Shown: piece after piece, positions 1 to 58,092 of the stretch
How the letters are laid out: the number at the start of each line of letters is the position of its first letter
Numbering within the stretch: the first letter of the stretch is position 1
From: a virus
Taxonomy: Duplodnaviria; Caudoviricetes
Reading direction: 5' to 3' (one strand)
Virus record (IMG/VR): IMGVR_UViG_3300042290_000649
Span: 1-58,092 of that record
DNA length: 58,092 nucleotides
The notes under the pieces: generated by a model
Told to the model about the DNA's origin: nothing
What the model saw: only the letters and a program-made list of their open reading frames with translations
Database searches by the model: none
Made by a program: the position numbers and the translations under genes

Positions 1-683
1 CCGTATCGCTCAATGTCAGTGCCACTTGCTTCTGGAGAATTCCACGTCAGATAAACATTCCCATCGGTGTAGACGGTCACCATAAGGCCGGTCGGCGCGT
101 TCAAATACGGGTCAGGTACCGGGGTAGGGGTTGGCTCCGGAGTCGGGGTTGGCGTCGGCTCCGGAGTTGGCGTTGGTGTGGGGGTGGGGGTGGGGGTGGG
201 GGTTGGCTGCGGGGTTGGCGTCCATGTTGCGGATGGAGTGCCTGGCGCAAGTTCCGCATCAAAGTTGCTGATCATGTAGTAGTGGTTTCCGCCAAACCGG
301 TCTGCCGTTGGGTCTCCGCAGCACACGCCCGCGCGCACTCGGTATTCGCCCGCAGGCACAGAAACACGGATTGTTGAGGCAAGGGAGTATCCGCCGGTGT
401 GGTCGGTAAATGAATCGTCGTTGGCTGCAATCAACGTGCCGGCGCTGTCGTACAGCCACAGCATAGAATCTACAGTGCCGGGGCACCAGGGTGCAGTGGT
501 GTCGTCGCACAAGTCGGTCCACAGGTGAAGTTCGCCCTGCTCAGGAACGGTAATCCAGAAATCCTGGGTGCGGTCAACGTAGTTGTTTTGTGCGCCAAAC
601 GCAGGGGACGTCACAAGTCCAAATACAAGCGTAGACAGTATTAGCCAGATAGTTGCCAGTGCTACAATGATTTTAGTGCTCAT
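1..683 (-). CDS. Secreted/surface protein: signal peptide, PPC-like beta domain, (PT)n linker, FN3-like domain; truncated by the window edge
   Basis: ATG at 683 with GGAGA RBS. Manual translation: MSTKIIVALATIWLILSTLVFGLVTSPAFGA...DSMLWLYDSAGTLIAANDD...PAGEYRVRA...PTPQPTPTPTPTPTPTPTPEPTP...LNAPTGLMVTVYTDGNVYLTWNSP. Open to position 1; not in the ORF track. Confidence 0.75.
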   Translation of the reverse strand, partial: MSTKIIVALATIWLILSTLVFGLVTSPAFGAQNNYVDRTQDFWITVPEQGELHLWTDLCDDTTAPWCPGTVDSMLWLYDSAGTLIAANDDSFTDHTGGYSLASTIRVSVPAGEYRVRAGVCCGDPTADRFGGNHYYMISNFDAELAPGTPSATWTPTPQPTPTPTPTPTPTPTPEPTPTPTPEPTPTPVPDPYLNAPTGLMVTVYTDGNVYLTWNSPEASGTDIERY

Positions 684-712
684 GGGTCTCCTTCCCATAA
701 GCATTAAACAAT

Positions 713-749
713 ACGGAGATTACTTACTCAATGAGTAGGTAATCTCCGT
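713..749. repeat. Near-perfect intergenic palindrome (17-bp arms, 3-nt centre)
   Basis: ACGGAGATTACTTACTC-AAT-GAGTAGGTAATCTCCGT with one mismatch. Confidence 0.85.
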
Positions 750-768
750 GTTTTACGCAGGAAATCTA

Positions 769-960
769 CTAAATTTTAGGTAGATGCTTTCGGTGAAATT
801 CCACCCACGTGCTGGAACGCTTTGCGCCAACATAGGAAATGCTCCTTATAAGAGCAACCTCATTGGACATGACGGGCTCTTTGCACTGGTGGCAGACCCG
901 CGCAGTCAGGACCGGCTTTGCTGCTTCGCGCTTAGACTTGTTGTTCTTCACTCCAGCCAT
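769..960 (-). CDS. Small basic protein with CxxC and C-terminal His (possible Zn ribbon)
   Basis: 63 aa, AAGGA RBS, CHQC...FHRKH; co-directional with neighbours. Confidence 0.6.
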   Translation of the reverse strand: MAGVKNNKSKREAAKPVLTARVCHQCKEPVMSNEVALIRSISYVGAKRSSTWVEFHRKHLPKI

Positions 961-975
961 TTTCTATCCTTCCAA

Positions 976-1335
976 TCAGATGATTTGATCTGCGCACGCC
1001 GCGCAGTTGTGGAGCGGCGGGCAAACCCCGGGCTCAAATCCAACAACTCCAGCAGGGGCAACTGCAATCTGATGGCAGCACTGGCAGACGTGGTTATCAA
1101 TCTGCTGGTACAGGCTAGAGATGGTTTCGTTCTGGGTAACCCAGTTGTCAGTCTTTGGGCTTGACCAATGCGGCACATGCGCGCCGGGAATTGCCTCTAG
1201 GGCTGCGGCAATAGAGTCAACAGCATCTTTAATGGTTTCAGCAGAGCCCCCGTGGATCGCGGCGATAGCATCGGCAACAGCCGACTCATCTTCGGGCTCA
1301 TAGTTGATGGCGATAGTAATAAGCGTCTGTTCCAT
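976..1335 (-). CDS. Hypothetical protein with Cys-rich C-terminus, possibly a fibre assembly factor
   Basis: 119 aa, AAGGAG RBS, directly downstream of the three collar genes; CQCCH...CPPLHNCAAC. Confidence 0.6.
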   Translation of the reverse strand: MEQTLITIAINYEPEDESAVADAIAAIHGGSAETIKDAVDSIAAALEAIPGAHVPHWSSPKTDNWVTQNETISSLYQQIDNHVCQCCHQIAVAPAGVVGFEPGVCPPLHNCAACADQII

Positions 1336-1344
1336 AAAGTCTCC

Positions 1345-2295
1345 TTATGTCTTGATAATATAATACAACAATTGCTGCTTGGGATCATGTGTTACGTGAG
1401 CATGCCCGCCGGCGCTTGCGAGGGCGCTCATTGTATGGCTGTGGGCGGCATTAATGCCCATAGAGGTGGCGTCATCTGAGGTTCCCGTACCACTGGCGTG
1501 CGTGTGCGCAGCGTGAGAAACCGTCCCCTCGTATGAGGTGGTGGTGGCTACGTGGTTGCTGCTCCCGCTGGCGGAGGCAAGGGAAATAACGTGCGTGTGC
1601 CCATCGCCAGAAACAGATGAGCCGGTGAGTTTAACCGCCGCCAAAGCAGAGTTAGCCCCGCTTGTGATGGAATGCGTATGCGCCGCACCGGCAAATGAAA
1701 ATACACCACTGACGGCGTGCGTTCCCTCCGTGGCAGATCCAGACGCCGCAGCCGTTACGACGTGCGTGTGGTTTGCAGCATGATTGTGTTCGCCCGCAGG
1801 GGTCATGCTTGTTGCGTGAGATGAGTGGGCGCCGTTAGTGGAGTGGCTAAATGAATCGTAGAACTGAACCCCAGAAGCAACTCTCCAACTCCCAGGGAGC
1901 CCGTTGTGGTCTGGTGCGGTTGAAAGAGAAGACGGAGCGCCAATGAGCCAATAGTCATCGTAGTAGGGAAGGTTGAACGTTGTTGTCCCGTTGCCAACAC
2001 CATAATTTGTTCCAATAACCGCAAACAAATCCGCATACGTTGTCCGTGAAACCGCGTCGCCGTTGCAAAGAATCCAACCAGATGGAACATTGCTGTGAGA
2101 CCCAGCCCACGATGTAACCATCCCAGGCTTTCCAGAGGAACCGGATGCCGAGCCGCCAATTTCTGCCCAGCCCGTGCTTTTGTACACCTTAACTTTCTTA
2201 GTAGTTGAGTTGAAATAAATTTGCGCAAGGCTTGGTGCCGACTGGTCATCATCCGCGACTGGGAGCCCAAGTGGCGAAACAAACTTTACAGACAT
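1345..2295 (-). CDS. Tail collar domain fibre protein 1 (His-x-His-rich)
   Basis: Collar motif PSGWILCNGDAVSRTTYADLFAVIGTNYGVGNGTTTFNLP; many HxH; ends YIIKT. Confidence 0.85.
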   Translation of the reverse strand: MSVKFVSPLGLPVADDDQSAPSLAQIYFNSTTKKVKVYKSTGWAEIGGSASGSSGKPGMVTSWAGSHSNVPSGWILCNGDAVSRTTYADLFAVIGTNYGVGNGTTTFNLPYYDDYWLIGAPSSLSTAPDHNGLPGSWRVASGVQFYDSFSHSTNGAHSSHATSMTPAGEHNHAANHTHVVTAAASGSATEGTHAVSGVFSFAGAAHTHSITSGANSALAAVKLTGSSVSGDGHTHVISLASASGSSNHVATTTSYEGTVSHAAHTHASGTGTSDDATSMGINAAHSHTMSALASAGGHAHVTHDPKQQLLYYIIKT

Positions 2296-2296
2296 C

Positions 2297-3217
2297 TTAT
2301 GCCGCCTTAATAATATAGTGAACCTGATAGGTTTCGTAAGAGTGGCTAGTGTGCGTGTGCGATCCGTTGCTTGATGGTGTTGCTGTGTGATTGTGGTTTA
2401 CTATGGATGATGAGGTTGTGTTTCCAGAACTCGCAAGGCTGAAAACTGGGCTATGACGATGGGATGAGTGCGCCGACCAAGATGAAGTTGTAACGGAGTG
2501 GCTGTGCGTGTTTGTTGATACCGTTGGAGCAGTATGCGTATGCGCCGTTGATGCCCTTGTCGATCCGGTAATAACGGCGCCAAATCCAGCACCAGACGCA
2601 ACAGACGAGGTGTGGGTGTGGCTCTGCCCGGCATTTGACGTGTCTGAATATGTATGGCCAGTAAAAGTAATTGCCCCATCAGATGCAGTTGCTGAGTGAG
2701 TGTGCGTGTAGTCATGCTCTAGTTCGGTAAATTCTGTGTATGTCAGTGCATGCGAGTGTGTTGCCGCATCTCCAACGTGCGCAGCGATCTCAGTGGCATC
2801 TATGGTGCCCTGGCGAAATGTTGCCGTGTTGTCAATGTTTCCCAGTAGGTCAAGTCCCGCCGCCCCAACAACCTGATACCCCTGAAGGTCCGGGACATTA
2901 AACGTTGTTGATCCATTACCCGTCCCAAACCTTGTAGAAACTATTGAGAAAAGACCAGAGTAAGTTGACCTTGAAACCGCCTGACCTGCGCACACAAGCC
3001 AGCCAGACGGGGTTGAGGCGCCAAGCCATGGCTGAATAGAGCCAATGGGCATATCAATTGACGAAGAGCCACCCAGAGATGACCAAGATGTTCCGTCGTG
3101 GACTCGAATAACAGCATTCACGCTGTCGTAATAAATTAACCCAGCGCCAGAATATGTAGACTCAACATTTGCTTGCGTGGCAACCGGCAACTTAATGCTG
3201 GAAAGAATCTTTGTCAT
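2297..3217 (-). CDS. Tail collar domain fibre protein 2 (His-x-His-rich)
   Basis: PSGWLVCAGQAVSRSTYSGLF...GNGSTTFNVPDL; start moved to ATG 3217, which overlaps the upstream stop (ATGA); ends YIIKAA. Confidence 0.85.
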   Translation of the reverse strand: MTKILSSIKLPVATQANVESTYSGAGLIYYDSVNAVIRVHDGTSWSSLGGSSSIDMPIGSIQPWLGASTPSGWLVCAGQAVSRSTYSGLFSIVSTRFGTGNGSTTFNVPDLQGYQVVGAAGLDLLGNIDNTATFRQGTIDATEIAAHVGDAATHSHALTYTEFTELEHDYTHTHSATASDGAITFTGHTYSDTSNAGQSHTHTSSVASGAGFGAVITGSTRASTAHTHTAPTVSTNTHSHSVTTSSWSAHSSHRHSPVFSLASSGNTTSSSIVNHNHTATPSSNGSHTHTSHSYETYQVHYIIKAA

Positions 3218-4149
3218 GTTTTCACCAAATACCAAACTCTTGCCCTATTGGCAGAGTGATTGTCGTGAGTGTGTGCTGCGGTTGCGTCTGCGGCCATTGA
3301 GCCGCCGTGCGTGTGCCCACTCACCGCTCCGGATGTGTTGGTGTACGAAGGCACTGTTCCGGTATAGGTGTGGCTATGGCCGCCGCTAGTGCCTACGGAC
3401 TCTGTGACCGTATGCGAGTGAGCATTGCCTCCAGAGATGTCCCCCACCGTGTGCGTGTGGCCTGTCGCAGCGGCCGATTCGTTGGTTAGGGATGTAGACA
3501 TAGAAATGGTTCCGACAGAGGCCGCAAGATTACCAACCGAGTGGGAATGTCCATCCGAAGATGTGGCGCCAACATACGTATGGGTGTGCCCGCTCGCAGC
3601 AGTCTGGCTTGAATACGTGGCTGTTGTTGTGTGGTTTGTTGCGTGAGTATGCCCGCCCTGCGAGTCGTCAGTAAACGTGTGCGTATGCGCTGCGTTGTCG
3701 GACGAGTGCGTAAGCGCAGTAAAGGGATCAGCAGACCCGTATGTCCAGACTTTTCCGCCAGAAGTGTTGCCAACCGCAACTCCAAGATTTGCGGATACCG
3801 CCCCAACAAGGCTGAGCCCCCTGAAATTGGGAACGTTAAACGTTGTGGTTCCGTCGCCAATGCCAAAGTACGTCCCAATTACTGCAAAAAGATCAGCGTA
3901 CGTTGTTCTGGACACGGCGCCCCCACTGCAATTGAGCCAACCGGCTGGCCTAGACGCTGGCGATCCAGTCCAGGCAATAACGGAGCCCGTTGGCATTTCT
4001 GTGGTTGTTACCCCGCCTAGGGCGCTCCACGTAGAGGCGCCCTTGACCTTTAACTCGTCAGTAAAACTGTTGTAATAAAGGGTACCCTCGTCCGCTGTGG
4101 GGTCCGAGGTAAATTCGGCGCTCTTAAGGGTGTTGACGAATTTAGGCAT
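3214..4149 (-). CDS. Tail collar domain fibre protein 3 (His-x-His-rich)
   Basis: PAGWLNCSGGAVSRTTYADLFAVIGTYFGIGDGTTTFNVPNFRG; ends YLVKT. Confidence 0.85.
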   Translation of the reverse strand: MPKFVNTLKSAEFTSDPTADEGTLYYNSFTDELKVKGASTWSALGGVTTTEMPTGSVIAWTGSPASRPAGWLNCSGGAVSRTTYADLFAVIGTYFGIGDGTTTFNVPNFRGLSLVGAVSANLGVAVGNTSGGKVWTYGSADPFTALTHSSDNAAHTHTFTDDSQGGHTHATNHTTTATYSSQTAASGHTHTYVGATSSDGHSHSVGNLAASVGTISMSTSLTNESAAATGHTHTVGDISGGNAHSHTVTESVGTSGGHSHTYTGTVPSYTNTSGAVSGHTHGGSMAADATAAHTHDNHSANRARVWYLVKT

Positions 4150-4155
4150 ATAAAG

Positions 4156-4161
4156 ATTATA
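4156..4161 (-). promoter_or_regulatory. -10 box TATAAT of a probable leaderless transcript
   Basis: TATAAT-ctttat-ATG (6-nt spacing), no Shine-Dalgarno. Confidence 0.6.
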
Positions 4162-4199
4162 CCCCCCTCAGCGCTTAAATCAAGCGCCTTGGGGGGTAT
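4159..4199. terminator. Stem-loop after the 500-aa fibre gene, overlapping the next promoter
   Basis: ATACCCCCC..GCGCTT-aaatc-AAGCGC..GGGGGGTAT; no clear U tract. Confidence 0.45.
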
Positions 4200-4211
4200 G
4201 CTCTTTATTGA

Positions 4212-5714
4212 TTATCCGTTTACAACGACTCGGTAAGTTCCTGCGACGCTGATGGTGACCGTCAACGTGTCGGTTGTTGTGGTAGCAACATCAGCAAACA
4301 CCTGAGCGTCCGAGGAGTCATACAGGGAAACCTGTACGGCCTTGGTGCCGAGGCTGTGGGTGATAGTCTTGGCTTCGCCTGTGGTCCAGGTTGCGCTCGT
4401 GTTGTAGCGAAGCGCCCCACCGTAGGTTGCGCTGATCGCCGTGCCGTTCCATGTACCGGCAGAGATCGTGCCAACGGTCGTGATGCTGTCATCGCCGCTG
4501 TATGTTCCGCCAGCCACTGCGGCGAGGGTTGCGTGGTACGCCTGAACGTCCGTGCCAATCGCAAGGCCAAGCGCCGTGCGGGCATCGCCGGCGCTGGTCG
4601 AACCAGTACCGCCGTTTGCAATGGCGATTGCGGTGCCGTTCCACGTACCAGCAGAGATCGTACCAACGGTCGTGATGCTGTCATCTCCGGAGTACGTTCC
4701 GCCAGCGACTGCGGCCAAGGTCGAGTTGTAGGCCTGAACGTTTGTGCCAATTGCAAGGCCGAGCGCCGTGCGCGCTGCGCCCGCGTCTGTAGCGCCGGTA
4801 CCGCCGTTTGCAATGGCGATCGCCGTGCCGTTCCACACACCGGTGGCGATGGTGCCAACCGAGGTGAGGCTTGAACCGGTGACGCCTGATCCAAGCGTGG
4901 TGCCGCTGAGGACTTCTGTGCCTGCAATGTAGAACTTCTTACCAGTAAGAAGATTCAAATGCTCAGACGAGGTCCATGCGTCGGTCGCGTCGACCCAGTT
5001 AAGAGTCTTATCGGTTGTGCCCTTGAGCGTAATACCGCCGCCATCGGCGCCGGCATCGCTTGGAGTTCCAGTTGATCCAAGTTCAATGTTCTTGTCGTCA
5101 ACCGTCAGGGTCGTCGAGTTAATTGTTGTGGTGGTTCCGTTGACCGTCAGGTCGCCGGAAAGGGTCAGGCTTGTACCAGTTGCTGCGCCAATGTTTGGCG
5201 TAACAAGGGTAGGCGTATTGGCAAAGACGAGTGCGCCAGTGCCAGTCTCATCAGAAATAACACCAGCAAGTTCGGCGGAGGTCGTTGCGGCGAAGTCGCC
5301 TAGTTTGTTGGAAGTGCTTGCCTTACCGTTGGCAAGGTCGTACGCAGCCTTGACTGCAGCGGGCGTTGCGGCCTTGCTGGTCGAGGTGCTGGAATACGAA
5401 TCCTCTAGTTGAACGGCACCCTTCTGTGAGGTTGTGCCATCTTGAATGCTGATTGTCGGGGTGTTTCCGCCAGTCGAAGCCAGCGGGCTAGAAGCAGAGA
5501 CGCTGCTAACCGTGCCGCTGCCGGTGCCGATAACCTGCCATGCTGCTCCGTCGTAGTACTTGATAACGTCGCTGGCGGTGTTGTAGTAAATCTGCCCCTG
5601 AACTGGTGATGCTGGGTCGCTCGCCAAGTTCTGAATAGTTGCGTTAAGCAACTCATTCTTGTTAAGGTCTATACTTCCACGAACATCTAGATTAGCAAGG
5701 AATTTTACTGCCAT
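4212..5714 (-). CDS. Tail fibre protein with a phage fibre repeat and 64-aa internal repeats
   Basis: [29 protein letters not shown] fibre repeat; about 2.3 copies of [14 protein letters not shown]...[14 protein letters not shown]; GGAG RBS. Confidence 0.8.
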
Positions 5715-5723
5715 GGTGGTCTC

Positions 5724-6047
5724 CTAATTCAAATATGCTTGGCCGCTAAACCCAGCAGAAAACTGGATTGTTAGGGCATTATCGCTTGTATATGTCACTT
5801 CGCCAATAACAACTGTACCTGCAGAGTCAACGACCGTAACGCTTGGTCGGCGACCGAGGTTATGCGTGATATTCCATGTTGCCGATGGGCTGCTCTGAGT
5901 AAATAAGTAGTTTTGGAATGATGTTCCAACGTTAACAACTGTCGCCGCTGGCGCGGTGGCGGTGTTAAATGGTCGTACTTGTGCGGTATTGGTTGAGCGA
6001 ACAATAGAAATCGTGCCGCCTTCATCAACAATCGAGAGTGGGCTCAT
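5724..6047 (-). CDS. Small virion/tail-associated beta protein
   Basis: TWNITHNLGRRPSVTVVDSAG...FSGQAYLN, similar to the C-terminal domain of the adjacent fibre ([18 protein letters not shown]). Confidence 0.7.
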   Translation of the reverse strand: MSPLSIVDEGGTISIVRSTNTAQVRPFNTATAPAATVVNVGTSFQNYLFTQSSPSATWNITHNLGRRPSVTVVDSAGTVVIGEVTYTSDNALTIQFSAGFSGQAYLN

Positions 6048-6391
6048 CGCGTTACCTCCGCTGAGAGGGTGAAATCTCCACCCATGACCTTGTCCACATA
6101 GGCACCGTTCACAACTTCGAGGTCGTACACGTAATTTCCGGCAGGAATTGCTGACGTAACCGAGCCGTCAACCAGGATGGTGATGGTTCCGGTCGTCCCA
6201 CCAAGCGTTAGCCCGCCGGATGGGCTGGTCAACGTGAGGTAGGCATATCCAGACGACGCACGGGGGCGAACCTGCATTCGGGCCGTGTAGCCCGTGAGGT
6301 TTATAGGGCTGCTATTCGCATCGCTATAGGTCACGACGCGAGAAAGACTGCTGCCCTGCTCGGTGGAGATGTCGTACTCAATAATTGCCAT
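6044..6391 (-). CDS. Tail/baseplate-associated beta-sandwich protein (LtfC/BppU-like)
   Basis: PINLTGYTARMQVR...YVYDLEV...GDFTLSAEVTR motif; start at ATG 6391, 7 nt after TAAAAT. Confidence 0.7.
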   Translation of the reverse strand: MAIIEYDISTEQGSSLSRVVTYSDANSSPINLTGYTARMQVRPRASSGYAYLTLTSPSGGLTLGGTTGTITILVDGSVTSAIPAGNYVYDLEVVNGAYVDKVMGGDFTLSAEVTR

Positions 6392-6446
6392 GTATGGCAT
6401 TTTACACATAAAAAAAGATCACACAACATCGAGCGTGACTGCGTGA

Positions 6447-6480
6447 TGTATAATAACCCCACGACAACGTCATTTAGGAG
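6447..6480 (+). promoter_or_regulatory. -10 box (TATAAT) and RBS (AGGAG) of the terminase operon, divergent from the tail fibre promoter
   Basis: gatgTATAATaacc...tttAGGAGaactcATG; TAAAAT on the minus strand at 6399-6404. Confidence 0.6.
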
Positions 6481-6485
6481 AACTC

Positions 6486-7037
6486 ATGGGACGACCCGGC
6501 AGACTTCCGCAAGGACAGGTACAGGCAGTCAGAGACAGAATCCGCTCTCTCCTGCTTGCTGGCTTGCACCCCAGCGCCATTGCCAAGCAGGTGGAACTGG
6601 CTGAGGACACCGTCCGCAGGCACCTGACCGTCATCCGGCAAGAGTGGAAAGACCAAGGCGTTGATGTCAGCGGCACCCGTTTGGAGTTGATTGCCAAGGC
6701 AAACTCCATCTCCCAGCAGGCGGCTATTGAGGCGGCGAAGGCTCGCGGCACCAGCGCAGCAGTCGCGGCGCTTAAACTGCAACTAGAAGTTGTTGACCGT
6801 ATTGCCAAGTTGACGGGCGCGTACGCCCCCGAGAAGGCGGAGATTAGCGGCCCGGGCGGCGGTGCCATCCAAGTTGTGCAGACTGAGCACGAAATTGATC
6901 ACCTTCCACCAGCGCAAGTAGCCGCACGGCTCCGGGCGTGGGCGGAAGACATTGAGTCCCAGAAGACTGGAGAGGAGGTGTCGGATGAACAACCAGGAGT
7001 ACCGCGAGTGGTTGAGGCGGAAAGCGCAGACGTCTGA
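6486..7037 (+). CDS. terS: Terminase small subunit
   Basis: N-terminal HTH (PSAIAKQVELAEDTVRRHL), helical core, EISGPGGGAIQV motif; overlaps terL. Confidence 0.75.
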   Translation: MGRPGRLPQGQVQAVRDRIRSLLLAGLHPSAIAKQVELAEDTVRRHLTVIRQEWKDQGVDVSGTRLELIAKANSISQQAAIEAAKARGTSAAVAALKLQLEVVDRIAKLTGAYAPEKAEISGPGGGAIQVVQTEHEIDHLPPAQVAARLRAWAEDIESQKTGEEVSDEQPGVPRVVEAESADV

Positions 7038-8409
7038 CGCAGCGTTTGCCGAGTACATCGGCAACCTTATCTTCCCCAAGCACCTTCGTGAAATGGAGCA
7101 GTTCCTCAACGATAACCCTCGCGCGCTTGTGCTCATGCCACGAGGCCATGCTAAGACAACGCAACTTTTACACCGCGCCGCTCGGCTTATTGGTGTCCAC
7201 AAGGGGCAGATCCGTGTAGGCATCTTAACCGCCGTGCTTTCCGACGCACTCGCGCGATCTAGGGCGGTCAGGACGCTGGTGGAGCATCCAAAGTTTGCCG
7301 AGATCTTTGAGTGGGCACGGGACGGAGTCATTGGCACGAAGTGGACGGACGAAGTGTGGACCATTAAGGGTACCAACCTCGGTAAAGACGCAACCTGCTT
7401 TGCAGACGGTGTGGGCTCGATTAAGCCCGGTGCCCGTCTTGACGTCCTGCTCGCAGACGACATGGTCGGCATCAAGGAAAACGCCACGCCGCTGCAGCGT
7501 CAGAAGTCCAGCGAAACCTATTGGCAGGTGGTTGACCCGATGCTTGTCCCTGGCTCCAAGCGCTGGTACATCGGCACACGCTGGCACGAAGATGACTTCT
7601 ACGCAGAACTCACAAGAAAGGGCGTCCCCACCTACCAGCGCCGATCCCTGGAAGATGCCGGCCCACTTTGGCCGGAGATGTACACCGAAGAGGCGCTGCT
7701 TCAAAAGAAGGAAGAACTGGGCGGACCGATCTTCTCGCTCCAGTACCAGAACGACGTGACCCAGATGGGTGGAAACATTTTCCGGCACGACTTCCTTCAG
7801 TATGTGGACCGCGTGCCCGCCGGTGCCCGCCGCATTGGGGTAGACCTTGCCTCTTCGTCGAGTGAGCGCTCCGACTACACGTCAGCCGTAGAAGTGGTTG
7901 AGGATGCAGACAAGAACCTGTACGTGGTCGGTGCATATCGTGAGCGCCTTGTGCAGGGGCATCAGCAATGGCTTACGGGGCTAGATAAGACTGGCTCAAT
8001 CGTGGACGGTTCTAATGGGCCACGCATGCTTTGGCCAGCACGGTACGTGGGGCTTCGCGGGCAGCAAGATGTAGACATGGATAGCCCGCGCAACTTTGAG
8101 GCGGTCAACATTGAAGCAGTCCAGCACCAAAGCACGTTTGTGCGCGAAATGCTATCTGAGACCCGCCTCCCAGCAAGGCCTATCCGCCCAGACCGCGATA
8201 AGGTCGTCCGCTCCCGCGCCCTTGCTGCCAGGTATGAGGCCGGAAAAGTGTTTCATCTTCGAGGCGGCCCAGGCATTAGCGCGCTGGAGTCTGAGATGCT
8301 AGGATTCCCCAATAGCGAGCACGACGACATGGTCGACGCGCTGGTCTATGCCGCAGATGTGGGTGGAGTCGGCTTTTACTTCACCTCAGCAACGAGGTAT
8401 GCACGATGA
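6985..8409 (+). CDS. terL: Terminase large subunit
   Basis: Walker A variant PRGHAKT, Walker B LLADD, coupling motif GTRWHEDD, nuclease GVDLA and FPNSEHDDMVDA; ATG 6985 after GAGGAGG. Confidence 0.95.
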   Translation: MNNQEYREWLRRKAQTSDAAFAEYIGNLIFPKHLREMEQFLNDNPRALVLMPRGHAKTTQLLHRAARLIGVHKGQIRVGILTAVLSDALARSRAVRTLVEHPKFAEIFEWARDGVIGTKWTDEVWTIKGTNLGKDATCFADGVGSIKPGARLDVLLADDMVGIKENATPLQRQKSSETYWQVVDPMLVPGSKRWYIGTRWHEDDFYAELTRKGVPTYQRRSLEDAGPLWPEMYTEEALLQKKEELGGPIFSLQYQNDVTQMGGNIFRHDFLQYVDRVPAGARRIGVDLASSSSERSDYTSAVEVVEDADKNLYVVGAYRERLVQGHQQWLTGLDKTGSIVDGSNGPRMLWPARYVGLRGQQDVDMDSPRNFEAVNIEAVQHQSTFVREMLSETRLPARPIRPDRDKVVRSRALAARYEAGKVFHLRGGPGISALESEMLGFPNSEHDDMVDALVYAADVGGVGFYFTSATRYAR

Positions 8410-8573
8410 CTGTTGAAGACCTATTTAAGAAGATTGGCGCCCAGACCATGGAGATCGACGCTCTTCGCCTGGAGATTGACCGCCTAACCAAAATCGTTGC
8501 ACAATTTCAGGCAGAGTCCGTCAACGACGCGATTGAGGCCACAAAGGAAAGCGGCGAAAAGAAGACGAAGTAA
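8406..8573 (+). CDS. Small coiled-coil protein (55 aa)
   Basis: Manual translation MTVEDLFKKIGAQTMEIDALRLEIDRLTKIV...; GAGG RBS; ATGA overlap with terL; below the ORF-track cutoff. Confidence 0.65.
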   Translation: MTVEDLFKKIGAQTMEIDALRLEIDRLTKIVAQFQAESVNDAIEATKESGEKKTK

Positions 8574-9002
8574 GTGATCCGGGATGTCGTTAGCGCCCAC
8601 AGGGCGAAGAACCCGGCACCGTACAGGGAATTCAACGAGGTCTTAGTAAAGGTCTTAGAGAAGTACGGGATGACGTTCAACACCTTTGCAAGAGTTGCCG
8701 CAAGCCTTGGCGTCGAGATGACGTTCAATCGCCTGCGGGACGTCTACTACGAGCGCGTTATTATTATGGACAACGACATCCTGACGCTTAAGAAGGTCTT
8801 GGCTGCGCCCGCGAAGGACGCAACCTCAACTAGGATTATCGCCATGTACCGAAATTCCGTGGACGCAATGTGCCGTTCGTGCGCAAACAACGACAAGAAC
8901 CCAAAGTGCTGGGACTCAACCTGCCCACTCAGGCCGGTTTCCCCGCTCCCCCTTGCAGAGGGCAACGACCTTGAGGAGGACGATGACAATGATTTACTCT
9001 GA
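8574..9002 (+). CDS. Hypothetical protein with a C-terminal Cys4 motif
   Basis: CRSC...CWDSTCPL; abuts the upstream stop. Confidence 0.65.
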   Translation: MIRDVVSAHRAKNPAPYREFNEVLVKVLEKYGMTFNTFARVAASLGVEMTFNRLRDVYYERVIIMDNDILTLKKVLAAPAKDATSTRIIAMYRNSVDAMCRSCANNDKNPKCWDSTCPLRPVSPLPLAEGNDLEEDDDNDLL

Positions 9003-9279
9003 TCAGATGAAGCACCCCACGGAAATTGTTATCCGTTACACGGGCAGTTCCGCACACGCCAAATGGCACGTGCTCTATGGTGGCGTGATTCAGGACACTG
9101 CAACCTCCCCAGAGCGCGCCCTTGAGGCTGCTGCTCGGTTCATTATCAGCACAATGACTGACGATGATGAGAGCGGGGAAATGCGCATTCGCTGGGTGGA
9201 TGTTCCCGCTGGCTTTACCCCGCCAGACGCCTCTGCCCTAGCCCCGATTATCGAGGACGACTCCGAGCCGATCCACTGA
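8989..9279 (+). CDS. Hypothetical protein
   Basis: GAGGAGG 9 nt upstream of ATG 8989; continues the operon. Confidence 0.6.
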   Translation: MIYSDQMKHPTEIVIRYTGSSAHAKWHVLYGGVIQDTATSPERALEAAARFIISTMTDDDESGEMRIRWVDVPAGFTPPDASALAPIIEDDSEPIH

Positions 9280-9760
9280 CCGACTTCCCGCAGTGCGGGC
9301 ACTTCTTATCTATCTTCTCTGAGTCTAGCGGGCCAGTATCCATTGATGAGGCAATAAGTGCGTCAACGTCCTCTTGGTCGTAGCCCGTTGCTAGGAGGTC
9401 GCCATCTGCCGCTGCTGCTGATAGGAGCGCCGCAAGGGAATCTTCATTGTAGTCAGCCTTGTCGGAAACCCTGTTGTCTGCAAGCATAATGTTGCGCGCC
9501 CTTCGGTCGTCGACATCCAGGAAGATGACAGGGACTTGCTTCCAGCCAAGTTGTCGGACAGCCATAAGTCGGTGATTCCCGACCAGCACAAAGTTGGTTG
9601 ATTTCTGTGCAATAAGCACACCGTACCAGCCGTTCTGGCTGATGGAAGTAATAATCGCCCCAACGTCTCCGTCCCGAGGGTTATCGGGATGATTGGTAAT
9701 CTGGTCAATTTCTACCCAGGCTACCGAGACATCAGGGCGATCACTAGCGGCTTTCGCCAC
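9248..9760 (-). CDS. ParB/Srx N-terminal domain protein with a C-terminal CPHCG
   Basis: HPDNPRDGDVGAI..SI...G...VLVGNHRLMAVRQLG..VPV...LADNR; no HTH domain. Confidence 0.85.
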   Translation of the reverse strand: MAKAASDRPDVSVAWVEIDQITNHPDNPRDGDVGAIITSISQNGWYGVLIAQKSTNFVLVGNHRLMAVRQLGWKQVPVIFLDVDDRRARNIMLADNRVSDKADYNEDSLAALLSAAAADGDLLATGYDQEDVDALIASSMDTGPLDSEKIDKKCPHCGKSVSGSARSRPR

Positions 9761-9762
9761 GA

Positions 9763-10170
9763 TTACGCCTTTGGCTCCTCTTCGAGGTCGTTGATTCCGT
9801 CGCCGTCAACATCGACCCAACCCTGCTCGCCGGCAAGGCTGCCAGCCAACTGGTCGGCAATGCCGTCACCATCGGTATCAATTGCCGAACCGGCAATGTG
9901 TGCGGTGCTTGCCTGCTCTTCGCGGGCAGCCTTTACCTTGCCAACACCAAACTTCGTGTCCTCTGGATTGAGGGCGCGAACGATTACCTGGAGGGTTGCC
10001 GCAATGGCACCCGAGGCAACAGTTCGGAAGTCATCGTTAGTCATGTCAAGAATTGGTGCGCCGGTTGCAAGCATCACGGCAATACCCGTTGCAAGGCCGA
10101 CACGGAACGCTTCGAGAAGCGCTTCGTCTATACCGGTGTTATCAAAAACCCATTTAATCTTTGCAATCAT
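9763..10170 (-). CDS. Probable holin with a DxDGDG acidic tail
   Basis: Two hydrophobic segments, ALNPEDTKFG motif, directly downstream of the endolysin; DTDGDGIAD and DVDGDGIND. Confidence 0.65.
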   Translation of the reverse strand: MIAKIKWVFDNTGIDEALLEAFRVGLATGIAVMLATGAPILDMTNDDFRTVASGAIAATLQVIVRALNPEDTKFGVGKVKAAREEQASTAHIAGSAIDTDGDGIADQLAGSLAGEQGWVDVDGDGINDLEEEPKA

Positions 10171-10179
10171 GATGTTCTC

Positions 10180-10956
10180 CTACTGATTTACTACGCCCGT
10201 GCCACCACAGCGGGAGCACGGTACGGTTGCTACCGGTGCCGCCGGCTGCGGTGCTGGAGCAACTGGAGCCGCAGCAACGGGTGCTGGAGCAACTGGTGCT
10301 ACTGCCTGAGCCGCTGGTGCTGGTGCGACCCAGCCCTTTGGCGCTGTGATAATGATGATGTGCTTAAACGCTGGGGCAACGTGCTTCTTAGACACGCGCT
10401 TTGAGTCGGCAAGAGTGAGGAGAATCTTCTCGTCAATCTTTACGCCAAACTGCTCAGCACCCTTGCCGGAGCGCGTTGGGCACGCCCACTGCCAGCCGTC
10501 GATTGGATCGTAAACGGCTGAAGTCATGTGGCCATACGTGCGGGTAGGCTGCTTCTGCTTAACCCACCACCAGCGCTGCCACTTTGCATGCCATGCGGAA
10601 ACTTCCAAACCCTTAGGGTAGCCAGCAGGCTGCTCGACCCACACCCCAAGAGCCGCTCCGGCCTTGGCAGAGTTGATGACATCGTTCCAGTCCTTTGCCC
10701 AGCGGGCATCGGCGCCTAGAACCTTGGCTGTCTTTATAAGGTCGGCCAGCGTTGAGCCGTTGTCGCTTACGCCCTGCTTCTCCACAAAACCAGTTGCTTT
10801 TGCCTTAGCGGCAATGCCGTCTGCGGCAGAGAAGTCCTTGCCTGGAGCGTACTTAAACGCCCAGGAAACTGCTGCAGCCACTGACGATGGGCCGCAGTCG
10901 TCAAGAATGCCGCCCTTCTCTTCGTGGTCCAACTGACTCTTAACCTTGTACTTCAT
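10180..10956 (-). CDS. Probable endolysin, C39-like cysteine peptidase
   Basis: SQL...DCGPSSVAAAV, GS(T)L, GHM motifs; Pro/Ala linker; adjacent to the holin. Confidence 0.65.
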   Translation of the reverse strand: MKYKVKSQLDHEEKGGILDDCGPSSVAAAVSWAFKYAPGKDFSAADGIAAKAKATGFVEKQGVSDNGSTLADLIKTAKVLGADARWAKDWNDVINSAKAGAALGVWVEQPAGYPKGLEVSAWHAKWQRWWWVKQKQPTRTYGHMTSAVYDPIDGWQWACPTRSGKGAEQFGVKIDEKILLTLADSKRVSKKHVAPAFKHIIIITAPKGWVAPAPAAQAVAPVAPAPVAAAPVAPAPQPAAPVATVPCSRCGGTGVVNQ

Positions 10957-11030
10957 GGTTTCCTACCTTTCCGGGTTGTACCCCGCTGATGTGGCATATC
11001 ATACACCATGTAACAAAGCGCCTCAATGAC

Positions 11031-14000
11031 TTAAGCGTTTTCCAGTTCGGCAACCCTGGCCTTCAGCGCAGTAAACTCGGCATACATCTCTTTAATCGCG
11101 GCAGCAGAGATAGCAAGAGCCCTAATCCCATCAATATCCGGCATTAACAATTTACCGTCAGTAATTTCATCTATTCTTGGATCTGGCGCTAAAATATCTT
11201 GGGTATCAACTAGAGAGGGTTCAATTTCTTGAAGATCTTGAGCGATAAGACCAATTTGCGTCTTACCTTCAGGCACTTCTTTCCAATTAAACGTGACTGG
11301 TCGCATAGATAGGATTTTAGCAAGGCCGCCACTATAGTCGGAAATGTTTTGCTTTAGCCTAATATCAGATGCAGAAGTTAGGTTGACGTAATAAACCCCG
11401 TCGGAAAAGTCATCAGCGTATATTCGTCTTGTTCCTGATTGGTTAAAAATTGCCAAATCACCAGCAGACATGTTTGTAGCGGTTGGCGCCGTTCCGAAAG
11501 AAGGGGTTAGGCTGGTGTCTACCCATGTTTTTGTGAAATATGAGGTTGACCCTATACCAAGAGTGCCATAAACCCTTCCGGTAACTACAAGGCTATCGTT
11601 CATAGTCAGGTTTGTTCCGTCATAGCCAAGATTGCTAGAGCCGTTTCCTCCAGGGAAAAAGGCAGAGGCAACAACGGGGGTAAAGGTCGCCCTAGAACTG
11701 CTGGTGTAGAATCCAATTGAGTTGTTTGAATCAGACGCGCTAAACGGGGCAATGTGTCCGCGATTTTGCTTGAATGAAAGACCTGTTGTTGAAGTAGAAG
11801 CCGATCCAATGTAAAGAGTCTTGTTTGCTGTAATTAAGTCTTTGGTCATCTGAAGCACGTTTGTAAACTGACCAGTTGCGGCCGTACCGGTTGCGCCAAG
11901 CGTGGTGACGCCAAGATTTAGCGTTCCTGTCGCGGTTGTTCCATTTCCTGCCGCTGCAATATCCCCCTGTGTGGTGTTTCCGGCAACAACAACTGCCGGA
12001 CGGAATAGCGTTCCTGTATCAACTGGGTCAAAGTATCCGCCCTTTGCTGCTACTTGCCCATCGCTTGTTACGGAAAATGAGGAACCGACGCCGATGGTAA
12101 TTGATCCGCCAGTTATGCTCACGCTAGATGCAGAAAGCGCTCCAGCATTAGTTACGGCAAACGTTGCGCCTGCCCCGTCGGTACCGGTTGCCCCAGCAAA
12201 GAATGCCAATCCAGTGTCTAGTGCGGTGTCGATAAGCCCGGCATATTTTACTGAACCAGTGCTTGATGCGTTTGTCAGCCTGTCCGAGGCAATCGTGTAT
12301 CCACCAATCAGTCCAGAAGTTGCAGTCATCGCCCCAGCGTTAGTGACGGTAAATTTTGCGCTTGCCCCGTCGGTACCTGTCGCCCCAGCAAAGAAGGCAA
12401 GACCCGTTTCGTCGGCCGTGTCTATCAGGCCAGCGTATTTCACCGAACCGGTAGTTGATGCGTTTGTTAGCCTATCGGAAGCAAGTGTGTACCCGCCAAT
12501 AGTGCCGCTTGTTGCCGTGATTGCCCCATCGTTTGTCACAGAGAATTTTGCACTTGCCCCAACGTTGTTTGTTGCGCCGGCAAAGAAGGCAAGGCCGGTA
12601 GATGGTGTATCAAGAATTCCAGCATACTGACCAGAAGCGCCACCAGAATTTGTCAGGCTTGTTGAATTAAGCGTCCATCCGCCAATGAATCCGCCAGTGG
12701 CCGTGATGTTGCTAGTAGAGATTGTTCCAGTTACGCTTGCACTTGTTGCCGTCATCGCACCAGCGCTTGTTACGCTAAAGGTGCCGCTATTGACGCTAAT
12801 GACGTTTCCTGCCGCTGGACCACCAGTAATGGAAAGGTTATTGGCGACTACGGAACCGTCGTTGAGCACCTCGAAGACTGCGCCGTCTCCTGCGCTGTTG
12901 GTTGCCCCGGCAAAGAATGCCCTACCGAGAAACACTGGGTCGGCAACAACTCCATAGAACTTAGTTGTTGCACCAGAGGTTGCAGAAGAGTAAAGACGCG
13001 AACTTGCCAACGTCCAACCACCGACGGTTCCACCTGTGGCGGTAATGTCGGAGGCGGTCACTGCGCCAGCATTAGTTACGGCAAACGTTGCGCTTGAACC
13101 GGAAGTATTTGTTGCCCCAGCAAAGAATGCCAATCCAGTGTCTAGTGCGGTGTCGATGATCCCTGCGTACTTGCTTGCCCCAAGATTGGTTAATCGATCA
13201 GAAGCAAGAGTAAATCCACCAATTGCGCCGCTTTTTGCTGTGAGTGCTCCTTGCGGGGTGACGCTAAACGGCGCGCTTGATGGCGTCTCGTCGCCGGCGT
13301 AGATTGAGTATCCACCGCTCGTTGCAAGTGCTACGTAGGAAGTGCTTGTGCCAGAGGAAAGTTTTGTTGACGCAAGCGTCCACCCTCCTACCGTTCCGTC
13401 CTGGGCGGTAATGGTCCCTGTGTTGCTGACGGAGAAGTTTGTGCTTTGGATGGCGTTTGCGCCAAGGTTCCCAAGGGTGACTGTTCCCGCCTTAATAAAA
13501 TCGGCATTAATGGTTACATCTGAGGCGGTCGCTGTAATAATGTTCTGGCTGACGTTTGCGGGGTTCTTAAGAACAAACCCGGTATCAACGCTAAACCATG
13601 TACCGCTCGCTGACTCGCCAGAGATTCTCGCGCCGGTATAGACAAAACCAGTTGCGGCAACTTCCGCCACAGCGCTTGATGTTGCGCCCTGATAGGTGAT
13701 GGTGTACGGGGAAGACGCGGTAATTGAAAGGACGTTGAACGCCCCGTTAAAGTCGGCATCTGTTGCCCATGGAGCGCTTGTTACGTCAATTGTGATGTTT
13801 TGCCCAACGGTTGCATTGACCGCTGTGGCTGTTTTTATCGTCACAATTCCTGATGCGCTTCTTGCTAGGTATGAAATTGCTACGGGGGCGTCACCGACGC
13901 TTACCGTTCCGCCAACGACGCTAATGTTTTTAGCAGTTACGCCGCCTGATGTCGACACCCTGAACGGTGCTGTTGCAAAATCGCTGGAACCTGCCCCGGC

Positions 14001-17000
14001 CCAGAACCCATTGCCGCTCATGTGGGCCTGGCTTGGGCTAGAAGATCCCGCAGTAATAATTCCGTTGTTATTTAGGACGACGTTCCCGCTGCTTGAGGAA
14101 ATCGTTGCTGCTCCGACTGTCCAGCCACCGATTGAACCACCAGTCGCCGTGAGGTTGGACGCCGTCACGGCACCGCTTGTTGCAAGGGTGAATGCAGCGG
14201 AAGTTGGGTTTGCAGCGCCGCCCCAGATCCCCTGGAAGGTTGGGGTAATTGAATCTGGGTAATTACCAACACGCACAACGCTTCCGCCGGAACCAACGGT
14301 AATCTCTGTTGCCTCAATGCCCGTAACATTCAAGAAGTCAGCATTGAGGTTTGCGGTTGAGCCGTTAACTTCAAGAACCACATTTCCAGCATCATCGCGG
14401 ATCGTTACGCCGTCCTTGTCCACCTCAAACTGCGGAAGTGTTGCCGTTCCGTCGGAGATAACAGACATTCCAGTAGAGATGTTGAGTGTTCCTGCAGTAA
14501 TCAAGTCTGCGGTCAGCGAGGAAATCTGCGCGCTGCCGATTGTTGCATCCTCAATGTCAACCGTGCCAGTAATCTTGTTGGGGGATCTAAATGTTGGAGT
14601 TGTTTCCTGAACTGCTGCGCTTTCGTTTCCGGTTCGATCTACGGCTGAAACCTTGTACTGATACAGGTTGGTGTAGTTCGAGAACGATGTATCGATATAG
14701 ACGTTTGTTGAGGTTTCGGCAATCTTTACCCATGGCTCGTTAGGGGTTGTTCCGGCGTCGTACTGCTTTCGATAAATCTTGAACCTGCTGAAGTCGGTAT
14801 TGTTAGTGTTTTGATCTGGAAGTGCCGGATCGTAGAATCCAAAGCCCCATGCAATCGCTATTGACTTAAGGCTTGCTGTCACCGTAACGCCCGTAGGGGC
14901 ATCTGTTGGAGTTGTGTCTGCTGGCAGGATTACCGAGTCGTCAACAAAGTCGGACCTGTTGCCAGTCCTATCCTGGGCAGCAACGCGGAAGAACAACTTC
15001 TTCCCTGGTTCCGCCTGGAAAGAGTGGGTGACTTGCGCTGCTATTCCCGTCGATACGGAACGAACTTCTGGGGTTTGCGCAACGTTAATGACCTGCGCAT
15101 TGGCGAAGTTAGCGTCATACCCATACTGAACAACGTAGTTGGAGAAGTCGTCTTCCTGACTTGGCGTCCACTTAGCAATAACTGTTGCGCGCGTTACCCC
15201 GTCAACCGTCTGGATGAGAGATCCTGAAGGGGCTGTGAGGGCAAGGTTGGATGGCCTTGCTGGCGGAAGAACGTCGTTGAGCCGAAGTGTTGCCTGCTTA
15301 ATGTCGGCAAAGATTTGCGTGACGCCCTTCTTAATAAGCGACGGATCGCTACCAAGGGTTGTTGTCCAATAAATTCTGTCGCCTAGGAACTTGCCTTTGG
15401 TTCCCTTGACAACAAGCGGCTCTGCAATGTCGTCAGCGGCCCAGATGAACGGGATAACTGTGCCGACCTCTGGCGCCTCCTCAAGGTGGTCAAACTCCCA
15501 CGTGCGCATTGCAACGCCTTTCTCTTCCCAGAAGGCGAGCGCGCGAACCTCTGCCTTGGCCTCGGAGTCAACCAACTGATCGTTCAGGCTGGCCTCGACC
15601 ACCTTGCCGCCGCTCTCCCAAAGCCCAGGAGCAAAGTCAAACGTCTTGTAGTAGTACACATCTGGCTCTCCAGAAAGCGCGGCGCCACCGGCCGGAAGGC
15701 TTGTAATAGTAATGGACGTTCCAACTTGGGTTGCCTTTAGCCGCATGGTCATTCGGCCTGCGCCAATATAGATCTTGTATCCAGTTGCGGTCGGAACAGC
15801 AGACCAGTTTGCAGAGAGAGTCCTAACTGGAGTTGGCGCGACTACGTCGGCGTCAGTAATAATCTGCGTAGCGTATTTTACATAGACATCGCCAGTCGGT
15901 GTTGTTGCAACAACTCGAACAAAATAGGTATTTGCAGCAAGCGATCCACCCTGCGCTTTTGTGAGCGCCAGCCCAGCGTTGTATTCCACCGACTCCAACT
16001 CGTTTGTGTTAGTTGGGTCCTTGTAGACACCGTACACAAGGAGCCTATTCGCAATGCTGCTTGCTTCACGCGGGGCTTTTGGCGTTTCAAATCCACGAAG
16101 CGGAACTGGGTATTGTGACTCAGAGGGGCGATCAGAGAATCCGTATGTGCCAGTCACCTCAATTAGAGAGAAGTCTGTCCAGGCACATGCTCCAGTTGCG
16201 CCAGACTTGCGCTTGGCTATAAACCGAGCGGAGACTGCGGTGGCGTGTGACTTTGCAATAGCCCAGGCCTTACACCAGCGCTGCTCATCGGTTCCGTCAA
16301 AAGAAACAGAGCGGCTAAGCGTGTTCGATGAACCTACCTGAGTCAGGCCGGCTGCATCGCTATAGAATCTCAGTTCGCAATCCCAACTTGATGAGAAGTT
16401 TGCATCCGCCCAGCCGCGAACGCGTGGCATGTAGGTAGTGTTGCTCGAAACGGTGATCGGATCGGATTTGGTTTCGTTCGTTGAGGATGAGCCAGAGGCG
16501 ACAAGCGCGTTGCCGAATCCAAATGGACCACGGGAAGGCTGGATAGTGTGGTTTGTTCCAAGTGTCCAGTTAGTTGACGAGGAGTCAAACCGTGGGTTCT
16601 GGACGAGTTCCTGCGCCTTCTTATTGGCATAGTGAAGATTCTTTGCCGCGTCTACCCAGAAGATTGAGCCAGTCTTGTCGCTGATTGTCTTCATTGCCTG
16701 CTTCAGGGTCTTGCCGCCAAACGGGCTTGTAAGGATTACGCCTGTCTCCAGAACGGGACTGAATCTAAAAGAAGCATCCGGGTCTGGTGTCCCATCGGCA
16801 AGAACCTTTGCTGGCTTTACATAGTCAAAGTTGTTAATTCCGGGATCGAGTTCTGGGTCAATGGCGTTAAAAATACCCTTGTAGTTGGCGTTCTCTGGGT
16901 CAGATGAGCCAGAGATAATGTCGACGTCGATGCTCCCCTTCTGAACGTACTTTTCTGGGCTTGTAACGGTGTTGGTTACGGGTATTGTTGAGAGTGAGTA

Positions 17001-17804
17001 CGTTTCTGTTCCTGCGGCAATCGTTGACTGAAGATAAAGCCCCGTAGTGCCGATACCCTGCTTGGCATACACCAAGTATTCATCTACCCCGGCAACCTCG
17101 TCCCAAGTCAGTTCAATGGTTCGAAGCGGTGTGTCCGTATTGTCCGCTGGGGCCACGTCGCTTGGTGTGATGTATTGCGTAATGTGCGTAAAGATTGTTA
17201 GCGGATCGCCCACGCCATCCACGGCAATGACGCGGAATGTATACGGCCCAGCAATCAGTTGGTTTCCGCCAGTAATAACCTGGCTAGTAAGCCCAGCCGT
17301 AGTTGGCAACTCACCAATAGCCTCAGAGACGTTTGGGGCGTTGTAGTCGCGCACGACAATCTCATCAAGGAGCGCCGTGTAGTCAAATGCCTCAACCTGC
17401 TGGACAACAAACGAAGCCCCCGAGCGTTCGGTGTTCACGTTGCCAATGACGCCGCCCCAGACCACTACATCGTTATCAAGAAGTTTAACCTCTGCCCTGT
17501 TGGTTAGGTCAATGAAGAACGACGTGTCATGAATTGCGTCCGATAGCCGTGTATCAATATCCTCTGGGCTTGCGGGAGCGCTTCCCGATATCCAGGACGC
17601 GTACTCGTCGTACCTTGTGGTTGAGAGTGGGAAGAACGTGAATATATCAAAACGCAGAGAGGTGTTCTTGTCGGTTGCTTGCTGCTCCCACTGCAGGTTT
17701 TGGAAGTCAATGCGCGAAGTTATATCAATCCACATCGGCGCCTGGACGGCGGATGATGATTGTGGATATCCTGGCCTAAACTGTGCAATAACCTTAACTG
17801 CCAT
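11031..17804 (-). CDS. Tail tip/hub-fibre protein (2257 aa): hub-like N-terminus, carbohydrate-binding-like domain, FN3 domains, Gly/Thr repeats, C-terminal S74 autocleaving chaperone
   Basis: Follows the tape measure; FRVAAQDRTGNRS and YKVSAVDRTGNES (FN3); SDIRLKQNI...MRPVTFNWK...GLIAQDL (S74). Confidence 0.9.
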   Translation of the reverse strand: MAVKVIAQFRPGYPQSSSAVQAPMWIDITSRIDFQNLQWEQQATDKNTSLRFDIFTFFPLSTTRYDEYASWISGSAPASPEDIDTRLSDAIHDTSFFIDLTNRAEVKLLDNDVVVWGGVIGNVNTERSGASFVVQQVEAFDYTALLDEIVVRDYNAPNVSEAIGELPTTAGLTSQVITGGNQLIAGPYTFRVIAVDGVGDPLTIFTHITQYITPSDVAPADNTDTPLRTIELTWDEVAGVDEYLVYAKQGIGTTGLYLQSTIAAGTETYSLSTIPVTNTVTSPEKYVQKGSIDVDIISGSSDPENANYKGIFNAIDPELDPGINNFDYVKPAKVLADGTPDPDASFRFSPVLETGVILTSPFGGKTLKQAMKTISDKTGSIFWVDAAKNLHYANKKAQELVQNPRFDSSSTNWTLGTNHTIQPSRGPFGFGNALVASGSSSTNETKSDPITVSSNTTYMPRVRGWADANFSSSWDCELRFYSDAAGLTQVGSSNTLSRSVSFDGTDEQRWCKAWAIAKSHATAVSARFIAKRKSGATGACAWTDFSLIEVTGTYGFSDRPSESQYPVPLRGFETPKAPREASSIANRLLVYGVYKDPTNTNELESVEYNAGLALTKAQGGSLAANTYFVRVVATTPTGDVYVKYATQIITDADVVAPTPVRTLSANWSAVPTATGYKIYIGAGRMTMRLKATQVGTSITITSLPAGGAALSGEPDVYYYKTFDFAPGLWESGGKVVEASLNDQLVDSEAKAEVRALAFWEEKGVAMRTWEFDHLEEAPEVGTVIPFIWAADDIAEPLVVKGTKGKFLGDRIYWTTTLGSDPSLIKKGVTQIFADIKQATLRLNDVLPPARPSNLALTAPSGSLIQTVDGVTRATVIAKWTPSQEDDFSNYVVQYGYDANFANAQVINVAQTPEVRSVSTGIAAQVTHSFQAEPGKKLFFRVAAQDRTGNRSDFVDDSVILPADTTPTDAPTGVTVTASLKSIAIAWGFGFYDPALPDQNTNNTDFSRFKIYRKQYDAGTTPNEPWVKIAETSTNVYIDTSFSNYTNLYQYKVSAVDRTGNESAAVQETTPTFRSPNKITGTVDIEDATIGSAQISSLTADLITAGTLNISTGMSVISDGTATLPQFEVDKDGVTIRDDAGNVVLEVNGSTANLNADFLNVTGIEATEITVGSGGSVVRVGNYPDSITPTFQGIWGGAANPTSAAFTLATSGAVTASNLTATGGSIGGWTVGAATISSSSGNVVLNNNGIITAGSSSPSQAHMSGNGFWAGAGSSDFATAPFRVSTSGGVTAKNISVVGGTVSVGDAPVAISYLARSASGIVTIKTATAVNATVGQNITIDVTSAPWATDADFNGAFNVLSITASSPYTITYQGATSSAVAEVAATGFVYTGARISGESASGTWFSVDTGFVLKNPANVSQNIITATASDVTINADFIKAGTVTLGNLGANAIQSTNFSVSNTGTITAQDGTVGGWTLASTKLSSGTSTSYVALATSGGYSIYAGDETPSSAPFSVTPQGALTAKSGAIGGFTLASDRLTNLGASKYAGIIDTALDTGLAFFAGATNTSGSSATFAVTNAGAVTASDITATGGTVGGWTLASSRLYSSATSGATTKFYGVVADPVFLGRAFFAGATNSAGDGAVFEVLNDGSVVANNLSITGGPAAGNVISVNSGTFSVTSAGAMTATSASVTGTISTSNITATGGFIGGWTLNSTSLTNSGGASGQYAGILDTPSTGLAFFAGATNNVGASAKFSVTNDGAITATSGTIGGYTLASDRLTNASTTGSVKYAGLIDTADETGLAFFAGATGTDGASAKFTVTNAGAMTATSGLIGGYTIASDRLTNASSTGSVKYAGLIDTALDTGLAFFAGATGTDGAGATFAVTNAGALSASSVSITGGSITIGVGSSFSVTSDGQVAAKGGYFDPVDTGTLFRPAVVVAGNTTQGDIAAAGNGTTATGTLNLGVTTLGATGTAATGQFTNVLQMTKDLITANKTLYIGSASTSTTGLSFKQNRGHIAPFSASDSNNSIGFYTSSSRATFTPVVASAFFPGGNGSSNLGYDGTNLTMNDSLVVTGRVYGTLGIGSTSYFTKTWVDTSLTPSFGTAPTATNMSAGDLAIFNQSGTRRIYADDFSDGVYYVNLTSASDIRLKQNISDYSGGLAKILSMRPVTFNWKEVPEGKTQIGLIAQDLQEIEPSLVDTQDILAPDPRIDEITDGKLLMPDIDGIRALAISAAAIKEMYAEFTALKARVAELENA
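12130..13400 (-). repeat. About six tandem ~60-aa coding repeats in the tail tip protein
   Basis: GG(W/F/Y)TLAS.RL...YAG.IDT...GLAFFAGAT...A.F.VTN.GA.TA; exact DNA copy gttgccccagcaaagaatgccaatccagtgtctagtgcggtgtcgat at ~12187 and ~13111. Confidence 0.8.
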
Positions 17805-17812
17805 GACTCATC

Positions 17813-20800
17813 CTAACCTGAAATTGACCCTGTTGGGGACGAGATATACGAACCGCCTGATGCCCTGATGGCCCTACCGACAGCCTCTTCAACCTGCTCC
17901 GCAAGGTCTGCGGTATTCATATCCTGGGCATCGTTGATTGTAATGGTTATCGGAATCTGATTATACATTGTGACGGTTGTCTGTGCCCCGTTAATCCCCA
18001 CTGTCTGGATAGATGAGGCGAAGGCTGCGGCGTATTCTGCAAGTCTGGCCTTGAGTTCGGCGTTGAACTCCGTGATCGGCGGAACTGGCATGGCGGTAAC
18101 TTGCCTGTACTCATCCTCTGGCTCTTCAGAACCCAAGAAGCGAATTGCCTCGAGTTCTTTAAGTCTAGCCTTGAGACGATCAGACATTTCATCTTCTTCT
18201 CTAATCACCCTGTCCAGCACGGCGTCGTAAACCCCCAGGAGCATTGCGTGACCAACCATTCCAGGTGGCAGATTAGTATGACCGCTAACACCCTGACCAT
18301 CGTAATAGCCCCGAGGGTTATATTTTTCCGACACCGGCCGTTGCATGCGCTCCTCGAGCCCATCTGGAGTTTGTAGCAGCGACCGCATTGGGATTGTTGG
18401 GGCTACTGTTCCTGTGGTTGGAAGCGTGATTCCAGCAACAAGTGCCATTGCCTCTGCCAACTGATGGAATGCACCAATTGGACCCTGGAGGGAGTCTGCG
18501 TACGCCTCAAGGTTGGTCATTGTCGACTCAAACGCTGACCTGGTTGCCTCGATTGCGTCGGTCACGCTCTGCAATTGCTCGGTAGCCGCGTCGATTCCTG
18601 GAATTGGAGCAGTGTTGTCGTAGGTTGTCCCAAACAGAATCTTGTCGAGGGTGGTCAGATCCTTCTGTGCCGATCCAAGCGTTCCCGCAAGGTGACTCAT
18701 GGCGTCGTCAAGCGAGTCAACTGTATTAGAGAGTTCTCCAATCCTTGAGTCTGTGCTGTCGGCAAACTTTACATATTCCTCAAGATCAAACCTTGCAAGA
18801 ACGTCTGCATAGGTATCTCGGACCATATCCCGCAACTTCTTTACAGACTCTGCCGTTGGGGTTTCCCCAGAGGCCGCAATAAACTTGTTGATTACCTCAT
18901 CGCTAAGGTCTGCCTCAAGGATGCTTGCCATATTAATGTTGGTCTTTGTGGCAGTTTCAAAGTCTGTAAGGCCCTGTTCAAGGGTTCTCTGGGCAAGGAT
19001 GGCCATCTTTGCTGTGGTTCCAAAGGTGTTCTTGCCGCTCAGGAGCGCCTCTGCGTACTCAAGAACTGCGTACTTCTCTTTATCTTTTTCCGCTGTTCCG
19101 AAACCGCCTGCCGGCTTAATGCTCTTTAGATAGTCCCTAATTGCAGTAGCGCCAGTAAACACCTTGTCTAGGCCAGTCTTTGAATCCTTTACCCCAACGT
19201 CCGTATACTTTAGCCCGGCAGAGACTGCCTCGTTCATAAATGTTGCAAGCAAGCCGCTCTCTTCATTGTCTCCCCGGAATACGTTGAAGCCGCTGGCGCT
19301 GGTGAACTTGTTGAATGCAGAAAGACCGTTACTCAAACTTGCAGGGATACTGTACGTTCCGCCTTCTGCCGCAAATTGGCCAAACTCCAAGTTGCCCATC
19401 GTTTCACCAAGGGCGAGCGTTTGCTTGCCCATTGTTGCAACGTCTTCGGCATTAGCCAGAATGCTCTTAAAGATGTCTGTAGTAGACATCCTCTTCATTG
19501 CTTCGCTCATCCCAGGAAGGGTGCCCGTCATGGTCAGGCGCAGCATGTCGTTAAGTGTCTCGCCAGGAATTGAGTCCATGCCGAGGACCTTGCTTACTGC
19601 CTCAAACCTATTCTGCATTCTGGTGATCGAGGCGCTGTAAATCTGCTCCTGGGCATCTGTATTTTCCTGGAACTGCTTGCTGTATCGCTCCTTCTCATCC
19701 TCAATGGCCTTGAGTTCGTCATCCTTCTGCTTCTCAATGTAGAACTCGGCAAGGTTGTTCTTCGCATCGTAGAATGCCTTTGCTGCCTCAATCGGATCGG
19801 CGCTGTCCGATCGCATCTGCAATCCGGAAAGTTGGAGTTGCTCAAGAAGGCCCTTCTCTGTCTGCTCTTGCGTGCGCTTTCGATAGCGCTCATCGATAGC
19901 CTTTCCTTGCTCGTCAAGTTGCTTGATGTACTCATCGTGCGTGGTTTGCTGCGCCTTCTTGACTCGATCGTATGCCTTCTGCGCGACGCTTGCCATTGTG
20001 CTGAGCAGTGATGTGTTCCTTTGAATTGCCGCAGCCGTCGTTGTCCCCTGGTCTCCGCCGACAAGAGCGCCCTGCGCCTGTGCAACCAACTCCCTAATCT
20101 TGGTAAGTTCTTCTGCGGAATATCCGTATGGGTTGTCCTTCAACTTAGCGTTCAGTGAGTTTAGGTTTGTTTCCATTAACCTGATTGTTTTTCTTAGGGT
20201 TTCCGTCCTGGCCATAAAGGCTTCATATGCCCTCTGCTGGGCCTGACTTGTCTCGGACCACCATGCGTCACGCGAGGCGGCAACGGCGGCATCACCGAAG
20301 GACGTAACGTTCTGTTTTTCCATTTCTTCTAGTCTTGCCATAGAGAGGTCGTTTTGCTTTTCTGCAAGTTGCATTCCCTGCACCTTTGCCTGGGCCTCGA
20401 GTTGCGCCCAATGCACTGCAGACTGGCTAGACTTGTTTGCAATAGCCTGCAAATCGGCTTTACGTGCAAGGATTTGTAGGAGTGCCTGGTTATTGAGCAG
20501 TTCCTTGTTGCTAATGCTGATTCCCTGACCCTCAAGGATGGCCAGGCTTTGCCCAAGGTCAACCTCTCGTTCCGTTAGGTTAAAGATTTTATCCCTGAGT
20601 GCAGCCTCTCTCTCCATAAGATCAATTTCGTCTCTCGTGAGTGATTTATTTTGAGTGATCTTGGTTGTAATTATTGAAAGTTGGGCAGAGTAATCTGACT
20701 TAAATCGCGCCAGTGCAGCCTCGTCTTGTATCGCCTTATTCCTGATGGCCTCAGACGCAGATTGTCGCTTATCCTCAAGAACGCCAATCTTGAATACTTG

Positions 20801-23800
20801 ATATCTGGTTGCAAGGATTTCTTTATCAATTGCCCTAATTCTTGCTAGTTTCGCCGCCTCTGCCGTAGTGAGGATTGATGGCATTGCCTGCCTGTCTGTC
20901 GAACTACCAACGATTGCTCCGCCCTCATAGGTTCTAGTTGTGGTGGTCTTAAACTTGTCTTTAGTGGCGTCCTCAAGCATCTGAAGTCGGGACAATTCAG
21001 AGTCTCCGCCAAGTTTCTTTCTCTCGGCCTCAAGGGCGCTTAGTTTCTGTCGCTGCTCAAAGAATTGATCAAAGAGTTTGTAGCCAAGTTCTGAACCAAA
21101 CTCATCCATGAGTTCTCGTCTGCTTGACTTCAAGTCAACCTTTGGCGTCAGTTCTTTTGCTCGCTTATTAAACGCATCAAAGTATTCGACGGTCTTAGCA
21201 AGGGCATCTTTCAGTTGCTGGGCGGACCAGCCAACCATTTCGTCGATGCTCTTAATGACGCCAGCCTCAAGCATTGCATCAATCGGGTCAATTCGGCCAA
21301 TCTGGGTTAGCGTTTGCATGACGAGGGAGTTGTACTTTGTATCCCCTCCGCCAATTCCCGTTCCCATCTCCACTGCCTTGTATCCAAGCAGATCGGTAAA
21401 ACTCTTGCCCGGTTCGACGATAGTCTTTCCGTCTTCGCCCACTTTCTGGGTCGCCGTAACCTGCGCGGCGTCATACGAAACCAGTCGCGCAATACCGCCC
21501 TTGTACATCTCTCTAATATTTCCAAACTCGTCGGTGTAACTGTTGGCAGTTTCAACCTTGAGGAGAGTCGCATAATCAAGAAGTTTTTGTGAAGCCGCAG
21601 AAAGAAGAGCCCCGCCGTCTTTTGCTTCTTGCAGTTGCTTAATAACACCCTCAAAGTTTTTTCCAGATTGCAGGTACTGACGCAACTGCGCATCGTCAAA
21701 CGCTGTACTTGCATTTTGCTCTTTGTTAAACGCAAATCCTGCCAACTGAAGAACCTGGTTCATCCCTAGGCCCTTATCGCTTTTATTGGTTGGGTTTGTA
21801 ATTTCTGTAAGGTTGAGTGTTCTCAATTCGTTTGCAGTTTGTGGGAGATCTGGGAACATTGCCGCAAAAGCGTTTGGATCTACGCTGCCTGCGGCAATAG
21901 CGGCTTTTTGCGCAATGAGTTTGTCATATGCGGCATATTGCTCTGGGGTGGCACCGATGCCGCTTGAAGCCGTGGTTGGAACATCTACGTATCCCATGCC
22001 CGTTGCCTTTGATCGGTTTGCAACGTCGTCTTCACCGGTATAGATGTAATTTCCTGCAGAGTCTTTCTCAAAGATATTCTTTGTCATCCTCAGGTTCATC
22101 ATTATTTCGCTATTAATGGCAGCAATTGCGTTCGTCATTTCGGTGCCGCCATCGATGCTCCCGCTCTTGTCGTAGTCGTAGAGGGTCAAGATATCTTTGC
22201 GGGAAAGTTGGTTTGTCAATTTTTCTGTATTAACATCCTTTGGAAGCGACTGAACACCGTTAACAATGAAAGGAATTCCCCCAGCACCTTCGCCAGTCAG
22301 GCCAAGCGACTTGTCAATCTTTGACTGGAGTTCTGCTGCGGCCTTTGCATCTTCTTCGCTTAGGCCAAGTTTCTTATTGGCTTCAATTCGCGCTTTCTGC
22401 TGCTCAACGGCCGCCTCAGACCCGCGAATAATCGAGTCGGCCATGCTGCCCGCAAGTTCCCCGATCATGCTGCCGATTGCTGGCCCAATAATTGGTCCGA
22501 TAATTGGAATCATTCCACCAACGCCCATCCCAATCATTGATCCAATGCCGTTTCCGAGTGACTGGAATAGTCCGGACTTTTGAGACAACGTCTGCTTCAA
22601 GTCTGGTCCAAGGATGTTTCCCATGCCAAACATTTCTAGACCAGCAAGCACTGCATTTGGCATTCCTGCTGCGCGCGAAGATGCAGATCCGATACCGAGG
22701 AGTGCGCCGCCCTGGCTTAGCATCCCGCCAAGTCCTGCTAGTTTTCCAAACGCGCCACCACGCATCGTTCGGCGTGAGGCGACAACGTTCTCTGAAACTC
22801 TTCGCTTGGTAATATTGCCATCCTTGCCAGTGTAGTAGTACCCGCCATCTTCTCCCTGCTGAATTTGCGAAAGACCAGTTCCAGCCCCGCCAAGTTTCAC
22901 CGTTTGCAACTTATTAAGAAGGGGAACATTCTTGATGAGTTGCGCAGTCTTCTTGTTAATAACGTCATAGAAGTTTGACATTGCCGCAGCCATCTTCTGG
23001 ATCATGCCTACGCTTCCTCCCTTTAGCGCGGCCGATGAAATACCACGAGCACGTACTTTCTCAAGTTCTTCGCTTTCGCTCTTTGTAAGTTTTGAGTCAC
23101 CAGATGCGACTCGCTTTCCGACCTCTCCATAAATAAGTTTCTGAACTTCCGGCGGAAGGGTCTCAATTCTTCGCATGTCTCGCTTAGAGAGTTTTAGGCC
23201 ACCGGAGTGGAATTCCCCAAGCAGCGTGCCAATTTCGTCATCGCTGACCTTCCCAAGTTTCCGCTTATCCCCCTTTGCCCGCATAAGCATTGGGAGAATC
23301 ATGCGGCCTTCCTTGCTCTTCTTAAATTCTGCAATTACCGCATTTGCCTCACCTGTTTTTCCGGAATCCATCAGGCTCTTGTAGCGGGCCGCCATTGCCT
23401 CAACTTTTTCGAAGGCCTTGGTCATGACATAACTTGCTTCTCGCTCAATTAGGACAAGCGTTTCAAAGTTCTTACCCCATGCCGTTGTGTACTTGTTTGC
23501 ACTGGCATCAAGTTTCCCGTCCTTCATTCCTGGAATTTCAAGAATTCCGGCGTTGGATAGTTGCATGCCGAGGTCTTGCAGGACGCCGCCCTTCTGGAAC
23601 GACTCAAAGCGACTCTGCAATTTCTGACCAGTAAACACAGGGGACATGTGTCCTGGGCCGCTATCTTGATGCCTTAGCGTAAAGCCATCACCAAAGTCCG
23701 GGGCCATTGCACCAAAGATTTTCTCCCTAGGCTGTGTAAGGATTCCCTTGAGGAACCCAAGCGGACCACGGAATACTGTGTCCTCTACATTCCCAAGGAA

Positions 23801-26800
23801 GCCCTTAACCTTACCCCCTGCGGCAACCATGCTAGTTGCTCGTTCGCCGGTCTCCGGATCAGGGTACCCCTGGCTGTTGATCTTTTCTGTTGCGCGATTG
23901 TAGTTAATTATTGGCTTCCCATTTTTGTCCATTAGAACTTCGCCGTTGTCCCCCTTGACGTAATCCCTTGCCGAAATCTTTTCGGCCCTTAGGTCCGCGT
24001 GTCGGTCGGCGGTGAGTCTTACAGCGCTACCATATTTTGTAACGGCATCTGACGCGGAGTTCCACGCAGTCACAATCCCCGCAATTGGCTTTGCAAGCGT
24101 TGCGGTTGCCACCTGCCAAAGCATGGTTGCTGTCTTAAATGCAATAAATATACCGAGCAGCAAGCCAAGTATTGGGGCAAACGGGGTAAGAACCTTGAGC
24201 AGCAATGAGAATGTTCCAAGCAAGACAGTAAGGAACGGCATGAGTGCGCCAATTGCAACGGCCATGCTGGCAATAAAGGATGATATTGCAGAAGTTGCAA
24301 GTTCTTTTGCAATAGTTGCCAATGCGTCAGCAATGATAGTGATAAAGCCCTTGATTGAGTCGACAAATACCGAAAGGTATGTGCCAAAGCCAAATGTATT
24401 CTTTCTAATTGCGTCCGCGAGCCCAGAAATTGCCACAATGATTAATGTAATTGTTGCAATCATTGGGTTTGCCATAATGGCCTTTGCGAATATTGTTCCT
24501 AGCGTTGCGGCGGTTGCAAGCCCCCTGCCGACCTTGTCGCTAAGGATGTCGCCAATCAAAGCAAGGCCAGAGCCAACCTTGTCTACAATGTCCGTAAAGA
24601 CGGCGCCAAACTGGCTTCCGCGCTCAAGTGCAGCGCCAAAACCGCCAACGAAAACGTTAATGAATATCTGTGCAACCTTCTCCAGCGCTGGGCCAAACCC
24701 CTTGAGGCTATTAACAAAGTTGGCCACATTCTTTGCAAAACTTTCTATGAATATAGTGATCTGCTGGGACTTGAGCATGAACTGTCCAAGTTCAACAATG
24801 GTGTCTCGGACGGAGTCATAGAGCGGCTTGAATGCCATCGCCATGAAGTTTTGTGAAAGGTCGGCAATTGTTGAGAGGGCACCCGTCATTGTCCTTGATA
24901 GTCGGTCTGCAGATCCCTGGTATTGCCTGTCCATCCCCTCGGTGATTGCGCGAGCAGCAACAGAACCCATAAGGAATCCGCGCTTCGCCATGTTTCTGAT
25001 AAGTCCCTCTGCTCGCTTTGGATCTTTTAGCGTCTCGATCATTTGATCCATAGTGCCGAACGACTTTACAAAGTTTGCGCTCCCGATCACGCTTTGCAGA
25101 CGCTTCATTTCATCAATAACGTAATCCGGAAGGCCAGAAAGTTCTCCCATTGCGTACTTCTTGAGGGCAATAAGGTCGGTAAGCATCTTCTCGGATAGCA
25201 TTCGGTATCCCGCGACACCGGCGTTTGCCAACTGCATCATGTCGTTCTGGTAGACGCGACCAGCAGAGTTCATCTGCCCAAGGGCGTACGCAATTCTGTC
25301 GATCTTCTCGTCGTTTCCACCGAGCGCCGCGACAGCGTTGGAGATAGCGTTGACCATGTCTGGAATTTCTCGCGCTTCGAATCCGAACGCCTTCATCTTG
25401 AGCGAGGCCTCTACAAGCGGCTGGAACCTGAACGGCGTTACGTTAGCGATATCCCTGATTCGCGCCACCATGTTGTCGGCAGCCTTTGATGTAAGAAGCA
25501 GGGCCTCATTGAAGGTAAGGGCTTGCTCCTTCATGAATCCAATCTGAACCCCAACCGAGTTATATGCGGGGACCAGATCGTTTTCTGCGCTAGTTGCCGC
25601 TTGTAGCGTGTTTGCAAACAGCGTGTTGAAACCTACTGTCGTATTTTCAAGAACTTGGTTGAACTTAAATACGCCGGACTGCAGGTGCTCAACAACCGTA
25701 GCGATCTCTCGACCAATTTGCTGAACGAACAAGAATGTCGCAGCCCTTCCGACTTGTGTCTTTAGGGACCTGATAATTCCCGTGTTTACATTCATGTAGG
25801 TGCCGAGCGCCTTGGTTACGTTCTCTGCTGCCTGCTGTTGTTTCTGCATCATCAATGACGACTGGTCGATGTTCCCAGTTAGATGTAGAACCTGCGGTCG
25901 AAGTTCTCTATAAATATTCGAAAGTTGCTTGAGGTGCTCCATCCCCTTATAAACATTTTCAAGGTTTGGCGCCTTGTATCCCTCGTCACCCCAGCCACTG
26001 CCCCCACCGCCCGGTGCGCTTCCGTCACCTGCATCATCGCCGCCTGCGCCCTTACCGGCGGCGGTCGATTGAATCTCTTGCTGGATCTTGAGTTTTCCTT
26101 GACGCGACATTGCAATAAGAAGAGCAACTTCTTCTCCAAGTTTGTCAAAGTCTTCGGCTATCTTGATAAGTTCCTGACGCTTAAGACCATCTGGGAGCCA
26201 CGTAGCATTACCAATTCTCTGCGCAACAGCGGCCGGGGTCCCGGCATTTTCCTTCTCGCCCATGATTGGCATTGCTTTTTGCGACCTAAGTTTTTCGCTC
26301 TGCTCGGCGATTCCGTCTAGGTATGTCAGGAGGTCCTTAAATCCACCAACATTAGATTCAATAATTTGTGACTTAAGCGCATCCCTGTCGTAGGAGATTC
26401 CTACTTTTGCACCCTCATCCACTTTTGCGTTAACCATCTTTTCAACTTCTTCAGCAATTCTGGCGACAATTGCCTCAAGGGCCGGTAGTTTGCTGCCAAG
26501 ACCGATACGCGCAATGGCCTCGTTTACTTCGGCATCAACCCTAGAAGTATCATCGGGCTGCTGCCCATCTCCGGCTGGTGGCGTTGGCGGCGCTGGTGGC
26601 CTGCTTGGTGGCGCTGGAGGGCCTGCGGGGGCCGCTGGCCTTGCTGGCGCTGCTCCTTGCGCTGGAACCTGTTGCTGACTTTCTGCAACCGTAGCCCTCT
26701 CAACTGCAGCAACTCGATCCGACTCCACGGCGGACGACTCAATTGCGGCAGCCTCTTGCTCCGCTGCGACTGCCGCCTTCTTAGCGGCTGCGCGTGCTCG

Positions 26801-29800
26801 GCGCTGGGCGGCAACACGTTCTTTTCTTGCAGCGTTATCTGCAACAACCTGCGCGTCATACTCTTCCTTGGTTGGCTCTGCTGCTGTTTTGGGTGCCTCT
26901 GCAGCCTTTGTCGCAGCCTCTTCAGCCTTCTTTGCCTCTTCTTCTTTTGCTTTTGCTTTCGCTGCATCAGCCGCGTTCTTCCTGTCGGACGCTGCTTTTT
27001 CCCTTGCCGCTGCGGCAGCGGAGCGGGCCTGCTGATCATCGTGAATCTTTTTCAATCGAGCGGCATCAGCGGCGTTTAGTTCTGCAATCTTGGCCTCGTC
27101 TGCATCCCTCTTTCTCTTTGCAACGACCGAGGGGTCAACACGTGCCGCCTCGTCGGGGCTAAGGCCAACTTCTGCACCCTCATCAATCTGTGCCTCCATC
27201 GGTGTTTCCAGGCGCGCCCTTGGGTCTTGCTTCCTGGCCCTCTTGCGCGCCGCTTCAGCCCGAGTCCCAGCGGTCTTGAGTCGCTCCTCGTCCCGCTTAG
27301 CGTTTCTGGCCATGTCCCTTTCTTGCCTTTCACGAATGAGTCCCTCGGTCTGCGCTGGCGTTAGCGTGGCAAGTTCATCGGTGCTAACGCCAAGTTCTTC
27401 TGCCTGATCAATCTCTGCCTCTCGTGGAGTAATGAGGCCGGAAAGCATATCCGCTCCGGCCGGAGTCTTCTTCTTTCTTGGCTTCTTTTCTTTCTTCGGC
27501 TTGGGCTTCTCTTCTTCGACTGGGGCGTAGGTGTCTGATGAGTCCTCTTCGAAAGATCCATCATCATCTGGCACGTCATCTTCGGAAGTCTCCGCCGCCT
27601 GCTTGCTTTTCTCTTCATTTGCCGCAATGATGTTTTTCAGTTTGGCAATCAGGCTGGCAACGACGCGCTGCTCTCCCGCCGGTACCGGCTCGCCAGCCTG
27701 GCGTCGATCCTTTTGCACGTCCTCCTCGTTGAGCACCATGTCGAGCAACTCTTTGGCGTCTTCGTTGTCCACGTCTAGCGTGCTGCGTCCCGCAACAATC
27801 TGAGCCATGATGTTATTCCAGGTTCTAGGTTTGTCCGACTGCTCCATGCCGCGCTGCTCTATCAGGTCCTTCTGCGCAGAGGTCAGCGCCAACTTCGAAC
27901 CGCCCTCGCGCGGCTCGATGGACGCCCATTCAGGAGGTAGCGTTGCTACTGGCGGTGGGAGGCGGGGACCTGCCTCTACTGTTGTGCTATCGGGAATCCT
28001 ACGCTCCAATTCCGCCGCTGCTTCCCCGGGCGGCAACATCTGAGTCGTATCAACCTGAATCTCATCTGCCTGCTTGGCCCTCTCTTCATCGCGCTTCTTT
28101 TTCATCGCGGCAAAATCGAACGTAAGCGGAATTTCTTCCTCACCGCCTGCGCCGAGAGGAACTACTCCCCCTTCTCTCTTGATCTTTCCAAGTTGTTCCG
28201 GCCCACCCTCTGTCTCCATCTTCCCAAGTTGTACTGCGTCGTCTTCTTCCTCACCGAATCCGTAAATCTGTCCGCGCTGCGCCTTAAGGCGTGCCTGCAT
28301 TAGGAGAATGTTTCGCCTTATTCTTTCTATCGGGAAAAGTTTTATTGTTTTGTTGCCGTTGCCCTTATCCTCTTCCTCCGTTGGCATCTCACCGCTTTCC
28401 AGTTCAGGCATAACATTCGCCAGGGCCGTCAGCAAGATTTGCTCCGCGATGCGGTCATCTATAACTTTTCCGTCGGACTTAAGGCCGCCCATTTGATTTT
28501 GAATCGATAGGGCGTAGTCTATGATTTCTTGCGGTATTCCTGCAGATAGGACATCGTCAGTCCTGGATATACCCCCGCCCAGTCTTGTGAGCCCGGCAAT
28601 GCCCGCCGCGCTGGGCGGCATGCCGCCAACAAAACCTGCGATATCAGGTCCCTTGTTGATAATTGCGTTTTCCAGGGACTCTCTTACTAGTGCGTACTGC
28701 CGCTCATCGGCCTTTCTTTCCTCTACCTCTTTCTTATTTAGCAATCCTATTCTTGCTTCATCAAGTTTCGACTCTGACGCGATAAGGTCGTCAATTTGCT
28801 TATCAAGACCTTGTGCGGTTTCCCTTAGGGTTGCCCTATCTTCCTCTGATCCATTGTCGTATTCGTCGGAGTCGTATATTGCGTCAATCTGTTCTTGCAG
28901 AGATTGAATTTTTGCGCTTGACGCCTTCAAGGCTTTGTCTATTTCGGCCAACTTGTCTTGGTCCTCGCCCGTAAAGGCCCCTACAGACTCCTGACGAGAA
29001 ATCTTCTTGAATGACTCATCGTAATCATCGCTAAACTCATAAGTTCTACTAAGGGGGACAAACCCGCGACCACGCACTCGGTCATGCGTAATCTGCTGCG
29101 ATTGCATCTTTGCCCGCTGCTCTTCTGAATATTGCGGTAGAAGGTTAATTTGATCCGCTCCAGAATACTCACCTCCGCGATACGCTCCGAGGCCACGCTG
29201 CTCTCGTGCGACCCCCAGTTTTACTGCTCGCTCTCTTTGGTCAAAAGGAATTACCTCGGTCAAATCAAATGCAGTTCCCAGCACCTCCTCACCCGGCTTG
29301 CGCGGATCAGTGAAACTCTGATCCCACATGCCAATCCAGGTGTCGACACCTGCCATAATTCTTGCGCGGATTTGCGCTTCGTTATCCTTAATAAATTTAT
29401 TAAGCGCCTCGCCAAGCCCCTTTGTGGTTGCAACAGAAGTTTTTGGAACGTTCTGGTCTACTCCGCCCGCCTCTTGCTGCGTTCCGCCAACAAGGTATCC
29501 CTCTTCCGGCTCAACGTTTTCAACAATAATTTGACCTTGCTTATCAATAGCAAGTTTTCTTGTTAGGCCGTCAGTAACAGCGGCGAGGATCTCCTCTGTT
29601 TTCATTGCCTCACGTGGCGCTTCGGCTTCTTCTCCGTATCCGTATGTTCTACTAATGCCTCCCCTGACGGACCCGATTGATGACCTTCTTGCATCGGACT
29701 CTAGATATGCCTCCCTTCCTGGGGCGGAGAGTCCACCAAACTTCTCAGCAACAACGTCTAGTGTTTCCTGCGTGAAGGTTCCGGTCCTTGGCGCAACTCC

Positions 29801-32800
29801 TCGATGATGCCCTTGGGTGTGACCATTCAATTGTGCCATAACGTTTGCAAGGTACTCGCCCGTAAATTTGTTGATATGCGCTATCCATTGTTCATACGGA
29901 GCGTCTTCGCTAATCGCCGGAACGTTCATGACATAGTCAGAAAGGATTCTCCGTAGTTTTGCACTGACTTCGCTGGGCAAATTATTGCCTGAGTTCTCAA
30001 GCGTCTCTTGGATTTTCATCATGTAGTCATAGATCGCCTCGTGAATTGGCTCGATGTCGCGGCTCAGGCCAACCGACCCCCTGCCGCCAATTGCGGCCAT
30101 GTGCCCACCTTCGTGTGAGGCGATAGCGCCAAAGCCCATCATTGGAACCAGTTCGCCGTCCTTCTTTGTGCGCATTTTTTCTGCTACTTGGAGCGATGCG
30201 TATGTTTGGTATCCGCCGTCAGGCTGCTCAACGCCCCTTGTGACATGAGAGTACCCAGGAGCATTTTGATACGTATCGTCTGTGCTATCCACCGTCGTAA
30301 CGCTTATGCCACGATTGACCGTTGGAATCTTCGCAAGCAAAGCAAGCAGTTCATTTGCCGCAGCAAAGGCCGCCGAATCCGCCGATACTTCATCTCCCTT
30401 GTGGACAACGGTAACTATTGCCTTGTCCGGTAGCGGTGGCAGATCTCCCCTATCCGCCGTAGTTGCGTGCGACTGGTCTACTTCTACCTGGGAGACTTGC
30501 AATCCCATTGATGCAAGGTAGTCAAGAACTGTCTGCGCAATAATTTTTGCCTCTGCCAATGAAACATTTTCGTTGTCTTTTGGATCTTTAACCCCCTTAC
30601 GGGCTGCATCGTCTTGCAGGTCATACGGGATCATGCCCATCCCGATAGATTGAATCTGCTCCGGTGTCAGCCCTTCAAGCGACGTAATCCTATTGAATTG
30701 AGACATTGCTGGGGTAAGCGGCGCTGTTTCCATGTTCCGTTGCATGACTGGGGCTGGGCGACCGACGCCTTGAGATGTTCTTACCGGGTCAAATACGTCA
30801 TATCCGTAAACTCTTGAGGAGCCATCGCCAAGTTGTGGGGCATCCGAAGCAAGGTCAGGGATGTATTCCTTAAACGCCGCTATTCGTTGCTTAAGCAACT
30901 CAAGATCTATTTTTGCCTGTCGCTCTTCTTCTGCAAGTTGCGAAAGAATCTCTGGGTCTTGTCCTACCAACTCAGCAAGCAGGGGGAAATTGCCAAGAAC
31001 TTCCATAATCTTTGGAACTCCCTGGATAATCTCGGCAAACTTTGTTCGGGTCTCAGCATTTCCAAGGTCGAACTTCCCTGGCTCAGCAGAAAGTGCCTTC
31101 AGATCTGCACGCTTCGCCTTGCCACCAACGGTTCCCTCTCCCGGTATCATTGCCCGCAGGGCATCCGGGTCCAGTAGATTCCTTGCCATCGCCTCTGCAA
31201 GAATCTTAGTAATTTCTTCTGGATCACCAGCGGTAACTGTTTCCGCTATTGCGCGGAGTTGCGATTCCTCTGCTGCCGCACCGTAATCGCCAAAGGGAAC
31301 ACCTGGTACATCTGCGCGACCGGTACCCGCGCCCCTTGTCTGCTTTACCGAGTAGGCATTTTTTGATGCCTGGGTCAAGGCATCTAGATTTGTTATAAGC
31401 GGCGTTAGAATATCCCTTGCAACAACTGCGGCAAGCGCGGGGCGATCGGATTCTGAAACCGCACCAGAAGTCGCAGCGCCGCTTTTAACGAAATCTAGTG
31501 CGCCAAGAACGCCGCCGCCTCCCTGGCCAAGAGCACCAACAACATCCTTGATTCTCTGCATCGCCGCCGCCGATTCTCTATTCATCTCACTTGGGTCAAT
31601 CTTCATCTTCTGCACTGCAGCCATGATGCTCATTAACCCAACAAGGTGATCACGAAGTTCTGATGCAATTTCTGGCTTTACCGTCTTACCAGACGAAAGC
31701 GTTGCTGTAATTTCAGCAAAAAGTGCTTCAATATTCACCACCGTGCGATCGACAGTATCTACAAACTCGGCGAGATCTTTTCCAGTTGCGGTAACTGTTT
31801 GAAGTTCAATTCCTCTCTTGCCTGTTTTTTCGATTCTTGTCGAAAGCATGGCGGCAACAGGATTGCCGATTTCCTCGTTTCTAACTGCCCCATCTTCTTC
31901 TCGGCTGTATGATGGATACGGCGAAAAGAGTTGGCTTACCCTTGCCAGTGCCAGGGGGTTTTGAACCCCGGCAATTGGGCTTCTTGATGGCCTCAGGACG
32001 CCCGTTTCCTCATCCTCAATAACCCCAAGTTGCCGGTCTTCTTCTATACCAATAGCGGCAAGAAGACCGGAAATTCCACCAGATGCTTTTACTCCACCCT
32101 TTGAAATTTCCCTAAGTTCTGCGCGAATAGTTGCAAGGCGCTCCGCTTCTACCTCTGTCCTGTTTTCAATTGCAGCAAGTTCTGTTTCTTCTATCTCTAG
32201 AAGTTGCACTCGCGCTCTGGCAATTCCCTTCGAAACACCGGTTGTTCCAATTTCCCTAAGATCGCCAGACGGCAGTACATCGCTAACGCTTCTGCCGCCG
32301 CTGCGGAGCCTGCGCATCCGCTCTTCAACTCCTCGGTCTTCATCTTCACGGCTAGAGACCATTGATATTGCCCTAAGGGCGGGGCTGCTCTGAATTGCCC
32401 TGCCGATGGCGGCCTCGGCGGCGATCCTTGCGGCGCCCTCCGGTACCGGCTCTGGGGGCAACGCGCCGCCTCGCAGGACTTCCACATCGGACTTCTTCCT
32501 GCGCCCAGTTGCTCTACCCGGCGTGTACGCCTTAGAAAGGATTTGATTACGGAATTCAGCGACCTCTTCATCAGTTCTTGGGGCTGCCGCCTTGAACTCC
32601 TCAATCATAGTGGCGGCAATTTCCTTCATGAACGTCTTGATCAACTTGTCAAAATCGATCTCTCCGATCACATCTTGAACCGCCTCTTGTATCCTTCTTT
32701 GGGCATCGATAACTGCAGAGGAGTACGCAACTTTCGCTTCTGCAATTTTTCTATCAAGTTCTTCCAATAGGGGAGTTGAAGATCGCAGGCTCGGCGTCCC

Positions 32801-34441
32801 TGCTTTTTCTAGCCTATCCAACTGTTCACGGAGTTGAGCATCTGATCGACCTTCCGGGTCCCTGATTGGCGCGCCAGAAGTTTTGACGCGGCCGTCCATA
32901 AATATCGGCTTTTCATATTCGCCAATTTGCCCCCGGGCTTTTGCCAGTTCTGTTTCTAGTCTTGCAAGACGATTACGCAATGCAGCAACTTCTGGAGATC
33001 TAAGTACTGACTCCGCAGCGCGTGCATCTGCTTCAATTTTTTCCTCTGGTACCCACTGTGTTGGGGTTTTGCTTACTATTTCTGGCCTGTTATCCAGCCT
33101 TTTTATTAAATCAAGAAGTTTTGCTGACTCGGCCGCGCCGAATACCGCAGCAGCACCTCGGCCGCCACGAAGAGCAATTGTCTCTTCCTGGAAATCAATG
33201 CTACTTCGGGCTTCAAATTCTTGCTCTCTTGCAGCAGCAAGTCTCTCACCATAAGGGCGCGCAGCAGACTGGTCTTTCTTTTGTCGAAAACTTTTTGTCC
33301 CGTCTGGCTCCTCAACCACATCGTAAGCGCGCTTGTTGTATTCAGGTTGAACTTTTGCAATTTCTTCTCTTGCAGCAGCAAGTCTTGCCGAATCGGCTCG
33401 AACCTGCTCTTCTATTTTTGCTATTTCACCAGAGATTTGAGCAATGTGCCTAAGATTGCGCGTTAATTCAGAAATGTCGTCGGAAGCGCTTGCGGTGCGC
33501 AGTTTTTCGTATTGAGCCCTTGCCCCACCCTCAAGTTTTTCCGGCTTATCAACTCTGTTCTTCTTGAGGATCGCCTCCATTCCGGCCTTTGCCGCATCTT
33601 GCAAGGCCTTTATGGAGGAGTCGATTTCTTTCTGAACCTCTGGCGCACGAGTGCCAGTCTCAACAAGTATTTCTTTCTTTCCAGAACTTCCAACCCTTGT
33701 GGGTGCTTCCCCCCTGGTAGCATCTATTATCCTTTTGTTTTCAATCGTAAATTCAGCCTGGGGAACAATGGCACCCAATTCTTTTTTAAGTCGAGCAACC
33801 TCATCCTCGGCCTCTTTTAACGACTTTGGGTCGATAAGCGGTCCGGTGTACGGCTTTAGTCTTGTGGACTCCTGCAATGCAAGGGTGATGTCGAGTCTCG
33901 ATTGCTCTGCTCGCGCTGATGCGGCCGTCTCATTTTCCCTTGCAAGGGCGGCCGCTGCCTCGTTCCGTAGGCGGACTAATTCACCAAGCGCAGCGCGCTG
34001 GGAATCAATGGCCGACGAACTCTCCTCCTCAATCTTCTTAACGCGCGCGGAAGCGGCCTCCAACTCCGGCATAGAGTCAAGCCTGGCCTTTACCGCCCTG
34101 GCAACATGCGCGGCGGCAAGGGCCTCCTGCCTACCCTGTGCCTCTATCGCAGCAGCGCGAGCCGCATCGAGTTGAGCGCGCCTCTTTGCTGCTGCCTCTG
34201 CAAACGAAGCCGTTTCTTCCGGCGTTGCCATTTTGAGTTTTGAGGCAGCGTCTACGGCCTTTTTTGCCGTCTCCGCAGCGCCGAGCGCCGTCTCTGCTGC
34301 CTTAGTTAGCCCATCAATAGAATCGGCAACGCTCTCAATGGATTCGGCAACTGCGTCAATCTCGGTTGCTGACTGACTTGCGCCGACGACATCAATATTT
34401 ATCTTTATGTCTTGATCGTCGTTACCGCCGAAGTCATCCAT
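17813..34441 (-). CDS. Giant tape measure protein (5542 aa) with a large N-terminal insert
   Basis: Tape measure domain IRDIANVTPF...AFGF...IAYALGQMNSAGRV..DMMQLANAGV at aa ~2990 (nt ~25500-24850), then hydrophobic helices; located between the chaperones and the tip protein. Confidence 0.92.
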   Translation of the reverse strand: MDDFGGNDDQDIKINIDVVGASQSATEIDAVAESIESVADSIDGLTKAAETALGAAETAKKAVDAASKLKMATPEETASFAEAAAKRRAQLDAARAAAIEAQGRQEALAAAHVARAVKARLDSMPELEAASARVKKIEEESSSAIDSQRAALGELVRLRNEAAAALARENETAASARAEQSRLDITLALQESTRLKPYTGPLIDPKSLKEAEDEVARLKKELGAIVPQAEFTIENKRIIDATRGEAPTRVGSSGKKEILVETGTRAPEVQKEIDSSIKALQDAAKAGMEAILKKNRVDKPEKLEGGARAQYEKLRTASASDDISELTRNLRHIAQISGEIAKIEEQVRADSARLAAAREEIAKVQPEYNKRAYDVVEEPDGTKSFRQKKDQSAARPYGERLAAAREQEFEARSSIDFQEETIALRGGRGAAAVFGAAESAKLLDLIKRLDNRPEIVSKTPTQWVPEEKIEADARAAESVLRSPEVAALRNRLARLETELAKARGQIGEYEKPIFMDGRVKTSGAPIRDPEGRSDAQLREQLDRLEKAGTPSLRSSTPLLEELDRKIAEAKVAYSSAVIDAQRRIQEAVQDVIGEIDFDKLIKTFMKEIAATMIEEFKAAAPRTDEEVAEFRNQILSKAYTPGRATGRRKKSDVEVLRGGALPPEPVPEGAARIAAEAAIGRAIQSSPALRAISMVSSREDEDRGVEERMRRLRSGGRSVSDVLPSGDLREIGTTGVSKGIARARVQLLEIEETELAAIENRTEVEAERLATIRAELREISKGGVKASGGISGLLAAIGIEEDRQLGVIEDEETGVLRPSRSPIAGVQNPLALARVSQLFSPYPSYSREEDGAVRNEEIGNPVAAMLSTRIEKTGKRGIELQTVTATGKDLAEFVDTVDRTVVNIEALFAEITATLSSGKTVKPEIASELRDHLVGLMSIMAAVQKMKIDPSEMNRESAAAMQRIKDVVGALGQGGGGVLGALDFVKSGAATSGAVSESDRPALAAVVARDILTPLITNLDALTQASKNAYSVKQTRGAGTGRADVPGVPFGDYGAAAEESQLRAIAETVTAGDPEEITKILAEAMARNLLDPDALRAMIPGEGTVGGKAKRADLKALSAEPGKFDLGNAETRTKFAEIIQGVPKIMEVLGNFPLLAELVGQDPEILSQLAEEERQAKIDLELLKQRIAAFKEYIPDLASDAPQLGDGSSRVYGYDVFDPVRTSQGVGRPAPVMQRNMETAPLTPAMSQFNRITSLEGLTPEQIQSIGMGMIPYDLQDDAARKGVKDPKDNENVSLAEAKIIAQTVLDYLASMGLQVSQVEVDQSHATTADRGDLPPLPDKAIVTVVHKGDEVSADSAAFAAANELLALLAKIPTVNRGISVTTVDSTDDTYQNAPGYSHVTRGVEQPDGGYQTYASLQVAEKMRTKKDGELVPMMGFGAIASHEGGHMAAIGGRGSVGLSRDIEPIHEAIYDYMMKIQETLENSGNNLPSEVSAKLRRILSDYVMNVPAISEDAPYEQWIAHINKFTGEYLANVMAQLNGHTQGHHRGVAPRTGTFTQETLDVVAEKFGGLSAPGREAYLESDARRSSIGSVRGGISRTYGYGEEAEAPREAMKTEEILAAVTDGLTRKLAIDKQGQIIVENVEPEEGYLVGGTQQEAGGVDQNVPKTSVATTKGLGEALNKFIKDNEAQIRARIMAGVDTWIGMWDQSFTDPRKPGEEVLGTAFDLTEVIPFDQRERAVKLGVAREQRGLGAYRGGEYSGADQINLLPQYSEEQRAKMQSQQITHDRVRGRGFVPLSRTYEFSDDYDESFKKISRQESVGAFTGEDQDKLAEIDKALKASSAKIQSLQEQIDAIYDSDEYDNGSEEDRATLRETAQGLDKQIDDLIASESKLDEARIGLLNKKEVEERKADERQYALVRESLENAIINKGPDIAGFVGGMPPSAAGIAGLTRLGGGISRTDDVLSAGIPQEIIDYALSIQNQMGGLKSDGKVIDDRIAEQILLTALANVMPELESGEMPTEEEDKGNGNKTIKLFPIERIRRNILLMQARLKAQRGQIYGFGEEEDDAVQLGKMETEGGPEQLGKIKREGGVVPLGAGGEEEIPLTFDFAAMKKKRDEERAKQADEIQVDTTQMLPPGEAAAELERRIPDSTTVEAGPRLPPPVATLPPEWASIEPREGGSKLALTSAQKDLIEQRGMEQSDKPRTWNNIMAQIVAGRSTLDVDNEDAKELLDMVLNEEDVQKDRRQAGEPVPAGEQRVVASLIAKLKNIIAANEEKSKQAAETSEDDVPDDDGSFEEDSSDTYAPVEEEKPKPKKEKKPRKKKTPAGADMLSGLITPREAEIDQAEELGVSTDELATLTPAQTEGLIRERQERDMARNAKRDEERLKTAGTRAEAARKRARKQDPRARLETPMEAQIDEGAEVGLSPDEAARVDPSVVAKRKRDADEAKIAELNAADAARLKKIHDDQQARSAAAAAREKAASDRKNAADAAKAKAKEEEAKKAEEAATKAAEAPKTAAEPTKEEYDAQVVADNAARKERVAAQRRARAAAKKAAVAAEQEAAAIESSAVESDRVAAVERATVAESQQQVPAQGAAPARPAAPAGPPAPPSRPPAPPTPPAGDGQQPDDTSRVDAEVNEAIARIGLGSKLPALEAIVARIAEEVEKMVNAKVDEGAKVGISYDRDALKSQIIESNVGGFKDLLTYLDGIAEQSEKLRSQKAMPIMGEKENAGTPAAVAQRIGNATWLPDGLKRQELIKIAEDFDKLGEEVALLIAMSRQGKLKIQQEIQSTAAGKGAGGDDAGDGSAPGGGGSGWGDEGYKAPNLENVYKGMEHLKQLSNIYRELRPQVLHLTGNIDQSSLMMQKQQQAAENVTKALGTYMNVNTGIIRSLKTQVGRAATFLFVQQIGREIATVVEHLQSGVFKFNQVLENTTVGFNTLFANTLQAATSAENDLVPAYNSVGVQIGFMKEQALTFNEALLLTSKAADNMVARIRDIANVTPFRFQPLVEASLKMKAFGFEAREIPDMVNAISNAVAALGGNDEKIDRIAYALGQMNSAGRVYQNDMMQLANAGVAGYRMLSEKMLTDLIALKKYAMGELSGLPDYVIDEMKRLQSVIGSANFVKSFGTMDQMIETLKDPKRAEGLIRNMAKRGFLMGSVAARAITEGMDRQYQGSADRLSRTMTGALSTIADLSQNFMAMAFKPLYDSVRDTIVELGQFMLKSQQITIFIESFAKNVANFVNSLKGFGPALEKVAQIFINVFVGGFGAALERGSQFGAVFTDIVDKVGSGLALIGDILSDKVGRGLATAATLGTIFAKAIMANPMIATITLIIVAISGLADAIRKNTFGFGTYLSVFVDSIKGFITIIADALATIAKELATSAISSFIASMAVAIGALMPFLTVLLGTFSLLLKVLTPFAPILGLLLGIFIAFKTATMLWQVATATLAKPIAGIVTAWNSASDAVTKYGSAVRLTADRHADLRAEKISARDYVKGDNGEVLMDKNGKPIINYNRATEKINSQGYPDPETGERATSMVAAGGKVKGFLGNVEDTVFRGPLGFLKGILTQPREKIFGAMAPDFGDGFTLRHQDSGPGHMSPVFTGQKLQSRFESFQKGGVLQDLGMQLSNAGILEIPGMKDGKLDASANKYTTAWGKNFETLVLIEREASYVMTKAFEKVEAMAARYKSLMDSGKTGEANAVIAEFKKSKEGRMILPMLMRAKGDKRKLGKVSDDEIGTLLGEFHSGGLKLSKRDMRRIETLPPEVQKLIYGEVGKRVASGDSKLTKSESEELEKVRARGISSAALKGGSVGMIQKMAAAMSNFYDVINKKTAQLIKNVPLLNKLQTVKLGGAGTGLSQIQQGEDGGYYYTGKDGNITKRRVSENVVASRRTMRGGAFGKLAGLGGMLSQGGALLGIGSASSRAAGMPNAVLAGLEMFGMGNILGPDLKQTLSQKSGLFQSLGNGIGSMIGMGVGGMIPIIGPIIGPAIGSMIGELAGSMADSIIRGSEAAVEQQKARIEANKKLGLSEEDAKAAAELQSKIDKSLGLTGEGAGGIPFIVNGVQSLPKDVNTEKLTNQLSRKDILTLYDYDKSGSIDGGTEMTNAIAAINSEIMMNLRMTKNIFEKDSAGNYIYTGEDDVANRSKATGMGYVDVPTTASSGIGATPEQYAAYDKLIAQKAAIAAGSVDPNAFAAMFPDLPQTANELRTLNLTEITNPTNKSDKGLGMNQVLQLAGFAFNKEQNASTAFDDAQLRQYLQSGKNFEGVIKQLQEAKDGGALLSAASQKLLDYATLLKVETANSYTDEFGNIREMYKGGIARLVSYDAAQVTATQKVGEDGKTIVEPGKSFTDLLGYKAVEMGTGIGGGDTKYNSLVMQTLTQIGRIDPIDAMLEAGVIKSIDEMVGWSAQQLKDALAKTVEYFDAFNKRAKELTPKVDLKSSRRELMDEFGSELGYKLFDQFFEQRQKLSALEAERKKLGGDSELSRLQMLEDATKDKFKTTTTRTYEGGAIVGSSTDRQAMPSILTTAEAAKLARIRAIDKEILATRYQVFKIGVLEDKRQSASEAIRNKAIQDEAALARFKSDYSAQLSIITTKITQNKSLTRDEIDLMEREAALRDKIFNLTEREVDLGQSLAILEGQGISISNKELLNNQALLQILARKADLQAIANKSSQSAVHWAQLEAQAKVQGMQLAEKQNDLSMARLEEMEKQNVTSFGDAAVAASRDAWWSETSQAQQRAYEAFMARTETLRKTIRLMETNLNSLNAKLKDNPYGYSAEELTKIRELVAQAQGALVGGDQGTTTAAAIQRNTSLLSTMASVAQKAYDRVKKAQQTTHDEYIKQLDEQGKAIDERYRKRTQEQTEKGLLEQLQLSGLQMRSDSADPIEAAKAFYDAKNNLAEFYIEKQKDDELKAIEDEKERYSKQFQENTDAQEQIYSASITRMQNRFEAVSKVLGMDSIPGETLNDMLRLTMTGTLPGMSEAMKRMSTTDIFKSILANAEDVATMGKQTLALGETMGNLEFGQFAAEGGTYSIPASLSNGLSAFNKFTSASGFNVFRGDNEESGLLATFMNEAVSAGLKYTDVGVKDSKTGLDKVFTGATAIRDYLKSIKPAGGFGTAEKDKEKYAVLEYAEALLSGKNTFGTTAKMAILAQRTLEQGLTDFETATKTNINMASILEADLSDEVINKFIAASGETPTAESVKKLRDMVRDTYADVLARFDLEEYVKFADSTDSRIGELSNTVDSLDDAMSHLAGTLGSAQKDLTTLDKILFGTTYDNTAPIPGIDAATEQLQSVTDAIEATRSAFESTMTNLEAYADSLQGPIGAFHQLAEAMALVAGITLPTTGTVAPTIPMRSLLQTPDGLEERMQRPVSEKYNPRGYYDGQGVSGHTNLPPGMVGHAMLLGVYDAVLDRVIREEDEMSDRLKARLKELEAIRFLGSEEPEDEYRQVTAMPVPPITEFNAELKARLAEYAAAFASSIQTVGINGAQTTVTMYNQIPITITINDAQDMNTADLAEQVEEAVGRAIRASGGSYISSPTGSISG

Positions 34442-34456
34442 GTGAATCCCTTAATG

Positions 34457-34812
34457 CTATTCCTTGTTTTCTTTGGGGGGTTGTCCAAGCGCTTCGCTCA
34501 TGATGTTCTTCTTGGATGCAGAGTCGCCATACATTCCGATGAGGGACTCAATGGAGGTTCCGCTCTTCCACTTTCCTTGCTTGTTATTATGACCGTTTTT
34601 CCCAATAGATCCAGTGTTAGAGGAACTGAAGCCTGAGTTTCCCTTGGATGAGCGCTCCATCTCTTCTGACTGGCGCCGTGCATGATCACCAAAGTGCGTA
34701 AGGTTCGGGAGTGTCAAAGACATAAATTGATCTGGGGTGTACCCATACGCATCTGCGTACGAAGCCATAATCCCACCCCAGTCAATGTCTTCCCAGGCTA
34801 CTCCCTGGGCGC
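34457..34812 (-). CDS. Tail assembly chaperone, frameshifted (GT) portion
   Basis: The -1 frame from the slippery site is open: GKSAQGVAWEDIDWGGIMASYADAYGYTPDQFMSLTL... Confidence 0.8.
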
Positions 34813-34819
34813 TTTTCCC
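34792..34819 (-). promoter_or_regulatory. Programmed -1 frameshift signal G GGA AAA with a downstream stem-loop
   Basis: GGGAAAA (34819-34813) in the correct phase; CCCAGG-gagtag-CCTGGG begins 3 nt downstream. Confidence 0.85.
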
Positions 34820-35118
34820 TCTTTGAGCGCCTCAACTGGGTCCGCTGGGCCGCCCTCCTCTTCCGCCGGGAGAAGACCGCTGCGGCGAAGCACAGCAAGT
34901 GCCTCAACCTGAAGCGTCTGAAGGTCGAATCGCTCGCCTACAAGATGCTCAGTTACGCCCGGCTCTTCACGTCGAATGACGAGCCACATGATGTAGCGAA
35001 GAACAGTAAATCGTGTGGTGTCCAACTGGTCTAGTCGGCTATTAAACTTCTCTTCCAGGTCCGCAAGATCATTCAGGGTGAGTGCACCCTTGTTGCGGAC
35101 TACGCTAAGGTCTGCCAT
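34798..35118 (-). CDS. Tail assembly chaperone (G)
   Basis: 106 aa between the major tail and tape measure genes; LTLNDLADLEEKF motif; GAGGAG RBS. Confidence 0.85.
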   Translation of the reverse strand: MADLSVVRNKGALTLNDLADLEEKFNSRLDQLDTTRFTVLRYIMWLVIRREEPGVTEHLVGERFDLQTLQVEALAVLRRSGLLPAEEEGGPADPVEALKEGKAPRE

Positions 35119-35228
35119 GGTTAATCTCCTCTATAACTTCCTGCCAAACGGCTTATTCATTGTACAACAAAGTAGGGGGTTTGAGTGGGGGTGGAGCAGG
35201 AGGGGGAGGTTGTATCTGGGGAGTCGCT

Positions 35229-35281
35229 CCCCCGCCCAGCAAGCCGGGCGGGGGTTTGATTGCGGCTTACGCCGCAATCAA
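35229..35281 (-). terminator. Two consecutive hairpins after the major tail gene
   Basis: TTGATTGCGGC-ttac-GCCGCAATCAA and CCCCCGCCC-N8-GGGCGGGGG. Confidence 0.55.
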
Positions 35282-35842
35282 TTAGGAAGCCTCGACAAGA
35301 AGAATCTTGTCGGCGGCGCCAGCCACGTCGCGGTCCGTCACACCCATGAACCCGATGTCCATGGTGGTGATGTCTTCACGCGTGAACGGGAAGGTCAACT
35401 TTGGGCTAAACGCCTTGTAAAGGTGAACAGTCACCGTCTTCGTCGGATCGTCCGAACGGGTGTGAACAAACTTGACGTACAACGGGCGTGGGAGGCCTGA
35501 GGCCGTCACGTCGTGGTCGTACGAGGTCAAGGTGTCACGAGCGATAAGGCTTGAACTCGTCCAGAAGTTCTGGAGGTTCGCAAGGTTCAACTCGACCTTC
35601 TTGGCGTTAAGTTCGCACTTACCACCGTAGTAGGCCTTCTGAATTGCGAAGTTCGACTGACCGTAGAACTCCTTCTCCTGGAACTCAAGCGTGAAGTCGA
35701 CGTCGCCGGCGATTTCGCCGATCTCGTACAACTTCGACTGAGTCGTCGTTGGCGTACCACTTACGTAAGTGGCGCTTGGAACCGTCGAGGCTCCCTCGTA
35801 CCAATCGGCCACATAAATGCGACCAGATCCTAGTGTAAGCAT
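35282..35842 (-). CDS. Major tail (tube) protein
   Basis: Gene position, 186 aa, beta-rich (LTLGSGRIYV...VTVHLYKA...LTFPFTRED), AGGAG RBS. Confidence 0.8.
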   Translation of the reverse strand: MLTLGSGRIYVADWYEGASTVPSATYVSGTPTTTQSKLYEIGEIAGDVDFTLEFQEKEFYGQSNFAIQKAYYGGKCELNAKKVELNLANLQNFWTSSSLIARDTLTSYDHDVTASGLPRPLYVKFVHTRSDDPTKTVTVHLYKAFSPKLTFPFTREDITTMDIGFMGVTDRDVAGAADKILLVEAS

Positions 35843-35857
35843 AGTATTTCTCCTACT

Positions 35858-36253
35858 CTATTTCATTATTACGCCATATCGGATTATTCTCCGATATTCT
35901 AAAGACTTTGCGTTATAGGCATCGCGCTCAAGCATCTTGATGCACAAGTGCACTACTACATCTGGGCCAGACAACCGTTGTCGGTTAACCAGTTCGTCGA
36001 TCCGCTTCGAGATACTGTTGAGTTCGGTTGTGCCGCTCGCCGACGCAATAAGCACATCCACTACAACTCTCTCGACCGACCTGCCGACTTCACTGTTACC
36101 ATTTAGGACGGCAATCCTGACCGCCGGGGGTCTACTAGCCCCGACATGATGAATTGGATAGACCTTCTTGTCGACCGAAGTCCCAGACAACAGGCTTTGC
36201 AGCGAGTTATCTGCGCTCAGAACCGAAAAGAACGTCTCATACAATCCCTTCAT
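35858..36253 (-). CDS. Tail terminator/completion protein
   Basis: L.AD..LQ.LL....KVYP pattern upstream of the major tail gene; start moved to ATG 36253, 9 nt after TATAAT. Confidence 0.7.
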   Translation of the reverse strand: MKGLYETFFSVLSADNSLQSLLSGTSVDKKVYPIHHVGASRPPAVRIAVLNGNSEVGRSVERVVVDVLIASASGTTELNSISKRIDELVNRQRLSGPDVVVHLCIKMLERDAYNAKSLEYRRIIRYGVIMK

Positions 36254-36356
36254 ACAAGAGATATTATACGACATCTCAAAGGGGGTCTAGGGCTGCGGGC
36301 CCTGCGCAGCAAGTATTTAACTTTATTCTTATTGTGTAATGAGAGAGAATACCCAC

Positions 36357-36629
36357 ATGGCAGACATTGACTACCTTACCGAATGGGCCCACTGGAGGGG
36401 TGAAATGACGACTAAACTTGGCGACGTATCTCGCCGCATTGACAACCTTGAAGAGAGCATGGAGAAGATCCACAAGACCCTGACCGAGATGCGCGAGGAG
36501 CAGATTCGGCGGGAAGCCCAGGAAACCCAGCAGAAATCTCTTATTAAATGGGCGTTCCCTGAGGGGGGTTCTGTTTTGGCCTTGTTGCTGGCCCTATATG
36601 CTGTTATCATGCAGGTGTTCGGCAAGTAG
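36357..36629 (+). CDS. Coiled-coil protein with a C-terminal transmembrane helix (XhlA/holin-like)
   Basis: RRIDNLEESMEKIHKTL... followed by VLALLLALYAVIMQVF. Confidence 0.65.
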   Translation: MADIDYLTEWAHWRGEMTTKLGDVSRRIDNLEESMEKIHKTLTEMREEQIRREAQETQQKSLIKWAFPEGGSVLALLLALYAVIMQVFGK

Positions 36630-36654
36630 CCCGAACCTAGTATGGAGTGTGTAT

Positions 36655-36828
36655 ATGTCGATTTTGAATAAGATCTTTGGTAGCAAGAAAACCGCTAAGA
36701 AGGCTGTTAAGCCAGCCGCCAAGAAGGCAGTAAAGGCCAAGGTTGCAAAGCCTGCCGCTAAGAAGGCTGTTAAGCCTGCTGCCAAGCCTGCCGCCAAGGC
36801 AGTTGCTAAGAAGACTAAGAAGGCGTAA
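36655..36828 (+). CDS. Histone H1-like Lys/Ala/Pro-rich basic protein (57 aa)
   Basis: GGAG RBS; MSILNKIFGSKKTAKKAVKPAAKKAVKAKVAKPAAKK... Confidence 0.75.
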   Translation: MSILNKIFGSKKTAKKAVKPAAKKAVKAKVAKPAAKKAVKPAAKPAAKAVAKKTKKA

Positions 36829-36866
36829 TCCGCCCCTAATAAATCCAAAACGCACGGGAGGTTTCT

Positions 36867-37988
36867 ATGCCCACGCGCTACTGGACTGACGCAGAGCGTA
36901 AAGATGCTTTGCACCTCGAATGGAAAGAATTCCACAAAAAGTACCCAGAGCGAGAGTTTGATTCCTACCGTATAAAGCGTGACCGTCTTCGCCGTGGCGA
37001 AACGGATCTCCAAGATGGCAGAAGATTTAATGGGGGTAACAACAAGATGCCCACACCTTCGTCAATGCAGGAATTGAAACAGATGTCCGATATTGGAGTG
37101 GTGGAGTTTAGAAAGATTGACTACGTTGCCCGCATGGGAACCGTAGAGCGCAATCGTGGCGAACTCATTGTTGCTGCGGGGGATTTCCAGTTCCCCTTTG
37201 AGGACGGCGACGTGTTCGCGTCGTTCCTTACCTTCCTGGCCTCAGAGCGGCCCGATCAGGTTGTTTTGACTGGAGACATTCTTGACCTGACTGCCGCGAG
37301 CGCATTCGACCGAGACCCTCGTCTGGGGATGTCCATCCAGGACGAGTTGCAACATTCGCACAACCGCCTTGCGGAGATCAGGGCCGCCGTCGGGAAGAAT
37401 GCAAAGATTGTATTCATCTATGGGAATCATGAGGCGCGCATGAGCAAGTGGCTTGCGCGCAAGGCCCCAGAACTAGTTGGCATTACTGATACCAACGGGG
37501 TTGAAATGCTTTCGCTTTCCTCCCTGCTCAGGCTCGAGCGATTAGGGATTGAGCCAGCCGTTTACGAAGGAACGGCATTCTCTGGCCCAGAGAATTTGCG
37601 CTCGTACTATCAAATCGCTCCAGACCTCATCGCCACGCACGGAACGTACTCCAAGAACACGGGCGGTGGCGCCAGCATTATGCCGATTGTGGACGCTGCT
37701 GGCGTCTCTGTTGTTGGCGGCCACGATCACTCACAGGGCCTTGCCTTTAAGACCGTAGGCGGCTTTGCGGGAGTCGACGAGCGCAGGCTTGCTGCTATTT
37801 CTACGGGCATGATGTGCCGCAGAACCGAACTTGGCTATCTTGCTCAGCATCAGGTCAGCCGCTGGGCTGCTGGCTTTGCTGTTATCGAGCGCTTTGGCCA
37901 GGGTGCCGGAGAGTGGCAGCCAGACTTTGCATCATGGACTGGGTCGGCGCTGGTTTGGCGCGGAAGAACCTATAGGCCTAAGCCTTAG
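36867..37988 (+). CDS. Calcineurin-like metallophosphoesterase
   Basis: GDFQ, GDILD, GNHE, THG, GHDH motifs; GGGAGG RBS. Confidence 0.9.
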   Translation: MPTRYWTDAERKDALHLEWKEFHKKYPEREFDSYRIKRDRLRRGETDLQDGRRFNGGNNKMPTPSSMQELKQMSDIGVVEFRKIDYVARMGTVERNRGELIVAAGDFQFPFEDGDVFASFLTFLASERPDQVVLTGDILDLTAASAFDRDPRLGMSIQDELQHSHNRLAEIRAAVGKNAKIVFIYGNHEARMSKWLARKAPELVGITDTNGVEMLSLSSLLRLERLGIEPAVYEGTAFSGPENLRSYYQIAPDLIATHGTYSKNTGGGASIMPIVDAAGVSVVGGHDHSQGLAFKTVGGFAGVDERRLAAISTGMMCRRTELGYLAQHQVSRWAAGFAVIERFGQGAGEWQPDFASWTGSALVWRGRTYRPKP

Positions 37989-37989
37989 C

Positions 37990-38679
37990 CTATTTAGATT
38001 TTTCCTTGATAAAAGCCCTGGCGGCAGAGTTCATAATGTTTCCTATCTCAAGCCAGCACTCCCTTAACCTTTCGCTTCGACCCATTTCCTCAAGACCTAT
38101 CTCAAAGAATCCCGTTCCTCCCTCGCCGTAAAATTCATTAATCTCATCAAGGTATGTTGAGTCTTTATCAAACGGCATCGACGCTTGCTGCTCCTTGGTT
38201 GAGTTGGGAGCGAATGGCGCGTACTGCCGCTGCGGCGCGGCTCCGTACCTGAAGGTAATCCTGCCGTCCCTAGAAATAAGCACGTCGCTGATTGCCCCTT
38301 CTGCCCCATCGATAGTAAGGGAGTCCTGGAGGGCGCCACTGTCGACCGGCACGCCAGCCTCTGGATATCCCTCAATGCCTTTTAGAGCCTCGTCGCGCGT
38401 AGTCTCAGCAAACCACTGGGTCATTGCGCCAGGGCCGTAGAGTGCGGTCCTCCAGGCCCTCGTCATGGCCTCTACATACTCGGGGTGATCCGCAATGTAT
38501 CGGACTAGCGCCTGCCTATTTGCCCCAAGTTCCCGGACGGCGCTTGCTTTCCTGCGGATGGCCTCGGCGTATTCTTTGAGGTCTTCTGCTTGCTGGCGCA
38601 TTTTAACAAGAGAGCCAAGAGATGTTTGGCGCCTACCGCGACGAAAAGATGGGGGGAGACGACGCTCCGTGCCGCTCAT
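37990..38679 (-). CDS. Neck/tail completion protein (HK97 gp10-like)
   Basis: PVDSGALQDS motif; follows the head closure gene. Confidence 0.65.
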   Translation of the reverse strand: MSGTERRLPPSFRRGRRQTSLGSLVKMRQQAEDLKEYAEAIRRKASAVRELGANRQALVRYIADHPEYVEAMTRAWRTALYGPGAMTQWFAETTRDEALKGIEGYPEAGVPVDSGALQDSLTIDGAEGAISDVLISRDGRITFRYGAAPQRQYAPFAPNSTKEQQASMPFDKDSTYLDEINEFYGEGGTGFFEIGLEEMGRSERLRECWLEIGNIMNSAARAFIKEKSK

Positions 38680-39014
38680 CTGTCGACCCTCTTTGCCCCC
38701 AAGATAAGGTGGTGGCGAAGCCCTTCCCTAATTACTTCATCAACCTGGAACTGAAGGTTGTCAGCCTCAACTAGGTCTGCAATCGTTGGTTGATTTGTTC
38801 CGGTCAAATAGGGGATAAAGAAAAGATACCTCGCCTCTGCTGCCTGGCCTGTGGACGTATAGAGTTGCGATACTGATTCTTTGCTTTCTGGCTGGTAGTG
38901 GCACTTTCCTGACCAGACAGTCGTCAACTCAACTGTAGGCGTGCCGTCTGCCGCGTGGCCTGTTTGCCCAACGCGCTTGATTGTGACCGAAGTGGTGAAC
39001 CCCGGCAGGCTCAT
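38676..39014 (-). CDS. Head closure (stopper) protein
   Basis: 112 aa, beta-rich (VTIKR...DGTP...VWSGKC), gene position. Confidence 0.7.
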   Translation of the reverse strand: MSLPGFTTSVTIKRVGQTGHAADGTPTVELTTVWSGKCHYQPESKESVSQLYTSTGQAAEARYLFFIPYLTGTNQPTIADLVEADNLQFQVDEVIREGLRHHLILGAKRVDR

Positions 39015-39925
39015 CGGACATTTACCACGACATAGTCGTCCAGTATGGCGGCCGCAGTCCCCGGGATACCACCAAATCGCACCCCAGGCTCCGGCATGTG
39101 ACGCTTCATGCTCATTGATCCGACAGTTAGTTCGCTTAGCGCCCCAAGGCCCTGCTTGTCCAGTGAGTCTTCAGCAATCAGGTGAGCGGTGATAATCGCC
39201 GTTGCGTCCTTGACGTCCTCTGGAACCTCCGAATAGCCGCTGACGTAGGTCAAAACTGCCACCGGCTCAATAAGCCCAAGGTTCACAAGCACGGGGAATA
39301 GTGAGTATGTAACGGTCGCAAGGCTGGTAACCTCAAAGTAGTTCCTGTCCTTGTTTACAAAGATGTCGTTTACGGTGAATGCCGCACTCTGCTGCGCGCT
39401 AACGTTTACGGTCAGCGAAACAATTGAAACGATAGGTCGACGATACGGGTAGACCCTTCTCGTTGCTTGGCTCCACTTGTGCTTCTCTGTGTCTTGTCGC
39501 AACTGAAAAGATTGCTGAGTGTAGGAATCAACAAGGCTACTGGCAACCTTTATGAAGCGCTCCAACTTTCGGTCGCCCATGTCTGAGCCATCGGCATTAG
39601 TGAGGACGCCCATCTCGTATTCCCGGAACTGATCAACGGTGATGTAGCCCTGCTCCTGCCCACGGAATGGAGTGGACCAGGAGCCCCCGCTGCTCCCCGT
39701 GGAGTTGGATGGTCGCCAGGTGTGCCATTGCCCCACGGCAGCGGTGCTGTCAAAATAGTCATAGGCAGAAACAAGCGAAGACAGGGTAATCACAGCACCA
39801 AGGTCAACAAAAGAGCCGGTCCGGCTTGTCGCCTCGGCTGAGGTTGCCGCGCGTCCCAACTGAATGTGGGAATACGAAGCAATAGTTGTTGCGATGCTTG
39901 GAACGGGTACTGTTACTTTAATCAT
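39011..39925 (-). CDS. Head-tail connector (adaptor) with an extra N-terminal domain
   Basis: YITVDQF...ASSLVDSY...YVSGYSEVPEDVKDA...ILDDY. Confidence 0.8.
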   Translation of the reverse strand: MIKVTVPVPSIATTIASYSHIQLGRAATSAEATSRTGSFVDLGAVITLSSLVSAYDYFDSTAAVGQWHTWRPSNSTGSSGGSWSTPFRGQEQGYITVDQFREYEMGVLTNADGSDMGDRKLERFIKVASSLVDSYTQQSFQLRQDTEKHKWSQATRRVYPYRRPIVSIVSLTVNVSAQQSAAFTVNDIFVNKDRNYFEVTSLATVTYSLFPVLVNLGLIEPVAVLTYVSGYSEVPEDVKDATAIITAHLIAEDSLDKQGLGALSELTVGSMSMKRHMPEPGVRFGGIPGTAAAILDDYVVVNVR

Positions 39926-40008
39926 GGGTAAATACTATGCCAAATAGGACACCACGTCCATCCGGCTAGTGCCTGCGATGAACGTGGTGTGGCTAGTTTT
40001 GAGGCTGT

Positions 40009-40338
40009 TTAGCGGTTCTCGTCTGAGAACACGCGATCGATATCCCCACGGTCCTGCTTGACTTCGCGTGCGCCCATGGCAATAAGTTCCTCAAGGTGCT
40101 TGCCAAGAACATTGCACTCGTCGTTAACAAACTGGTACGTTCGGCCGTCCGAAAGCGCCACCGATGCGTCGCCGATCGGCATGTAGATTCGGTAAATCTT
40201 CTTCGGGAGGATCTGCTCCTTCGCAGCCTTTGCAATCACGCGGGAAGCAAGTGCGGCACCGGCCTCTTCAGGCTGCTGCTCCGGCCTTCGTGTCGGGTCA
40301 ATGTACCGACCATTTTCGTCAATCAACTTGTCACTCAT
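40009..40338 (-). CDS. Hypothetical head-associated protein
   Basis: AAGGAG RBS; between the capsid and connector genes. Confidence 0.65.
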   Translation of the reverse strand: MSDKLIDENGRYIDPTRRPEQQPEEAGAALASRVIAKAAKEQILPKKIYRIYMPIGDASVALSDGRTYQFVNDECNVLGKHLEELIAMGAREVKQDRGDIDRVFSDENR

Positions 40339-40356
40339 AAATACTCCTTACAAATC

Positions 40357-40387
40357 AAAAGGGGCCGGGCCTAAGCCCGGCCCCTTT
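40357..40387 (-). terminator. Intrinsic terminator after the major capsid gene
   Basis: AAAGGGGCCGGGC-ttag-GCCCGGCCCCTTTT. Confidence 0.85.
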
Positions 40388-40411
40388 CATTAGGACTACG
40401 CTACGACGCTA

Positions 40412-41662
40412 TTAGGCGATCGTGACGCGGACCTTGCCGTTGAACTGTGGTCCCTTGTTGGCCAAGCCGTACATGCAGAACTGAATGTACAAGCGGGTCA
40501 GGGCACCAGCAACACCGACTGGAATCTCAAGGGTGGTAATCGCGTCGTTCCCCAGGAACGGCATCGACCAAACATCCTCGTCGATTACGTACATGTCGCG
40601 GTAGTTCGTCGTTGTACCGCTAACGGTAACAGCGTACGAACCAATTCCGTCGCCAGGGATCGCAAGCAATGGGAGCGCGCCGGCTGGCGTGGCAACGCTG
40701 CCAAGACCAAGGCCAGGGTTCGCGTTCTCACCACCGGTGAATCGCACCTGGTTGAGCAACTCGTTCGTGTAGGCAGCGTAATCCGTTGGGCTCAAAACGA
40801 TGGCCGAAGGATTACCGCCGTTGTTCAGGATGCCAGCAACGGTGTCGTTGATAGCAGCCGTGTACGACGACGAGCCCTTGCTGGTGATCACGTTGCCTGC
40901 GGAGGCAGCGGATCCCAACAACTTGCGCAGACCGTCGAAGCCGTTCACGTCCCACGCGCCCAACTCCGTCGATGCACCGGCAGCCGATGAAGTCGAGGCG
41001 TTTCCCTGAAGGATCTGCTTCTGCAACTTCTTGGCAATTGCCGTTACTCCGCCTGACAACTCGGTTGCGAGGCCGTGATTACCGGCCGCGCCGCCCTGCT
41101 GAATGGCGAACTGTGACTTGAGAGAAATACCACGGCGGGTAGCAAGTACCGCGACGTTGGTGGTCTGGCGAGCGTAGACGTTCACGTCATCCGTCACCGT
41201 TCCCAACTCCGTCTGGAACACTGCATCACCGAACGAGGTCTGCTGATTGTAGGCGTGCACCAAGCCGTTTGCAGGCTCCTTGCGCATGCGCTCAAACAGC
41301 GGGAATCGCTTTACGAACAGGGCGTAGAGCATTGGCTCCAAGTCCTGGCGAATAAGTGCAGCACCGCCGCTGGCATCAAGCAACTTAGCGATCTGTGGGT
41401 TGGCAACTGCCAAGGTGTTAAGCACCTCGGACGAAGCCTGCTTACCATTCTCGCGGGAAGCCTGAATGTCGAGCATCTCGGTGATCTCGGCGGTGCCCAT
41501 CTGCTTGAATCGCTTGCGCAACTCGCGCTGAAGAGCAGCACCCTCTGCTGCGTCGTATGTCTTTACAGTCGAATCGGTATCCTTACCGATTACCGCAGGG
41601 GTGTGGGAAAGAGCCTCAAGGCCCTTCTCCAGATCCTGCAACTTTTCCTTAATCTCACTCAT
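40412..41662 (-). CDS. Major capsid protein (HK97 fold inferred)
   Basis: 416 aa after the protease; GAALIRQDLE, NGFDGLRKL, GGNPSAIV motifs; strong RBS and terminator. Confidence 0.88.
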   Translation of the reverse strand: MSEIKEKLQDLEKGLEALSHTPAVIGKDTDSTVKTYDAAEGAALQRELRKRFKQMGTAEITEMLDIQASRENGKQASSEVLNTLAVANPQIAKLLDASGGAALIRQDLEPMLYALFVKRFPLFERMRKEPANGLVHAYNQQTSFGDAVFQTELGTVTDDVNVYARQTTNVAVLATRRGISLKSQFAIQQGGAAGNHGLATELSGGVTAIAKKLQKQILQGNASTSSAAGASTELGAWDVNGFDGLRKLLGSAASAGNVITSKGSSSYTAAINDTVAGILNNGGNPSAIVLSPTDYAAYTNELLNQVRFTGGENANPGLGLGSVATPAGALPLLAIPGDGIGSYAVTVSGTTTNYRDMYVIDEDVWSMPFLGNDAITTLEIPVGVAGALTRLYIQFCMYGLANKGPQFNGKVRVTIA

Positions 41663-41678
41663 GATTTATTTCCTTCTT

Positions 41679-43313
41679 TCAGTCCTGCGCTTCGAGAACG
41701 CGCTGGATATATGGATGCAGCCATGTAGCGTCGCTATGTCGCTGCTCCGTAGCCTTGCTAATCAATTTGCGCCCAACCGGTTCGGCCGACAAGCGGTCGA
41801 TCACGTTCATGGCGCTCTCCAAATCCTTCTCAACCTTGGCCTTCGCGGCAGCGAGTTCGGTGATCTCCTTGCGGAGAGTCTCCACCTCCTGCTGAGCCGT
41901 CTTGGCTGCATCGAGTGCTGACTTGGCGACCTCAACGATCTTACCGATATCGTCCACGTCGGAAGACTTCTCGGCATCGTTCAGGTCTACAATGGGCTCA
42001 ACGCCCTGGTCTTCGGAAGCCGGTTCGGCGACAGGCTCCTCGATAACCGCATCAATAGGCGCAGCCTCCGCAGGGGCAGCCTCAACGGCAACCTCTTCTG
42101 CAACTGGCTCCGCAGCAACTGGCTCTGCAACTGGAGCCTCGGCCTCACCCTGGAGGGGCGCACCGGTCTCTAGTGCAAGGCGGTTGCTAGTTGCCGAAGC
42201 AAGAACTTCTGCAAGAACCTCGGCAACATCAGCCTCTGAGACCTCTCGGTACTCATCAACTGCCGCGTGGGCTTCTGCGTGGATCTCTTCGGCTACTGGC
42301 TCAACGGCTGGCTCAACAGCCTCCGCTGGCTCGGCCTCAGGGGCGACCTCTGGGGTCTCCTCTGCGACCTGTGGGGCAATCTCTTCAGTCATGTTTTTCT
42401 CCAATTCAGCAGAGGTTGAATCCTCTGTCTTATTCTCTTCGTCGGCCTGCTGGCCTTCGACTTCAGCAACCTTTGCAACCACATCGTCAAAAGACTTTGT
42501 TGCGCGCAATGTCGACATCTTGTGACCAACGATTCGGTCGGTTGGCTTTTCCCCATCATAAATCCTGATCAATACTGCTGGGTCATTTTCCTCAGCATTG
42601 ATAGAGATTGAAGAATCTGGAACATTGACGCTTCCCTCGCGGACGATCTTCGTGATCTTTCCACGGGCTGCGCCGCCACTCGAACCCCAAGTGACCATAT
42701 CGCCAACATGGAATTCGCCGTGCGCCTTTACTGCGTTGTCAAGGTCGTGGATTATGGCGTGCTCTACTTCACTCTCTCCTGGCTTTGAGCGCAGGCTCTT
42801 AACTGCGTTGTGCAGATACGAGCGCTGATTTGCCGGGATGCCAACAACACTCGCCTCGAGAAGGCGAACCTTGTTGATGACGTAGGTATCAATGCCGCTC
42901 TTCTCGTCGCGCTTCTTGTCGGCATTCTCAACGCGGGCGCCAATAGAGAGGCCCAACTTGACGCCGCGCTTTATTGCGCGATAGGCCTGCATTGCCTGGG
43001 GATTCTCGTCCTCTGGGCAAACCTTTACGTCGATATCGAGGTCATAGACCTCTTCGCCGGTCTCTTCGTCCATGCGCTTAACGATGCGAGCATCGGTCGC
43101 AGAGCCAAAAAGGTCCTCGGGGACGTTGTAGTTGTGGTTGAGGAAGACGGTCATATTCTGCTTGGCGGTGTCCTCCATGCTCTTCAGCGCGGACATTGCC
43201 ATCGCGTCACCGTGAAGGTCGCGGATGGTCGAAGAGGTGGTTCCGGATACGTAGCGGTCGCCGCTCTCGGTTTCGTAAGCCTTAAGAGTTCCGGTAAAAA
43301 GTTTAAAATCCAC
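41679..43313 (-). CDS. Prohead protease-scaffold fusion with an inserted Tudor-like domain
   Basis: HK97-type protease motifs VFLNH, GLSIG, LLEASVVGIPAN; GDMVTWGSSGG..RGKITKI domain; Glu/Ala/Pro-rich scaffold; likely GTG start at 43313. Confidence 0.88.
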   Translation of the reverse strand: MDFKLFTGTLKAYETESGDRYVSGTTSSTIRDLHGDAMAMSALKSMEDTAKQNMTVFLNHNYNVPEDLFGSATDARIVKRMDEETGEEVYDLDIDVKVCPEDENPQAMQAYRAIKRGVKLGLSIGARVENADKKRDEKSGIDTYVINKVRLLEASVVGIPANQRSYLHNAVKSLRSKPGESEVEHAIIHDLDNAVKAHGEFHVGDMVTWGSSGGAARGKITKIVREGSVNVPDSSISINAEENDPAVLIRIYDGEKPTDRIVGHKMSTLRATKSFDDVVAKVAEVEGQQADEENKTEDSTSAELEKNMTEEIAPQVAEETPEVAPEAEPAEAVEPAVEPVAEEIHAEAHAAVDEYREVSEADVAEVLAEVLASATSNRLALETGAPLQGEAEAPVAEPVAAEPVAEEVAVEAAPAEAAPIDAVIEEPVAEPASEDQGVEPIVDLNDAEKSSDVDDIGKIVEVAKSALDAAKTAQQEVETLRKEITELAAAKAKVEKDLESAMNVIDRLSAEPVGRKLISKATEQRHSDATWLHPYIQRVLEAQD

Positions 43314-43479
43314 AGTAATCCCCCCGGGCTGCTTTGGCGACTCTAAGGGTCGCATCTACGTAAGTATCATCATCCCGTCAACCCGTAGTTGACTTGGCGG
43401 TTCGCCAACAAGGCGTCCCTGCGAAGATCATACACTCATATTGGGGCATATTACAACATCTTTCAAATATGCGGGGCTG

Positions 43480-43495
43480 TGTTCCACGTGAAACA
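43480..43495. promoter_or_regulatory. parS site (chromosomal ParB/Spo0J consensus)
   Basis: TGTTCCACGTGAAACA, 16/16 match to TGTTNCACGTGAAACA, intergenic. Confidence 0.85.
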
Positions 43496-43540
43496 TCTCT
43501 AGAAGATCCCATAATCTTGCAATACTGCTACAATATGCCC

Positions 43541-43936
43541 ATGAACGAGCCTGTATGTCCACTGTGCACAGAGATTAACCATACTGAAAACGAACTGCGT
43601 GAGATAACGCTGGCTATTAAGCGACTCCAGAAGCAGGCTGCCCCCATCTTCAAGGAGTACATGGCGAATCGCTCCGCCCACCCCAAGTGTGCAAATTGCA
43701 CGATCTTGACCGGCAAGCATCACCTGGAGAAGAACGTTGTCCCAGAGCCTATGGTGCCCCGGGCGAAGGGGCAGCGGCGCTATTTAGTCTGCGACGCCTG
43801 CTATATTGACCTGCACAAGGCAAAAATGAGCGTTCCCCAGCGGAAGAAGTACAGCCTTGAAGTCAGCGCAATGATCGACCAGGAGATTGCCGACGAGGAG
43901 AGCGAATCAATCGAGGGGTCGACAGAAGAGGAGTAG
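43541..43936 (+). CDS. Cys-rich Zn-binding hypothetical protein, probably leaderless
   Basis: TGcTACAAT 6 nt before ATG 43541; CPLC, CANC, CDAC. Confidence 0.65.
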   Translation: MNEPVCPLCTEINHTENELREITLAIKRLQKQAAPIFKEYMANRSAHPKCANCTILTGKHHLEKNVVPEPMVPRAKGQRRYLVCDACYIDLHKAKMSVPQRKKYSLEVSAMIDQEIADEESESIEGSTEEE

Positions 43937-43938
43937 CC

Positions 43939-44163
43939 ATGGGCTACGATATTCAGGGGACGGTTGAGGTAAAGTTCACAGACGGAAACTTTGTTGTGCC
44001 ACAGTGGTGGACAAGGTACCCTTGCATGCGTGCGGTAACATACGAAGATGGCAAACCAGTCGTTATGCGAACACTTGCCGAAACAAGAGATTTGATTAAT
44101 CAGGACATGCTGAATGGTGTCTGGCAAGACGCTTTACGGCGACACCGAAGGGGAACTAGATAG
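43939..44163 (+). CDS. Hypothetical protein
   Basis: GAGGAG RBS, 74 aa, abuts the portal start. Confidence 0.65.
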   Translation: MGYDIQGTVEVKFTDGNFVVPQWWTRYPCMRAVTYEDGKPVVMRTLAETRDLINQDMLNGVWQDALRRHRRGTR

Positions 44164-46368
44164 ATGGCAGACGAACGCCCCAGCCTTCTGGATCGACTAC
44201 TTGGTCGAACCGAGCAGGTGGTTACTGCGCCCAAATCCGAAATCGGAATAATCCCGGACTGGGAGAACAGCCCCTACGCCCGTGCCGCAGTCGGGCAGGG
44301 CGGCGTAATGAAGCGCAGCGTTGCACAGTTGCGACGCTGGTCCAGAAACAACCCGTGGCTGCGCGCGGCAATTAACCTGCGCCGCCAGCAGGTGAGCCGT
44401 GCCCGTTGGGACATTGTGGATCTTGACGGCAACTCAAAGCCAAATCAAAAGATTGTTGACGAGTTGCGCTACATGTTCCGCCACCCAAACTCACGAGGCG
44501 ATTCATTCCGTTCGTTTATTGAGCCGGTGGTTGAAGACTTGCTCGTCCTCGATCAGGGCTGTATTGAAGTTGAGTTGACGCGTGGTTCGCGCGTGGGCAC
44601 AACTGGCTCGAAGAAGATTGCCAACCTGTGGCCAAAAGACGCAGGATTTATTGCGTTCGACCAAGATTGGGACGGGACGAGGAAGAACGACCCTCGCTAT
44701 TTCGAACTAGATGCGACTGGCAAGATCGTTGCCGAGTACCGCAATGACGAAATGGTTGTCTTGATTCACAACCCGGTAACGTATTCGCCGCTTGGTCTTT
44801 CGCCGCTAGAAGTTCTTGCTGAGACTATTGAGGCCGACCTCGCCGCCGCTGCCTATAACTCAAAGTCCGTCATGCAGGCCGCGCCTCCGGGAATCATTGA
44901 CCTCGGCGAGGGCATTCGCCCCGACCAGGTTGATCAGTTCAAGGCGTATTGGGAAGCAGAAATCGGCGGCAAGAGCATGGTTGCAATTGTTGGCGGCGGT
45001 AAGGGCGTTAAGTGGACGCCACTTGGTGCGTCAAACCGCGATATGCAATTTATGGAGTGGCAGATTTATCTGGCGCGAAAGATTTGTGCGGTGTTTGGCG
45101 TTCAGCCACAAGACATTGGTATTTCTTTTGACGTCAATCAGAGCACCGCAGAGGTTGGCGCAGCGTTTACTGCCGACAACGGCATCGCGCCACTGCTCGA
45201 CCTTATCGCTGAGTACCTAACCCGCGAAATCATTTGGCGCTTTGACGAGACCCTGCGCTTTGCCTACACCGATGTTGGTCGCGCAAGTCAGTCCGCAATT
45301 GCCGAGTACTACAAGGCTGCACTTGGCGGCCTTCCGTGGCTTCGCATCAATGACGCGCTTAAGGAGCGTGGTCAGGACGGCATTGGCGAGTACGGTGACG
45401 AGATTTGGGTAATGTCGCCAAAGGGCTACATGCCAATGTCTCTCTATATTGAATATCTTGAGCAAACATTGCTTGGCGAGAAGCCAGACGAAGAGCCCGA
45501 AGGCGAAGGCCCAGATGAAGATGGCCCAGATGAAAATGGCGGCGGCGAGGGGGAACCATCCCCCGAGGACGCAACAGACCCAGAGACAATGCGTCCGGAA
45601 AACCCACAGATGGGACCGAACCAGCAACCAGCAGACCAGAAGGCCGCTGGTAGGCCTGTAATCACGTGCGACATTGATGGAACGCTAACAACGCCAAGCG
45701 GCCCAATCGAAAACACTGTTGATTTCCTGCTCGACCAGGCGGATGAGTTCGCAATCTACATTCTTACCGCACGAAGCGAAAGCAAGCGCAGTGAAACAGA
45801 GGCAATGCTAAGCAAGTTTGATGTTCCATACGATCGACTCATCATGAACGACACGGGCGAGCCGCAACCCGTGTTCAAGAAGCGCGTGATGAAAGAGTTG
45901 ATGGCGAATAACGACATTGCTTTTGCGATTGAGAACGACGAGGCAGTTCTTGCCGAGTATCGAAAACTTGGCGTGAAGACAATGACTCCGGCCCAGGTTC
46001 CTGATGATCCAGAGGATGCAGAGAAGGGATTGCTTAAGTCGGTTAACCTCACCGTTCCAAATGGCGTCAAGGTTGAGGCCGCGCGTGGTCTTCTTTGGCG
46101 CAAGCAGTTTGGTCGCGGCGGTATTGGCCCAGGTCAGCGCACCGCGCGCATGCTGATTGGCAACAGGATGACAATTGCTCGCGTGAAGAAGATGAGCGCT
46201 TATCTCGCTCGCCATGAAGTAGACAAGAAGGGCGAAGGATTTAGCCCAGGAGAGCCAGGATATCCATCAGCGGGCAGGATCGCATGGGCCCTGTGGGGTG
46301 GCGATGCTGGTCAGTCTTGGACTGCCAAGGTAATGCGATCATTAGAGGCGCAAGAGCGAAAGGACTAA
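44164..46368 (+). CDS. Portal protein fused to a HAD phosphatase-like domain and a C-terminal basic domain
   Basis: HK97-like portal motifs (GLSPLE, DMQFMEW..YLARKICAVFGVQP, INDAL); DIDGT at aa 503, LTAR, IEND; C-terminal IAWALWGGDAG. Confidence 0.92.
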   Translation: MADERPSLLDRLLGRTEQVVTAPKSEIGIIPDWENSPYARAAVGQGGVMKRSVAQLRRWSRNNPWLRAAINLRRQQVSRARWDIVDLDGNSKPNQKIVDELRYMFRHPNSRGDSFRSFIEPVVEDLLVLDQGCIEVELTRGSRVGTTGSKKIANLWPKDAGFIAFDQDWDGTRKNDPRYFELDATGKIVAEYRNDEMVVLIHNPVTYSPLGLSPLEVLAETIEADLAAAAYNSKSVMQAAPPGIIDLGEGIRPDQVDQFKAYWEAEIGGKSMVAIVGGGKGVKWTPLGASNRDMQFMEWQIYLARKICAVFGVQPQDIGISFDVNQSTAEVGAAFTADNGIAPLLDLIAEYLTREIIWRFDETLRFAYTDVGRASQSAIAEYYKAALGGLPWLRINDALKERGQDGIGEYGDEIWVMSPKGYMPMSLYIEYLEQTLLGEKPDEEPEGEGPDEDGPDENGGGEGEPSPEDATDPETMRPENPQMGPNQQPADQKAAGRPVITCDIDGTLTTPSGPIENTVDFLLDQADEFAIYILTARSESKRSETEAMLSKFDVPYDRLIMNDTGEPQPVFKKRVMKELMANNDIAFAIENDEAVLAEYRKLGVKTMTPAQVPDDPEDAEKGLLKSVNLTVPNGVKVEAARGLLWRKQFGRGGIGPGQRTARMLIGNRMTIARVKKMSAYLARHEVDKKGEGFSPGEPGYPSAGRIAWALWGGDAGQSWTAKVMRSLEAQERKD

Positions 46369-46371
46369 TCA

Positions 46372-46653
46372 ATGTCCATGGATATTGTCGTGCCGGATCG
46401 CATTAGTGATTGGGCCGAAACTTACGGTAGCGGCGCAGCCGCTGTCTGGCAGAAATATGTTGATGCAGGCATTATTTTTTCCGAACAGGTTGGTTTCACG
46501 ATTGTTGTTCGCTGGGAAAAGCCGGCGGTAGGCGATGCTAATAAAACAATCATTGATGGACTTATTGCCAGTGGTCAACTTACGGCTGATCTTTGCCCAG
46601 TAACAAAGGATGGGGCTGTCTTGCGATGGTTCCCAGAAGACAGCAATGGATAA
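46372..46653 (+). CDS. Hypothetical protein
   Basis: 93 aa in a tightly packed operon. Confidence 0.55.
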   Translation: MSMDIVVPDRISDWAETYGSGAAAVWQKYVDAGIIFSEQVGFTIVVRWEKPAVGDANKTIIDGLIASGQLTADLCPVTKDGAVLRWFPEDSNG

Positions 46654-46816
46654 GTTGTATCATCAGCAGCCATGCTTTTGTATGCCCTGCAAAGTGCTAA
46701 ACTCCTCACCATCGCCGAAGAAGGCATCTGTTAGTAAGGTGAATGATCATGCTAAGAAAACTGTTTCAAAAAAGAAAAGAAGTGCCGCAGGAAGTACCAA
46801 AACCAAGTCCTCCTGA
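46646..46816 (+). CDS. Small basic protein (CFCMPC)
   Basis: ATG 46646 overlaps the upstream stop; overlaps the next ORF by ~70 nt. Confidence 0.4.
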   Translation: MDKLYHQQPCFCMPCKVLNSSPSPKKASVSKVNDHAKKTVSKKKRSAAGSTKTKSS

Positions 46817-47021
46817 AATTTCTGATTTGCTTGCAGGGACCGCAAAAGAATTGCACGACTTGGGGGTCAGGTACGCAGTCGTCAGCATCGCTGCGACCGA
46901 GGACAACCAAGATGTCATTGCACTAAGAACGGCATCTTTGCGCCTAGAGCGGATGTCTCGACAGTTTTCTATGAGCGCAAACCTCCTTAAGTCACGGCGC
47001 ATTGACGAAGAGACGGAGTAA
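46749..47021 (+). CDS. Hypothetical protein
   Basis: TAAGGTGA RBS; stop overlaps the HNH start. Confidence 0.55.
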   Translation: MLRKLFQKRKEVPQEVPKPSPPEISDLLAGTAKELHDLGVRYAVVSIAATEDNQDVIALRTASLRLERMSRQFSMSANLLKSRRIDEETE

Positions 47022-47314
47022 TGTCCAGGAAGGACCCCGTAACACAAGACCTCCGCTACGCGCTCATGTCCCGAGACCGGGGGTGCGTTGGGCCTCGAAT
47101 CGGGATGCCAGGGCTTTGCGGCAGCCAATTCGGCTCCGGTGGGCGTATTATTCTGGAAGTAGATCATGTAAACTCTGCTGGCTTCGGTAAGCGGGGTCCC
47201 AGCACAGAGGGAAACTGCGTTATTCTCTGTGGGTACCACCATCGGCTTAAGACGGAAGCCTCAAGAACGTGGCGGCCGTTATTAAACAATTATTTGGAGA
47301 ATCAGAATGGCTAG
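47021..47314 (+). CDS. HNH endonuclease
   Basis: RDRGC...C...LEVDHV...GNCVILCGYHHRLKT. Confidence 0.88.
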   Translation: MSRKDPVTQDLRYALMSRDRGCVGPRIGMPGLCGSQFGSGGRIILEVDHVNSAGFGKRGPSTEGNCVILCGYHHRLKTEASRTWRPLLNNYLENQNG

Positions 47315-47501
47315 GTTTGCGGAAGAGTTGTCGAGACTGAATTCTATATGTCAGTGGGCACAATGCCCTAATCGCGTGCGCATCAACGACAAGACTGCCG
47401 CCATCAAGAACCTTGGCCCGGTCCTCCAGTTGGGCGCCATGCAGTTGCATGTTTCGTGCGCAGAAGCGCGAAATCGCACGGGTGAACCATATCGCTCTTG
47501 A
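47307..47501 (+). CDS. Small Zn-binding protein
   Basis: GGAG RBS; CQWAQC...HVSC. Confidence 0.55.
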   Translation: MARFAEELSRLNSICQWAQCPNRVRINDKTAAIKNLGPVLQLGAMQLHVSCAEARNRTGEPYRS

Positions 47502-47534
47502 CGATACGGTCGTGATACCTCATACTCATCGCCT

Positions 47535-47831
47535 ATGGAGAACAATGAGGTCAAGCAATCGGTATTTCGGTGCATCGATTGTGGCGGCCCAAAGTCAACC
47601 GAAGTTTCTGTTCGCTGCTGGGATTGCGCCCTTATTGAGAAGAGGGGCCGGTGGCATTTATCAAGCGTAGAGCGCGCTGGGAAAATTCTTGACGCTCGCG
47701 CAGGGGGGATGACCATGTCTGAAATTGCTCGCAAGTTTGGCGTCTCCAGACAGCGTGTGTATCAAATTGTGGACGCCTCTGGGCTTCCGCTAACAAACAA
47801 AGACCGAAGGGGTGGTAAGCATGACCGATGA
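47535..47831 (+). CDS. Zn finger + HTH DNA-binding protein
   Basis: CIDC, CWDC, then MTMSEIARKFGVSRQRVYQIV. Confidence 0.8.
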   Translation: MENNEVKQSVFRCIDCGGPKSTEVSVRCWDCALIEKRGRWHLSSVERAGKILDARAGGMTMSEIARKFGVSRQRVYQIVDASGLPLTNKDRRGGKHDR

Positions 47832-48126
47832 AATTGAGAAGACTACCGAGGAATACAAGAAAGAAGAGCAGTTCAATATTGTTGGGTTTAATTTGACGAG
47901 AGATGCCCTTGAGGGAATCGAGCCGCCCACAATTTCAGAGCCGGGAAAAAATCAAACGCTCGGGCGAGTCGTAATGGATGCTGCCCTCGCTCGGTACTTT
48001 GACGCTAATGAGGGTGACTACCTTGATCCAGTTAACCGTAAGTACATTTTTGCCGGGGCATCTATGGCGTATGTATTCTGGGCAAACCAACTGATTCCGG
48101 AAATGGGCGGGGGTATTGATGAGTAA
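47821..48126 (+). CDS. Hypothetical protein
   Basis: Overlapping operon gene, ATG 47821. Confidence 0.55.
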   Translation: MTDEIEKTTEEYKKEEQFNIVGFNLTRDALEGIEPPTISEPGKNQTLGRVVMDAALARYFDANEGDYLDPVNRKYIFAGASMAYVFWANQLIPEMGGGIDE

Positions 48127-48379
48127 GCAAAGCGGTTTAGACAACGTCAAGAAGCGCCAAGTTCAGCGAGAGACTACCCAAAAGGTGTGGGCTATCATTG
48201 CCGCTTCTGGCGTAAAGCGCAGATGGGTTGCGAAGCATCTGGGCATTTCATACGGGTATTTGAATCAGGTTCAGTACGGGCAGAGCCCAATGACTGATTC
48301 GCTTCGCAAGAAGTTGAGTACCTACTTGGGGCGACCCGAGTCGGAATTGTTTGTAGAGATTGAAGAGGAGGCAGAGTAA
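48119..48379 (+). CDS. XRE-family HTH regulator
   Basis: GVKRRWVAKHLGISYGYLNQV..G...RKKLSTYLGRPESELF. Confidence 0.8.
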   Translation: MSKQSGLDNVKKRQVQRETTQKVWAIIAASGVKRRWVAKHLGISYGYLNQVQYGQSPMTDSLRKKLSTYLGRPESELFVEIEEEAE

Positions 48380-48996
48380 TGGCATTCGATAAGAGCGCAC
48401 TAAAGGATTACGTTGATGTCGCGGAGCGTATTCGCGCATGGTATGACGCATACCCAAACGGTCGCATTGAGACTCGCATCGTTGAGCACAACGAGAAGCG
48501 CGTGGTTATTGAGGCCCGCGCCTACCGTGGCGTGAAGGGTGATAACGCCCCAGACGATGAACTTGGCTTTATGGACGACCGACCCGCTGGTGTTGGCCAC
48601 AGCGCCATGCAGATCCCAGGGGCAACGCCATACACCCGTGGTTCAGAGATTGAAAACTGCGAGACGTCGGCTGTCGGGCGCGCGCTCGTGATGGCAGGGC
48701 TTCCGTCTAAGCGCGTTGCGTCAGACGACGAGATTCGCGCGAAGCGAGAAGACTCCCCACGAGAGACCGACTCTGATGGCGTGATCAAGGAAACGAAGAC
48801 CAAGAAGGTTGCAGCAAAGCCAACTGAGCAGGAGCAGGTTGCCGCTGACGAGTGGTCGTCAACGATTGCAAGCGCGACTTCGGTTGATGAACTGAGCAAG
48901 ATTGGTCTCGACATTAGCAAGACGTCGCTTGGCGTTGATGCGCGCAAGTATCTTGCGGATGTCTACAAAGCAAAGCGTGAGGCGCTTGGCCAGTGA
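48379..48996 (+). CDS. Probable ssDNA-annealing protein (Rad52/Sak-like recombinase)
   Basis: YVDVAERI...GRIET...IENCETSAVGRAL...AS.DE; paired with an exonuclease. Confidence 0.7.
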   Translation: MAFDKSALKDYVDVAERIRAWYDAYPNGRIETRIVEHNEKRVVIEARAYRGVKGDNAPDDELGFMDDRPAGVGHSAMQIPGATPYTRGSEIENCETSAVGRALVMAGLPSKRVASDDEIRAKREDSPRETDSDGVIKETKTKKVAAKPTEQEQVAADEWSSTIASATSVDELSKIGLDISKTSLGVDARKYLADVYKAKREALGQ

Positions 48997-49928
48997 GTAG
49001 CACGCCGTTTCCAGACCTTGGCGGTCACGGAATCATTGAGCGCAACCCTACCTATATCAGCGTGAGTGAGTTGCGAGAGTATCTCTCGTGCCCACTTCGC
49101 TGGTGGTACAAGTACAAGATGGGTCTGTGGACTGAGCGAACGACACCGTTCTTTGCGCTTGGGACTGCAGTGCATTCCGGCTTGGCACTTTGGTATAGCA
49201 ACAAGTCCAATAAGTTTACCAGCGGCAAGGCAAAGGAATTTGCGTTGCTTGGGTTTTCCGACACCTATCAGAAAGAGGCGGAGAAGGTGGACTGGTCGCT
49301 AGAGACCACGCGCAACATCTTGACGGACAGCGCGACGGGACAGGAGATGCTGGAGGCAGCAATTACTGCAGGTGATAACTGGACCCCGCACCAGGATGGC
49401 GGTATCGAGAAGACATTCATGGCCGATATCAAGCACAGCAAGTTGGGCACGCTTCCTATCCAACTAAAAGCAACGGTCGACATGTTGCTCGATAACAAGA
49501 ATGTTGTTGAGCACAAGACGGCAGAGCGAAAGTGGGAGCAGGGTCGAGAGCATGGAGACATTCAGGCAACAGCCTACGCTTTGGCAGTACGCGACAACTT
49601 TGGGCATGACCCAGAAGTAACGTTCAACATCATCAGCAAGTCCGCCAAGGGCCCAAACGTTGACCGTCGCGTCACACGAAGGAGCCAAGACCAGATCGAT
49701 CGCCTGTACATTCAGGTTCGATCGTTCCTTGATGCGCGCGAGAAGGGTGCGGTCTATCCGAACCCAACAGCGTTCATCCATGAGAAGTGCGAATTCCGTG
49801 CGCTATGCGACAAGTGGGAGAGCCACCCGCAGCAGTTGCCAGACTCGCGTCGCGCGCTGAAGGTTCTTCTCCCAACCCTTGCCGACAATGCGGTAAAAAC
49901 GCTACAAGACCCACCGAGGATTCGATAA
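48993..49928 (+). CDS. PD-(D/E)XK exonuclease (RecB/Cas4-like)
   Basis: SVSEL..YLSCP, GTAVH, E, VD, EHKT, Q...YALA, CEFRALC. Confidence 0.88.
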   Translation: MSSTPFPDLGGHGIIERNPTYISVSELREYLSCPLRWWYKYKMGLWTERTTPFFALGTAVHSGLALWYSNKSNKFTSGKAKEFALLGFSDTYQKEAEKVDWSLETTRNILTDSATGQEMLEAAITAGDNWTPHQDGGIEKTFMADIKHSKLGTLPIQLKATVDMLLDNKNVVEHKTAERKWEQGREHGDIQATAYALAVRDNFGHDPEVTFNIISKSAKGPNVDRRVTRRSQDQIDRLYIQVRSFLDAREKGAVYPNPTAFIHEKCEFRALCDKWESHPQQLPDSRRALKVLLPTLADNAVKTLQDPPRIR

Positions 49929-50224
49929 TGTCGTCGGCGGGGTATGTTGAATTTTACGACATTGCTCCGCCAAAGTGCGAGCATGACCCATATCAAAAAG
50001 ATTGCGTCTCCTGCGCGGTTCGTGTCTTAAAGATGTACTTGCCGGCAACGATGGTGCTTTCGGTTGAGTCAAAGCCCGACTTCTACCAAGCGCAGGCTTC
50101 TGATCGTGATGGATTCTTCCGAGTCGTTGCCAGCGGTTTGACACCAGCCGACGCATTGGTTAACCTCCGAAATCCATTGGCACTGATTGCATTCATGAGC
50201 AAGTCGGATGGAGGTCAAGAATAA
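49928..50224 (+). CDS. Hypothetical protein with a CxH...CxxC motif
   Basis: ATG 49928 overlaps the upstream TAA; GAGGA RBS. Confidence 0.6.
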   Translation: MSSAGYVEFYDIAPPKCEHDPYQKDCVSCAVRVLKMYLPATMVLSVESKPDFYQAQASDRDGFFRVVASGLTPADALVNLRNPLALIAFMSKSDGGQE

Positions 50225-50385
50225 TGATGCCCGATGAGTATGGCTACCAGCCGTGCGAAGACTGCGGCGACGAAACAAGCGAGACGCTAAAGTCGGGCAC
50301 GGGACTTGGGGTGTGGCGGTGCGAGAAGTGCCACAACATTGCAACATGCGGATGTGAACTTTGCATTGCGGAGGGAGGCCACTAA
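50224..50385 (+). CDS. Small Zn-finger protein (53 aa)
   Basis: Manual translation MMPDEYGYQPCEDC...WRCEKC...CGCELC; GGAGG RBS; below the ORF-track cutoff. Confidence 0.65.
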   Translation: MMPDEYGYQPCEDCGDETSETLKSGTGLGVWRCEKCHNIATCGCELCIAEGGH

Positions 50386-50386
50386 A

Positions 50387-51112
50387 TTGACCGACTACAA
50401 GGACATTCCGTTCTTCCCTGAGGATCTTGTCGCAAAGGAGACTGTCCGACGTGTGTGGTGGCGCTGCTACAGCGACCTGCCGAAGCACAAGAAGTTGTGG
50501 CGACTCCCAGACAACAATGCACGCTGGGCGTGGATTACGCTTCTTTGCGCCGCATCGGAAACACACGGCGTATTTGAATCTGATCAGCACATCGAAGCCG
50601 TCGTCGGAACGCAGAACGCCAAGTGGCTTGCCGTATTCCGAAGGGTTGGACTGCTCGATGGACTTGTCGTTCACGATTGGGACGAGTGGCAGGAGACCCC
50701 ACAGGACGCATCTCGTGCAGAACGACTGAAGAAGTCCGCCGCAGCGCGAGAGCGATACGATCGCCTAGAGATCAATCATGTTGACGATAGCCCCGTTCCA
50801 GTCCGAACCATGAAGGAATGGCTGGAGTACGTGGTCGGTGGGCCAAATCCGCAGGGCAGGTTGACCGAATTCATCGCGGCGCAGTTCGGCATCATTCCCG
50901 ACAAGAATGATTACGGTCGCGTGGCACGACTTATCAAGTCTTATCCGGGCGGAATCCCCGCGCTCATGTCTGCGGTATGCGAGGCTGCACTACGTGATGT
51001 GAAGGGGGACTACATTGCGTACATCACCAAACTCGGTCAGGGTCGAGCCAAGTTCGGCGCCACGGTCACAACAAACACGCGAAGCGAAAGCCGGGATTCT
51101 TTCGTCGAATAA
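50387..51112 (+). CDS. Probable replication initiator (replisome organiser)
   Basis: TTG start after GGAGG; W.RCYSDLPKHKK...WITLLC.AS...VHDWDEWQ; precedes the helicase loader. Confidence 0.7.
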   Translation: MTDYKDIPFFPEDLVAKETVRRVWWRCYSDLPKHKKLWRLPDNNARWAWITLLCAASETHGVFESDQHIEAVVGTQNAKWLAVFRRVGLLDGLVVHDWDEWQETPQDASRAERLKKSAAARERYDRLEINHVDDSPVPVRTMKEWLEYVVGGPNPQGRLTEFIAAQFGIIPDKNDYGRVARLIKSYPGGIPALMSAVCEAALRDVKGDYIAYITKLGQGRAKFGATVTTNTRSESRDSFVE

Positions 51113-51126
51113 CAAACACATGCAAA

Positions 51127-51153
51127 CAATCGTCCGTCGCGGACGGACGATTG
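51127..51153. repeat. Perfect 12-bp inverted repeat between initiator and loader
   Basis: CAATCGTCCGTC-gcg-GACGGACGATTG. Confidence 0.8.
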
Positions 51154-51169
51154 AGAATGGAGGTGAGGC

Positions 51170-51856
51170 ATGCATGCCGAAACGACTCCGCCGCAGGCGG
51201 AAAGACGCGGAAAAATTTTAGAAAAAGTAGGGATTCCGCAGCGTCACGCTGCCTCATCCCTTTCTACCTGGATTGATCGTCCTGGCACGGAGAAAGGGCT
51301 CAATGCTGCACAGGAATGGATTACCAGCCCCCTGTCAGATCAGGGCTTCATGCTGCTGGGAACCCCAGGCACAGGCAAGACACACCTAGCGGTCGCAGCA
51401 CTACGGGGTAAGACAGAGGCATGGCTTGCGGAGCAGGATGCGGAAGCGAAACGCGACATCTACTACCAGCCCTCAGCACAACCAGTCCATAAGATGCGCT
51501 TCCTCAACGTGCCGCTGTTCCTGGAGCGTCTGCGCTCACAAATGCGCTACTCGGAGGGTGAGGCATCGCAACTCTTCGAATACTGCCTCGACAAGGCATC
51601 TGTGGTCGTTCTCGACGACTTGGGGAAGGAGCGAGCGACCGATTGGGCCTCCGAAAAACTGTACGTGCTGATCGAGAGCAGGTATAGTGCCTGTAAGCCT
51701 ACGATTGCTACCAGTAATCGCACGCTTGATGAATTGGATGATCTTGGCTATGGCCCAGCAATCTCTCGGCTCCAACACACATGCAGAGTCGTCCGTATGG
51801 ACGCCCCCGACTATCGCCCTCGTGCGCGAGCCGCTGAGGATACGGCTGCTCGGTAG
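51170..51856 (+). CDS. DnaC/IstB-like AAA+ helicase loader
   Basis: GTPGTGKTHLA, VVLDDLGKE, IESRY...TIATSN, AISRL, DYR. Confidence 0.92.
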   Translation: MHAETTPPQAERRGKILEKVGIPQRHAASSLSTWIDRPGTEKGLNAAQEWITSPLSDQGFMLLGTPGTGKTHLAVAALRGKTEAWLAEQDAEAKRDIYYQPSAQPVHKMRFLNVPLFLERLRSQMRYSEGEASQLFEYCLDKASVVVLDDLGKERATDWASEKLYVLIESRYSACKPTIATSNRTLDELDDLGYGPAISRLQHTCRVVRMDAPDYRPRARAAEDTAAR

Positions 51857-52193
51857 GCCCCCCTCCTGGAATGCGGCATACCGTGCGCATGGCAGCATCG
51901 TCTACAAGACACGGATTGCAAAAGACTGGAAAACCCTGATAGAATCGCTAGTGCGGGCCAGGGCGCTCGAGACACTCTGGTCCGCAAAAGAAGAGAGGAC
52001 AATCGTCGACATTAGTATCAGCCTGAAGAGGCCGATGGATGCCGACAATATCCTGAAACTCACGCTTGATGCCGTTGCATCAGGTTTGGGTATTAATGAT
52101 CGGTGGTTCTTGCCAAGGGTCTGGTCTCTCCAGACGCAGCAAGACACCGAATATGTAGACCTGTCGATATGGCAGGAAGGAGATCTAGGATGA
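51822..52193 (+). CDS. rusA: RusA-family Holliday junction resolvase
   Basis: PPSWNAAYR, DADNILKLTLDA, INDR; start codon uncertain. Confidence 0.82.
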   Translation: MREPLRIRLLGRPPSWNAAYRAHGSIVYKTRIAKDWKTLIESLVRARALETLWSAKEERTIVDISISLKRPMDADNILKLTLDAVASGLGINDRWFLPRVWSLQTQQDTEYVDLSIWQEGDLG

Positions 52194-52573
52194 TTAAGGT
52201 CACACTCCTTGGGCGCGTCGGGAGCGACCCAGTACTCCGCGCAACGAAGACTGGCAAGACCGTTGCCAACTTCAGTGTTGCAGACAACCAGAAAGAGGCA
52301 GGAGAGCAGAAGACCACGTGGTACAGCGTCTCATGCTGGGATGCAAAGGCAGAAATTGCCGAGAAAATCGTCCGTAAGGGCGACTTGGTCTATGTCGAAG
52401 GCGTCCCTACGGTCTCATCGTGGACCGACAAGCAGGGCGCAGCACGCAACGAAATTTCGATTTCGTGCCGCTTCCTCCAGGTAGAGAAGCAGAAGAAGGA
52501 CGGCCCTTCGCAGGAACCTGTTGGGTCGACCCAGTCTGCTAATATCAACGACGACATCGACATTCCGTTCTAG
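52190..52573 (+). CDS. ssb: Single-stranded DNA-binding protein
   Basis: KVTLLGRVGSDP..VANFSVA...KGDLVYVEG...DDIDIPF. Confidence 0.95.
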   Translation: MIKVTLLGRVGSDPVLRATKTGKTVANFSVADNQKEAGEQKTTWYSVSCWDAKAEIAEKIVRKGDLVYVEGVPTVSSWTDKQGAARNEISISCRFLQVEKQKKDGPSQEPVGSTQSANINDDIDIPF

Positions 52574-52631
52574 GGTCATCACGCCCTGGTCACGCTTCTG
52601 AAGTCATCACAACTTCGGAGGGAGATGTACT

Positions 52632-52664
52632 CAACCCCCAGGGGAAACCTTGGGGGTTGTTTTT
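52632..52664 (+). terminator. Intrinsic terminator after ssb
   Basis: CAACCCCCAGGG-gaaa-CCTTGGGGGTTG followed by TTTTT. Confidence 0.8.
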
Positions 52665-52692
52665 CCCCCAAAACAGCCACAAGGAGCGCCCC

Positions 52693-52995
52693 ATGCACCA
52701 AGACAGCCCTTCCACCCAAATCGCCGCTCTCCGTGGCTCTAAGGACCTTCTCCTGGAGTTCTGGGCCCCTTGGTGCGAGCCGTGTAAGCGCACGATGCCA
52801 GAAGTAGACCGTTTCGCAGCCCTTAACCCTCAGGTAGAGGTCGTCAAAATCAACGTGGATGTCGAGCGAGCCCTCACAAACGAGTGGGAAGTCCGCACCA
52901 TTCCGATGATGGTGTACGTACCAGTAGATGGAGCCCCACGCCAGATCATTGGCTTTATCCGCGCCGAGGAAATTGCGCGAAAGATTGCCGGCTGA
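52693..52995 (+). CDS. Thioredoxin
   Basis: EFWAPWCEPCK, KINVD, VRTIP; AAGGAG RBS before ATG 52693. Confidence 0.92.
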   Translation: MHQDSPSTQIAALRGSKDLLLEFWAPWCEPCKRTMPEVDRFAALNPQVEVVKINVDVERALTNEWEVRTIPMMVYVPVDGAPRQIIGFIRAEEIARKIAG

Positions 52996-53612
52996 TGCAT
53001 ACGGCCGTGATCGTTGCCGGCGGTGAGGCGCGTCGGTGGAAAAATTACGGTGGGGTGGCAAAGCATTTTGTAGAAATTGATGGCGAACGCCTCATTGACC
53101 GCACCATTTGCCAATCTTCCGCACTGTTTGAACGCACGGTCGCTGTTGTGCCCGAATCTAACTACGTTTCAGGGGTTGACCTGGAAATCATCGCCCCAGA
53201 AGAGACGAGAGCGCTCGAACCATGGAAGTTCCTCTCCTCAAAAGACGAGTGGAGCAGCGTTCGAACCACCCTGCTGTACGGAGACGTCTACTTCACCGAT
53301 TCGGCAATAAAAAAAATTGCAGCAGCAGAAGCGAAATTAGCATTTTTGATGCGCTGGACAAAGTCAGATCGCACAGGAAAGCGATATGGCGAGATCTACG
53401 CCATCAGTTTTACTGGATCTATGCATGGGCAGATCATTGCAGCCATGGAGGACTTCACCCCAGACCTAAGTATCCCTGCACGTGCTGGGTGGCACTTGCT
53501 ACATCGACTGTGGTCCGCCGCAACGATGGTTGAGATTGATGACGAGACGGAAGATTTTGATAACCCCGAGGATTACGAACGCTGGATGGTGGCTACGGGA
53601 AGAAGGGGTTGA
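52995..53612 (+). CDS. NTP transferase (MobA/LicC-like nucleotidyltransferase)
   Basis: AVIVAGGEARRW...K...IDGERLIDR, LYGDVYF, DFDNPED; TGATG overlap. Confidence 0.85.
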   Translation: MHTAVIVAGGEARRWKNYGGVAKHFVEIDGERLIDRTICQSSALFERTVAVVPESNYVSGVDLEIIAPEETRALEPWKFLSSKDEWSSVRTTLLYGDVYFTDSAIKKIAAAEAKLAFLMRWTKSDRTGKRYGEIYAISFTGSMHGQIIAAMEDFTPDLSIPARAGWHLLHRLWSAATMVEIDDETEDFDNPEDYERWMVATGRRG

Positions 53613-53657
53613 CACTCAACCCCTGCGGATTGGAGAAAAAATTTAGGTGCAGCCTTT

Positions 53658-53698
53658 GAAAACGCCAACCCCCCCGCCTGACTCGGCGAGGGGGTTGG
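53658..53698 (-). terminator. Terminator ending the leftmost cassette
   Basis: CCAACCCCCTCGCC-gagtca-GGCGGGGGGGTTGG-CGTTTT on the minus strand. Confidence 0.75.
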
Positions 53699-53717
53699 GA
53701 TAGTCCAGAGCCGATAA

Positions 53718-53798
53718 CTAGCCGCGCCGCATCACGGCGAGGATGACGATCCAAGTAGCCGCGATGTAGGCGAGGGTGAGCAGTCCCTCGCCGCTCAC
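53718..53798 (-). CDS. 26-aa single-helix membrane peptide
   Basis: MSGEGLLTLAYIAATWIVILAVMRRG; GTG overlaps the upstream TGA; GAGGTGGAGG upstream. Confidence 0.6.
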   Translation of the reverse strand: MSGEGLLTLAYIAATWIVILAVMRRG

Positions 53799-54016
53799 GC
53801 CTCCACCTCGCGGAGTGCCTCGCGTACGGCTGCCGTATGAGCCGCGCACGCTGGGACTACGAGGGCTGCCGTGCGGCGCGCGCCGTAGAGTCCGTGCGTT
53901 GGCGGGTACTGCTCGGCGACGCTGACGCTGACGAGGGCGACCGCGCCCTCGCCGCACGCCGTTGCGCCGCACGAGCGAACCTGATCCGATCCGAGCCGTG
54001 TGATTGTTGCGCTCAT
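53795..54016 (-). CDS. Hypothetical protein (C-x4-C...CxxH)
   Basis: GGGAGGCACT-ATG; 73 aa. Confidence 0.7.
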   Translation of the reverse strand: MSATITRLGSDQVRSCGATACGEGAVALVSVSVAEQYPPTHGLYGARRTAALVVPACAAHTAAVREALREVEA

Positions 54017-54048
54017 AGTGCCTCCCGATTGTGTGCCGTAGTGAGTAG

Positions 54049-54199
54049 AGGGGGCGACGCGCTACGGCACGCCGCCCCCTTGCCAGAGTGAGACTGACCG
54101 CCCGACTGACCGCCCGACTGACTGCCACCATTGCGCCGTAGCGAAGAGGATGGACTGACTGCGGGACTGACTGCGGGACTGACTGCTCCCCCTGACTGC
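54049..54199 (-). ncRNA. Candidate structured RNA/leader: rod with three symmetric C(A/G)GUCAGU internal loops, cUACGg apex and a 3' hairpin
   Basis: Six 12-nt-period GACTGACYG units (54092, 54104, 54116, 54153, 54165, 54177) whose linkers switch between CCCG and CGGG across the centre; downstream of the promoter motif at 54203. Confidence 0.6.
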
Positions 54200-54202
54200 T
54201 TC

Positions 54203-54235
54203 ACTATCTCACCCCGCCGCCCTGAATCCACCGAA
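54203..54235 (-). promoter_or_regulatory. Cassette promoter motif, variant copy
   Basis: TTCGGTGGATTC-N11-GTGAGATAGT. Confidence 0.65.
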
Positions 54236-54344
54236 GGGCGACGCACGCCGTAGGGCACGCCGAAGGGCGCGCCGAAGGCGACCCGAAGGGTGAAGAATAG
54301 GAAGATGGAAACCACGGGAAGGCGGGCATAGGTTATGCGTAAGA

Positions 54345-54389
54345 CATAACACATAACACATAACACATAACCCATAACCCGCCAGAAAC
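54345..54389. repeat. Heptad array 1: 5 x (N)CATAAC + CCAGAAAC
   Basis: Units at 54345, 54352, 54359, 54366, 54373. Confidence 0.9.
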
Positions 54390-54427
54390 AAAAAAGGGGC
54401 GACGACCCCGAAGGATCGCCGCCCCTT
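54390..54427 (-). terminator. Cassette terminator
   Basis: AAGGGGCGGCGATCC-ttcg-GGGTCGTCGCCCCTTTTTT. Confidence 0.85.
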
Positions 54428-54431
54428 GTGC

Positions 54432-54497
54432 TCACCGCCGACCGACGATCCACGCCATTACGACGACGACCGCGACCAGATACAACACCTCACCCAC
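54432..54497 (-). CDS. 21-aa membrane peptide
   Basis: MGEVLYLVAVVVVMAWIVGRR; paralogue of 57293..57358. Confidence 0.65.
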   Translation of the reverse strand: MGEVLYLVAVVVVMAWIVGRR

Positions 54498-54645
54498 GCG
54501 CCACCGCGTAGACGAGATGCGCCGCGAAGTACGCCGCCGCCGCGACGATGCCGTACCACGCGATACGCCCGACGAGGGCGCGATTCTTGCGCTCCTGCTC
54601 CATCTCCGCATAGGTGCGAAGGCTGACGATTGTTCTCCGATTCAT
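54490..54645 (-). CDS. 51-aa protein with a C-terminal TM helix
   Basis: MNRRTIVSLRTYAEMEQERKNRALVGRIAWYGIVAAAAYFAAHLVYAVARG; GAGAGGGCACT-ATG. Confidence 0.7.
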   Translation of the reverse strand: MNRRTIVSLRTYAEMEQERKNRALVGRIAWYGIVAAAAYFAAHLVYAVARG

Positions 54646-54702
54646 AGTGCCCTCTCTTTCTGCGACGACGCGCCGCCCCGAAGGGCGACGCGCCGCCGCG
54701 CT

Positions 54703-55155
54703 CTACTTTACAAACTCCTCGCCGTTCACAACGACCGACGAGATGCGCTCCAAGCCATAGGCGCGGTGTGAGTGCCGCTCACCCTTGCCGTAGCACGACG
54801 ACCCCTCACGGGAAGCGTACGGGCAAGCCGTTGCCTCGCCGTACTCGTTCATCGCGTAGACGAGGAAGCCGAGCGACTGCGTGCCTTTCTTGGAGAGGCG
54901 TACGGGATCGCCGCCGCCCCAAGCAGGATCGGGGCGACCGCTGACGCGTACCACCGAGATCGTGCCGCCGTCTACCTCGTGCGTGCTGATTGTCTGCTGC
55001 GCGGCGAAGGTGTGCCCTTCCACCGCTTTATTCTCCGCATCGGCGGCGCGCTTGGCGAGAACCTTCTCGCTCGTTGGAAGCGTGCTCGCCACGAGGGTGA
55101 ACACGCGCCCCTTCGCCGCTGCGATTGCGGCGTGGATCTGCTCTGCCGTTGCCAT
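54703..55155 (-). CDS. 150-aa protein, possible SH3/Sm-like (WYL-related) barrel
   Basis: AAAGGAGAG RBS, start 55155; GRVFTLV...LVY...RAYGLERISSVVVNGEEF. Confidence 0.65.
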   Translation of the reverse strand: MATAEQIHAAIAAAKGRVFTLVASTLPTSEKVLAKRAADAENKAVEGHTFAAQQTISTHEVDGGTISVVRVSGRPDPAWGGGDPVRLSKKGTQSLGFLVYAMNEYGEATACPYASREGSSCYGKGERHSHRAYGLERISSVVVNGEEFVK

Positions 55156-55200
55156 AGTGCGCTCTCCTTTCATACTGCGGGGAAGCCCCCCGACTCCTAT

Positions 55201-55233
55201 ACAATGCCACGCCCCTACGCTGAATCCACCGAA
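55201..55233 (-). promoter_or_regulatory. Cassette promoter motif
   Basis: TTCGGTGGATTC-N11-GTGGCATTGT. Confidence 0.75.
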
Positions 55234-55280
55234 GCCGCCGAGGTGCTCCCCGAAGGGTGAAGCGCACGCCGAAGCGCGGC

Positions 55281-55373
55281 GGATTCTTTCGGATTGGATT
55301 ATGGGGATACGGGTACGGGTAAGCGTATACACATAACACATAACCCATAACCCATAACACATAGCCCAGAAAC
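55281..55373. repeat. Spacer array 2: GGATT units, ACGGGT units, 5 heptads, CCAGAAAC
   Basis: Heptads at 55332, 55339, 55346, 55353, 55360. Confidence 0.9.
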
Positions 55374-55375
55374 AC

Positions 55376-55410
55376 AAAGAGGCGACACCCCCGAAGGGAT
55401 GCCGCCTCTT
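55376..55410 (-). terminator. Cassette terminator
   Basis: AAGAGGCGGCATCCC-ttcg-GGGGTGTCGCCTCTTTG. Confidence 0.8.
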
Positions 55411-55429
55411 GCCGTTGCCCCTGTGTGCG

Positions 55430-55819
55430 CTACCTGCTCTGTGGCTCGTAGGTGTCCATCCACTCGCCGCAGAGTCGCGTGCGCTCTACTGCCTCTGCGC
55501 CCTTCGCAGTCCTGCTGCTCGTTTCTGGATCGTTAGTCCACGCGCGAACCTGCGCGATGGTGAGTCCATCGGCGACTGTTTCGCTTGGATACCGACCACC
55601 CGCAAACACGCGAACGATTCGGAAAAGCGTTTCCGTTTCGTCTAGCGATGCCCCGCAAGCGAAGCACGCGGGGGTGTCCTCGTTCACATCGGGGCTATAC
55701 ACGGTGTCCATCGCCTCTGTTGCGCCCTGTGTGCCATCGGCACAATCGCGGCACATCACGACCCCTGCCGTTGTGTCCACATAGCCGACCAGAACGATGC
55801 CGCTTCCTGTGTTCGTCAT
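55430..55819 (-). CDS. Hypothetical protein with CxxC...CxxC and a C-terminal DPETSS domain
   Basis: GGAAGGAGCGCACT-ATG; 129 aa. Confidence 0.75.
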   Translation of the reverse strand: MTNTGSGIVLVGYVDTTAGVVMCRDCADGTQGATEAMDTVYSPDVNEDTPACFACGASLDETETLFRIVRVFAGGRYPSETVADGLTIAQVRAWTNDPETSSRTAKGAEAVERTRLCGEWMDTYEPQSR

Positions 55820-55862
55820 AGTGCGCTCCTTCCATACTGCGGAGAATCTCTCCGACTACTAA

Positions 55863-55895
55863 ACAATGCCACACGGCAACCCCGAATCCACCGAA
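55863..55895 (-). promoter_or_regulatory. Cassette promoter motif
   Basis: TTCGGTGGATTC-N11-GTGGCATTGT. Confidence 0.75.
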
Positions 55896-55933
55896 CGACC
55901 CGAAGGGCAAGGGGAAGGGTGAAGCGTGCGACT

Positions 55934-56030
55934 GATTGGATTGGATTGGATTGGATTGGGTGAACGGGTACGGGTAATGGGTAATACATAACGCATAACG
56001 CATAACGCATAACCAATAACCCCCAGAAAC
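55934..56030. repeat. Spacer array 3: (GATTG)5, ACGGGT units, 7 phased TAA heptads, CCAGAAAC
   Basis: cgggTAAtgggTAAtacaTAAcgcaTAAcgcaTAAcgcaTAAccaaTAAc. Confidence 0.9.
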
Positions 56031-56032
56031 GC

Positions 56033-56066
56033 AGAAGGGGCGAGCCGCCCCGCGACCCGCCCCCTC
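56033..56066 (-). terminator. Cassette terminator
   Basis: GAGGGGGCGGGTCGC-ggg-GCGGCTCGCCCCTTCT, weak U tract. Confidence 0.7.
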
Positions 56067-56080
56067 GTTGTGTGTGTGTC

Positions 56081-56482
56081 CTAGATCGTGCGCCCGTCGT
56101 ACATCGGGAAGCCGCCATCGTTGAGCACGCGCTCAATCTTGACGATCTCCGCATCCGTGAAGCCGCGCAACTCGTCATCGTGTACCAGTACCGCATCGCC
56201 AGCCAAGCCGCCACCTGCTAGGTAGAGCGGCGCGCTCTTCGTTGCCACCGCGAACACATCGCACGCGGTGAGGTTGATACGCGGATTCTGTACGAGAAGC
56301 CCCTCCTCGTCTACCAGAAGCGCAACGGGTACGCCGCCGAGATTGCCGCGCCCGACCATCTCCACATACTGGCAACCGATCGCGTCATACATTGGCTGTA
56401 AGCCGTTCACGCCGCGCTCCGTCTTCACGATGCGATGCGTGCCATCTTCTAGCGCGCGGATTACATACATTGACCCTGCCAT
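56081..56482 (-). CDS. DUF3846-like protein
   Basis: LQ....IGCQYVEMV...LLVDEEGL...P.IN..A...LAGDAVL...GFTDAEI; AAGGAGG RBS, start 56482. Confidence 0.8.
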   Translation of the reverse strand: MAGSMYVIRALEDGTHRIVKTERGVNGLQPMYDAIGCQYVEMVGRGNLGGVPVALLVDEEGLLVQNPRINLTACDVFAVATKSAPLYLAGGGLAGDAVLVHDDELRGFTDAEIVKIERVLNDGGFPMYDGRTI

Positions 56483-56530
56483 TTGTGTGCCTCCTTCTTT
56501 CTTCTTACGGGGAAGCCCCCCGATGAGTAG

Positions 56531-56563
56531 ACAATGCCACACATCGGGGAGCAATCCACCGAA
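56531..56563 (-). promoter_or_regulatory. Cassette promoter motif (no upstream terminator or heptad array)
   Basis: TTCGGTGGATTG-N11-GTGGCATTGT, 2 nt after the upstream stop codon. Confidence 0.75.
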
Positions 56564-56565
56564 AC

Positions 56566-56724
56566 CTACTTTGCCCATCGCCTACGCTTCATCTCCTCGC
56601 GGAAGCGTGCGATTGCCTCGCGCTTTGTGTATCCGTAGTAGGAGATGGATTCCAAATAACCATCAACCACGGCGGAGATAACCCACGAGCCGTTGTGCCA
56701 TTGGCGCGTTGCGCTAATCGTCAT
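56566..56724 (-). CDS. 52-aa hypothetical protein
   Basis: MTISATRQWHNGSWVISAVVDGYLESISYYGYTKREAIARFREEMKRRRWAK; AGGAGG RBS. Confidence 0.75.
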   Translation of the reverse strand: MTISATRQWHNGSWVISAVVDGYLESISYYGYTKREAIARFREEMKRRRWAK

Positions 56725-56787
56725 AACCCCTCCTAGCGTTGGCGGCGGAGCCGAAGCCCCGCCGCCGTTGTGAGGCGAAGCCGTCGC

Positions 56788-57033
56788 CTAGCGGTAGTAC
56801 TTCTCGCGTACTTCTTCCGCCGCGATTGCGGCGAGAGAGTCTACGAGGTAGAGGCGAATCTGCTCAACCGCGAGCAAACGGCGCTCTACGCAATGGCGTG
56901 AATCGCACGCCGCGAGAGAAGCGCAAGAGCCTTGCTCTTCGTTCTCGGTAATGTTCTTGGCGATGGCGAGAATCTGATTCTCAACCTGCGCCTCGGTGAG
57001 TACCTGCTCACCGATGAGATGGCGGTATGGCAT
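56788..57033 (-). CDS. 81-aa hypothetical protein
   Basis: GAGGAGGT RBS, start 57033 (MPYRHLIGEQV...). Confidence 0.7.
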   Translation of the reverse strand: MPYRHLIGEQVLTEAQVENQILAIAKNITENEEQGSCASLAACDSRHCVERRLLAVEQIRLYLVDSLAAIAAEEVREKYYR

Positions 57034-57081
57034 ACCAGACCTCCTCAATGTTTGAGCGGTATCGCCGCTCCCGATGAATAC

Positions 57082-57114
57082 ACAATGCCACACCCCGCGC
57101 CGCAATCCACCGAA
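57082..57114 (-). promoter_or_regulatory. Cassette promoter motif
   Basis: TTCGGTGGATTG-N11-GTGGCATTGT. Confidence 0.75.
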
Positions 57115-57160
57115 ACCCGCAACGGCACGCGGAGCCGAGCAGCAACGGCGAGGGCAGGGC

Positions 57161-57253
57161 GGATACGGAGCAATGGGGATACGGGTACGGATACGGGTAA
57201 TGGATAACTCGTAACACATAACGCATAACCCGTAACTCATAACCGCCAGAAAC
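57161..57253. repeat. Spacer array 4: ACGG(G/A)T units, 6 TAAC heptads, CCAGAAAC
   Basis: Units at 57203, 57210, 57217, 57224, 57231, 57238. Confidence 0.9.
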
Positions 57254-57292
57254 AAAGAAGGGCGAGCCGCCGAAGCGACCCGCCCTTCTTTG
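57253..57292 (-). terminator. Cassette terminator
   Basis: CAAAGAAGGGCGGGTCGC-ttcg-GCGGCTCGCCCTTCTTTG. Confidence 0.85.
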
Positions 57293-57358
57293 CTACCTAC
57301 TGCGCATCAACCACGCCATCACCGCAATAACGGCGACGAGGTACAGCGCCTCACTCAC
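57293..57358 (-). CDS. 21-aa membrane peptide
   Basis: MSEALYLVAVIAVMAWLMRSR; GGAG upstream; paralogue of 54432..54497. Confidence 0.65.
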   Translation of the reverse strand: MSEALYLVAVIAVMAWLMRSR

Positions 57359-57527
57359 TTGGCTCCGCGTACTTCACGCGGCGAGCCTCAGCGATAGCGC
57401 GCTTGCGATCATCACCGCGCTTCTCGCGGCGATGCTTCTCACAACAATCACCATCAGCAGCAGGACGCTTCGTCCAACGGACGGAGTGCTCTGGGATGGC
57501 GATCTTCTCAACACCACGACGATTCAT
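57351..57527 (-). CDS. 58-aa basic protein
   Basis: MNRRGVEKIAIPEHSVRWTKRPAADGDCCEKHRREKR...; GAGGAGG RBS. Confidence 0.7.
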   Translation of the reverse strand: MNRRGVEKIAIPEHSVRWTKRPAADGDCCEKHRREKRGDDRKRAIAEARRVKYAEPSE

Positions 57528-57587
57528 ACACCCTCCTCTGTGGCTCGCGGCGACGGAGCCGAAGCCCCGCCGCCGTCCGCCGATTGT

Positions 57588-57917
57588 TTAGGCGACGACT
57601 TCTGTCGCCGACTCTGCGAGTTCCAGAACATCGCTCTGGTCTGCGTTGCCCTCCAACGCGGTGCGAATCTTGGCGATGATTGCGGTCAGTCGCTCGTTCT
57701 CAGCGACCACCTCAGCGACCATCTCCTCTACTGAGTCCAGAGCCTCCTGAACCTCATCAGCGTGCGACTCAGCGGAGTTCGCTGAGTCCGTTGCCGAACT
57801 GGCGTAGTCCTGAGCATCAGAAGCCTCTGATGCTGCGTCCTGCGCCGCTGACGATGCGCGCTCCGCGCTGCGGCGTGCCTCCGCTAGGATGTCCGTGAGT
57901 TTCTGTGTATCGGTCAT
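57588..57917 (-). CDS. Acidic Ala/Ser/Glu-rich coiled-coil protein
   Basis: GAGGAGGT RBS; 109 aa. Confidence 0.75.
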   Translation of the reverse strand: MTDTQKLTDILAEARRSAERASSAAQDAASEASDAQDYASSATDSANSAESHADEVQEALDSVEEMVAEVVAENERLTAIIAKIRTALEGNADQSDVLELAESATEVVA

Positions 57918-57963
57918 AAGACCTCCTCACTTGGGAAGCGATCACAGCGCCTCCTCTACTTCT

Positions 57964-57996
57964 ACAATGCCACACCCCTGTGGTGAATCCACCGAA
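57964..57996 (-). promoter_or_regulatory. Cassette promoter motif
   Basis: TTCGGTGGATTC-N11-GTGGCATTGT. Confidence 0.75.
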
Positions 57997-58049
57997 CTTC
58001 CCGACGAGGTGCGCGACGGCACGAGGTCAGGGTCAGCAGGATTGTGGAG

Positions 58050-58092
58050 CGGTGATACGGGAGTTCGGATACGGGTAATGGGTAATGGGTAA
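58050..58092. repeat. Start of spacer array 5, truncated by the window end
   Basis: ggatACGGGTAATGGGTAATGGGTAA, same pattern as arrays 3 and 4. Confidence 0.8.

What the first reader, a model, noticed from the sequence alone, without database searches (positions are those of the whole stretch)
53652..58092. Sharp-edged 4.4-kb zone purged of restriction-type palindromes: candidate first-injected DNA
Seen (read by eye): from ~53652 to the end I found no GGCC, CCGG, TGCA, CATG, TCGA, AATT, TTAA, CCNGG or GGNCC, although the zone is GC-rich and tens of GGCC/CCGG would be expected. These sites are common in the rest of the window (last ones seen between ~53000 and 53651), while GATC, GCGC, CGCG and GTAC persist. 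Even ATG starts are preceded by T or A, never C. Established: T5 first-step-transfer DNA is depleted of restriction sites and encodes takeover functions. Inference: staged entry, with this arm exposed before anti-defence products protect the rest.
Basis: partly seen in the sequence, partly recalled or inferred. Interest (0 to 1): 0.85.

Follow-up and report, generated by a model that had tools for sequence, protein, structure and literature searches.

The report
Restriction-site-free early gene block of phage
The last 4.4 kb of this uncultured lake phage contig really has lost every copy of about fifteen short palindromes that restriction enzymes cut, and it is one end of a 17-kb block of early genes that seems to face host restriction enzymes before the rest of the genome is protected.

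Summary
No AATT, ACGT, ATAT, CATG, CCGG, GGCC, TCGA, TGCA or TTAA starts after base 53648. About 136 are expected, and the next longest gap is 333 bp. CCWGG, GGWCC, GTSAC and CASTG are also absent.

The zone is not a chimera. It shares the window-wide absence of AGCT, CCGCGG, TCGCGA and GCTAGC, and independent contigs bridge the edge.

The zone holds nine small minus-strand genes behind six copies of one promoter cassette, and it ends at a convergent terminator. The window end is only a contig break. In relatives about 88% identical the block runs about 17 kb. It carries 15 co-oriented promoters and DUF932, RadC and Api92-like genes, and the purge relaxes in steps away from the sharp edge.

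All four complete, more distant relatives have such a zone, each with its own set of avoided sites. A neutral simulation predicts 73±8 new sites since the split from the relative; none is seen.

T5, T7 and P23-45 show no such regional purge.

Best reading: regional Type II restriction-site avoidance in early-exposed DNA. Staged entry is plausible but untested, and the genome ends are unknown.

The parts
53649..58092 (.). Palindrome-purged zone, cut off by the contig end. It is the promoter-distal end of a larger early-gene block.
   Evidence: 0 of about 136 expected sites. G+C is 61.2% against 53.3% in the rest.
53597..53655 (.). Conserved non-coding junction element at the sharp edge (GGGGTTGACAC...CGGATTGGAGAAAAAAT..TAGGTGCAGCCTTT). 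The last AATT (53640) and TGCA (53648) lie inside it.
   Evidence: conserved in 6 of 6 aligned W-clade junctions although the flanks differ; about 87-94% identical in G003 and G004, absent from G007, G008, G010 and G011. Function unknown.
53655..53700 (-). G+C-rich inverted repeat (CCAACCCCC...GGGGGTTGG) that closes the minus-strand block. It looks like a terminator.
   Evidence: Read by eye. Not listed by the scan.
53795..54016 (-). Gene, 73 aa, no family.
54225..54235 (-). Promoter box 1 (TTCGGTGGATT) with a variant downstream box.
54340..54378 (-). Heptad array (GTTATGN on the minus strand) lying between a terminator and a promoter.
54394..54427 (-). Intrinsic terminator-like hairpin followed by a T run.
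54490..54645 (-). Gene, 51 aa, hydrophobic C-terminus.
54703..55155 (-). Gene, 150 aa, no family.
55201..55233 (-). Promoter cassette TTCGGTGGATT-N13-TGGCATTGT.
55329..55363 (-). Heptad array.
55377..55410 (-). Terminator-like hairpin.
55430..55819 (-). Gene, 129 aa, acidic (pI 4.3), Cys-rich, no family.
55863..55895 (-). Promoter cassette.
55987..56013 (-). Heptad array.
56081..56482 (-). Gene, 133 aa, DUF3846.
   Evidence: E 2e-6, 28.3 bits against a cut-off of 27.5.
56531..56563 (-). Promoter cassette.
56566..56724 (-). Gene, 52 aa, basic.
56788..57033 (-). Gene, 81 aa.
57082..57114 (-). Promoter cassette.
57204..57243 (-). Heptad array.
57351..57527 (-). Gene, 58 aa, basic.
57588..57917 (-). 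Gene, 109 aa, very acidic (25 D+E, 7 K+R, pI 4.05), helical or coiled-coil type. The family is confined to this phage group.
   Evidence: 27 proteins, 70-100% identical.
57964..57996 (-). Promoter cassette, the last before the contig end.

Best explanation
The zone is the downstream 4.4 kb of a roughly 17-kb block of early, accessory and anti-defence-type genes. The block belongs to an uncultured lake-water siphovirus of about 85 kb with a giant tape-measure protein, and all its genes run in one direction.

Selection by host Type II restriction enzymes has removed every recognition-type palindrome from the block. The rest of the genome keeps these sites.

The most economical cause is differential exposure. 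This block is in the cytoplasm, naked and being transcribed, before the phage's counter-defence is in place. The bulk of the DNA becomes exposed only afterwards, through staged or slow polar entry of the kind known in T5 and T7. A few sites (AGCT, CCGCGG, TCGCGA, GCTAGC) are avoided genome-wide, presumably because their enzymes are not neutralised.

Shown: the purge, its palindrome specificity, its sharp edge at the transcription end of the block, its maintenance by selection, its presence across the family with lineage-specific site sets, and the early-type gene and promoter architecture.

Inferred: that restriction enzymes are the selective agent, that the block is expressed early, that entry is staged, and which end enters first.
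For: 1. Specificity.
- 10 of the 11 tetranucleotides missing from the zone are palindromes.
- The highest-expectation missing pentanucleotides are CCWGG, GGWCC, GTSAC and CASTG.
- In the 16.9-kb block of relative G001 the further under-represented words include CCWWGG, TGCGCA, RGCGCY, TCGCGA and CCGCGG.

2. Selection.
- The window zone and the G001 zone differ by 508 substitutions in 4,420 aligned bases.
- The same number and spectrum of random substitutions creates 73±8 sites (minimum 49 in 2,000 trials).
- None is observed inside the zone.

3. Lineage-specific sets.
- The W-clade purges CCGG, GGCC and TCGA and keeps GATC.
- G011 purges AATT, ACGT, CATG, TGCA, TTAA, ATAT and GGWCC but keeps CCGG, GGCC, TCGA and AGCT.
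- G007 and G008 also purge GATC in the core.
- This is what different host restriction repertoires would produce, and not what a general structural constraint would.

4. Generality.
- All W-clade contigs that reach past the junction show the zone: G001/G002, G003/G006, G004 and G005. These are 6 of 6 loci and 4 distinct lineages besides the window.
- 4 of 4 complete relatives show it.

5. Architecture.
- 6 of 6 box-1 promoters in the window lie in the zone, all on the minus strand.
- 15 of 15 forward (+ strand) box-1 copies in G001 lie in the block; the single reverse-strand copy (11794) also lies in the block.
- Genes are small, each with a GGAGG-type ribosome-binding site and its own terminator.
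- Block genes include DUF932, a RadC-like JAB domain, an Api92-like domain, DUF4241, an HTH protein and DUF3846. DUF932 and the Api92-like protein have homologues in the zones of G007, G008 and G010; RadC in those of G007 and G008 only (none found in G010).

6. Precedent.
- T5-like phages are restricted only through sites in the FST (passages in PMC10644984).
- Murciaviruses are restricted only through a motif in the first-injected region. The authors predict sub-genomic selection on that segment (abstract and discussion of PMC12455610).
Against: - No physical terminus is known. The complete relatives are circular-type assemblies. The runs are held only as contigs and showed no pile-up of molecule ends.
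- The block is flanked by ordinary DNA on both sides in G001.
- The purge is strongest at the transcription END of the block and relaxes towards its upstream start. That is the opposite of a simple T7-like model with promoters at the leading end pointing inwards.
- The relaxation is not strictly nested: a TGCA-only island lies at G001 9.9-12.7 kb. Three of five step boundaries fall 68-89 bp upstream of a promoter cassette. This fits shuffling of modules as well as order of entry.
- No recognised anti-restriction protein was found among the 38 block and flanking proteins scanned: no ArdA, KlcA or Ocr, and no T5 A1/A2.
- The host and its restriction enzymes are unknown.
- In G007 and G010 the 5-6 kb across the sharp edge is also partly depleted of AATT, TTAA and TGCA.
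- T5, T7 and P23-45, phages with documented first-entering early regions, show no comparable purge.
Confidence: 0.6

Rival explanations
1. Promiscuous module pool. The block is a set of accessory modules that are shuffled among many phage lineages through the repeated promoter and terminator cassettes. Each module carries the accumulated site avoidance of every host background it has passed through. The pattern then reflects module history, not order of DNA entry.
For: - Three of five purge-step boundaries in G001 (5974, 8723, 12684) lie 68-89 bp upstream of box-1 promoters (6053, 8791, 12773).
- TCGA-only and TGCA-only segments are not nested.
- Lake metagenome contigs show joints from cassette to cassette that skip whole modules: 54371>55334, 55363>56743, 55358>57964, 55406>56079.
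- Gene order differs between G001 and G007.
- Six contigs break inside the zone.
Against: The bulk genome travels in the same virions into the same hosts and keeps about 30 sites per kb, so some differential exposure is still needed. The staircase order is shared by G001, G003 and G004 because the modules are syntenic and 80-91% identical, which points to stable inheritance rather than constant reshuffling. This reading complements the best explanation more than it replaces it.
Confidence: 0.17
2. Transcription-coupled accessibility without staged entry. The whole genome enters at once, but the bulk is shielded, for example by co-injected DNA-binding proteins or by compaction. Only the strongly transcribed early units are stripped and so accessible to restriction enzymes.
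For: The sharp edge coincides with the terminator that ends the block. Several purge steps coincide with promoter cassettes. Partial depletion spreads a few kb across the edge in G007 and G010.
Against: No shielding protein was identified. It needs more assumptions than staged entry.
Confidence: 0.1
3. The constraint is not host restriction. The sites would be targets of the phage's own early nucleases or methyltransferases, and the early block must escape self-cleavage, or escape methylation that would attract methyl-dependent nucleases.
For: It would also yield palindrome-specific, lineage-specific avoidance. The T5 pre-early phase degrades host DNA while the FST DNA survives (introduction of PMC10644984).
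Against: No nuclease or methyltransferase of that kind appears among the proteins scanned in the window and in the G001 block. About fifteen separate specificities would be required. The missing roughly 15 kb of the genome was not seen.
Confidence: 0.06
4. Assembly chimera or foreign insert: the zone comes from another organism with a different composition.
For: G+C jumps from 53% to 61% at the edge.
Against: - The zone shares the rare genome-wide avoidances. AGCT is 0. CCGCGG and TCGCGA are 0 among 65 CGCG sites, with 4.8 and 2.5 expected.
- The junction is bridged by contigs from separate samples: W, G001/G002, G003/G006, G004, G005.
- It is also bridged by Logan contigs in runs X5 (53580-53878) and X6 (53569-54714).
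- The zone is present in 4 of 4 complete relatives.
Confidence: 0.01

Closest known systems
First-step-transfer (pre-early) region of T5-like phages
   Same: A block of small early genes with their own strong promoters, some transcribed towards the genome end (T5 dmp, A1 and A2 lie on the minus strand at the left end). Restriction acts only through sites in that region (PMC10644984). Non-coding repeat arrays sit at the border.
   Different: The T5 FST shows no general loss of 4- or 6-bp palindromes. There are no A1, A2 or dmp homologues here. A long terminal repeat and two-step transfer are unproven here. The zone here is larger (about 17 kb) and tiered.
Leading early region of T7 and other Autographiviridae (Ocr; Murciavirus Type I RM motif)
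   Same: Restriction sensitivity is set by motifs in the first-injected segment. Several co-oriented early promoters are followed by a terminator that closes the early region (PMC12455610).
   Different: T7 class I DNA has no regional tetranucleotide purge; its longest palindrome-free gap is 171 bp. There is no Ocr homologue here. Here the purge is strongest at the terminator end, not at the promoter end.
Pre-early region of Thermus phage P23-45 (giant tape-measure phage)
   Same: A siphovirus-type genome of about 85 kb with a tape-measure protein of more than 5,000 residues. It has a 9-kb block of small genes, each with a conserved promoter and a conserved terminator, thought to enter first (PMC10770324).
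   Different: The tape measure here has no DxDxD polymerase signature, no similarity by tblastn or to PDB chains, and no gp64 homologue. P23-45 avoids AATT, GATC, GTSAC and CASTG genome-wide, with no step at genes 59-77.
[quoted passage not shown]
   Same: This is the first DNA to enter. It is G+C-rich and rich in small anti-defence genes (abstracts of PMC11541004, and PMC13478746). From memory, DUF932 and RadC genes sit beside anti-restriction genes in such elements; my searches did not confirm this.
   Different: Plasmid leading regions are 'not consistently depleted' in 4-8 bp palindromes (abstract of PMC13478746). Here the depletion is total. No ArdA, KlcA or PsiB was found.

Membership tests
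Type II restriction-site avoidance (regional) | The avoided words are short palindromes of the kind Type II enzymes recognise. | tested here: met
   10 of 11 absent 4-mers are palindromes. CCWGG, GGWCC, GTSAC and CASTG are absent. CCWWGG, TGCGCA, RGCGCY, TCGCGA and CCGCGG are under-represented.
Type II restriction-site avoidance (regional) | Absence is maintained by selection, not by composition or ancestry. | tested here: met
   Markov expectation is about 125 sites. The neutral simulation gives 73±8 new sites against 0 observed.
Type II restriction-site avoidance (regional) | The set of avoided sites varies with lineage or host. | tested here: met
   W-clade compared with G007, G008, G010 and G011.
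Type II restriction-site avoidance (regional) | Cognate enzymes are present in the host. | not testable with these tools
   Host unknown. The only genome hit is a 1,070-bp contig of a Phycisphaerales MAG with 49% portal identity.
T5-type first-step-transfer region | Lies in a long direct terminal repeat at a physical genome end. | tested here: inconclusive
   Contig depth is about 2x in the zone in X5 (5.9 to 11.4) and X6 (about 14 to about 30). But a unitig break at the step fits a shared variant better, and no read-level data were available.
T5-type first-step-transfer region | Two-step DNA transfer with an injection stop signal. | not testable with these tools
   Needs infection experiments. 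A conserved junction element exists but its function is unknown.
T5-type first-step-transfer region | A1, A2 and dmp pre-early proteins. | tested here: not met
   tblastn found no hit at E 0.01 in W, G001, G003, G004, G007, G008, G010 or G011.
T5-type first-step-transfer region | Cluster of small genes with their own promoters and terminators. | tested here: met
T7-type early region | Ocr-like DNA mimic as the first gene. | tested here: not met
   No Ocr homologue. A 109-aa protein with net charge about -18 exists, but its fold could not be predicted.
T7-type early region | Promoters at the leading end pointing inwards, so that transcription pulls the DNA in. | tested here: inconclusive
   15 co-oriented promoters, but the terminus is unknown and the purge gradient runs the other way.
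P23-45-type pre-early region | Virion RNA polymerase fused to the tape measure (DxDxD). | tested here: not met
   No D.D.D motif in the 5,542-aa protein. No hits.
P23-45-type pre-early region | Giant tape-measure protein. | tested here: met
   5,542-aa ORF with a TMP_3 domain, E 1.1e-10.
Plasmid-type leading-region anti-defence island | Known anti-restriction genes (ArdA, KlcA/ArdB, PsiB). | tested here: not met
   Pfam scans of 29 block proteins found none.

The most novel reading that the evidence does not exclude
The tiered purge may be a sequence-encoded record of how the genome enters the cell. DNA would enter slowly or in several steps, starting at the sharp edge. The conserved junction element would then be a terminus or an injection stop. 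Individual restriction specificities would stop mattering one after another as distance from the edge grows: in the W-clade TCGA after about 9-10 kb, CATG and TGCA after about 12 kb, and AATT, ACGT, TTAA, GGCC and CCGG after about 17 kb. If so, the order and timing of entry, and the host restriction repertoire, could be read from sequence alone in uncultured phages. Sliding-window palindrome scans would then map leading ends across viromes.
Probability: 0.25. Interest if true: 0.85.

Novelty: new variant of a known kind. Interest (0 to 1): 0.72.

Why it matters
Experiments on T5-like phages and on murciaviruses have shown that restriction-modification acts mainly on the first-injected segment. 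The 2025 paper on murciaviruses (PMC12455610) noted that site-avoidance surveys had ignored where sites lie. This phage family supplies the missing genomic footprint in extreme form: a base-sharp, 4- to 17-kb stretch with none of about fifteen restriction-type palindromes, held by selection, with lineage-specific site sets.

The footprint gives three things:
- a purely computational marker for exposed or leading DNA in uncultured phages;
- a prediction of the host's restriction repertoire, including which enzymes the phage cannot neutralise (AGCT, CCGCGG, TCGCGA and GCTAGC are avoided genome-wide);
- a defined pool of about 30 small early genes in which to look for new anti-restriction functions.

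None of T5, T7 and P23-45 shows it, nor do plasmid leading regions according to the abstract of PMC13478746.

Tried and rejected
- DNA similarity of the zone to 50,697 phage records found no match.
- The first 2,000 aa of the tape measure had no tblastn hit in the phage records and no PDB chain.
- Read-level mapping of termini was not possible. All 24 runs are held as contigs only. Laying four of them gave no places where molecules begin or end. The RNA-library contigs of X20 cover parts of the zone and of its left flank, but that does not show transcription.
- The roughly 2x contig depth over the zone was considered as a sign of a long terminal repeat. I did not adopt it, because the unitig break at the step points to variant sharing.
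- Rfam gave only sub-threshold matches in the zone.
- The ESM Atlas gave no usable lead for the 150-aa and 129-aa proteins; best scores were 0.89 and 0.82.
- Forced dipeptides (Trp-Pro, Met-His, Met-Gln), tried as a protein-level test of avoidance, gave numbers too small to interpret.
- Host search: one scan of genome contigs with the portal gave a single 1,070-bp MAG contig at 49% identity, which is not enough to name a host.
- The 23 more distant exonuclease loci (AGCT present) show no gap longer than 632 bp within ±10 kb of that gene. That says nothing about zones elsewhere in those genomes.
- Literature searches for a prior description of a regional palindrome purge in a phage found none. 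PMC6286503 holds none of the terms 'early', 'enters', 'injected', 'part of the genome' or 'region of'. Subscription journals and supplementary files were not searchable.

Full report
**1. The observation**

I counted every palindromic tetranucleotide in the window. From 53652 to the end there is no AATT, ACGT, ATAT, CATG, CCGG, GGCC, TCGA, TGCA or TTAA. The first 53,651 bases hold 102-256 copies of each. CCNGG and GGNCC are also absent (193 and 136 elsewhere).

CGCG (65), GCGC (63), GTAC (21), GATC (16), CTAG (8) and TATA (3) persist.

The last avoided site is a TGCA starting at 53648. The resulting gap is 4,445 bp, and the next longest gap in the window is 333 bp. Every 1-kb bin before 53 kb holds 16-45 sites. 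At the background rate of 30.6 per kb, 136 sites are expected. From the zone's own di- and trinucleotide content about 125 are expected.

Of the 11 tetranucleotides missing from the zone, 10 are palindromes. Among pentanucleotides with no occurrence, the four with the highest expectation are GGWCC, CCWGG, GTSAC and CASTG.

**2. It is not a chimera**

AGCT is absent from the whole window. In the first 53.6 kb CCGCGG, TCGCGA and GCTAGC are absent and GGATCC occurs once, against expectations of 3-19. The zone shares this pattern: among its 65 CGCG sites there is no CCGCGG (4.8 expected) and no TCGCGA (2.5 expected).

Contigs from other samples cross the edge. So do Logan contigs of two further runs, X5 at 53580-53878 and X6 at 53569-54714.

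**3. What the zone is**

The window is a complete IMG/VR record, linear, with an estimated completeness of 67%. It encodes:
- a terminase, a portal, a prohead protease and an SU10-type capsid protein;
- tail-fibre proteins and a 2,257-aa fibre with an S74 chaperone domain;
- a 5,542-aa protein with a tape-measure domain.

Left of the edge, on the plus strand, lie a PD-(D/E)XK exonuclease, a DnaC/IstB-like ATPase, RusA, SSB and an NTP-transferase-like gene.

The zone itself holds nine small genes on the minus strand (51-150 aa), each with a GGAGG-type ribosome-binding site. Six copies of a promoter-like cassette punctuate them. Box 1, TTCGGTGGATT, occurs six times in the window, always in the zone and always on the minus strand. 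Five of the six copies read TTCGGTGGATT-N13-TGGCATTGT. TGGCAT(T/A)GT looks like an extended -10 element; the promoter class is not established.

Upstream of each cassette sits an array of GTTATGN heptads, and before that a hairpin terminator.

Only one zone protein matches a family, DUF3846. One 109-aa protein is very acidic (25 D+E, 7 K+R), and its 27 relatives all belong to this phage group.

The block ends at a G+C-rich inverted repeat facing the plus-strand genes. The sharp edge is therefore a convergent transcription junction.

**4. The window end is only a contig break**

Scanning IMG/VR for the promoter pattern found two contigs, G001 (37.2 kb) and G002 (45.1 kb). They represent one strain, being 99.96% identical over 24.4 kb. 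They are 86-91% identical to the window.

G001 13506-18736 corresponds to window 58087-53597. G001 then continues 13.5 kb beyond the window end.

In G001 the block runs from about 1.1 to 18.7 kb. It holds 15 box-1 promoters, all on one strand. 76 of the contig's 77 GTTATG motifs lie in the block region, typically about 100 bp upstream of a promoter.

Upstream of the first promoter lie a dense array of GTTATG motifs, a tRNA-Ile(TAT) gene, and then genes on the opposite strand.

Block genes include DUF932 (E 1e-55), a RadC-like JAB domain (E 1e-34), an Api92-like ferredoxin domain, DUF4241 and a small HTH protein.

**5. A tiered purge**

In G001, measured from the sharp edge at 18.68 kb:
- 12.7-18.7 kb has none of the sites, apart from one ATAT.
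- 9.9-12.7 kb has TGCA only.
- 8.7-9.9 kb has none.
- 6.0-8.7 kb has TCGA only, at 7-8 per kb.
- 1-6 kb has TCGA, TGCA and CATG.
- AATT, ACGT, TTAA, GGCC and CCGG are absent throughout 1.8-18.68 kb. From the density in the rest of the contig, 32-72 copies of each are expected.

Three of the five step boundaries (5974, 8723, 12684) lie 68-89 bp upstream of a box-1 promoter.

G003 (57 kb) and G004 (69.7 kb) show the same order. They lack box 1 but are syntenic with G001 and 80-91% identical to it in the outer block.

In the 16.9-kb G001 block the other strongly under-represented words include CCWGG, CCWWGG, TGCGCA, RGCGCY, TCGCGA and CCGCGG.

**6. Selection**

The window zone and the G001 zone differ by 508 substitutions over 4,420 aligned positions. 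Applying the same number and spectrum of substitutions at random creates 73±8 avoided sites, with a minimum of 49 in 2,000 trials. None is observed inside the zone.

**7. Generality and lineage specificity**

I searched with the exonuclease gene and obtained 34 loci.
- Eleven loci are AGCT-free. Six of them reach past the junction, and all six show a site-free gap of 1.9-3.5 kb starting there. These six represent four lineages besides the window: G001/G002, G003/G006, G004 and G005.
- The other five AGCT-free loci stop short of the junction.
- The 23 more distant loci show no gap above 632 bp near that gene.

I then searched with the terminase. Four complete relatives of 83-86 kb (73-75% TerL identity, end overlaps of 22-123 bp) all have a zone of 10-16 kb.

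Their avoided sets differ:
- G011 has lost AATT, ACGT, CATG, TGCA, TTAA, ATAT and GGWCC. It keeps CCGG, GGCC, TCGA and AGCT at or above the genome density.
- G007 and G008 have also lost GATC in the core.

Each of these zones has one sharp edge, towards which the genes are transcribed, and one staggered edge. Homologues of DUF932 and the Api92-like gene lie in the zones of G007, G008 and G010, and of RadC in those of G007 and G008.

Such lineage-specific sets of classical restriction sites argue for restriction enzymes as the selective agent. They argue against a general structural constraint on palindromes.

**8. Comparison with known systems**

I counted the same words in three model phages.
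- The T5 FST (1-10,219) is not depleted: 66.9 four-bp palindromes per kb against 63.1 in the next 50.8 kb, and 14.6 against 14.3 six-bp palindromes per kb.
- The T7 early region shows nothing regional. Its longest palindrome-free gap is 171 bp. GATC is rare genome-wide.
- P23-45 is the Thermus phage with a 5,002-aa tape measure that carries a virion RNA polymerase, and with a 9-kb pre-early region (PMC10770324, Results read). It avoids AATT, GATC, GTSAC and CASTG throughout, with no step at genes 59-77.

The tape measure here has no DxDxD motif and no detectable similarity to that of P23-45. No T5 A1, A2 or dmp, T7 Ocr or 0.7, or P23-45 gp39, gp64 or gp76 homologue exists in eight genomes of the family.

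The principle itself is in print:
- T5-like phages are restricted only through sites in the FST (PMC10644984, passages).
- Murciaviruses are restricted only through a motif in the first-injected region. The authors argue that restriction-modification selects at a sub-genomic scale and that earlier avoidance surveys ignored location (PMC12455610, abstract and discussion).
- Plasmid leading regions are G+C-rich but not consistently depleted of palindromes (PMC13478746, abstract).

I found no description of a regional purge like this one.

**9. Mechanism**

The bulk genome in the same virion keeps about 30 of these sites per kb. The block must therefore be exposed to restriction differently from the rest. 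Staged or slow polar entry, with counter-defence expressed from the block, is the explanation with experimental precedent.

Polarity is unresolved.
- The gradient is strongest at the sharp edge, and genes are transcribed towards that edge, as for T5 dmp, A1 and A2. A junction element conserved within the W-clade also lies there. These points favour the sharp edge as a terminus or an injection stop.
- The 15 co-oriented promoters and the repeat array at the upstream end would instead suit a T7-like leading end there. The gradient argues against that.

Three observations show that module shuffling also shapes the pattern: the non-nested TGCA island, the steps at cassette boundaries, and the cassette-to-cassette joints seen in lake metagenomes.

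Contig depth is about 2x over the zone in two runs. That could mean a long terminal repeat, but it is equally explained by variants that share the zone.

**10. Verdict**

This is an extreme, tiered and family-wide form of a known kind of adaptation, regional restriction-site avoidance in early-exposed DNA.

Habitat: 19 DNA runs labelled lake-water metagenome hold 39-99% of the sampled words of the stretch. The host is unknown.

Noticed in passing
window 1-58092; also G001-G006: AGCT is completely absent from the 58-kb window and from every close relative. CCGCGG, TCGCGA and GCTAGC are also absent, and GGATCC occurs once. More distant relatives hold 192-390 AGCT.
   Followed up: partly
window 17813-34441 (-) and 11031-17804 (-): A 5,542-aa ORF with a tape-measure domain and an HExxH motif at residue 1443. 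At 1.5 Å per residue (my own figure, recalled) it implies a tail of about 0.8 µm. Next to it lies a 2,257-aa fibre with an S74 chaperone domain. Unlike the P23-45 tape measure it has no DxDxD polymerase motif.
   Followed up: partly
window 54340-54378, 55329-55363, 55987-56013, 57204-57243; L011 540-1080 and before each promoter: Arrays of 3-8 GTTATGN heptads sit about 100 bp upstream of nearly every early promoter. 76 of 77 GTTATG in G001 lie in the block region. YACCC/GTACCC and CCAAT repeats lie between array and promoter. This may be a regulator-binding or DNA-bending element. The arrays are also the points where modules are exchanged.
   Followed up: partly
window 53597-53655: A non-coding element of about 55-75 nt, exactly at the sharp edge, is conserved in all W-clade contigs although the genes on both sides differ. 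It contains TTGACA and GGATTGG. It could be a terminus, an injection stop or a promoter; this was not tested.
   Followed up: partly
window 53780-58092 against 50000-53780: Contig depth roughly doubles over the zone in two independent lake runs (X5 about 5.9 to 11.4; X6 about 14 to about 30). This could be a collapsed long terminal repeat or a segment shared by co-occurring variants.
   Followed up: partly
window 54371-57964: Metagenome contigs join one cassette directly to another, skipping whole gene modules (for example 54371>55334, 55363>56743, 55358>57964). Natural variants therefore differ by presence or absence of modules.
   Followed up: no
window 52973-53597: The last plus-strand gene before the edge (NTP-transferase-like, 242 aa) is present in W, G004 and G005. 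In G001, G003 and G006 an unrelated short sequence replaces it.
   Followed up: no
window 44164-46368 (+): The portal protein (residues 66-400) carries a C-terminal extension that matches polynucleotide kinase/phosphatase-type HAD families (residues about 490-617).
   Followed up: no
L011 886-961: A tRNA-Ile with anticodon TAT lies inside the repeat array just upstream of the first early promoter of relative G001. The window itself has no tRNA.
   Followed up: no
L016 (P23-45, 1-50000): Thermus phage P23-45 avoids several sites genome-wide: AATT 1, GATC 0, GTSAC 0, CASTG 2 and TCGA 29 in 50 kb. It shows no regional step.
   Followed up: yes
window 4434-4836 and 12138-12593: 192-bp tandem repeats (2.1 and 2.4 copies) lie inside tail-fibre genes.
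   Followed up: no

What the first reader, a model, noticed from the sequence alone, without database searches (positions are those of the whole stretch)
53658..58092. Array of self-contained expression cassettes built on one repeated non-coding scaffold
Seen, on the minus strand: [terminator]-GTTTCTGG-(GTTATGN)n-(TACCCG)n-(CAATC-like)n-[TTCGGTGGATT..GTGGCATTGT]-[5' stem-loop]-strong SD-1 to 3 small unrelated genes-[terminator]. There are six promoter units and the array continues past the window. Cargo genes differ while the scaffold order is fixed. Established analogues: PeSL cassettes of T4-type phages and the SPO1 host-takeover module. Inference: a gene capture/shuffling platform for anti-host genes, with a more elaborate scaffold than those analogues. 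This is my best candidate for an undescribed system.
Basis: partly seen in the sequence, partly recalled or inferred. Interest (0 to 1): 0.9.

Follow-up and report, generated by a model that had tools for sequence, protein, structure and literature searches.

The report
Phage early-gene promoter–terminator cassette array
One end of this lake-water phage genome is a long row of small self-contained gene units built on one repeated promoter-terminator scaffold, and related phages keep the scaffold but swap one short part of the promoter.

Summary
On the minus strand of 53.65-58.09 kb there are six promoter-like units: five exact copies of TTCGGTGGATT-N12-GTGGCATTGT and one degenerate copy. Most follow the order intrinsic terminator, (GTTATGN)n, C-rich short repeats, promoter, 5' hairpin, strong SD, 1-3 small genes. 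The window is an incomplete viral contig and holds only the tail of the array; a close relative has 16 units over about 18 kb.

My best reading is an early-gene region of a siphovirus transcribed by host RNA polymerase from extended -10 promoters (TGGCATWGT). Expression was not tested.

The new point is comparative. Across 23 related sequences the -10, leader and cargo are shared. The 11-18-nt box at the -35 position falls into about seven lineage-specific types. It is uniform within each contig, with one mosaic. This implies a lineage-specific reader, which I did not identify.

Cassette loss, gain and reordering do occur with joints inside the scaffold. Gene order is mostly conserved, and I found no recombinase and no foreign capture. 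That makes it a PeSL-like recombination effect rather than a dedicated capture platform.

It is a new variant of a known kind.

The parts
58073..58092 (-). Hexamer/heptamer (TTACCCA-like) repeats of the scaffold upstream of unit 1, cut by the window end
   Evidence: TRF; sequence
57964..57996 (-). Promoter 1: box A (TTCGGTGGATT), 12-nt spacer, extended -10 (GTGGCATTGT)
   Evidence: 0 mismatches
57293..57917 (-). Cassette i cargo: 109-aa coiled-coil-like ORF (57588-57917), 58-aa ORF (57351-57527), 21-aa hydrophobic mini-ORF (57293-57358)
57246..57288 (-). Intrinsic terminator: GC-rich hairpin with TTCG loop (57257-57288), then a T-tract ending in GTTTCTGG
   Evidence: sequence
57203..57243 (-). 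(GTTATGN) heptamer array, about 6 copies
57115..57202 (-). C-rich spacer with TACCCG-type hexamers
57082..57114 (-). Promoter 2
   Evidence: 0 mismatches
56566..57033 (-). Cassette j cargo: 81-aa and 52-aa ORFs separated by a hairpin without a T-tract
56531..56563 (-). Promoter 3, bare: it abuts the stop codon of the 52-aa ORF, with no terminator or repeats upstream
56081..56482 (-). Cassette k cargo: 133-aa DUF3846 protein
   Evidence: (PF12957, E 2e-06)
56023..56064 (-). Terminator-like hairpin (56037-56064) and T-rich tail ending in GTTTCTGG
55987..56020 (-). Heptamer array, about 4-5 copies
55896..55986 (-). C-rich spacer: TTACCC hexamers, then CCAAT pentamers x5 (55934-55959)
55863..55895 (-). 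Promoter 4. Its scaffold is a mosaic of the two scaffolds that flank cassette l in relative G001
55430..55819 (-). Cassette m cargo: 129-aa ORFan
55377..55410 (-). Intrinsic terminator
55332..55365 (-). Heptamer array; one side of a population deletion joint
55201..55233 (-). Promoter 5
54432..55155 (-). Cassette n cargo: 150-aa Cys/His-bearing ORF (54703-55155; a 35-38% identical paralogue sits in cassette e of relatives), 51-aa ORF (54490-54645), 21-aa hydrophobic mini-ORF (54432-54497)
54394..54427 (-). Intrinsic terminator
54338..54378 (-). Heptamer array; the other side of the population deletion joint
54203..54235 (-). Promoter 6: box A intact, -10 degenerate (3 mismatches)
54092..54186 (-). 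Long leader of unit 6 with two sets of 12-nt tandem repeats that share a GTCAGTC core
53718..54016 (-). Cassette o cargo: 73-aa ORF and overlapping 26-aa hydrophobic mini-ORF
53659..53698 (-). Terminal terminator of the array, facing the terminator of the convergent + strand gene 52884-53612

Best explanation
This is the distal third of a multi-promoter early-gene region of a tailed (siphovirus-type) lake-water phage. The host is unknown.

Each unit is a self-contained transcription unit. It has an extended -10 promoter (TGGCATWGT, read as TGn plus CATWGT) used by host RNA polymerase, and a box at the -35 position. The transcript starts a few bases before a stabilising 5' hairpin. A strong Shine-Dalgarno sequence drives 1-4 small genes, and an intrinsic terminator ends the unit.

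Between the terminator and the next promoter lie a (GTTATGN)3-10 microsatellite and a C-rich spacer.

The box does not resemble a housekeeping -35. It is invariant within a genome and replaced as a set between close relatives. I infer that it is the binding site of a lineage-specific regulator that controls all units together. That regulator could be an activator replacing sigma region 4 contacts, as MotA does, or a monomeric repressor or shut-off factor.

Because the scaffold is repeated 13-16 times in direct orientation, homologous recombination between copies deletes, duplicates and reorders whole cassettes.

Shown here: the anatomy, its conservation, the box types, and the cassette joints.
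Inferred: The function of the heptamers beyond serving as recombination joints is unknown.
For: Anatomy and statistics.

Viral context. The record is a 58-kb linear viral contig, about 67% complete. It encodes TerL, portal, major head protein, a tape-measure domain and tail fibres. A recombination/replication module (PD-(D/E)XK nuclease, IstB-like ATPase, SSB) converges on the array.

Scale. G001 has 14 copies of the promoter pattern (up to 3 mismatches), all on one strand. There are 16 box-A sites in the merged G001/G002 sequence, 13 box-C promoters in G004, and 11-13 box-B promoters in G003.

Box types. 123 TGGCATWNT motifs were found in 23 related sequences. Every sequence with at least 2 promoters uses one box family, except one mosaic (G005 = L107, one A and one C). 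The same leader and gene (for example the 271-aa cassette b) sit behind boxes A, C, D and E.

Geometry. The core hexamer lies 14 nt upstream of TGG, which is -35..-30 with a 17-nt spacer.

Boxes occur in the array and essentially nowhere else. The exceptions are one extra forward hit in the window genome and one reverse hit inside the array of G001/G002.

Homology blocks between genomes start at the -10 and end in the heptamers.

Leader hairpins: 75 of 79, built from many different stem sequences.

Cassette-level changes. Population joints 54378->55334 (DNA runs X8 and X12) and 55406->56079/56082 (X8; also X24) are. A one-heptamer insertion variant is, table 4.

No sigma-70 region 2 match in five records.

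Analogy for the box. The T4 MotA box lies at -35 to -26 beside a host -10, and about half of those promoters carry TGn (PMC2988021, passages read).
Against: - No expression data. The one RNA-library run holds contigs that also cover predicted non-transcribed scaffold, so it may be DNA carry-over, and contigs cannot show starts or ends.
- No reader of the box was found. The tandem-HTH protein encoded in cassette c of relatives is 88-93% identical across box types A, C, D and E, so it does not track the box.
- The Zn-ribbon/HTH protein at 47535-47831 tracks box type in overall identity: 89% A-A, 60% A-C, 49% A-B, next to a 98% identical neighbour. Its recognition helix is invariant, and only four genomes could be compared.
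- All records are 39-80% complete, so a sigma factor, RNA polymerase or integrase could lie in missing parts. The phage-type RNA polymerase family search is void because its control matched nothing in any control genome.
- CATWGT is a weak -10 by the E. coli consensus, and the generic sigma-70 scan did not call these sites.
- Early timing rests on analogy only.
Confidence: 0.7

Rival explanations
1. A dedicated gene-capture platform. Here the scaffold would be a recombination site for a specialised system that takes up foreign anti-host genes, as integron attC sites do or as PeSL mini-circles are proposed to do.
For: Cassettes are bounded by conserved joints and are lost, gained and reordered. 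The terminal cassette differs between lineages: o in the window and G001, another set in G004/G005. The array has higher G+C (0.60-0.615) than the rest of the genome (0.49-0.58).
Against: Order a to n is largely the same in nine related contigs, and orthologues are mostly 63-100% identical, with a few at 39-55%. There is no tyrosine integrase in five records. Resolvase was not searched. Joints lie in ordinary repeated sequence, as expected of homologous recombination, and the phage carries a PD-(D/E)XK nuclease and SSB. New cassettes that can be traced arose by duplication inside the array: e/n at 35-38% identity and d3/l2. The 'goes back' joints are explained by the paralogous scaffold beyond the window end or by strains with another box, not by circles.
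Confidence: 0.1
2. The promoters are read by a phage-encoded or virion-delivered polymerase or sigma factor whose upstream specificity differs between lineages. The bipartite motif would then be its private promoter rather than a host -10 plus a regulator site.
For: Neither half matches the sigma-70 consensus well. The box sits exactly at -35 and changes between lineages. The 5,542-aa virion protein is about 90% unannotated and diverges in parallel with box type: 84% A-A against 42-44% A-B and A-C over partial lengths.
Against: No Sigma70_r2 match in five records. No Pfam or PHROG polymerase hit and no D-x-D-G-D motif in the giant protein. The -10 half is identical in all lineages and has the TGn-A-T pattern of an extended -10. 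A lone TGGCATAGT without any box sits 8 nt before the start codon of a structural gene, with identical flanks in lineages A and C.
Confidence: 0.1
3. An array of morons or lysogenic-conversion genes. These would be autonomous promoter-gene-terminator units expressed from a prophage, with the box as the operator of something other than the lytic programme.
For: Each unit has its own promoter and terminator, and the array differs in G+C from the rest of the genome. Recalled, not checked here: the moron definition of Juhala et al. 2000.
Against: No integrase was found in 39-80% complete records. Thirteen to sixteen units share one promoter, which points to co-regulation as a block. The first cassettes in relatives carry DUF932 and RadC, families typical of first-entering regions (that association is recalled).
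Confidence: 0.06
4. The box has no reader. Its uniformity within genomes would be concerted evolution by gene conversion among repeated scaffolds, and the promoters would work through the extended -10 alone.
For: Extended -10 promoters can work without a -35 element (established knowledge). Scaffolds do recombine.
Against: Within a genome the box is invariant, while the 12-13 nt between box and -10 and the 60-100 nt upstream of the box differ from unit to unit. Conversion tracts would homogenise those flanks too.
Confidence: 0.04

Closest known systems
PeSL (promoter-early stem-loop) cassettes of T4-type myoviruses (Arbiol et al. 2010, PMC2839356: outline and section 13 read; Comeau et al. 2014, PMC4122927: abstract read)
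   Same: Composite terminator/promoter motifs sit in front of ORFans in a plastic region. Recombination between copies gives insertions, deletions and replacements between close relatives.
   Different: PeSL promoters match the host sigma-70 consensus with an AT-rich upstream region, and the stem-loop lies in or next to the promoter. Here there is no consensus -35. A lineage-specific box sits in its place, the terminator and promoter are 130-190 nt apart, and they are separated by a heptamer microsatellite and a C-rich spacer. The hairpin after the -10 is in the leader. The phage is a siphovirus. Units form one unbroken array rather than scattered hyperplastic regions. Mini-circles were not tested.
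T4 middle promoters: MotA box plus host -10, sigma appropriation (PMC2988021, passages read)
   Same: A host-type -10, often with TGn, is combined with a phage-specific element that replaces the -35. The MotA box spans -35 to -26; here the core is at -35..-30 with an extension to about -23.
   Different: No MotA or AsiA relative was sought or found. In T4 one box serves the whole group, whereas here about seven box types exist among close relatives. The sign of regulation is unknown here.
Stoperators of Cluster A mycobacteriophages (Mavrich and Hatfull 2019, PMC6550527, passages read; PMC9283540, abstract only)
   Same: Many copies per genome of a short asymmetric site in one orientation. Repressors with identical helix-turn-helix domains can have distinct motifs.
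   Different: Stoperators are spread over the whole genome and stop elongation. Here the sites are only at the -35 position of the array promoters. No repressor or integrase was found, and the differences between box families (GGTGGA against CCATAG cores) are larger than the graded motif variation described there.
SPO1 host-takeover module (recalled; PMC13401047 and PMC7698491 seen only in a search listing)
   Same: A block of many small early genes is served by several strong early promoters and terminators at one genome end.
   Different: As far as I recall, no repeated multi-part scaffold or lineage-specific box is described there. I did not check this in the primary papers.
phiC31 early promoters with conserved inverted repeats (recalled only; no paper found in the library)
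   Same: A family of near-identical, non-consensus early promoters in intergenic positions of a siphovirus, each associated with a repeated repressor site.
   Different: The phiC31 repeat is an inverted repeat, not an asymmetric box at -35. No heptamer arrays, as far as I recall. Unverified.

Membership tests
PeSL cassettes | Promoter identical or close to the host sigma-70 consensus (-35 and -10) | tested here: not met
   The generic sigma-70 scan calls none of the six sites. The -35 position holds GTGGAT, GTGGGA or CCATAG. The host is unknown, so its own consensus could not be compared.
PeSL cassettes | Stem-loop acting as terminator or attenuator within the composite motif | tested here: met
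   GC-rich hairpins with T-tracts precede the heptamers of units 2, 4, 5 and 6. Function was not assayed.
PeSL cassettes | AT-rich tract directly upstream of the -35 | tested here: not met
   The sequence directly upstream of the box is GC-rich and C-biased. The relatively AT-rich heptamers lie about 90-130 nt further up (distances).
PeSL cassettes | Located before ORFans in plastic regions, with recombination between copies producing indels | tested here: met
   ORFan cargo. Indels, a swap and a relocation with joints in the scaffold.
PeSL cassettes | Mini-circles formed by exchange between neighbouring motifs | not testable with these tools
   Only assembled contigs could be laid. The two 'goes back' joints have simpler explanations.
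PeSL cassettes | T4-type myovirus | tested here: not met
   The giant ORF carries a tape-measure domain and the head and tail genes are siphovirus-type. There was no blastn match in the phage collection.
MotA-type sigma appropriation promoters | Host -10 plus a phage-specific box replacing the -35, at fixed spacing | tested here: met
   Invariant TGGCATWGT. The box core lies 14 nt upstream of TGG in all types.
MotA-type sigma appropriation promoters | Phage-encoded activator and co-activator (MotA and AsiA homologues) | not tested
   No search with these families was made. No candidate emerged from the Pfam or PHROG scans of the proteins examined.
Stoperator-type immunity system | Many asymmetric sites, one orientation, lineage-specific motif | tested here: met
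   6 to 16 sites per sequence, all on the coding strand of the array, in seven motif types.
Stoperator-type immunity system | Sites distributed across the genome within transcribed regions | tested here: not met
   Boxes occur only in the array at the -35 position. One extra forward hit lies inside the giant gene of the window genome, and one reverse hit lies inside the array of G001/G002.
Stoperator-type immunity system | Cognate repressor and a temperate lifestyle | tested here: inconclusive
   No Phage_integrase match in five records that are 43-80% complete. One HTH protein (47535-47831) diverges in step with box type but has an unchanged recognition helix.

The most novel reading that the evidence does not exclude
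Each lineage of this phage group carries a private promoter code. An exchangeable -35-position box would be read by a fast-evolving phage factor, either a sigma-appropriation-like activator or a monomeric repressor. That factor would switch all 13-16 early promoters at once.

Phages about 94% identical elsewhere (box A against box C) would then be transcriptionally insulated from one another.
Probability: 0.35. Interest if true: 0.8.

Novelty: new variant of a known kind. Interest (0 to 1): 0.6.

Why it matters
Early regions are where phages keep host-takeover and counter-defence genes, and they are the least understood parts of phage genomes. This array offers three things.
- About 30 small genes marked as one co-regulated early set in an uncultured but common lake phage. 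It was seen in 23 lake-water DNA runs, of which 5 may be the source sample.
- A natural series of promoters that differ only in the -35-position box. This could reveal a new way of redirecting or insulating host RNA polymerase, and would give orthogonal promoter-reader pairs.
- A clean case of cassette turnover by recombination between regulatory repeats outside the T4 group, which suggests the PeSL principle is general.

Tried and rejected
1. Wider spread of the promoter. A relaxed pattern (box A plus TGGCAT) in the viral collection found four more contigs (L017, L018, L020, L021). All are single hits inside coding-looking sequence without the scaffold, so I take them as chance.

2. Heptamer arrays as a widespread phage motif. 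(GTTATGN)4 occurs in 33 stretches of the viral collection, many in unrelated phages and giant-virus bins. The same pattern read backwards gives 28 stretches. Outside this phage family the arrays are therefore background microsatellites.

3. Heptamers plus hexamers as a long hairpin or cruciform. Some units end the array with an inverted CATAACC copy and fold strongly (z -4 to -7). The mean z over 33 spacers is only -2.0, several are near 0, and some strong values come from included terminators. This is not a general feature.

4. C-rich spacer as a Rho-loading (rut-like) back-up terminator. Sense-strand C/(C+G) is 0.58-0.71 in 8 of 9 sequences against 0.43-0.47 for the arrays, but 0.51 in G004. 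I keep this as an idea only.

5. Cyanobacterial host via HIP1 (GCGATCGC): 1 site against 1.78 expected. Rejected.

6. Host identification. The major head protein against the genome collection gave one hit at 43% identity, on a 76.6-kb contig of a metagenome bin labelled Thermotogae, which may itself be viral. There are no tRNAs. The host stays unknown.

7. Known RNA families: 3 matches, all far below the gathering score.

8. No array gene tracks box type across seven related sequences. The tandem-HTH protein of cassette c is conserved across types. A scan for more genomes carrying the Zn-ribbon/HTH protein gave nine loci, of which four come from contigs not already held, and none of those reaches an array.

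9. Paralogy of the two DUF3846-like proteins (k and d1): no BLASTP alignment. Claim dropped.

10. Protein atlas for the 150-aa cargo: best scores 0.86-0.89, below the level at which a hit is more than a lead.

11. RNA evidence. Run X24 (RNA library, 8% of words) was laid. Its contigs cover both genes and scaffold at 90-99% likeness, which shows neither transcription nor its absence.

12. Polymerase in the giant protein: no family hit and no D-x-D-G-D motif. The PF00940 genome search is uninformative because its control matched nothing in any control genome.

13. Literature. 'Heptanucleotide repeats' with phage terms gave no paper holding that phrase among those listed. The phiC31 early-promoter papers are not in the library. 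Supplementary files were not opened, and those of the PeSL papers may hold motif lists that I did not see.

Full report
WHAT IS THERE

The window is a linear, roughly 67% complete viral contig of 58,092 bp.

The bipartite motif TTCGGTGGATT-N12-GTGGCATTGT occurs six times, all on the minus strand. Five copies are exact and one has three mismatches. None was expected in 100 shuffles.

Four arrays of the heptamer GTTATGN (4-6 copies each) lie at 54338-54378, 55332-55365, 55987-56020 and 57203-57243. There are none elsewhere in the window and none on the other strand.

Each array follows a GC-rich hairpin with a T-tract that ends in GTTTCTGG. Each is followed by a C-rich stretch with TACCCG-type hexamers and, clearly in one unit with a short run in a second, CAATC-type pentamers.

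After each promoter come a short hairpin, a GGAGG-type ribosome site and one to three small ORFs.

Exceptions:
- Promoter 3 abuts the preceding stop codon with no scaffold upstream.
- Unit 6 has a degenerate -10 and a long leader with 12-nt repeats.

THE PHAGE

The rest of the window encodes:
- a large terminase, a portal, a head protease, a major head protein and a head-tail adaptor;
- three tail-collar/fibre paralogues and a 2,257-aa fibre with an S74 chaperone domain;
- a 5,542-aa ORF with a tape-measure domain.

A plus-strand module (HNH-like ORF, a Zn-ribbon/HTH protein, PD-(D/E)XK nuclease, IstB-like ATPase, SSB) runs towards the array, and the two meet at facing terminators near 53650.

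There are no tRNAs and no nucleotide match in the phage collection. Five related records, 43-80% complete, have no tyrosine integrase and no sigma-70 region 2. The search for a phage-type RNA polymerase family is void because its control matched nothing in any control genome. The giant protein has no polymerase family hit and no D-x-D-G-D motif.

The stretch is held by 23 lake-water DNA runs, of which 5 may be the source sample.

RELATIVES AND THE TRUE SIZE OF THE ARRAY

An exact-pattern scan of the viral collection found two contigs. They are one phage (99.96% identity over 24.4 kb) and are 86-91% identical to the window.

One of them (G001) carries 14 copies of the promoter pattern on one strand, and 16 box sites once the head of the contig is included. 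These span about 18 kb and roughly 30 genes.

Window unit 1 corresponds to the tenth unit.

The upstream cassettes there encode DUF932, RadC-like JAB, DUF1281_C, DUF4241 and a tandem-HTH protein. The window's own cargo is ORFan apart from one DUF3846 protein.

A heptamer scan and a protein-based metagenome scan added further relatives: G003, G004, G005 and L088-L106.

THE MAIN NEW FINDING

In 23 related sequences I found 123 TGGCATWNT motifs in the array orientation.

The -10 element, the leader and the cargo are shared across all of them. The 11-18 nt at the -35 position fall into about seven types:
- A: (G/T)TCGGTGGATT
- A': TCGGTGGAATCTT
- B: CCTTAKCGGTGGGATCG
- C: GCTCCATAGTAGGTTT
- C2: GCTCCATAG(C/T)GATC
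- D: TATTGCCATAG-N-GGGGCG
- E: TATCGCCATAGAACGCCA

Every sequence with two or more promoters uses one family throughout. Examples are 13 of 13 in G004, 12 of 12 D-family sites in L091 (11 match the strict pattern), 8 of 8 in L092 and 9 of 9 in L096. The only mixed case is G005, with one A and one C.

The same leader and gene sit behind different boxes in different phages.

The core hexamer always lies 14 nt upstream of TGG. If CATWGT is -12..-7, that puts the hexamer at -35..-30 with a 17-nt spacer.

Within a genome the box is invariant, while the spacer to the -10 and the sequence upstream of the box vary from unit to unit. Gene conversion alone therefore does not explain the uniformity. A lineage-specific reader is the simplest inference.

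The window phage (A) and G004 (C) are 93-98% identical in most proteins, so the switch is recent.

No array gene tracks box type.

The tandem-HTH protein of cassette c is 88-93% identical across types A, C, D and E. If it binds the scaffold, it binds a conserved part.

The 98-aa Zn-ribbon/HTH protein at 47535-47831 (HTH_23, HTH_28 and weak Sigma70_r4 and Mor matches) is 89% identical between the two A phages. It is 60% identical to C and 49% to B, beside a neighbour that is 98% identical between A and C. Its recognition helix is unchanged.

In Cluster A mycobacteriophages, repressors with identical HTH domains can have different site motifs (PMC6550527, passage read). That observation means the invariant helix does not rule the protein out.

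More genomes could not be brought in. Of the loci found, four came from contigs not already held, and none reached an array.

LEADER HAIRPIN

Of 79 distinct 34-nt leaders, 75 fold with dG <= -6 kcal/mol. The stems mostly start 7-11 nt after the -10, which is at or just after the expected start site. They use many different stem sequences.

I read this as a 5'-terminal stabiliser. Function is inferred.

CASSETTE DYNAMICS

Homology blocks between genomes start at the -10 and end in the heptamers.

- Cassette l (65- and 79-aa genes) is present in G001, G004 and L091 and absent in the window, L090 and G003.
- The window scaffold at 55855-56085 is a patchwork of the two G001 scaffolds that flank l.
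- Cassettes h and i are swapped in G003.
- Cassette k lies after l in G004 and L091.
- The promoter between e and f is missing in G003.
- Two traceable pairs of cargo families are paralogues inside the array: e/n and d3/l2.

In lake metagenomes, contigs join 54378 to 55334, heptamers to heptamers, skipping cassette n. This is seen in two DNA runs. Contigs also join 55406 to 56079/56082, terminator to terminator, skipping cassette m. This is seen in one DNA run and one RNA-library run. A one-heptamer insertion variant also exists.

Recombination in the scaffold is therefore real and recurrent. Even so, the overall order is conserved and orthologues are mostly 63-100% identical, with a few such as a2, g2 and h6 at 39-55%. 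I see no evidence for uptake of foreign genes or for a dedicated recombinase.

WHAT THE REPEATS DO

The heptamer arrays are present in all box types, vary in copy number (3-10) and serve as joints.

Outside this family similar arrays are no more common than a reversed control, 33 against 28 stretches.

A general hairpin role is not supported.

The spacer is C-biased on the sense strand in 8 of 9 sequences. That would suit Rho loading on read-through RNA, but this is only an idea.

COMPARISON WITH KNOWN SYSTEMS

The array works like PeSL cassettes of T4-type phages in being a composite terminator/promoter before ORFans that mediates modular change (PMC2839356, section 13 read; PMC4122927, abstract read). 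It fails three defining features: a consensus sigma-70 promoter, an AT-rich tract next to the -35, and the T4-type host virus.

The promoter architecture is closest to T4 middle promoters, which combine a host -10 with a phage box at -35 to -26 (PMC2988021, passages read).

The many-copies, lineage-specific, asymmetric-site pattern is closest to Cluster A stoperators. Here, however, the sites are confined to promoter -35 positions.

SPO1 and phiC31 are cited from memory only.

VERDICT

- The finding is a new variant of a known kind. Its most interesting aspect is the set-wise replacement of the -35-position box among close relatives.
- Timing, polymerase, reader and cargo function remain untested.

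Noticed in passing
window 17813-34441 (-) and 11031-17804 (-): A 5,542-aa ORF without stops carries a tape-measure domain only around residues 2,980-3,090; the rest is unannotated. It is followed by a 2,257-aa tail fibre with an S74 chaperone domain. A tape measure of this length would be extraordinary if the whole protein sets tail length. It diverges strongly between lineages (84% to G001/G002, about 42-44% over parts to G003/G004).
   Followed up: partly
window 57293-57358, 54432-54497, 53718-53798 (all -); L013 8846-8911 and 14235-14300: A family of 21-26-aa hydrophobic mini-ORFs is conserved at the protein level. Each overlaps the stop of the preceding gene at the end of a cassette, or opens a cassette in the relative. 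They may be small membrane peptides.
   Followed up: partly
window 54016-54202 (-): Unit 6 has a ~190-nt leader with two sets of three 12-nt tandem repeats sharing a GTCAGTC core, plus a degenerate -10. It is conserved in G001. No Rfam family reaches its threshold.
   Followed up: partly
window 39934-39942 (-), before the gene 39011-39925: A lone TGGCATAGT lies 8 nt before the ATG of the head-tail adaptor gene, after a hairpin, with no box. Its flanks are identical in lineages A and C. This would give a nearly leaderless mRNA and suggests the -10 element can act alone. One such site is also within chance expectation.
   Followed up: partly
window 46743-47831 (+): This is a mosaic block. The 92-aa ORF, the HNH-like 97-aa ORF and the Zn-ribbon/HTH 98-aa ORF are 60-77% identical to G004, while the 64-aa ORF between them is 98% identical. 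The longest ORFs in this stretch lie on the minus strand and look spurious.
   Followed up: partly
window 52884-53612 (+): A gene for a MobA-like NTP-transferase domain protein lies directly next to the array end. It is present in the window and G003 (60% identity) and absent in G001/G002 and G004.
   Followed up: no
L013 8382-8681 (+), cassette c of relative G001: A 99-aa protein with two helix-turn-helix motifs in tandem is encoded inside the array. It is 79-93% identical across box types A, C, D and E, and 55% in the more distant type-B phage G003. It is a candidate binder of a conserved scaffold part or a regulator of the next gene class.
   Followed up: partly
window 54001-58000: G+C of the array (0.60-0.615) is above the rest of the genome (0.49-0.58).
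   Followed up: no
L051/L107 (G005) 459 and 1404: This is the only mixed array seen: a box-A promoter before cassette n and a box-C promoter before the next cassette. The box-A unit matches that of the all-A contig L106, which points to recombination between lineages.
   Followed up: partly
window 1345-4149 (-): Three consecutive paralogous tail-collar/fibre genes of 311-316 aa.
   Followed up: no
L029, L031, L028 and other loci: Unrelated viral contigs of 24-59% G+C carry (GTTATGA)n or (GTTATGT)n arrays in intergenic positions, some directly after terminator-like hairpins. Their frequency equals that of a reversed control pattern.
   Followed up: yes

Follow-up and report, generated by a model that had tools for sequence, protein, structure and literature searches.

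Three unannotated open reading frames (ORFs) of 21 to 26 codons, found in an array of short cassettes in an uncultured tailed phage from a lake, are very probably real genes for single-helix membrane peptides that selection maintains. We designate them A3, E3, and F3 after the cassettes that they close; the stretch of DNA that we analyzed, hereafter the window, is a complete 58-kb contig (58,092 nucleotides). Judged from sequence comparison, the data suffice to call these micro-ORFs genes, and the peptides form an accessory, fast-changing, and dispensable set. Two of them are members of a new family of predicted small membrane proteins of phages.

Arrangement of the micro-ORFs in a cassette array

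The micro-ORF region is built as an array of promoter-gene-terminator cassettes, which runs inward from one genome end and probably represents the early region. There are six cassettes in the window (A to F), of which A, E, and F end in a micro-ORF and B, C, and D do not. The promoter of cassette A (positions 57964 to 57996, minus strand, as are all of the array features given here) belongs to a set of five exact copies in the window, compared to none in 100 shuffles. A scan of the window for repeated promoters placed that of cassette E at 55201 to 55233, and cassette F has a variant promoter (family D4; 54203 to 54235). Blastn searches with the array against cultured phages recovered no match, and the best match of the portal protein was only 26% identical (Bacillus phage SP-10); thus, there is no cultured relative or host to rely on. 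A scan of metagenome contigs with the promoter pattern gave no matches. A looser scan of viral contigs gave single matches in four of them (L008, L009, L011, and L012), which had neither heptamer blocks nor arrays and were taken as chance.

Re-reading of the DNA reproduced exactly the positions and translations that a sequence-only reading had assigned to A3 (21 aa; 57293 to 57358), E3 (21 aa; 54432 to 54497), and F3 (26 aa; 53718 to 53798), the last being the final gene of the whole array. The geometry that it had described also held: each micro-ORF starts with a GTG codon that overlaps the end of the upstream gene and stops shortly before a terminator. The overlaps amount to 8 nucleotides (nt) between A3 and A2 (58 aa, basic and soluble; 57351 to 57527; 94% nucleotide identity to the relative), 8 nt between E3 and E2 (51 aa, with one predicted membrane helix; 54490 to 54645), and 4 nt between F3 and F1 (73 aa; 53795 to 54016). 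Beyond the stops lie GC-rich hairpins with a T-run, which begin 2 nt past A3 (57253 to 57290), 4 nt past E3 (54394 to 54427), and 18 nt past F3 (53665 to 53699). The last of these closes the array and faces a convergent plus-strand gene (52884 to 53612). The description of such peptides as the last gene of a cassette is correct for A3, E3, and F3 but fails as a rule, given the three window cassettes that end otherwise and a fourth paralogue in contig L002 (7213 to 7278). This copy opens its cassette: it starts with ATG directly after a promoter, with a strong Shine-Dalgarno sequence 7 nt upstream, and is followed by another gene rather than a terminator.

Evidence for coding and selection

Comparison of the window with the related contig L013 yielded dN/dS values of 0.29 for A3, 0.34 for E3, and 0.06 for F3, with the flanking genes ranging from 0.11 to 0.41. 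When the changes between the window and its relatives were pooled, 18.2 of 35 were synonymous and 16.8 nonsynonymous, against an expected synonymous share of 26% (binomial P = 0.001). For F3 alone, the orthologue in L013 differs by one residue and five synonymous changes (binomial P = 0.007); the A3 and E3 orthologue pairs, with few sites per ORF, gave P values of 0.11 and 0.14 when taken singly. The paralogues A3 and E3 have 12 of the 20 residues after the start codon in common, although 21 of 60 nucleotides differ, 11.5 of these differences being synonymous (P = 0.008 for the excess), and an open frame with at least this identity arose in 0.3% of 20,000 simulations of random mutation. In a six-frame test, the annotated frame alone was stop-free in all three ORFs and had the lowest pN/pS (0.33, versus 0.43 to 2.27 in the others). 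F1 diverges much faster than F3 (71% versus 92% nucleotide identity).

These results bear out the earlier claims that A3 and E3 resemble each other despite different codons and that selection acts on the protein. Related contigs from IMG/VR and JGI keep the ORFs in frame. The predicted membrane-peptide nature of the products is backed, as is the selection itself, by the orthologues, the dN/dS values, the six-frame test, and an asymmetry of acidic N termini and basic C termini.

Peptide families and their turnover among related phages

A3, E3, and F3 rank with the most hydrophobic of the small ORFs in the contig, which has about 20 distinct hydrophobic ones. The micro-ORF peptides of the window and its relatives are 19 to 27 aa long, with mean Kyte-Doolittle values of 1.15 to 2.59; the first five residues have a net charge of −1 in 15 of 16, and the last five are net positive in 11 of 16. 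Within this set, we define family 1 (the A3/E3/P4 type) by a length of 19 to 21 aa, Met1, an acidic residue at position 2 or 3, Trp16, and a basic tail; Met1 and Trp16 are invariant among nine aligned members. The proposal of a single peptide family stands for A3 and E3. Homology of F3 to these two was not demonstrable, their common features being size, position, charge pattern, and a tryptophan at residue 16. A hydrophobic core of 14 residues is short for a membrane span.

A profile built from five family 1 members, which match it by construction, was run against 19,954 translated segments and recovered only the expected loci at E values below 1e−7, the next match having an E value of 2.2. 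The members in L051, L049, and L047 were found later and recognized by position and by eye. Among GTDB genome contigs, the search gave 484 pattern matches and no confirmed one. Among viral contigs, it gave 56 and a single confirmed one (L062), which lies in unrelated, AT-rich sequence that has no cassettes around it and which we consider a chance match. In these searches, the family was found only within this narrow phage clade.

The orthologues of A3 encode 21 aa in L013 (18531 to 18466) and, from a TTG start, 20 aa in L044 (19324 to 19262), so that three variants are available with that of the window; in L015, the same slot has an unrelated 19-aa ORF. Those of E3 occur in L013, L051/L052, L049/L050, and L047, and the five variants with canonical starts (window, L013, L051, L049, and L047) are 19 to 21 aa long. 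The frame thus stays open in independent alleles. Across nine lineages, the E-position peptide is intact in five, ambiguous in one, and absent in three (L015/L048, L019, and L053), the copy in L044 having ATA in place of the start codon. The peptides are thus dispensable, in view of the absence of E3 from three of nine lineages, its altered start in L044, and the replacement of A3 in L015. Family 1 has two copies in the window and three in a relative.

In five of five lineages (window, L013/14, L044, L015/16, and L019), the array ends with a hydrophobic ORF of 25 to 27 aa, and the peptides in this terminal slot fall into three unrelated sequence types. In L015 and L019, the terminal peptide is followed by the same hairpin as F3. 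In contigs from lake runs (four runs covered), the A3 segment, or the stretch from E2 through cassette F, is skipped; the joints were found at a likeness of 82 with sides of 31 to 32 nt and are hints only.

Alternative explanations

Could the micro-ORFs be nonfunctional, that is, chance open frames or a by-product of constraint on RNA structure or on some antisense element? Open frames are plentiful in GC-rich DNA, hydrophobic ones included, and close relatives have lost or replaced the micro-ORFs. Where the ORF is lacking, however, the whole segment is missing rather than decayed, and the six-frame test and the pooled synonymous excess argue against chance. As for RNA, the fold of the F3 region has a z score of −3.2 on both strands and one predicted pair with a double compensatory change, so this region may have a role as RNA; two other changes break predicted pairs, and the folds of A3 and E3 are unremarkable (z scores of −1.65 and −0.78). 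We regard a nonfunctional origin of the three as quite improbable. An effect in cis is unlikely, too. Here, translation up to a stop within 2 to 4 nt of the stem would melt the hairpin and thereby adjust read-through to the following cassette or shield the mRNA at its 3' end; the peptide would be incidental. The close stop-to-stem spacing of A3 and E3 recurs in L013, L044, L047, L049, and L051, compared to 18 to 27 nt in cassettes with no micro-ORF, and the clean presence/absence pattern would suit a regulatory add-on. Nevertheless, F3 stops 18 nt from its terminator, and the paralogue in L002 is followed by a gene; moreover, the synonymous excess, the conserved residues, and the conserved acidic-N/basic-C pattern point to the peptide itself.

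The sequence-only reading had offered type I toxin-like peptides as one interpretation. Such toxins would depolarize the membrane and be restrained by an antisense RNA. Ibs, TisB, ShoB, and Fst belong to the shortest classes of type I toxin, and the micro-ORF products resemble them in length, extreme hydrophobicity, and a possible membrane-perturbing action. They differ in being encoded within operons, with predicted coupled translation, with no promoter of their own and with starts that overlap the upstream genes, in a phage early-gene array rather than a stand-alone locus. The opposite strand has no promoter beside the peptides: its sole two promoter-like sites (55149 to 55176 and 57941 to 57968) are remote from them and no more numerous than in shuffles. 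Nothing in Rfam reached the gathering score, Pfam recovered no family for the three peptides, and NCBIfam recovered no toxin family for nine peptides (the sole listed match being aroB, for one peptide, at an E value of 6.3). With no antisense partner seen, the toxin interpretation is unsupported, and we deem it very unlikely. Hardly credible is a further alternative, in which a programmed +1 frameshift at the upstream stop would add a C-terminal membrane anchor to the upstream protein. The micro-ORFs are indeed in the +1 frame relative to the upstream gene, and the frames of E3 and F3 are open far upstream (extended ORFs of 59 and 137 aa), but the A3 frame is closed six codons upstream, and no slippery site is conserved: the window, L013, and L044 have different codons ahead of the stop. 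Further, the homologues of E2 form 12 clusters of 50 to 51 aa, none of those of 28 to 90 aa being an E2-E3 fusion, and in L015, L019, and L002 a gene distinct from the upstream one, with a ribosome-binding site to itself, encodes the peptide.

Proposed action and relationship to known small membrane proteins

We consider it probable that the micro-ORFs are true genes, translated into very small single-helix membrane peptides that act at the host inner membrane; translation, membrane insertion, and early timing are here inferred. They would be transcribed from the repeated promoters of the array and, because their starts overlap the upstream stops, most would owe their translation to coupling with the gene before them, with some relatives using a dedicated ribosome-binding site. 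The predicted plan of the peptide comprises an acidic N terminus, a hydrophobic core of 14 to 18 residues, an interface tryptophan, and a usually basic C terminus. From this charge pattern, the positive-inside rule predicts that the peptide inserts into the cytoplasmic membrane of the host, its N terminus lying outside and its C terminus inside.

Our committed guess places the action of the peptide itself at this membrane, early in infection. It might bind to a membrane protein of the host or the phage and modulate it, E2 being the obvious candidate for E3, or it might perturb the membrane and thus hinder the entry of competing phages; modulation of a membrane complex or superinfection exclusion is a reasonable guess. 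Such an accessory function could be readily gained, lost, and replaced. A bolder proposal, which we rate as doubtful, is that these are the smallest phage membrane effectors described, multicopy and early. E2 and E3 might form a split helical hairpin, or the peptides might self-assemble into a viroporin-like leak, so as to lower the membrane potential or block entry at the inner membrane, with superinfection exclusion or takeover of the host as the outcome; the last slot would be a fixed "socket" for unrelated peptides in different lineages.

Several known systems offer parallels. KdpF, MgtS, MgtR, AcrZ, and PmrR are small bacterial inner-membrane regulatory proteins that bind a larger membrane protein. 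Like them, the micro-ORF products have fewer than 50 aa, one predicted hydrophobic helix with a positive-inside charge bias, and no enzymatic domain, and their genes often lie at operon ends or overlap their neighbors. Unlike them, they are phage-encoded, multicopy, and shorter (19 to 27 aa), and they have no sequence similarity to these proteins. T4 Imm, HK97 gp15, and P22 SieA are superinfection-exclusion membrane proteins of phages and are several-fold longer; the likeness lies in being phage-encoded, predicted to reside in the inner membrane, accessory, and variable among relatives. PHROG searches gave the micro-ORF peptides no match at a meaningful E value: none for E3 and F3 and, for A3, two families of unknown function (E = 0.3 and 0.36) and no Sie family. 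A parallel in Staphylococcus is PhiNM1 Gp11, described as an early, small phage membrane protein acting on membrane-bound proteins of the host (PMC11237401); our peptides would likewise be early-gene products, as inferred, and small membrane proteins, as predicted. A study of Enterobacteriaceae describes conserved intergenic micro-ORFs of 15 to 70 codons, mostly hydrophobic or potentially transmembrane and under purifying selection, a fraction of which overlap the upstream stop or begin less than about 10 nt away from it (PMC11188072). Those are chromosomal and lie in AT-rich intergenic DNA, whereas ours lie in a GC-rich phage array and have paralogous copies.

Since gene callers drop ORFs of under about 30 codons, peptides of this kind are invisible in phage annotation. 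The pattern is that of a fixed slot closing the early array, occupied in related phages by tiny hydrophobic peptides of unrelated sequence. Should a membrane target or exclusion phenotype exist, the known phage effectors would gain a class that is very small and simple to synthesize; otherwise, the case still records the turnover of micro-genes among close phage relatives. The stretch itself was contained in 23 runs of lake-water DNA and one of freshwater RNA (share of 0.08). Contigs from RNA libraries that overlap the cassettes are mostly 90 to 95% alike, an overlap that is not a sign of transcription.

A truncated array of small-gene cassettes in a tailed phage

The window, a single contig of 58,092 bp, encodes a portal, an SU10-type major capsid protein, a prohead protease, a terminase, and tail-fibre proteins and therefore belongs to a tailed phage. 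The nearest match to its portal shares only 26% identity, nucleotide searches against cultured phages recovered no match to the window, and DNA near-identical to it is present in 23 lake-water metagenome runs. Approximately 40% of the 58-kb contig is occupied by two adjoining giant minus-strand ORFs, of 2,257 aa (11031 to 17804) and 5,542 aa (17813 to 34441). On the same strand, from 58092 down to about 53650, the promoters, genes, terminators, and repeats read from the sequence delineate an array of six cassettes (A to F). A 33-nt promoter pattern occurs in five exact copies, versus none in 100 shuffles, and in one variant copy; each cassette then carries between one and three small genes, which have strong ribosome-binding sites, and a GC-rich hairpin terminator, downstream of which come heptamers repeated in tandem and, after them, a second short repeat. 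Since the contig ends within an inter-cassette spacer and the arrays of relatives extend further (one has at least 13 promoter copies), the array is truncated in the window.

Terminal micro-ORFs under protein-level selection

Three minus-strand micro-ORFs, A3 (57293 to 57358, 21 aa), E3 (54432 to 54497, 21 aa), and F3 (53718 to 53798, 26 aa), close cassettes A, E, and F, respectively. The sequence-only reading had described them as membrane peptides, each encoded at the end of its cassette, and this observation was largely right: the three ORFs, their translations, and GTG starts overlapping the upstream stop (of A2, 57351 to 57527; E2, 54490 to 54645; and F1, 53795 to 54016) were confirmed from the sequence, with the micro-ORFs stopping 2 nt (A3), 4 nt (E3), and 18 nt (F3) before the terminator stem. 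The terminal operon position holds for these three and not as a rule, as cassettes B, C, and D end otherwise. The overlap geometry is typical of translational coupling, and the three rank at the top in hydrophobicity among the hydrophobic small ORFs of the contig.

The proposal that they are selected as proteins was borne out by an excess of synonymous changes, a six-frame test, and independent alleles. Between the window and its closest relative, dN/dS is 0.29 for A3, 0.34 for E3, and 0.06 for F3; the genes flanking them show values of 0.11 to 0.41, except for E2, with 11 nonsynonymous and 2 synonymous changes (dN/dS of 1.8, on small numbers). Pooled over the micro-ORFs, synonymous changes account for 18.2 of 35, where 26% would be expected (binomial P = 0.001). 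The excess is significant in F3 by itself (P = 0.007) and in the A3/E3 paralogue pair (P = 0.008) but not in the A3 and E3 orthologue pairs taken singly (P = 0.11 and 0.14). F3 retains 92% nucleotide identity to the closest relative, versus 71% for the preceding gene. The originally proposed frame is the only one of six that is stop free in all three ORFs of both phages, and its pooled pN/pS (0.33) is lower than that of any other; the antisense frame sharing its third codon positions gives 0.43 and contains stops, and the remaining frames range from 0.93 to 2.27.

Variants, a fourth paralogue, and turnover among relatives

Scans with the promoter and peptide motifs recovered two IMG/VR contigs approximately 86 to 92% identical to the window, the nearby PD-(D/E)XK nuclease as a query recovered 34 loci with protein identities from 97% down to 60%, and E2 and A2 as queries brought in seven further loci, all metagenomic, and not one additional viral contig. 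We read the arrays of related contigs L013/L001-L003, L015, L019, L044, and L026 completely; the other loci were covered by a profile scan and a small-ORF filter only.

E3 is represented by five canonical-start variants of 19 to 21 aa, with identity down to about 35%, all of which overlap the E2 stop and end 2 to 6 nt before the terminator. The A3 orthologue of L044, a phage of 78% identity, has 20 aa and a TTG start. The family is also multicopy: a fourth paralogue in L002 (7213 to 7278; 21 aa) starts with ATG and has a strong Shine-Dalgarno site, and it is the first gene 3' of its promoter, with another gene following it. This context removes the concern that sequence close to terminators produced the family as a by-product. 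Met1 and Trp16 are invariant among nine aligned members of the A3/E3 type, and charge is distributed asymmetrically: of 16 micro-ORFs, 15 have a net charge of -1 over their first five residues and 11 have a net positive charge over the last five. E2 homologues fall into two C-terminal types, 51-aa and 50-aa.

The peptides are accessory. E3 is intact in five of nine lineages and absent in three (L015/L048, L019, and L053), where the terminator directly follows E2; the ambiguous case, L044, has an open and still hydrophobic frame with ATA at the expected start position. The A3 slot of L015 holds an unrelated hydrophobic 19-aa ORF without the basic tail. The final gene of the array is a hydrophobic 25- to 27-aa ORF in five of five lineages (the window, L013/14, L044, L015/16, and L019), with three unrelated sequence types (those of the window, of L044, and of L015/L019). 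In the 64%-identity relative L026, the fully read array lacks this terminal peptide; a separate cassette there encodes a 59-aa protein whose hydrophobic helix is N-terminal. Contigs of relatives in the lake runs join across 57288 to 57361, with just A3 missing or replaced, and across 53697 to 54662, with E2, E3, and all of cassette F missing or replaced; these joints have short sides and low likeness (82) and are a hint only.

Profile searches did not find the A3/E3-type family outside this phage clade. The peptides matched no Pfam family, had no meaningful NCBIfam match, gave two PHROGs matches at E values of only about 0.3, and hit no Rfam family at threshold. The curated libraries Pfam, PHROGs, and NCBIfam lack this family. 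These small membrane peptides of phages form a narrow family, new to those libraries and accompanied by positional analogues.

Alternative explanations and a possible role at the membrane

The label of type I toxin attached to the peptides earlier is not supported: the Rfam and promoter scans revealed no antisense RNA beside them, and the micro-ORFs lie inside multigene cassettes and not in stand-alone transcripts, so that two features by which such toxins are defined are missing. Frameshifting that fuses the micro-ORF to the upstream protein is unlikely, given that no slippery site is conserved, the A3 frame closes after six codons in the upstream direction, and several members stand as genes of their own. 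Were translation to act purely in cis, the stop-to-hairpin distance would be accounted for; such a role leaves unexplained both the amino acid conservation and the paralogue that precedes another gene, and we regard it as quite improbable. F3 may be an RNA element, in view of its fold (z = -3.2) and one double compensatory change, although two other changes break pairs; for A3 and E3, an RNA element does not fit.

We consider it very probable that the micro-ORFs are real translated genes and, with a lesser degree of confidence, favor a peptide product acting at the membrane; any specific target would be far more speculative. During early infection, the peptides are predicted to insert N-out/C-in into the cytoplasmic membrane of the host. 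E2, with its basic N terminus and single helix, would be oriented N-in/C-out, which would allow an antiparallel arrangement of E2 and E3 resembling a split hairpin. As a best guess, the peptides would work through the membrane, either by binding a membrane protein of the host or the phage or by perturbing the bilayer, and the phage would gain by shutting out competitors or taking over the host. Proteins suited to comparison are the small membrane regulators KdpF, MgtS, and AcrZ, the toxins Ibs and TisB, and the exclusion proteins Imm and HK97 gp15. A small early membrane protein of a Staphylococcus phage is described as blocking cell division (PMC11237401), PMC11188072 describes intergenic micro-ORFs that are hydrophobic and subject to purifying selection, some of which overlap their neighbors, and phage small proteins are the subject of a review (PMC11323111).

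Other features of the array

All cassette promoters share a 9-nt extended -10-like element (window 53650 to 58092, minus strand; L013, L015, L016, L019, L044, L025, and L026). The element about 13 nt upstream of it is of one type per phage and wholly different in close relatives, with four types among the window and its relatives; in the 64%-identity relatives it is a canonical -35 hexamer at 17-nt spacing, and in L016 two types are present, each at one promoter. This looks like a -35 or operator element swapped in concert across 8 to 14 promoters, perhaps to suit a factor specific to the phage. Nearly every terminator is followed by 3 to 10 tandem heptamers and the second short repeat (window 57200 to 57250, 55990 to 56045, 55330 to 55385, and 54335 to 54385; L026 8700 to 13497), a pattern kept even at 64% identity. 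The 5' leader of cassette F contains two blocks of 12-nt tandem repeats (54080 to 54186 and 54188 to 54259) and a weak RAGATH-16 match (E = 0.05, well under the gathering score). In L026, a tRNA-like sequence recognized by eye (approximately 9640 to 9715) adjoins the array end.
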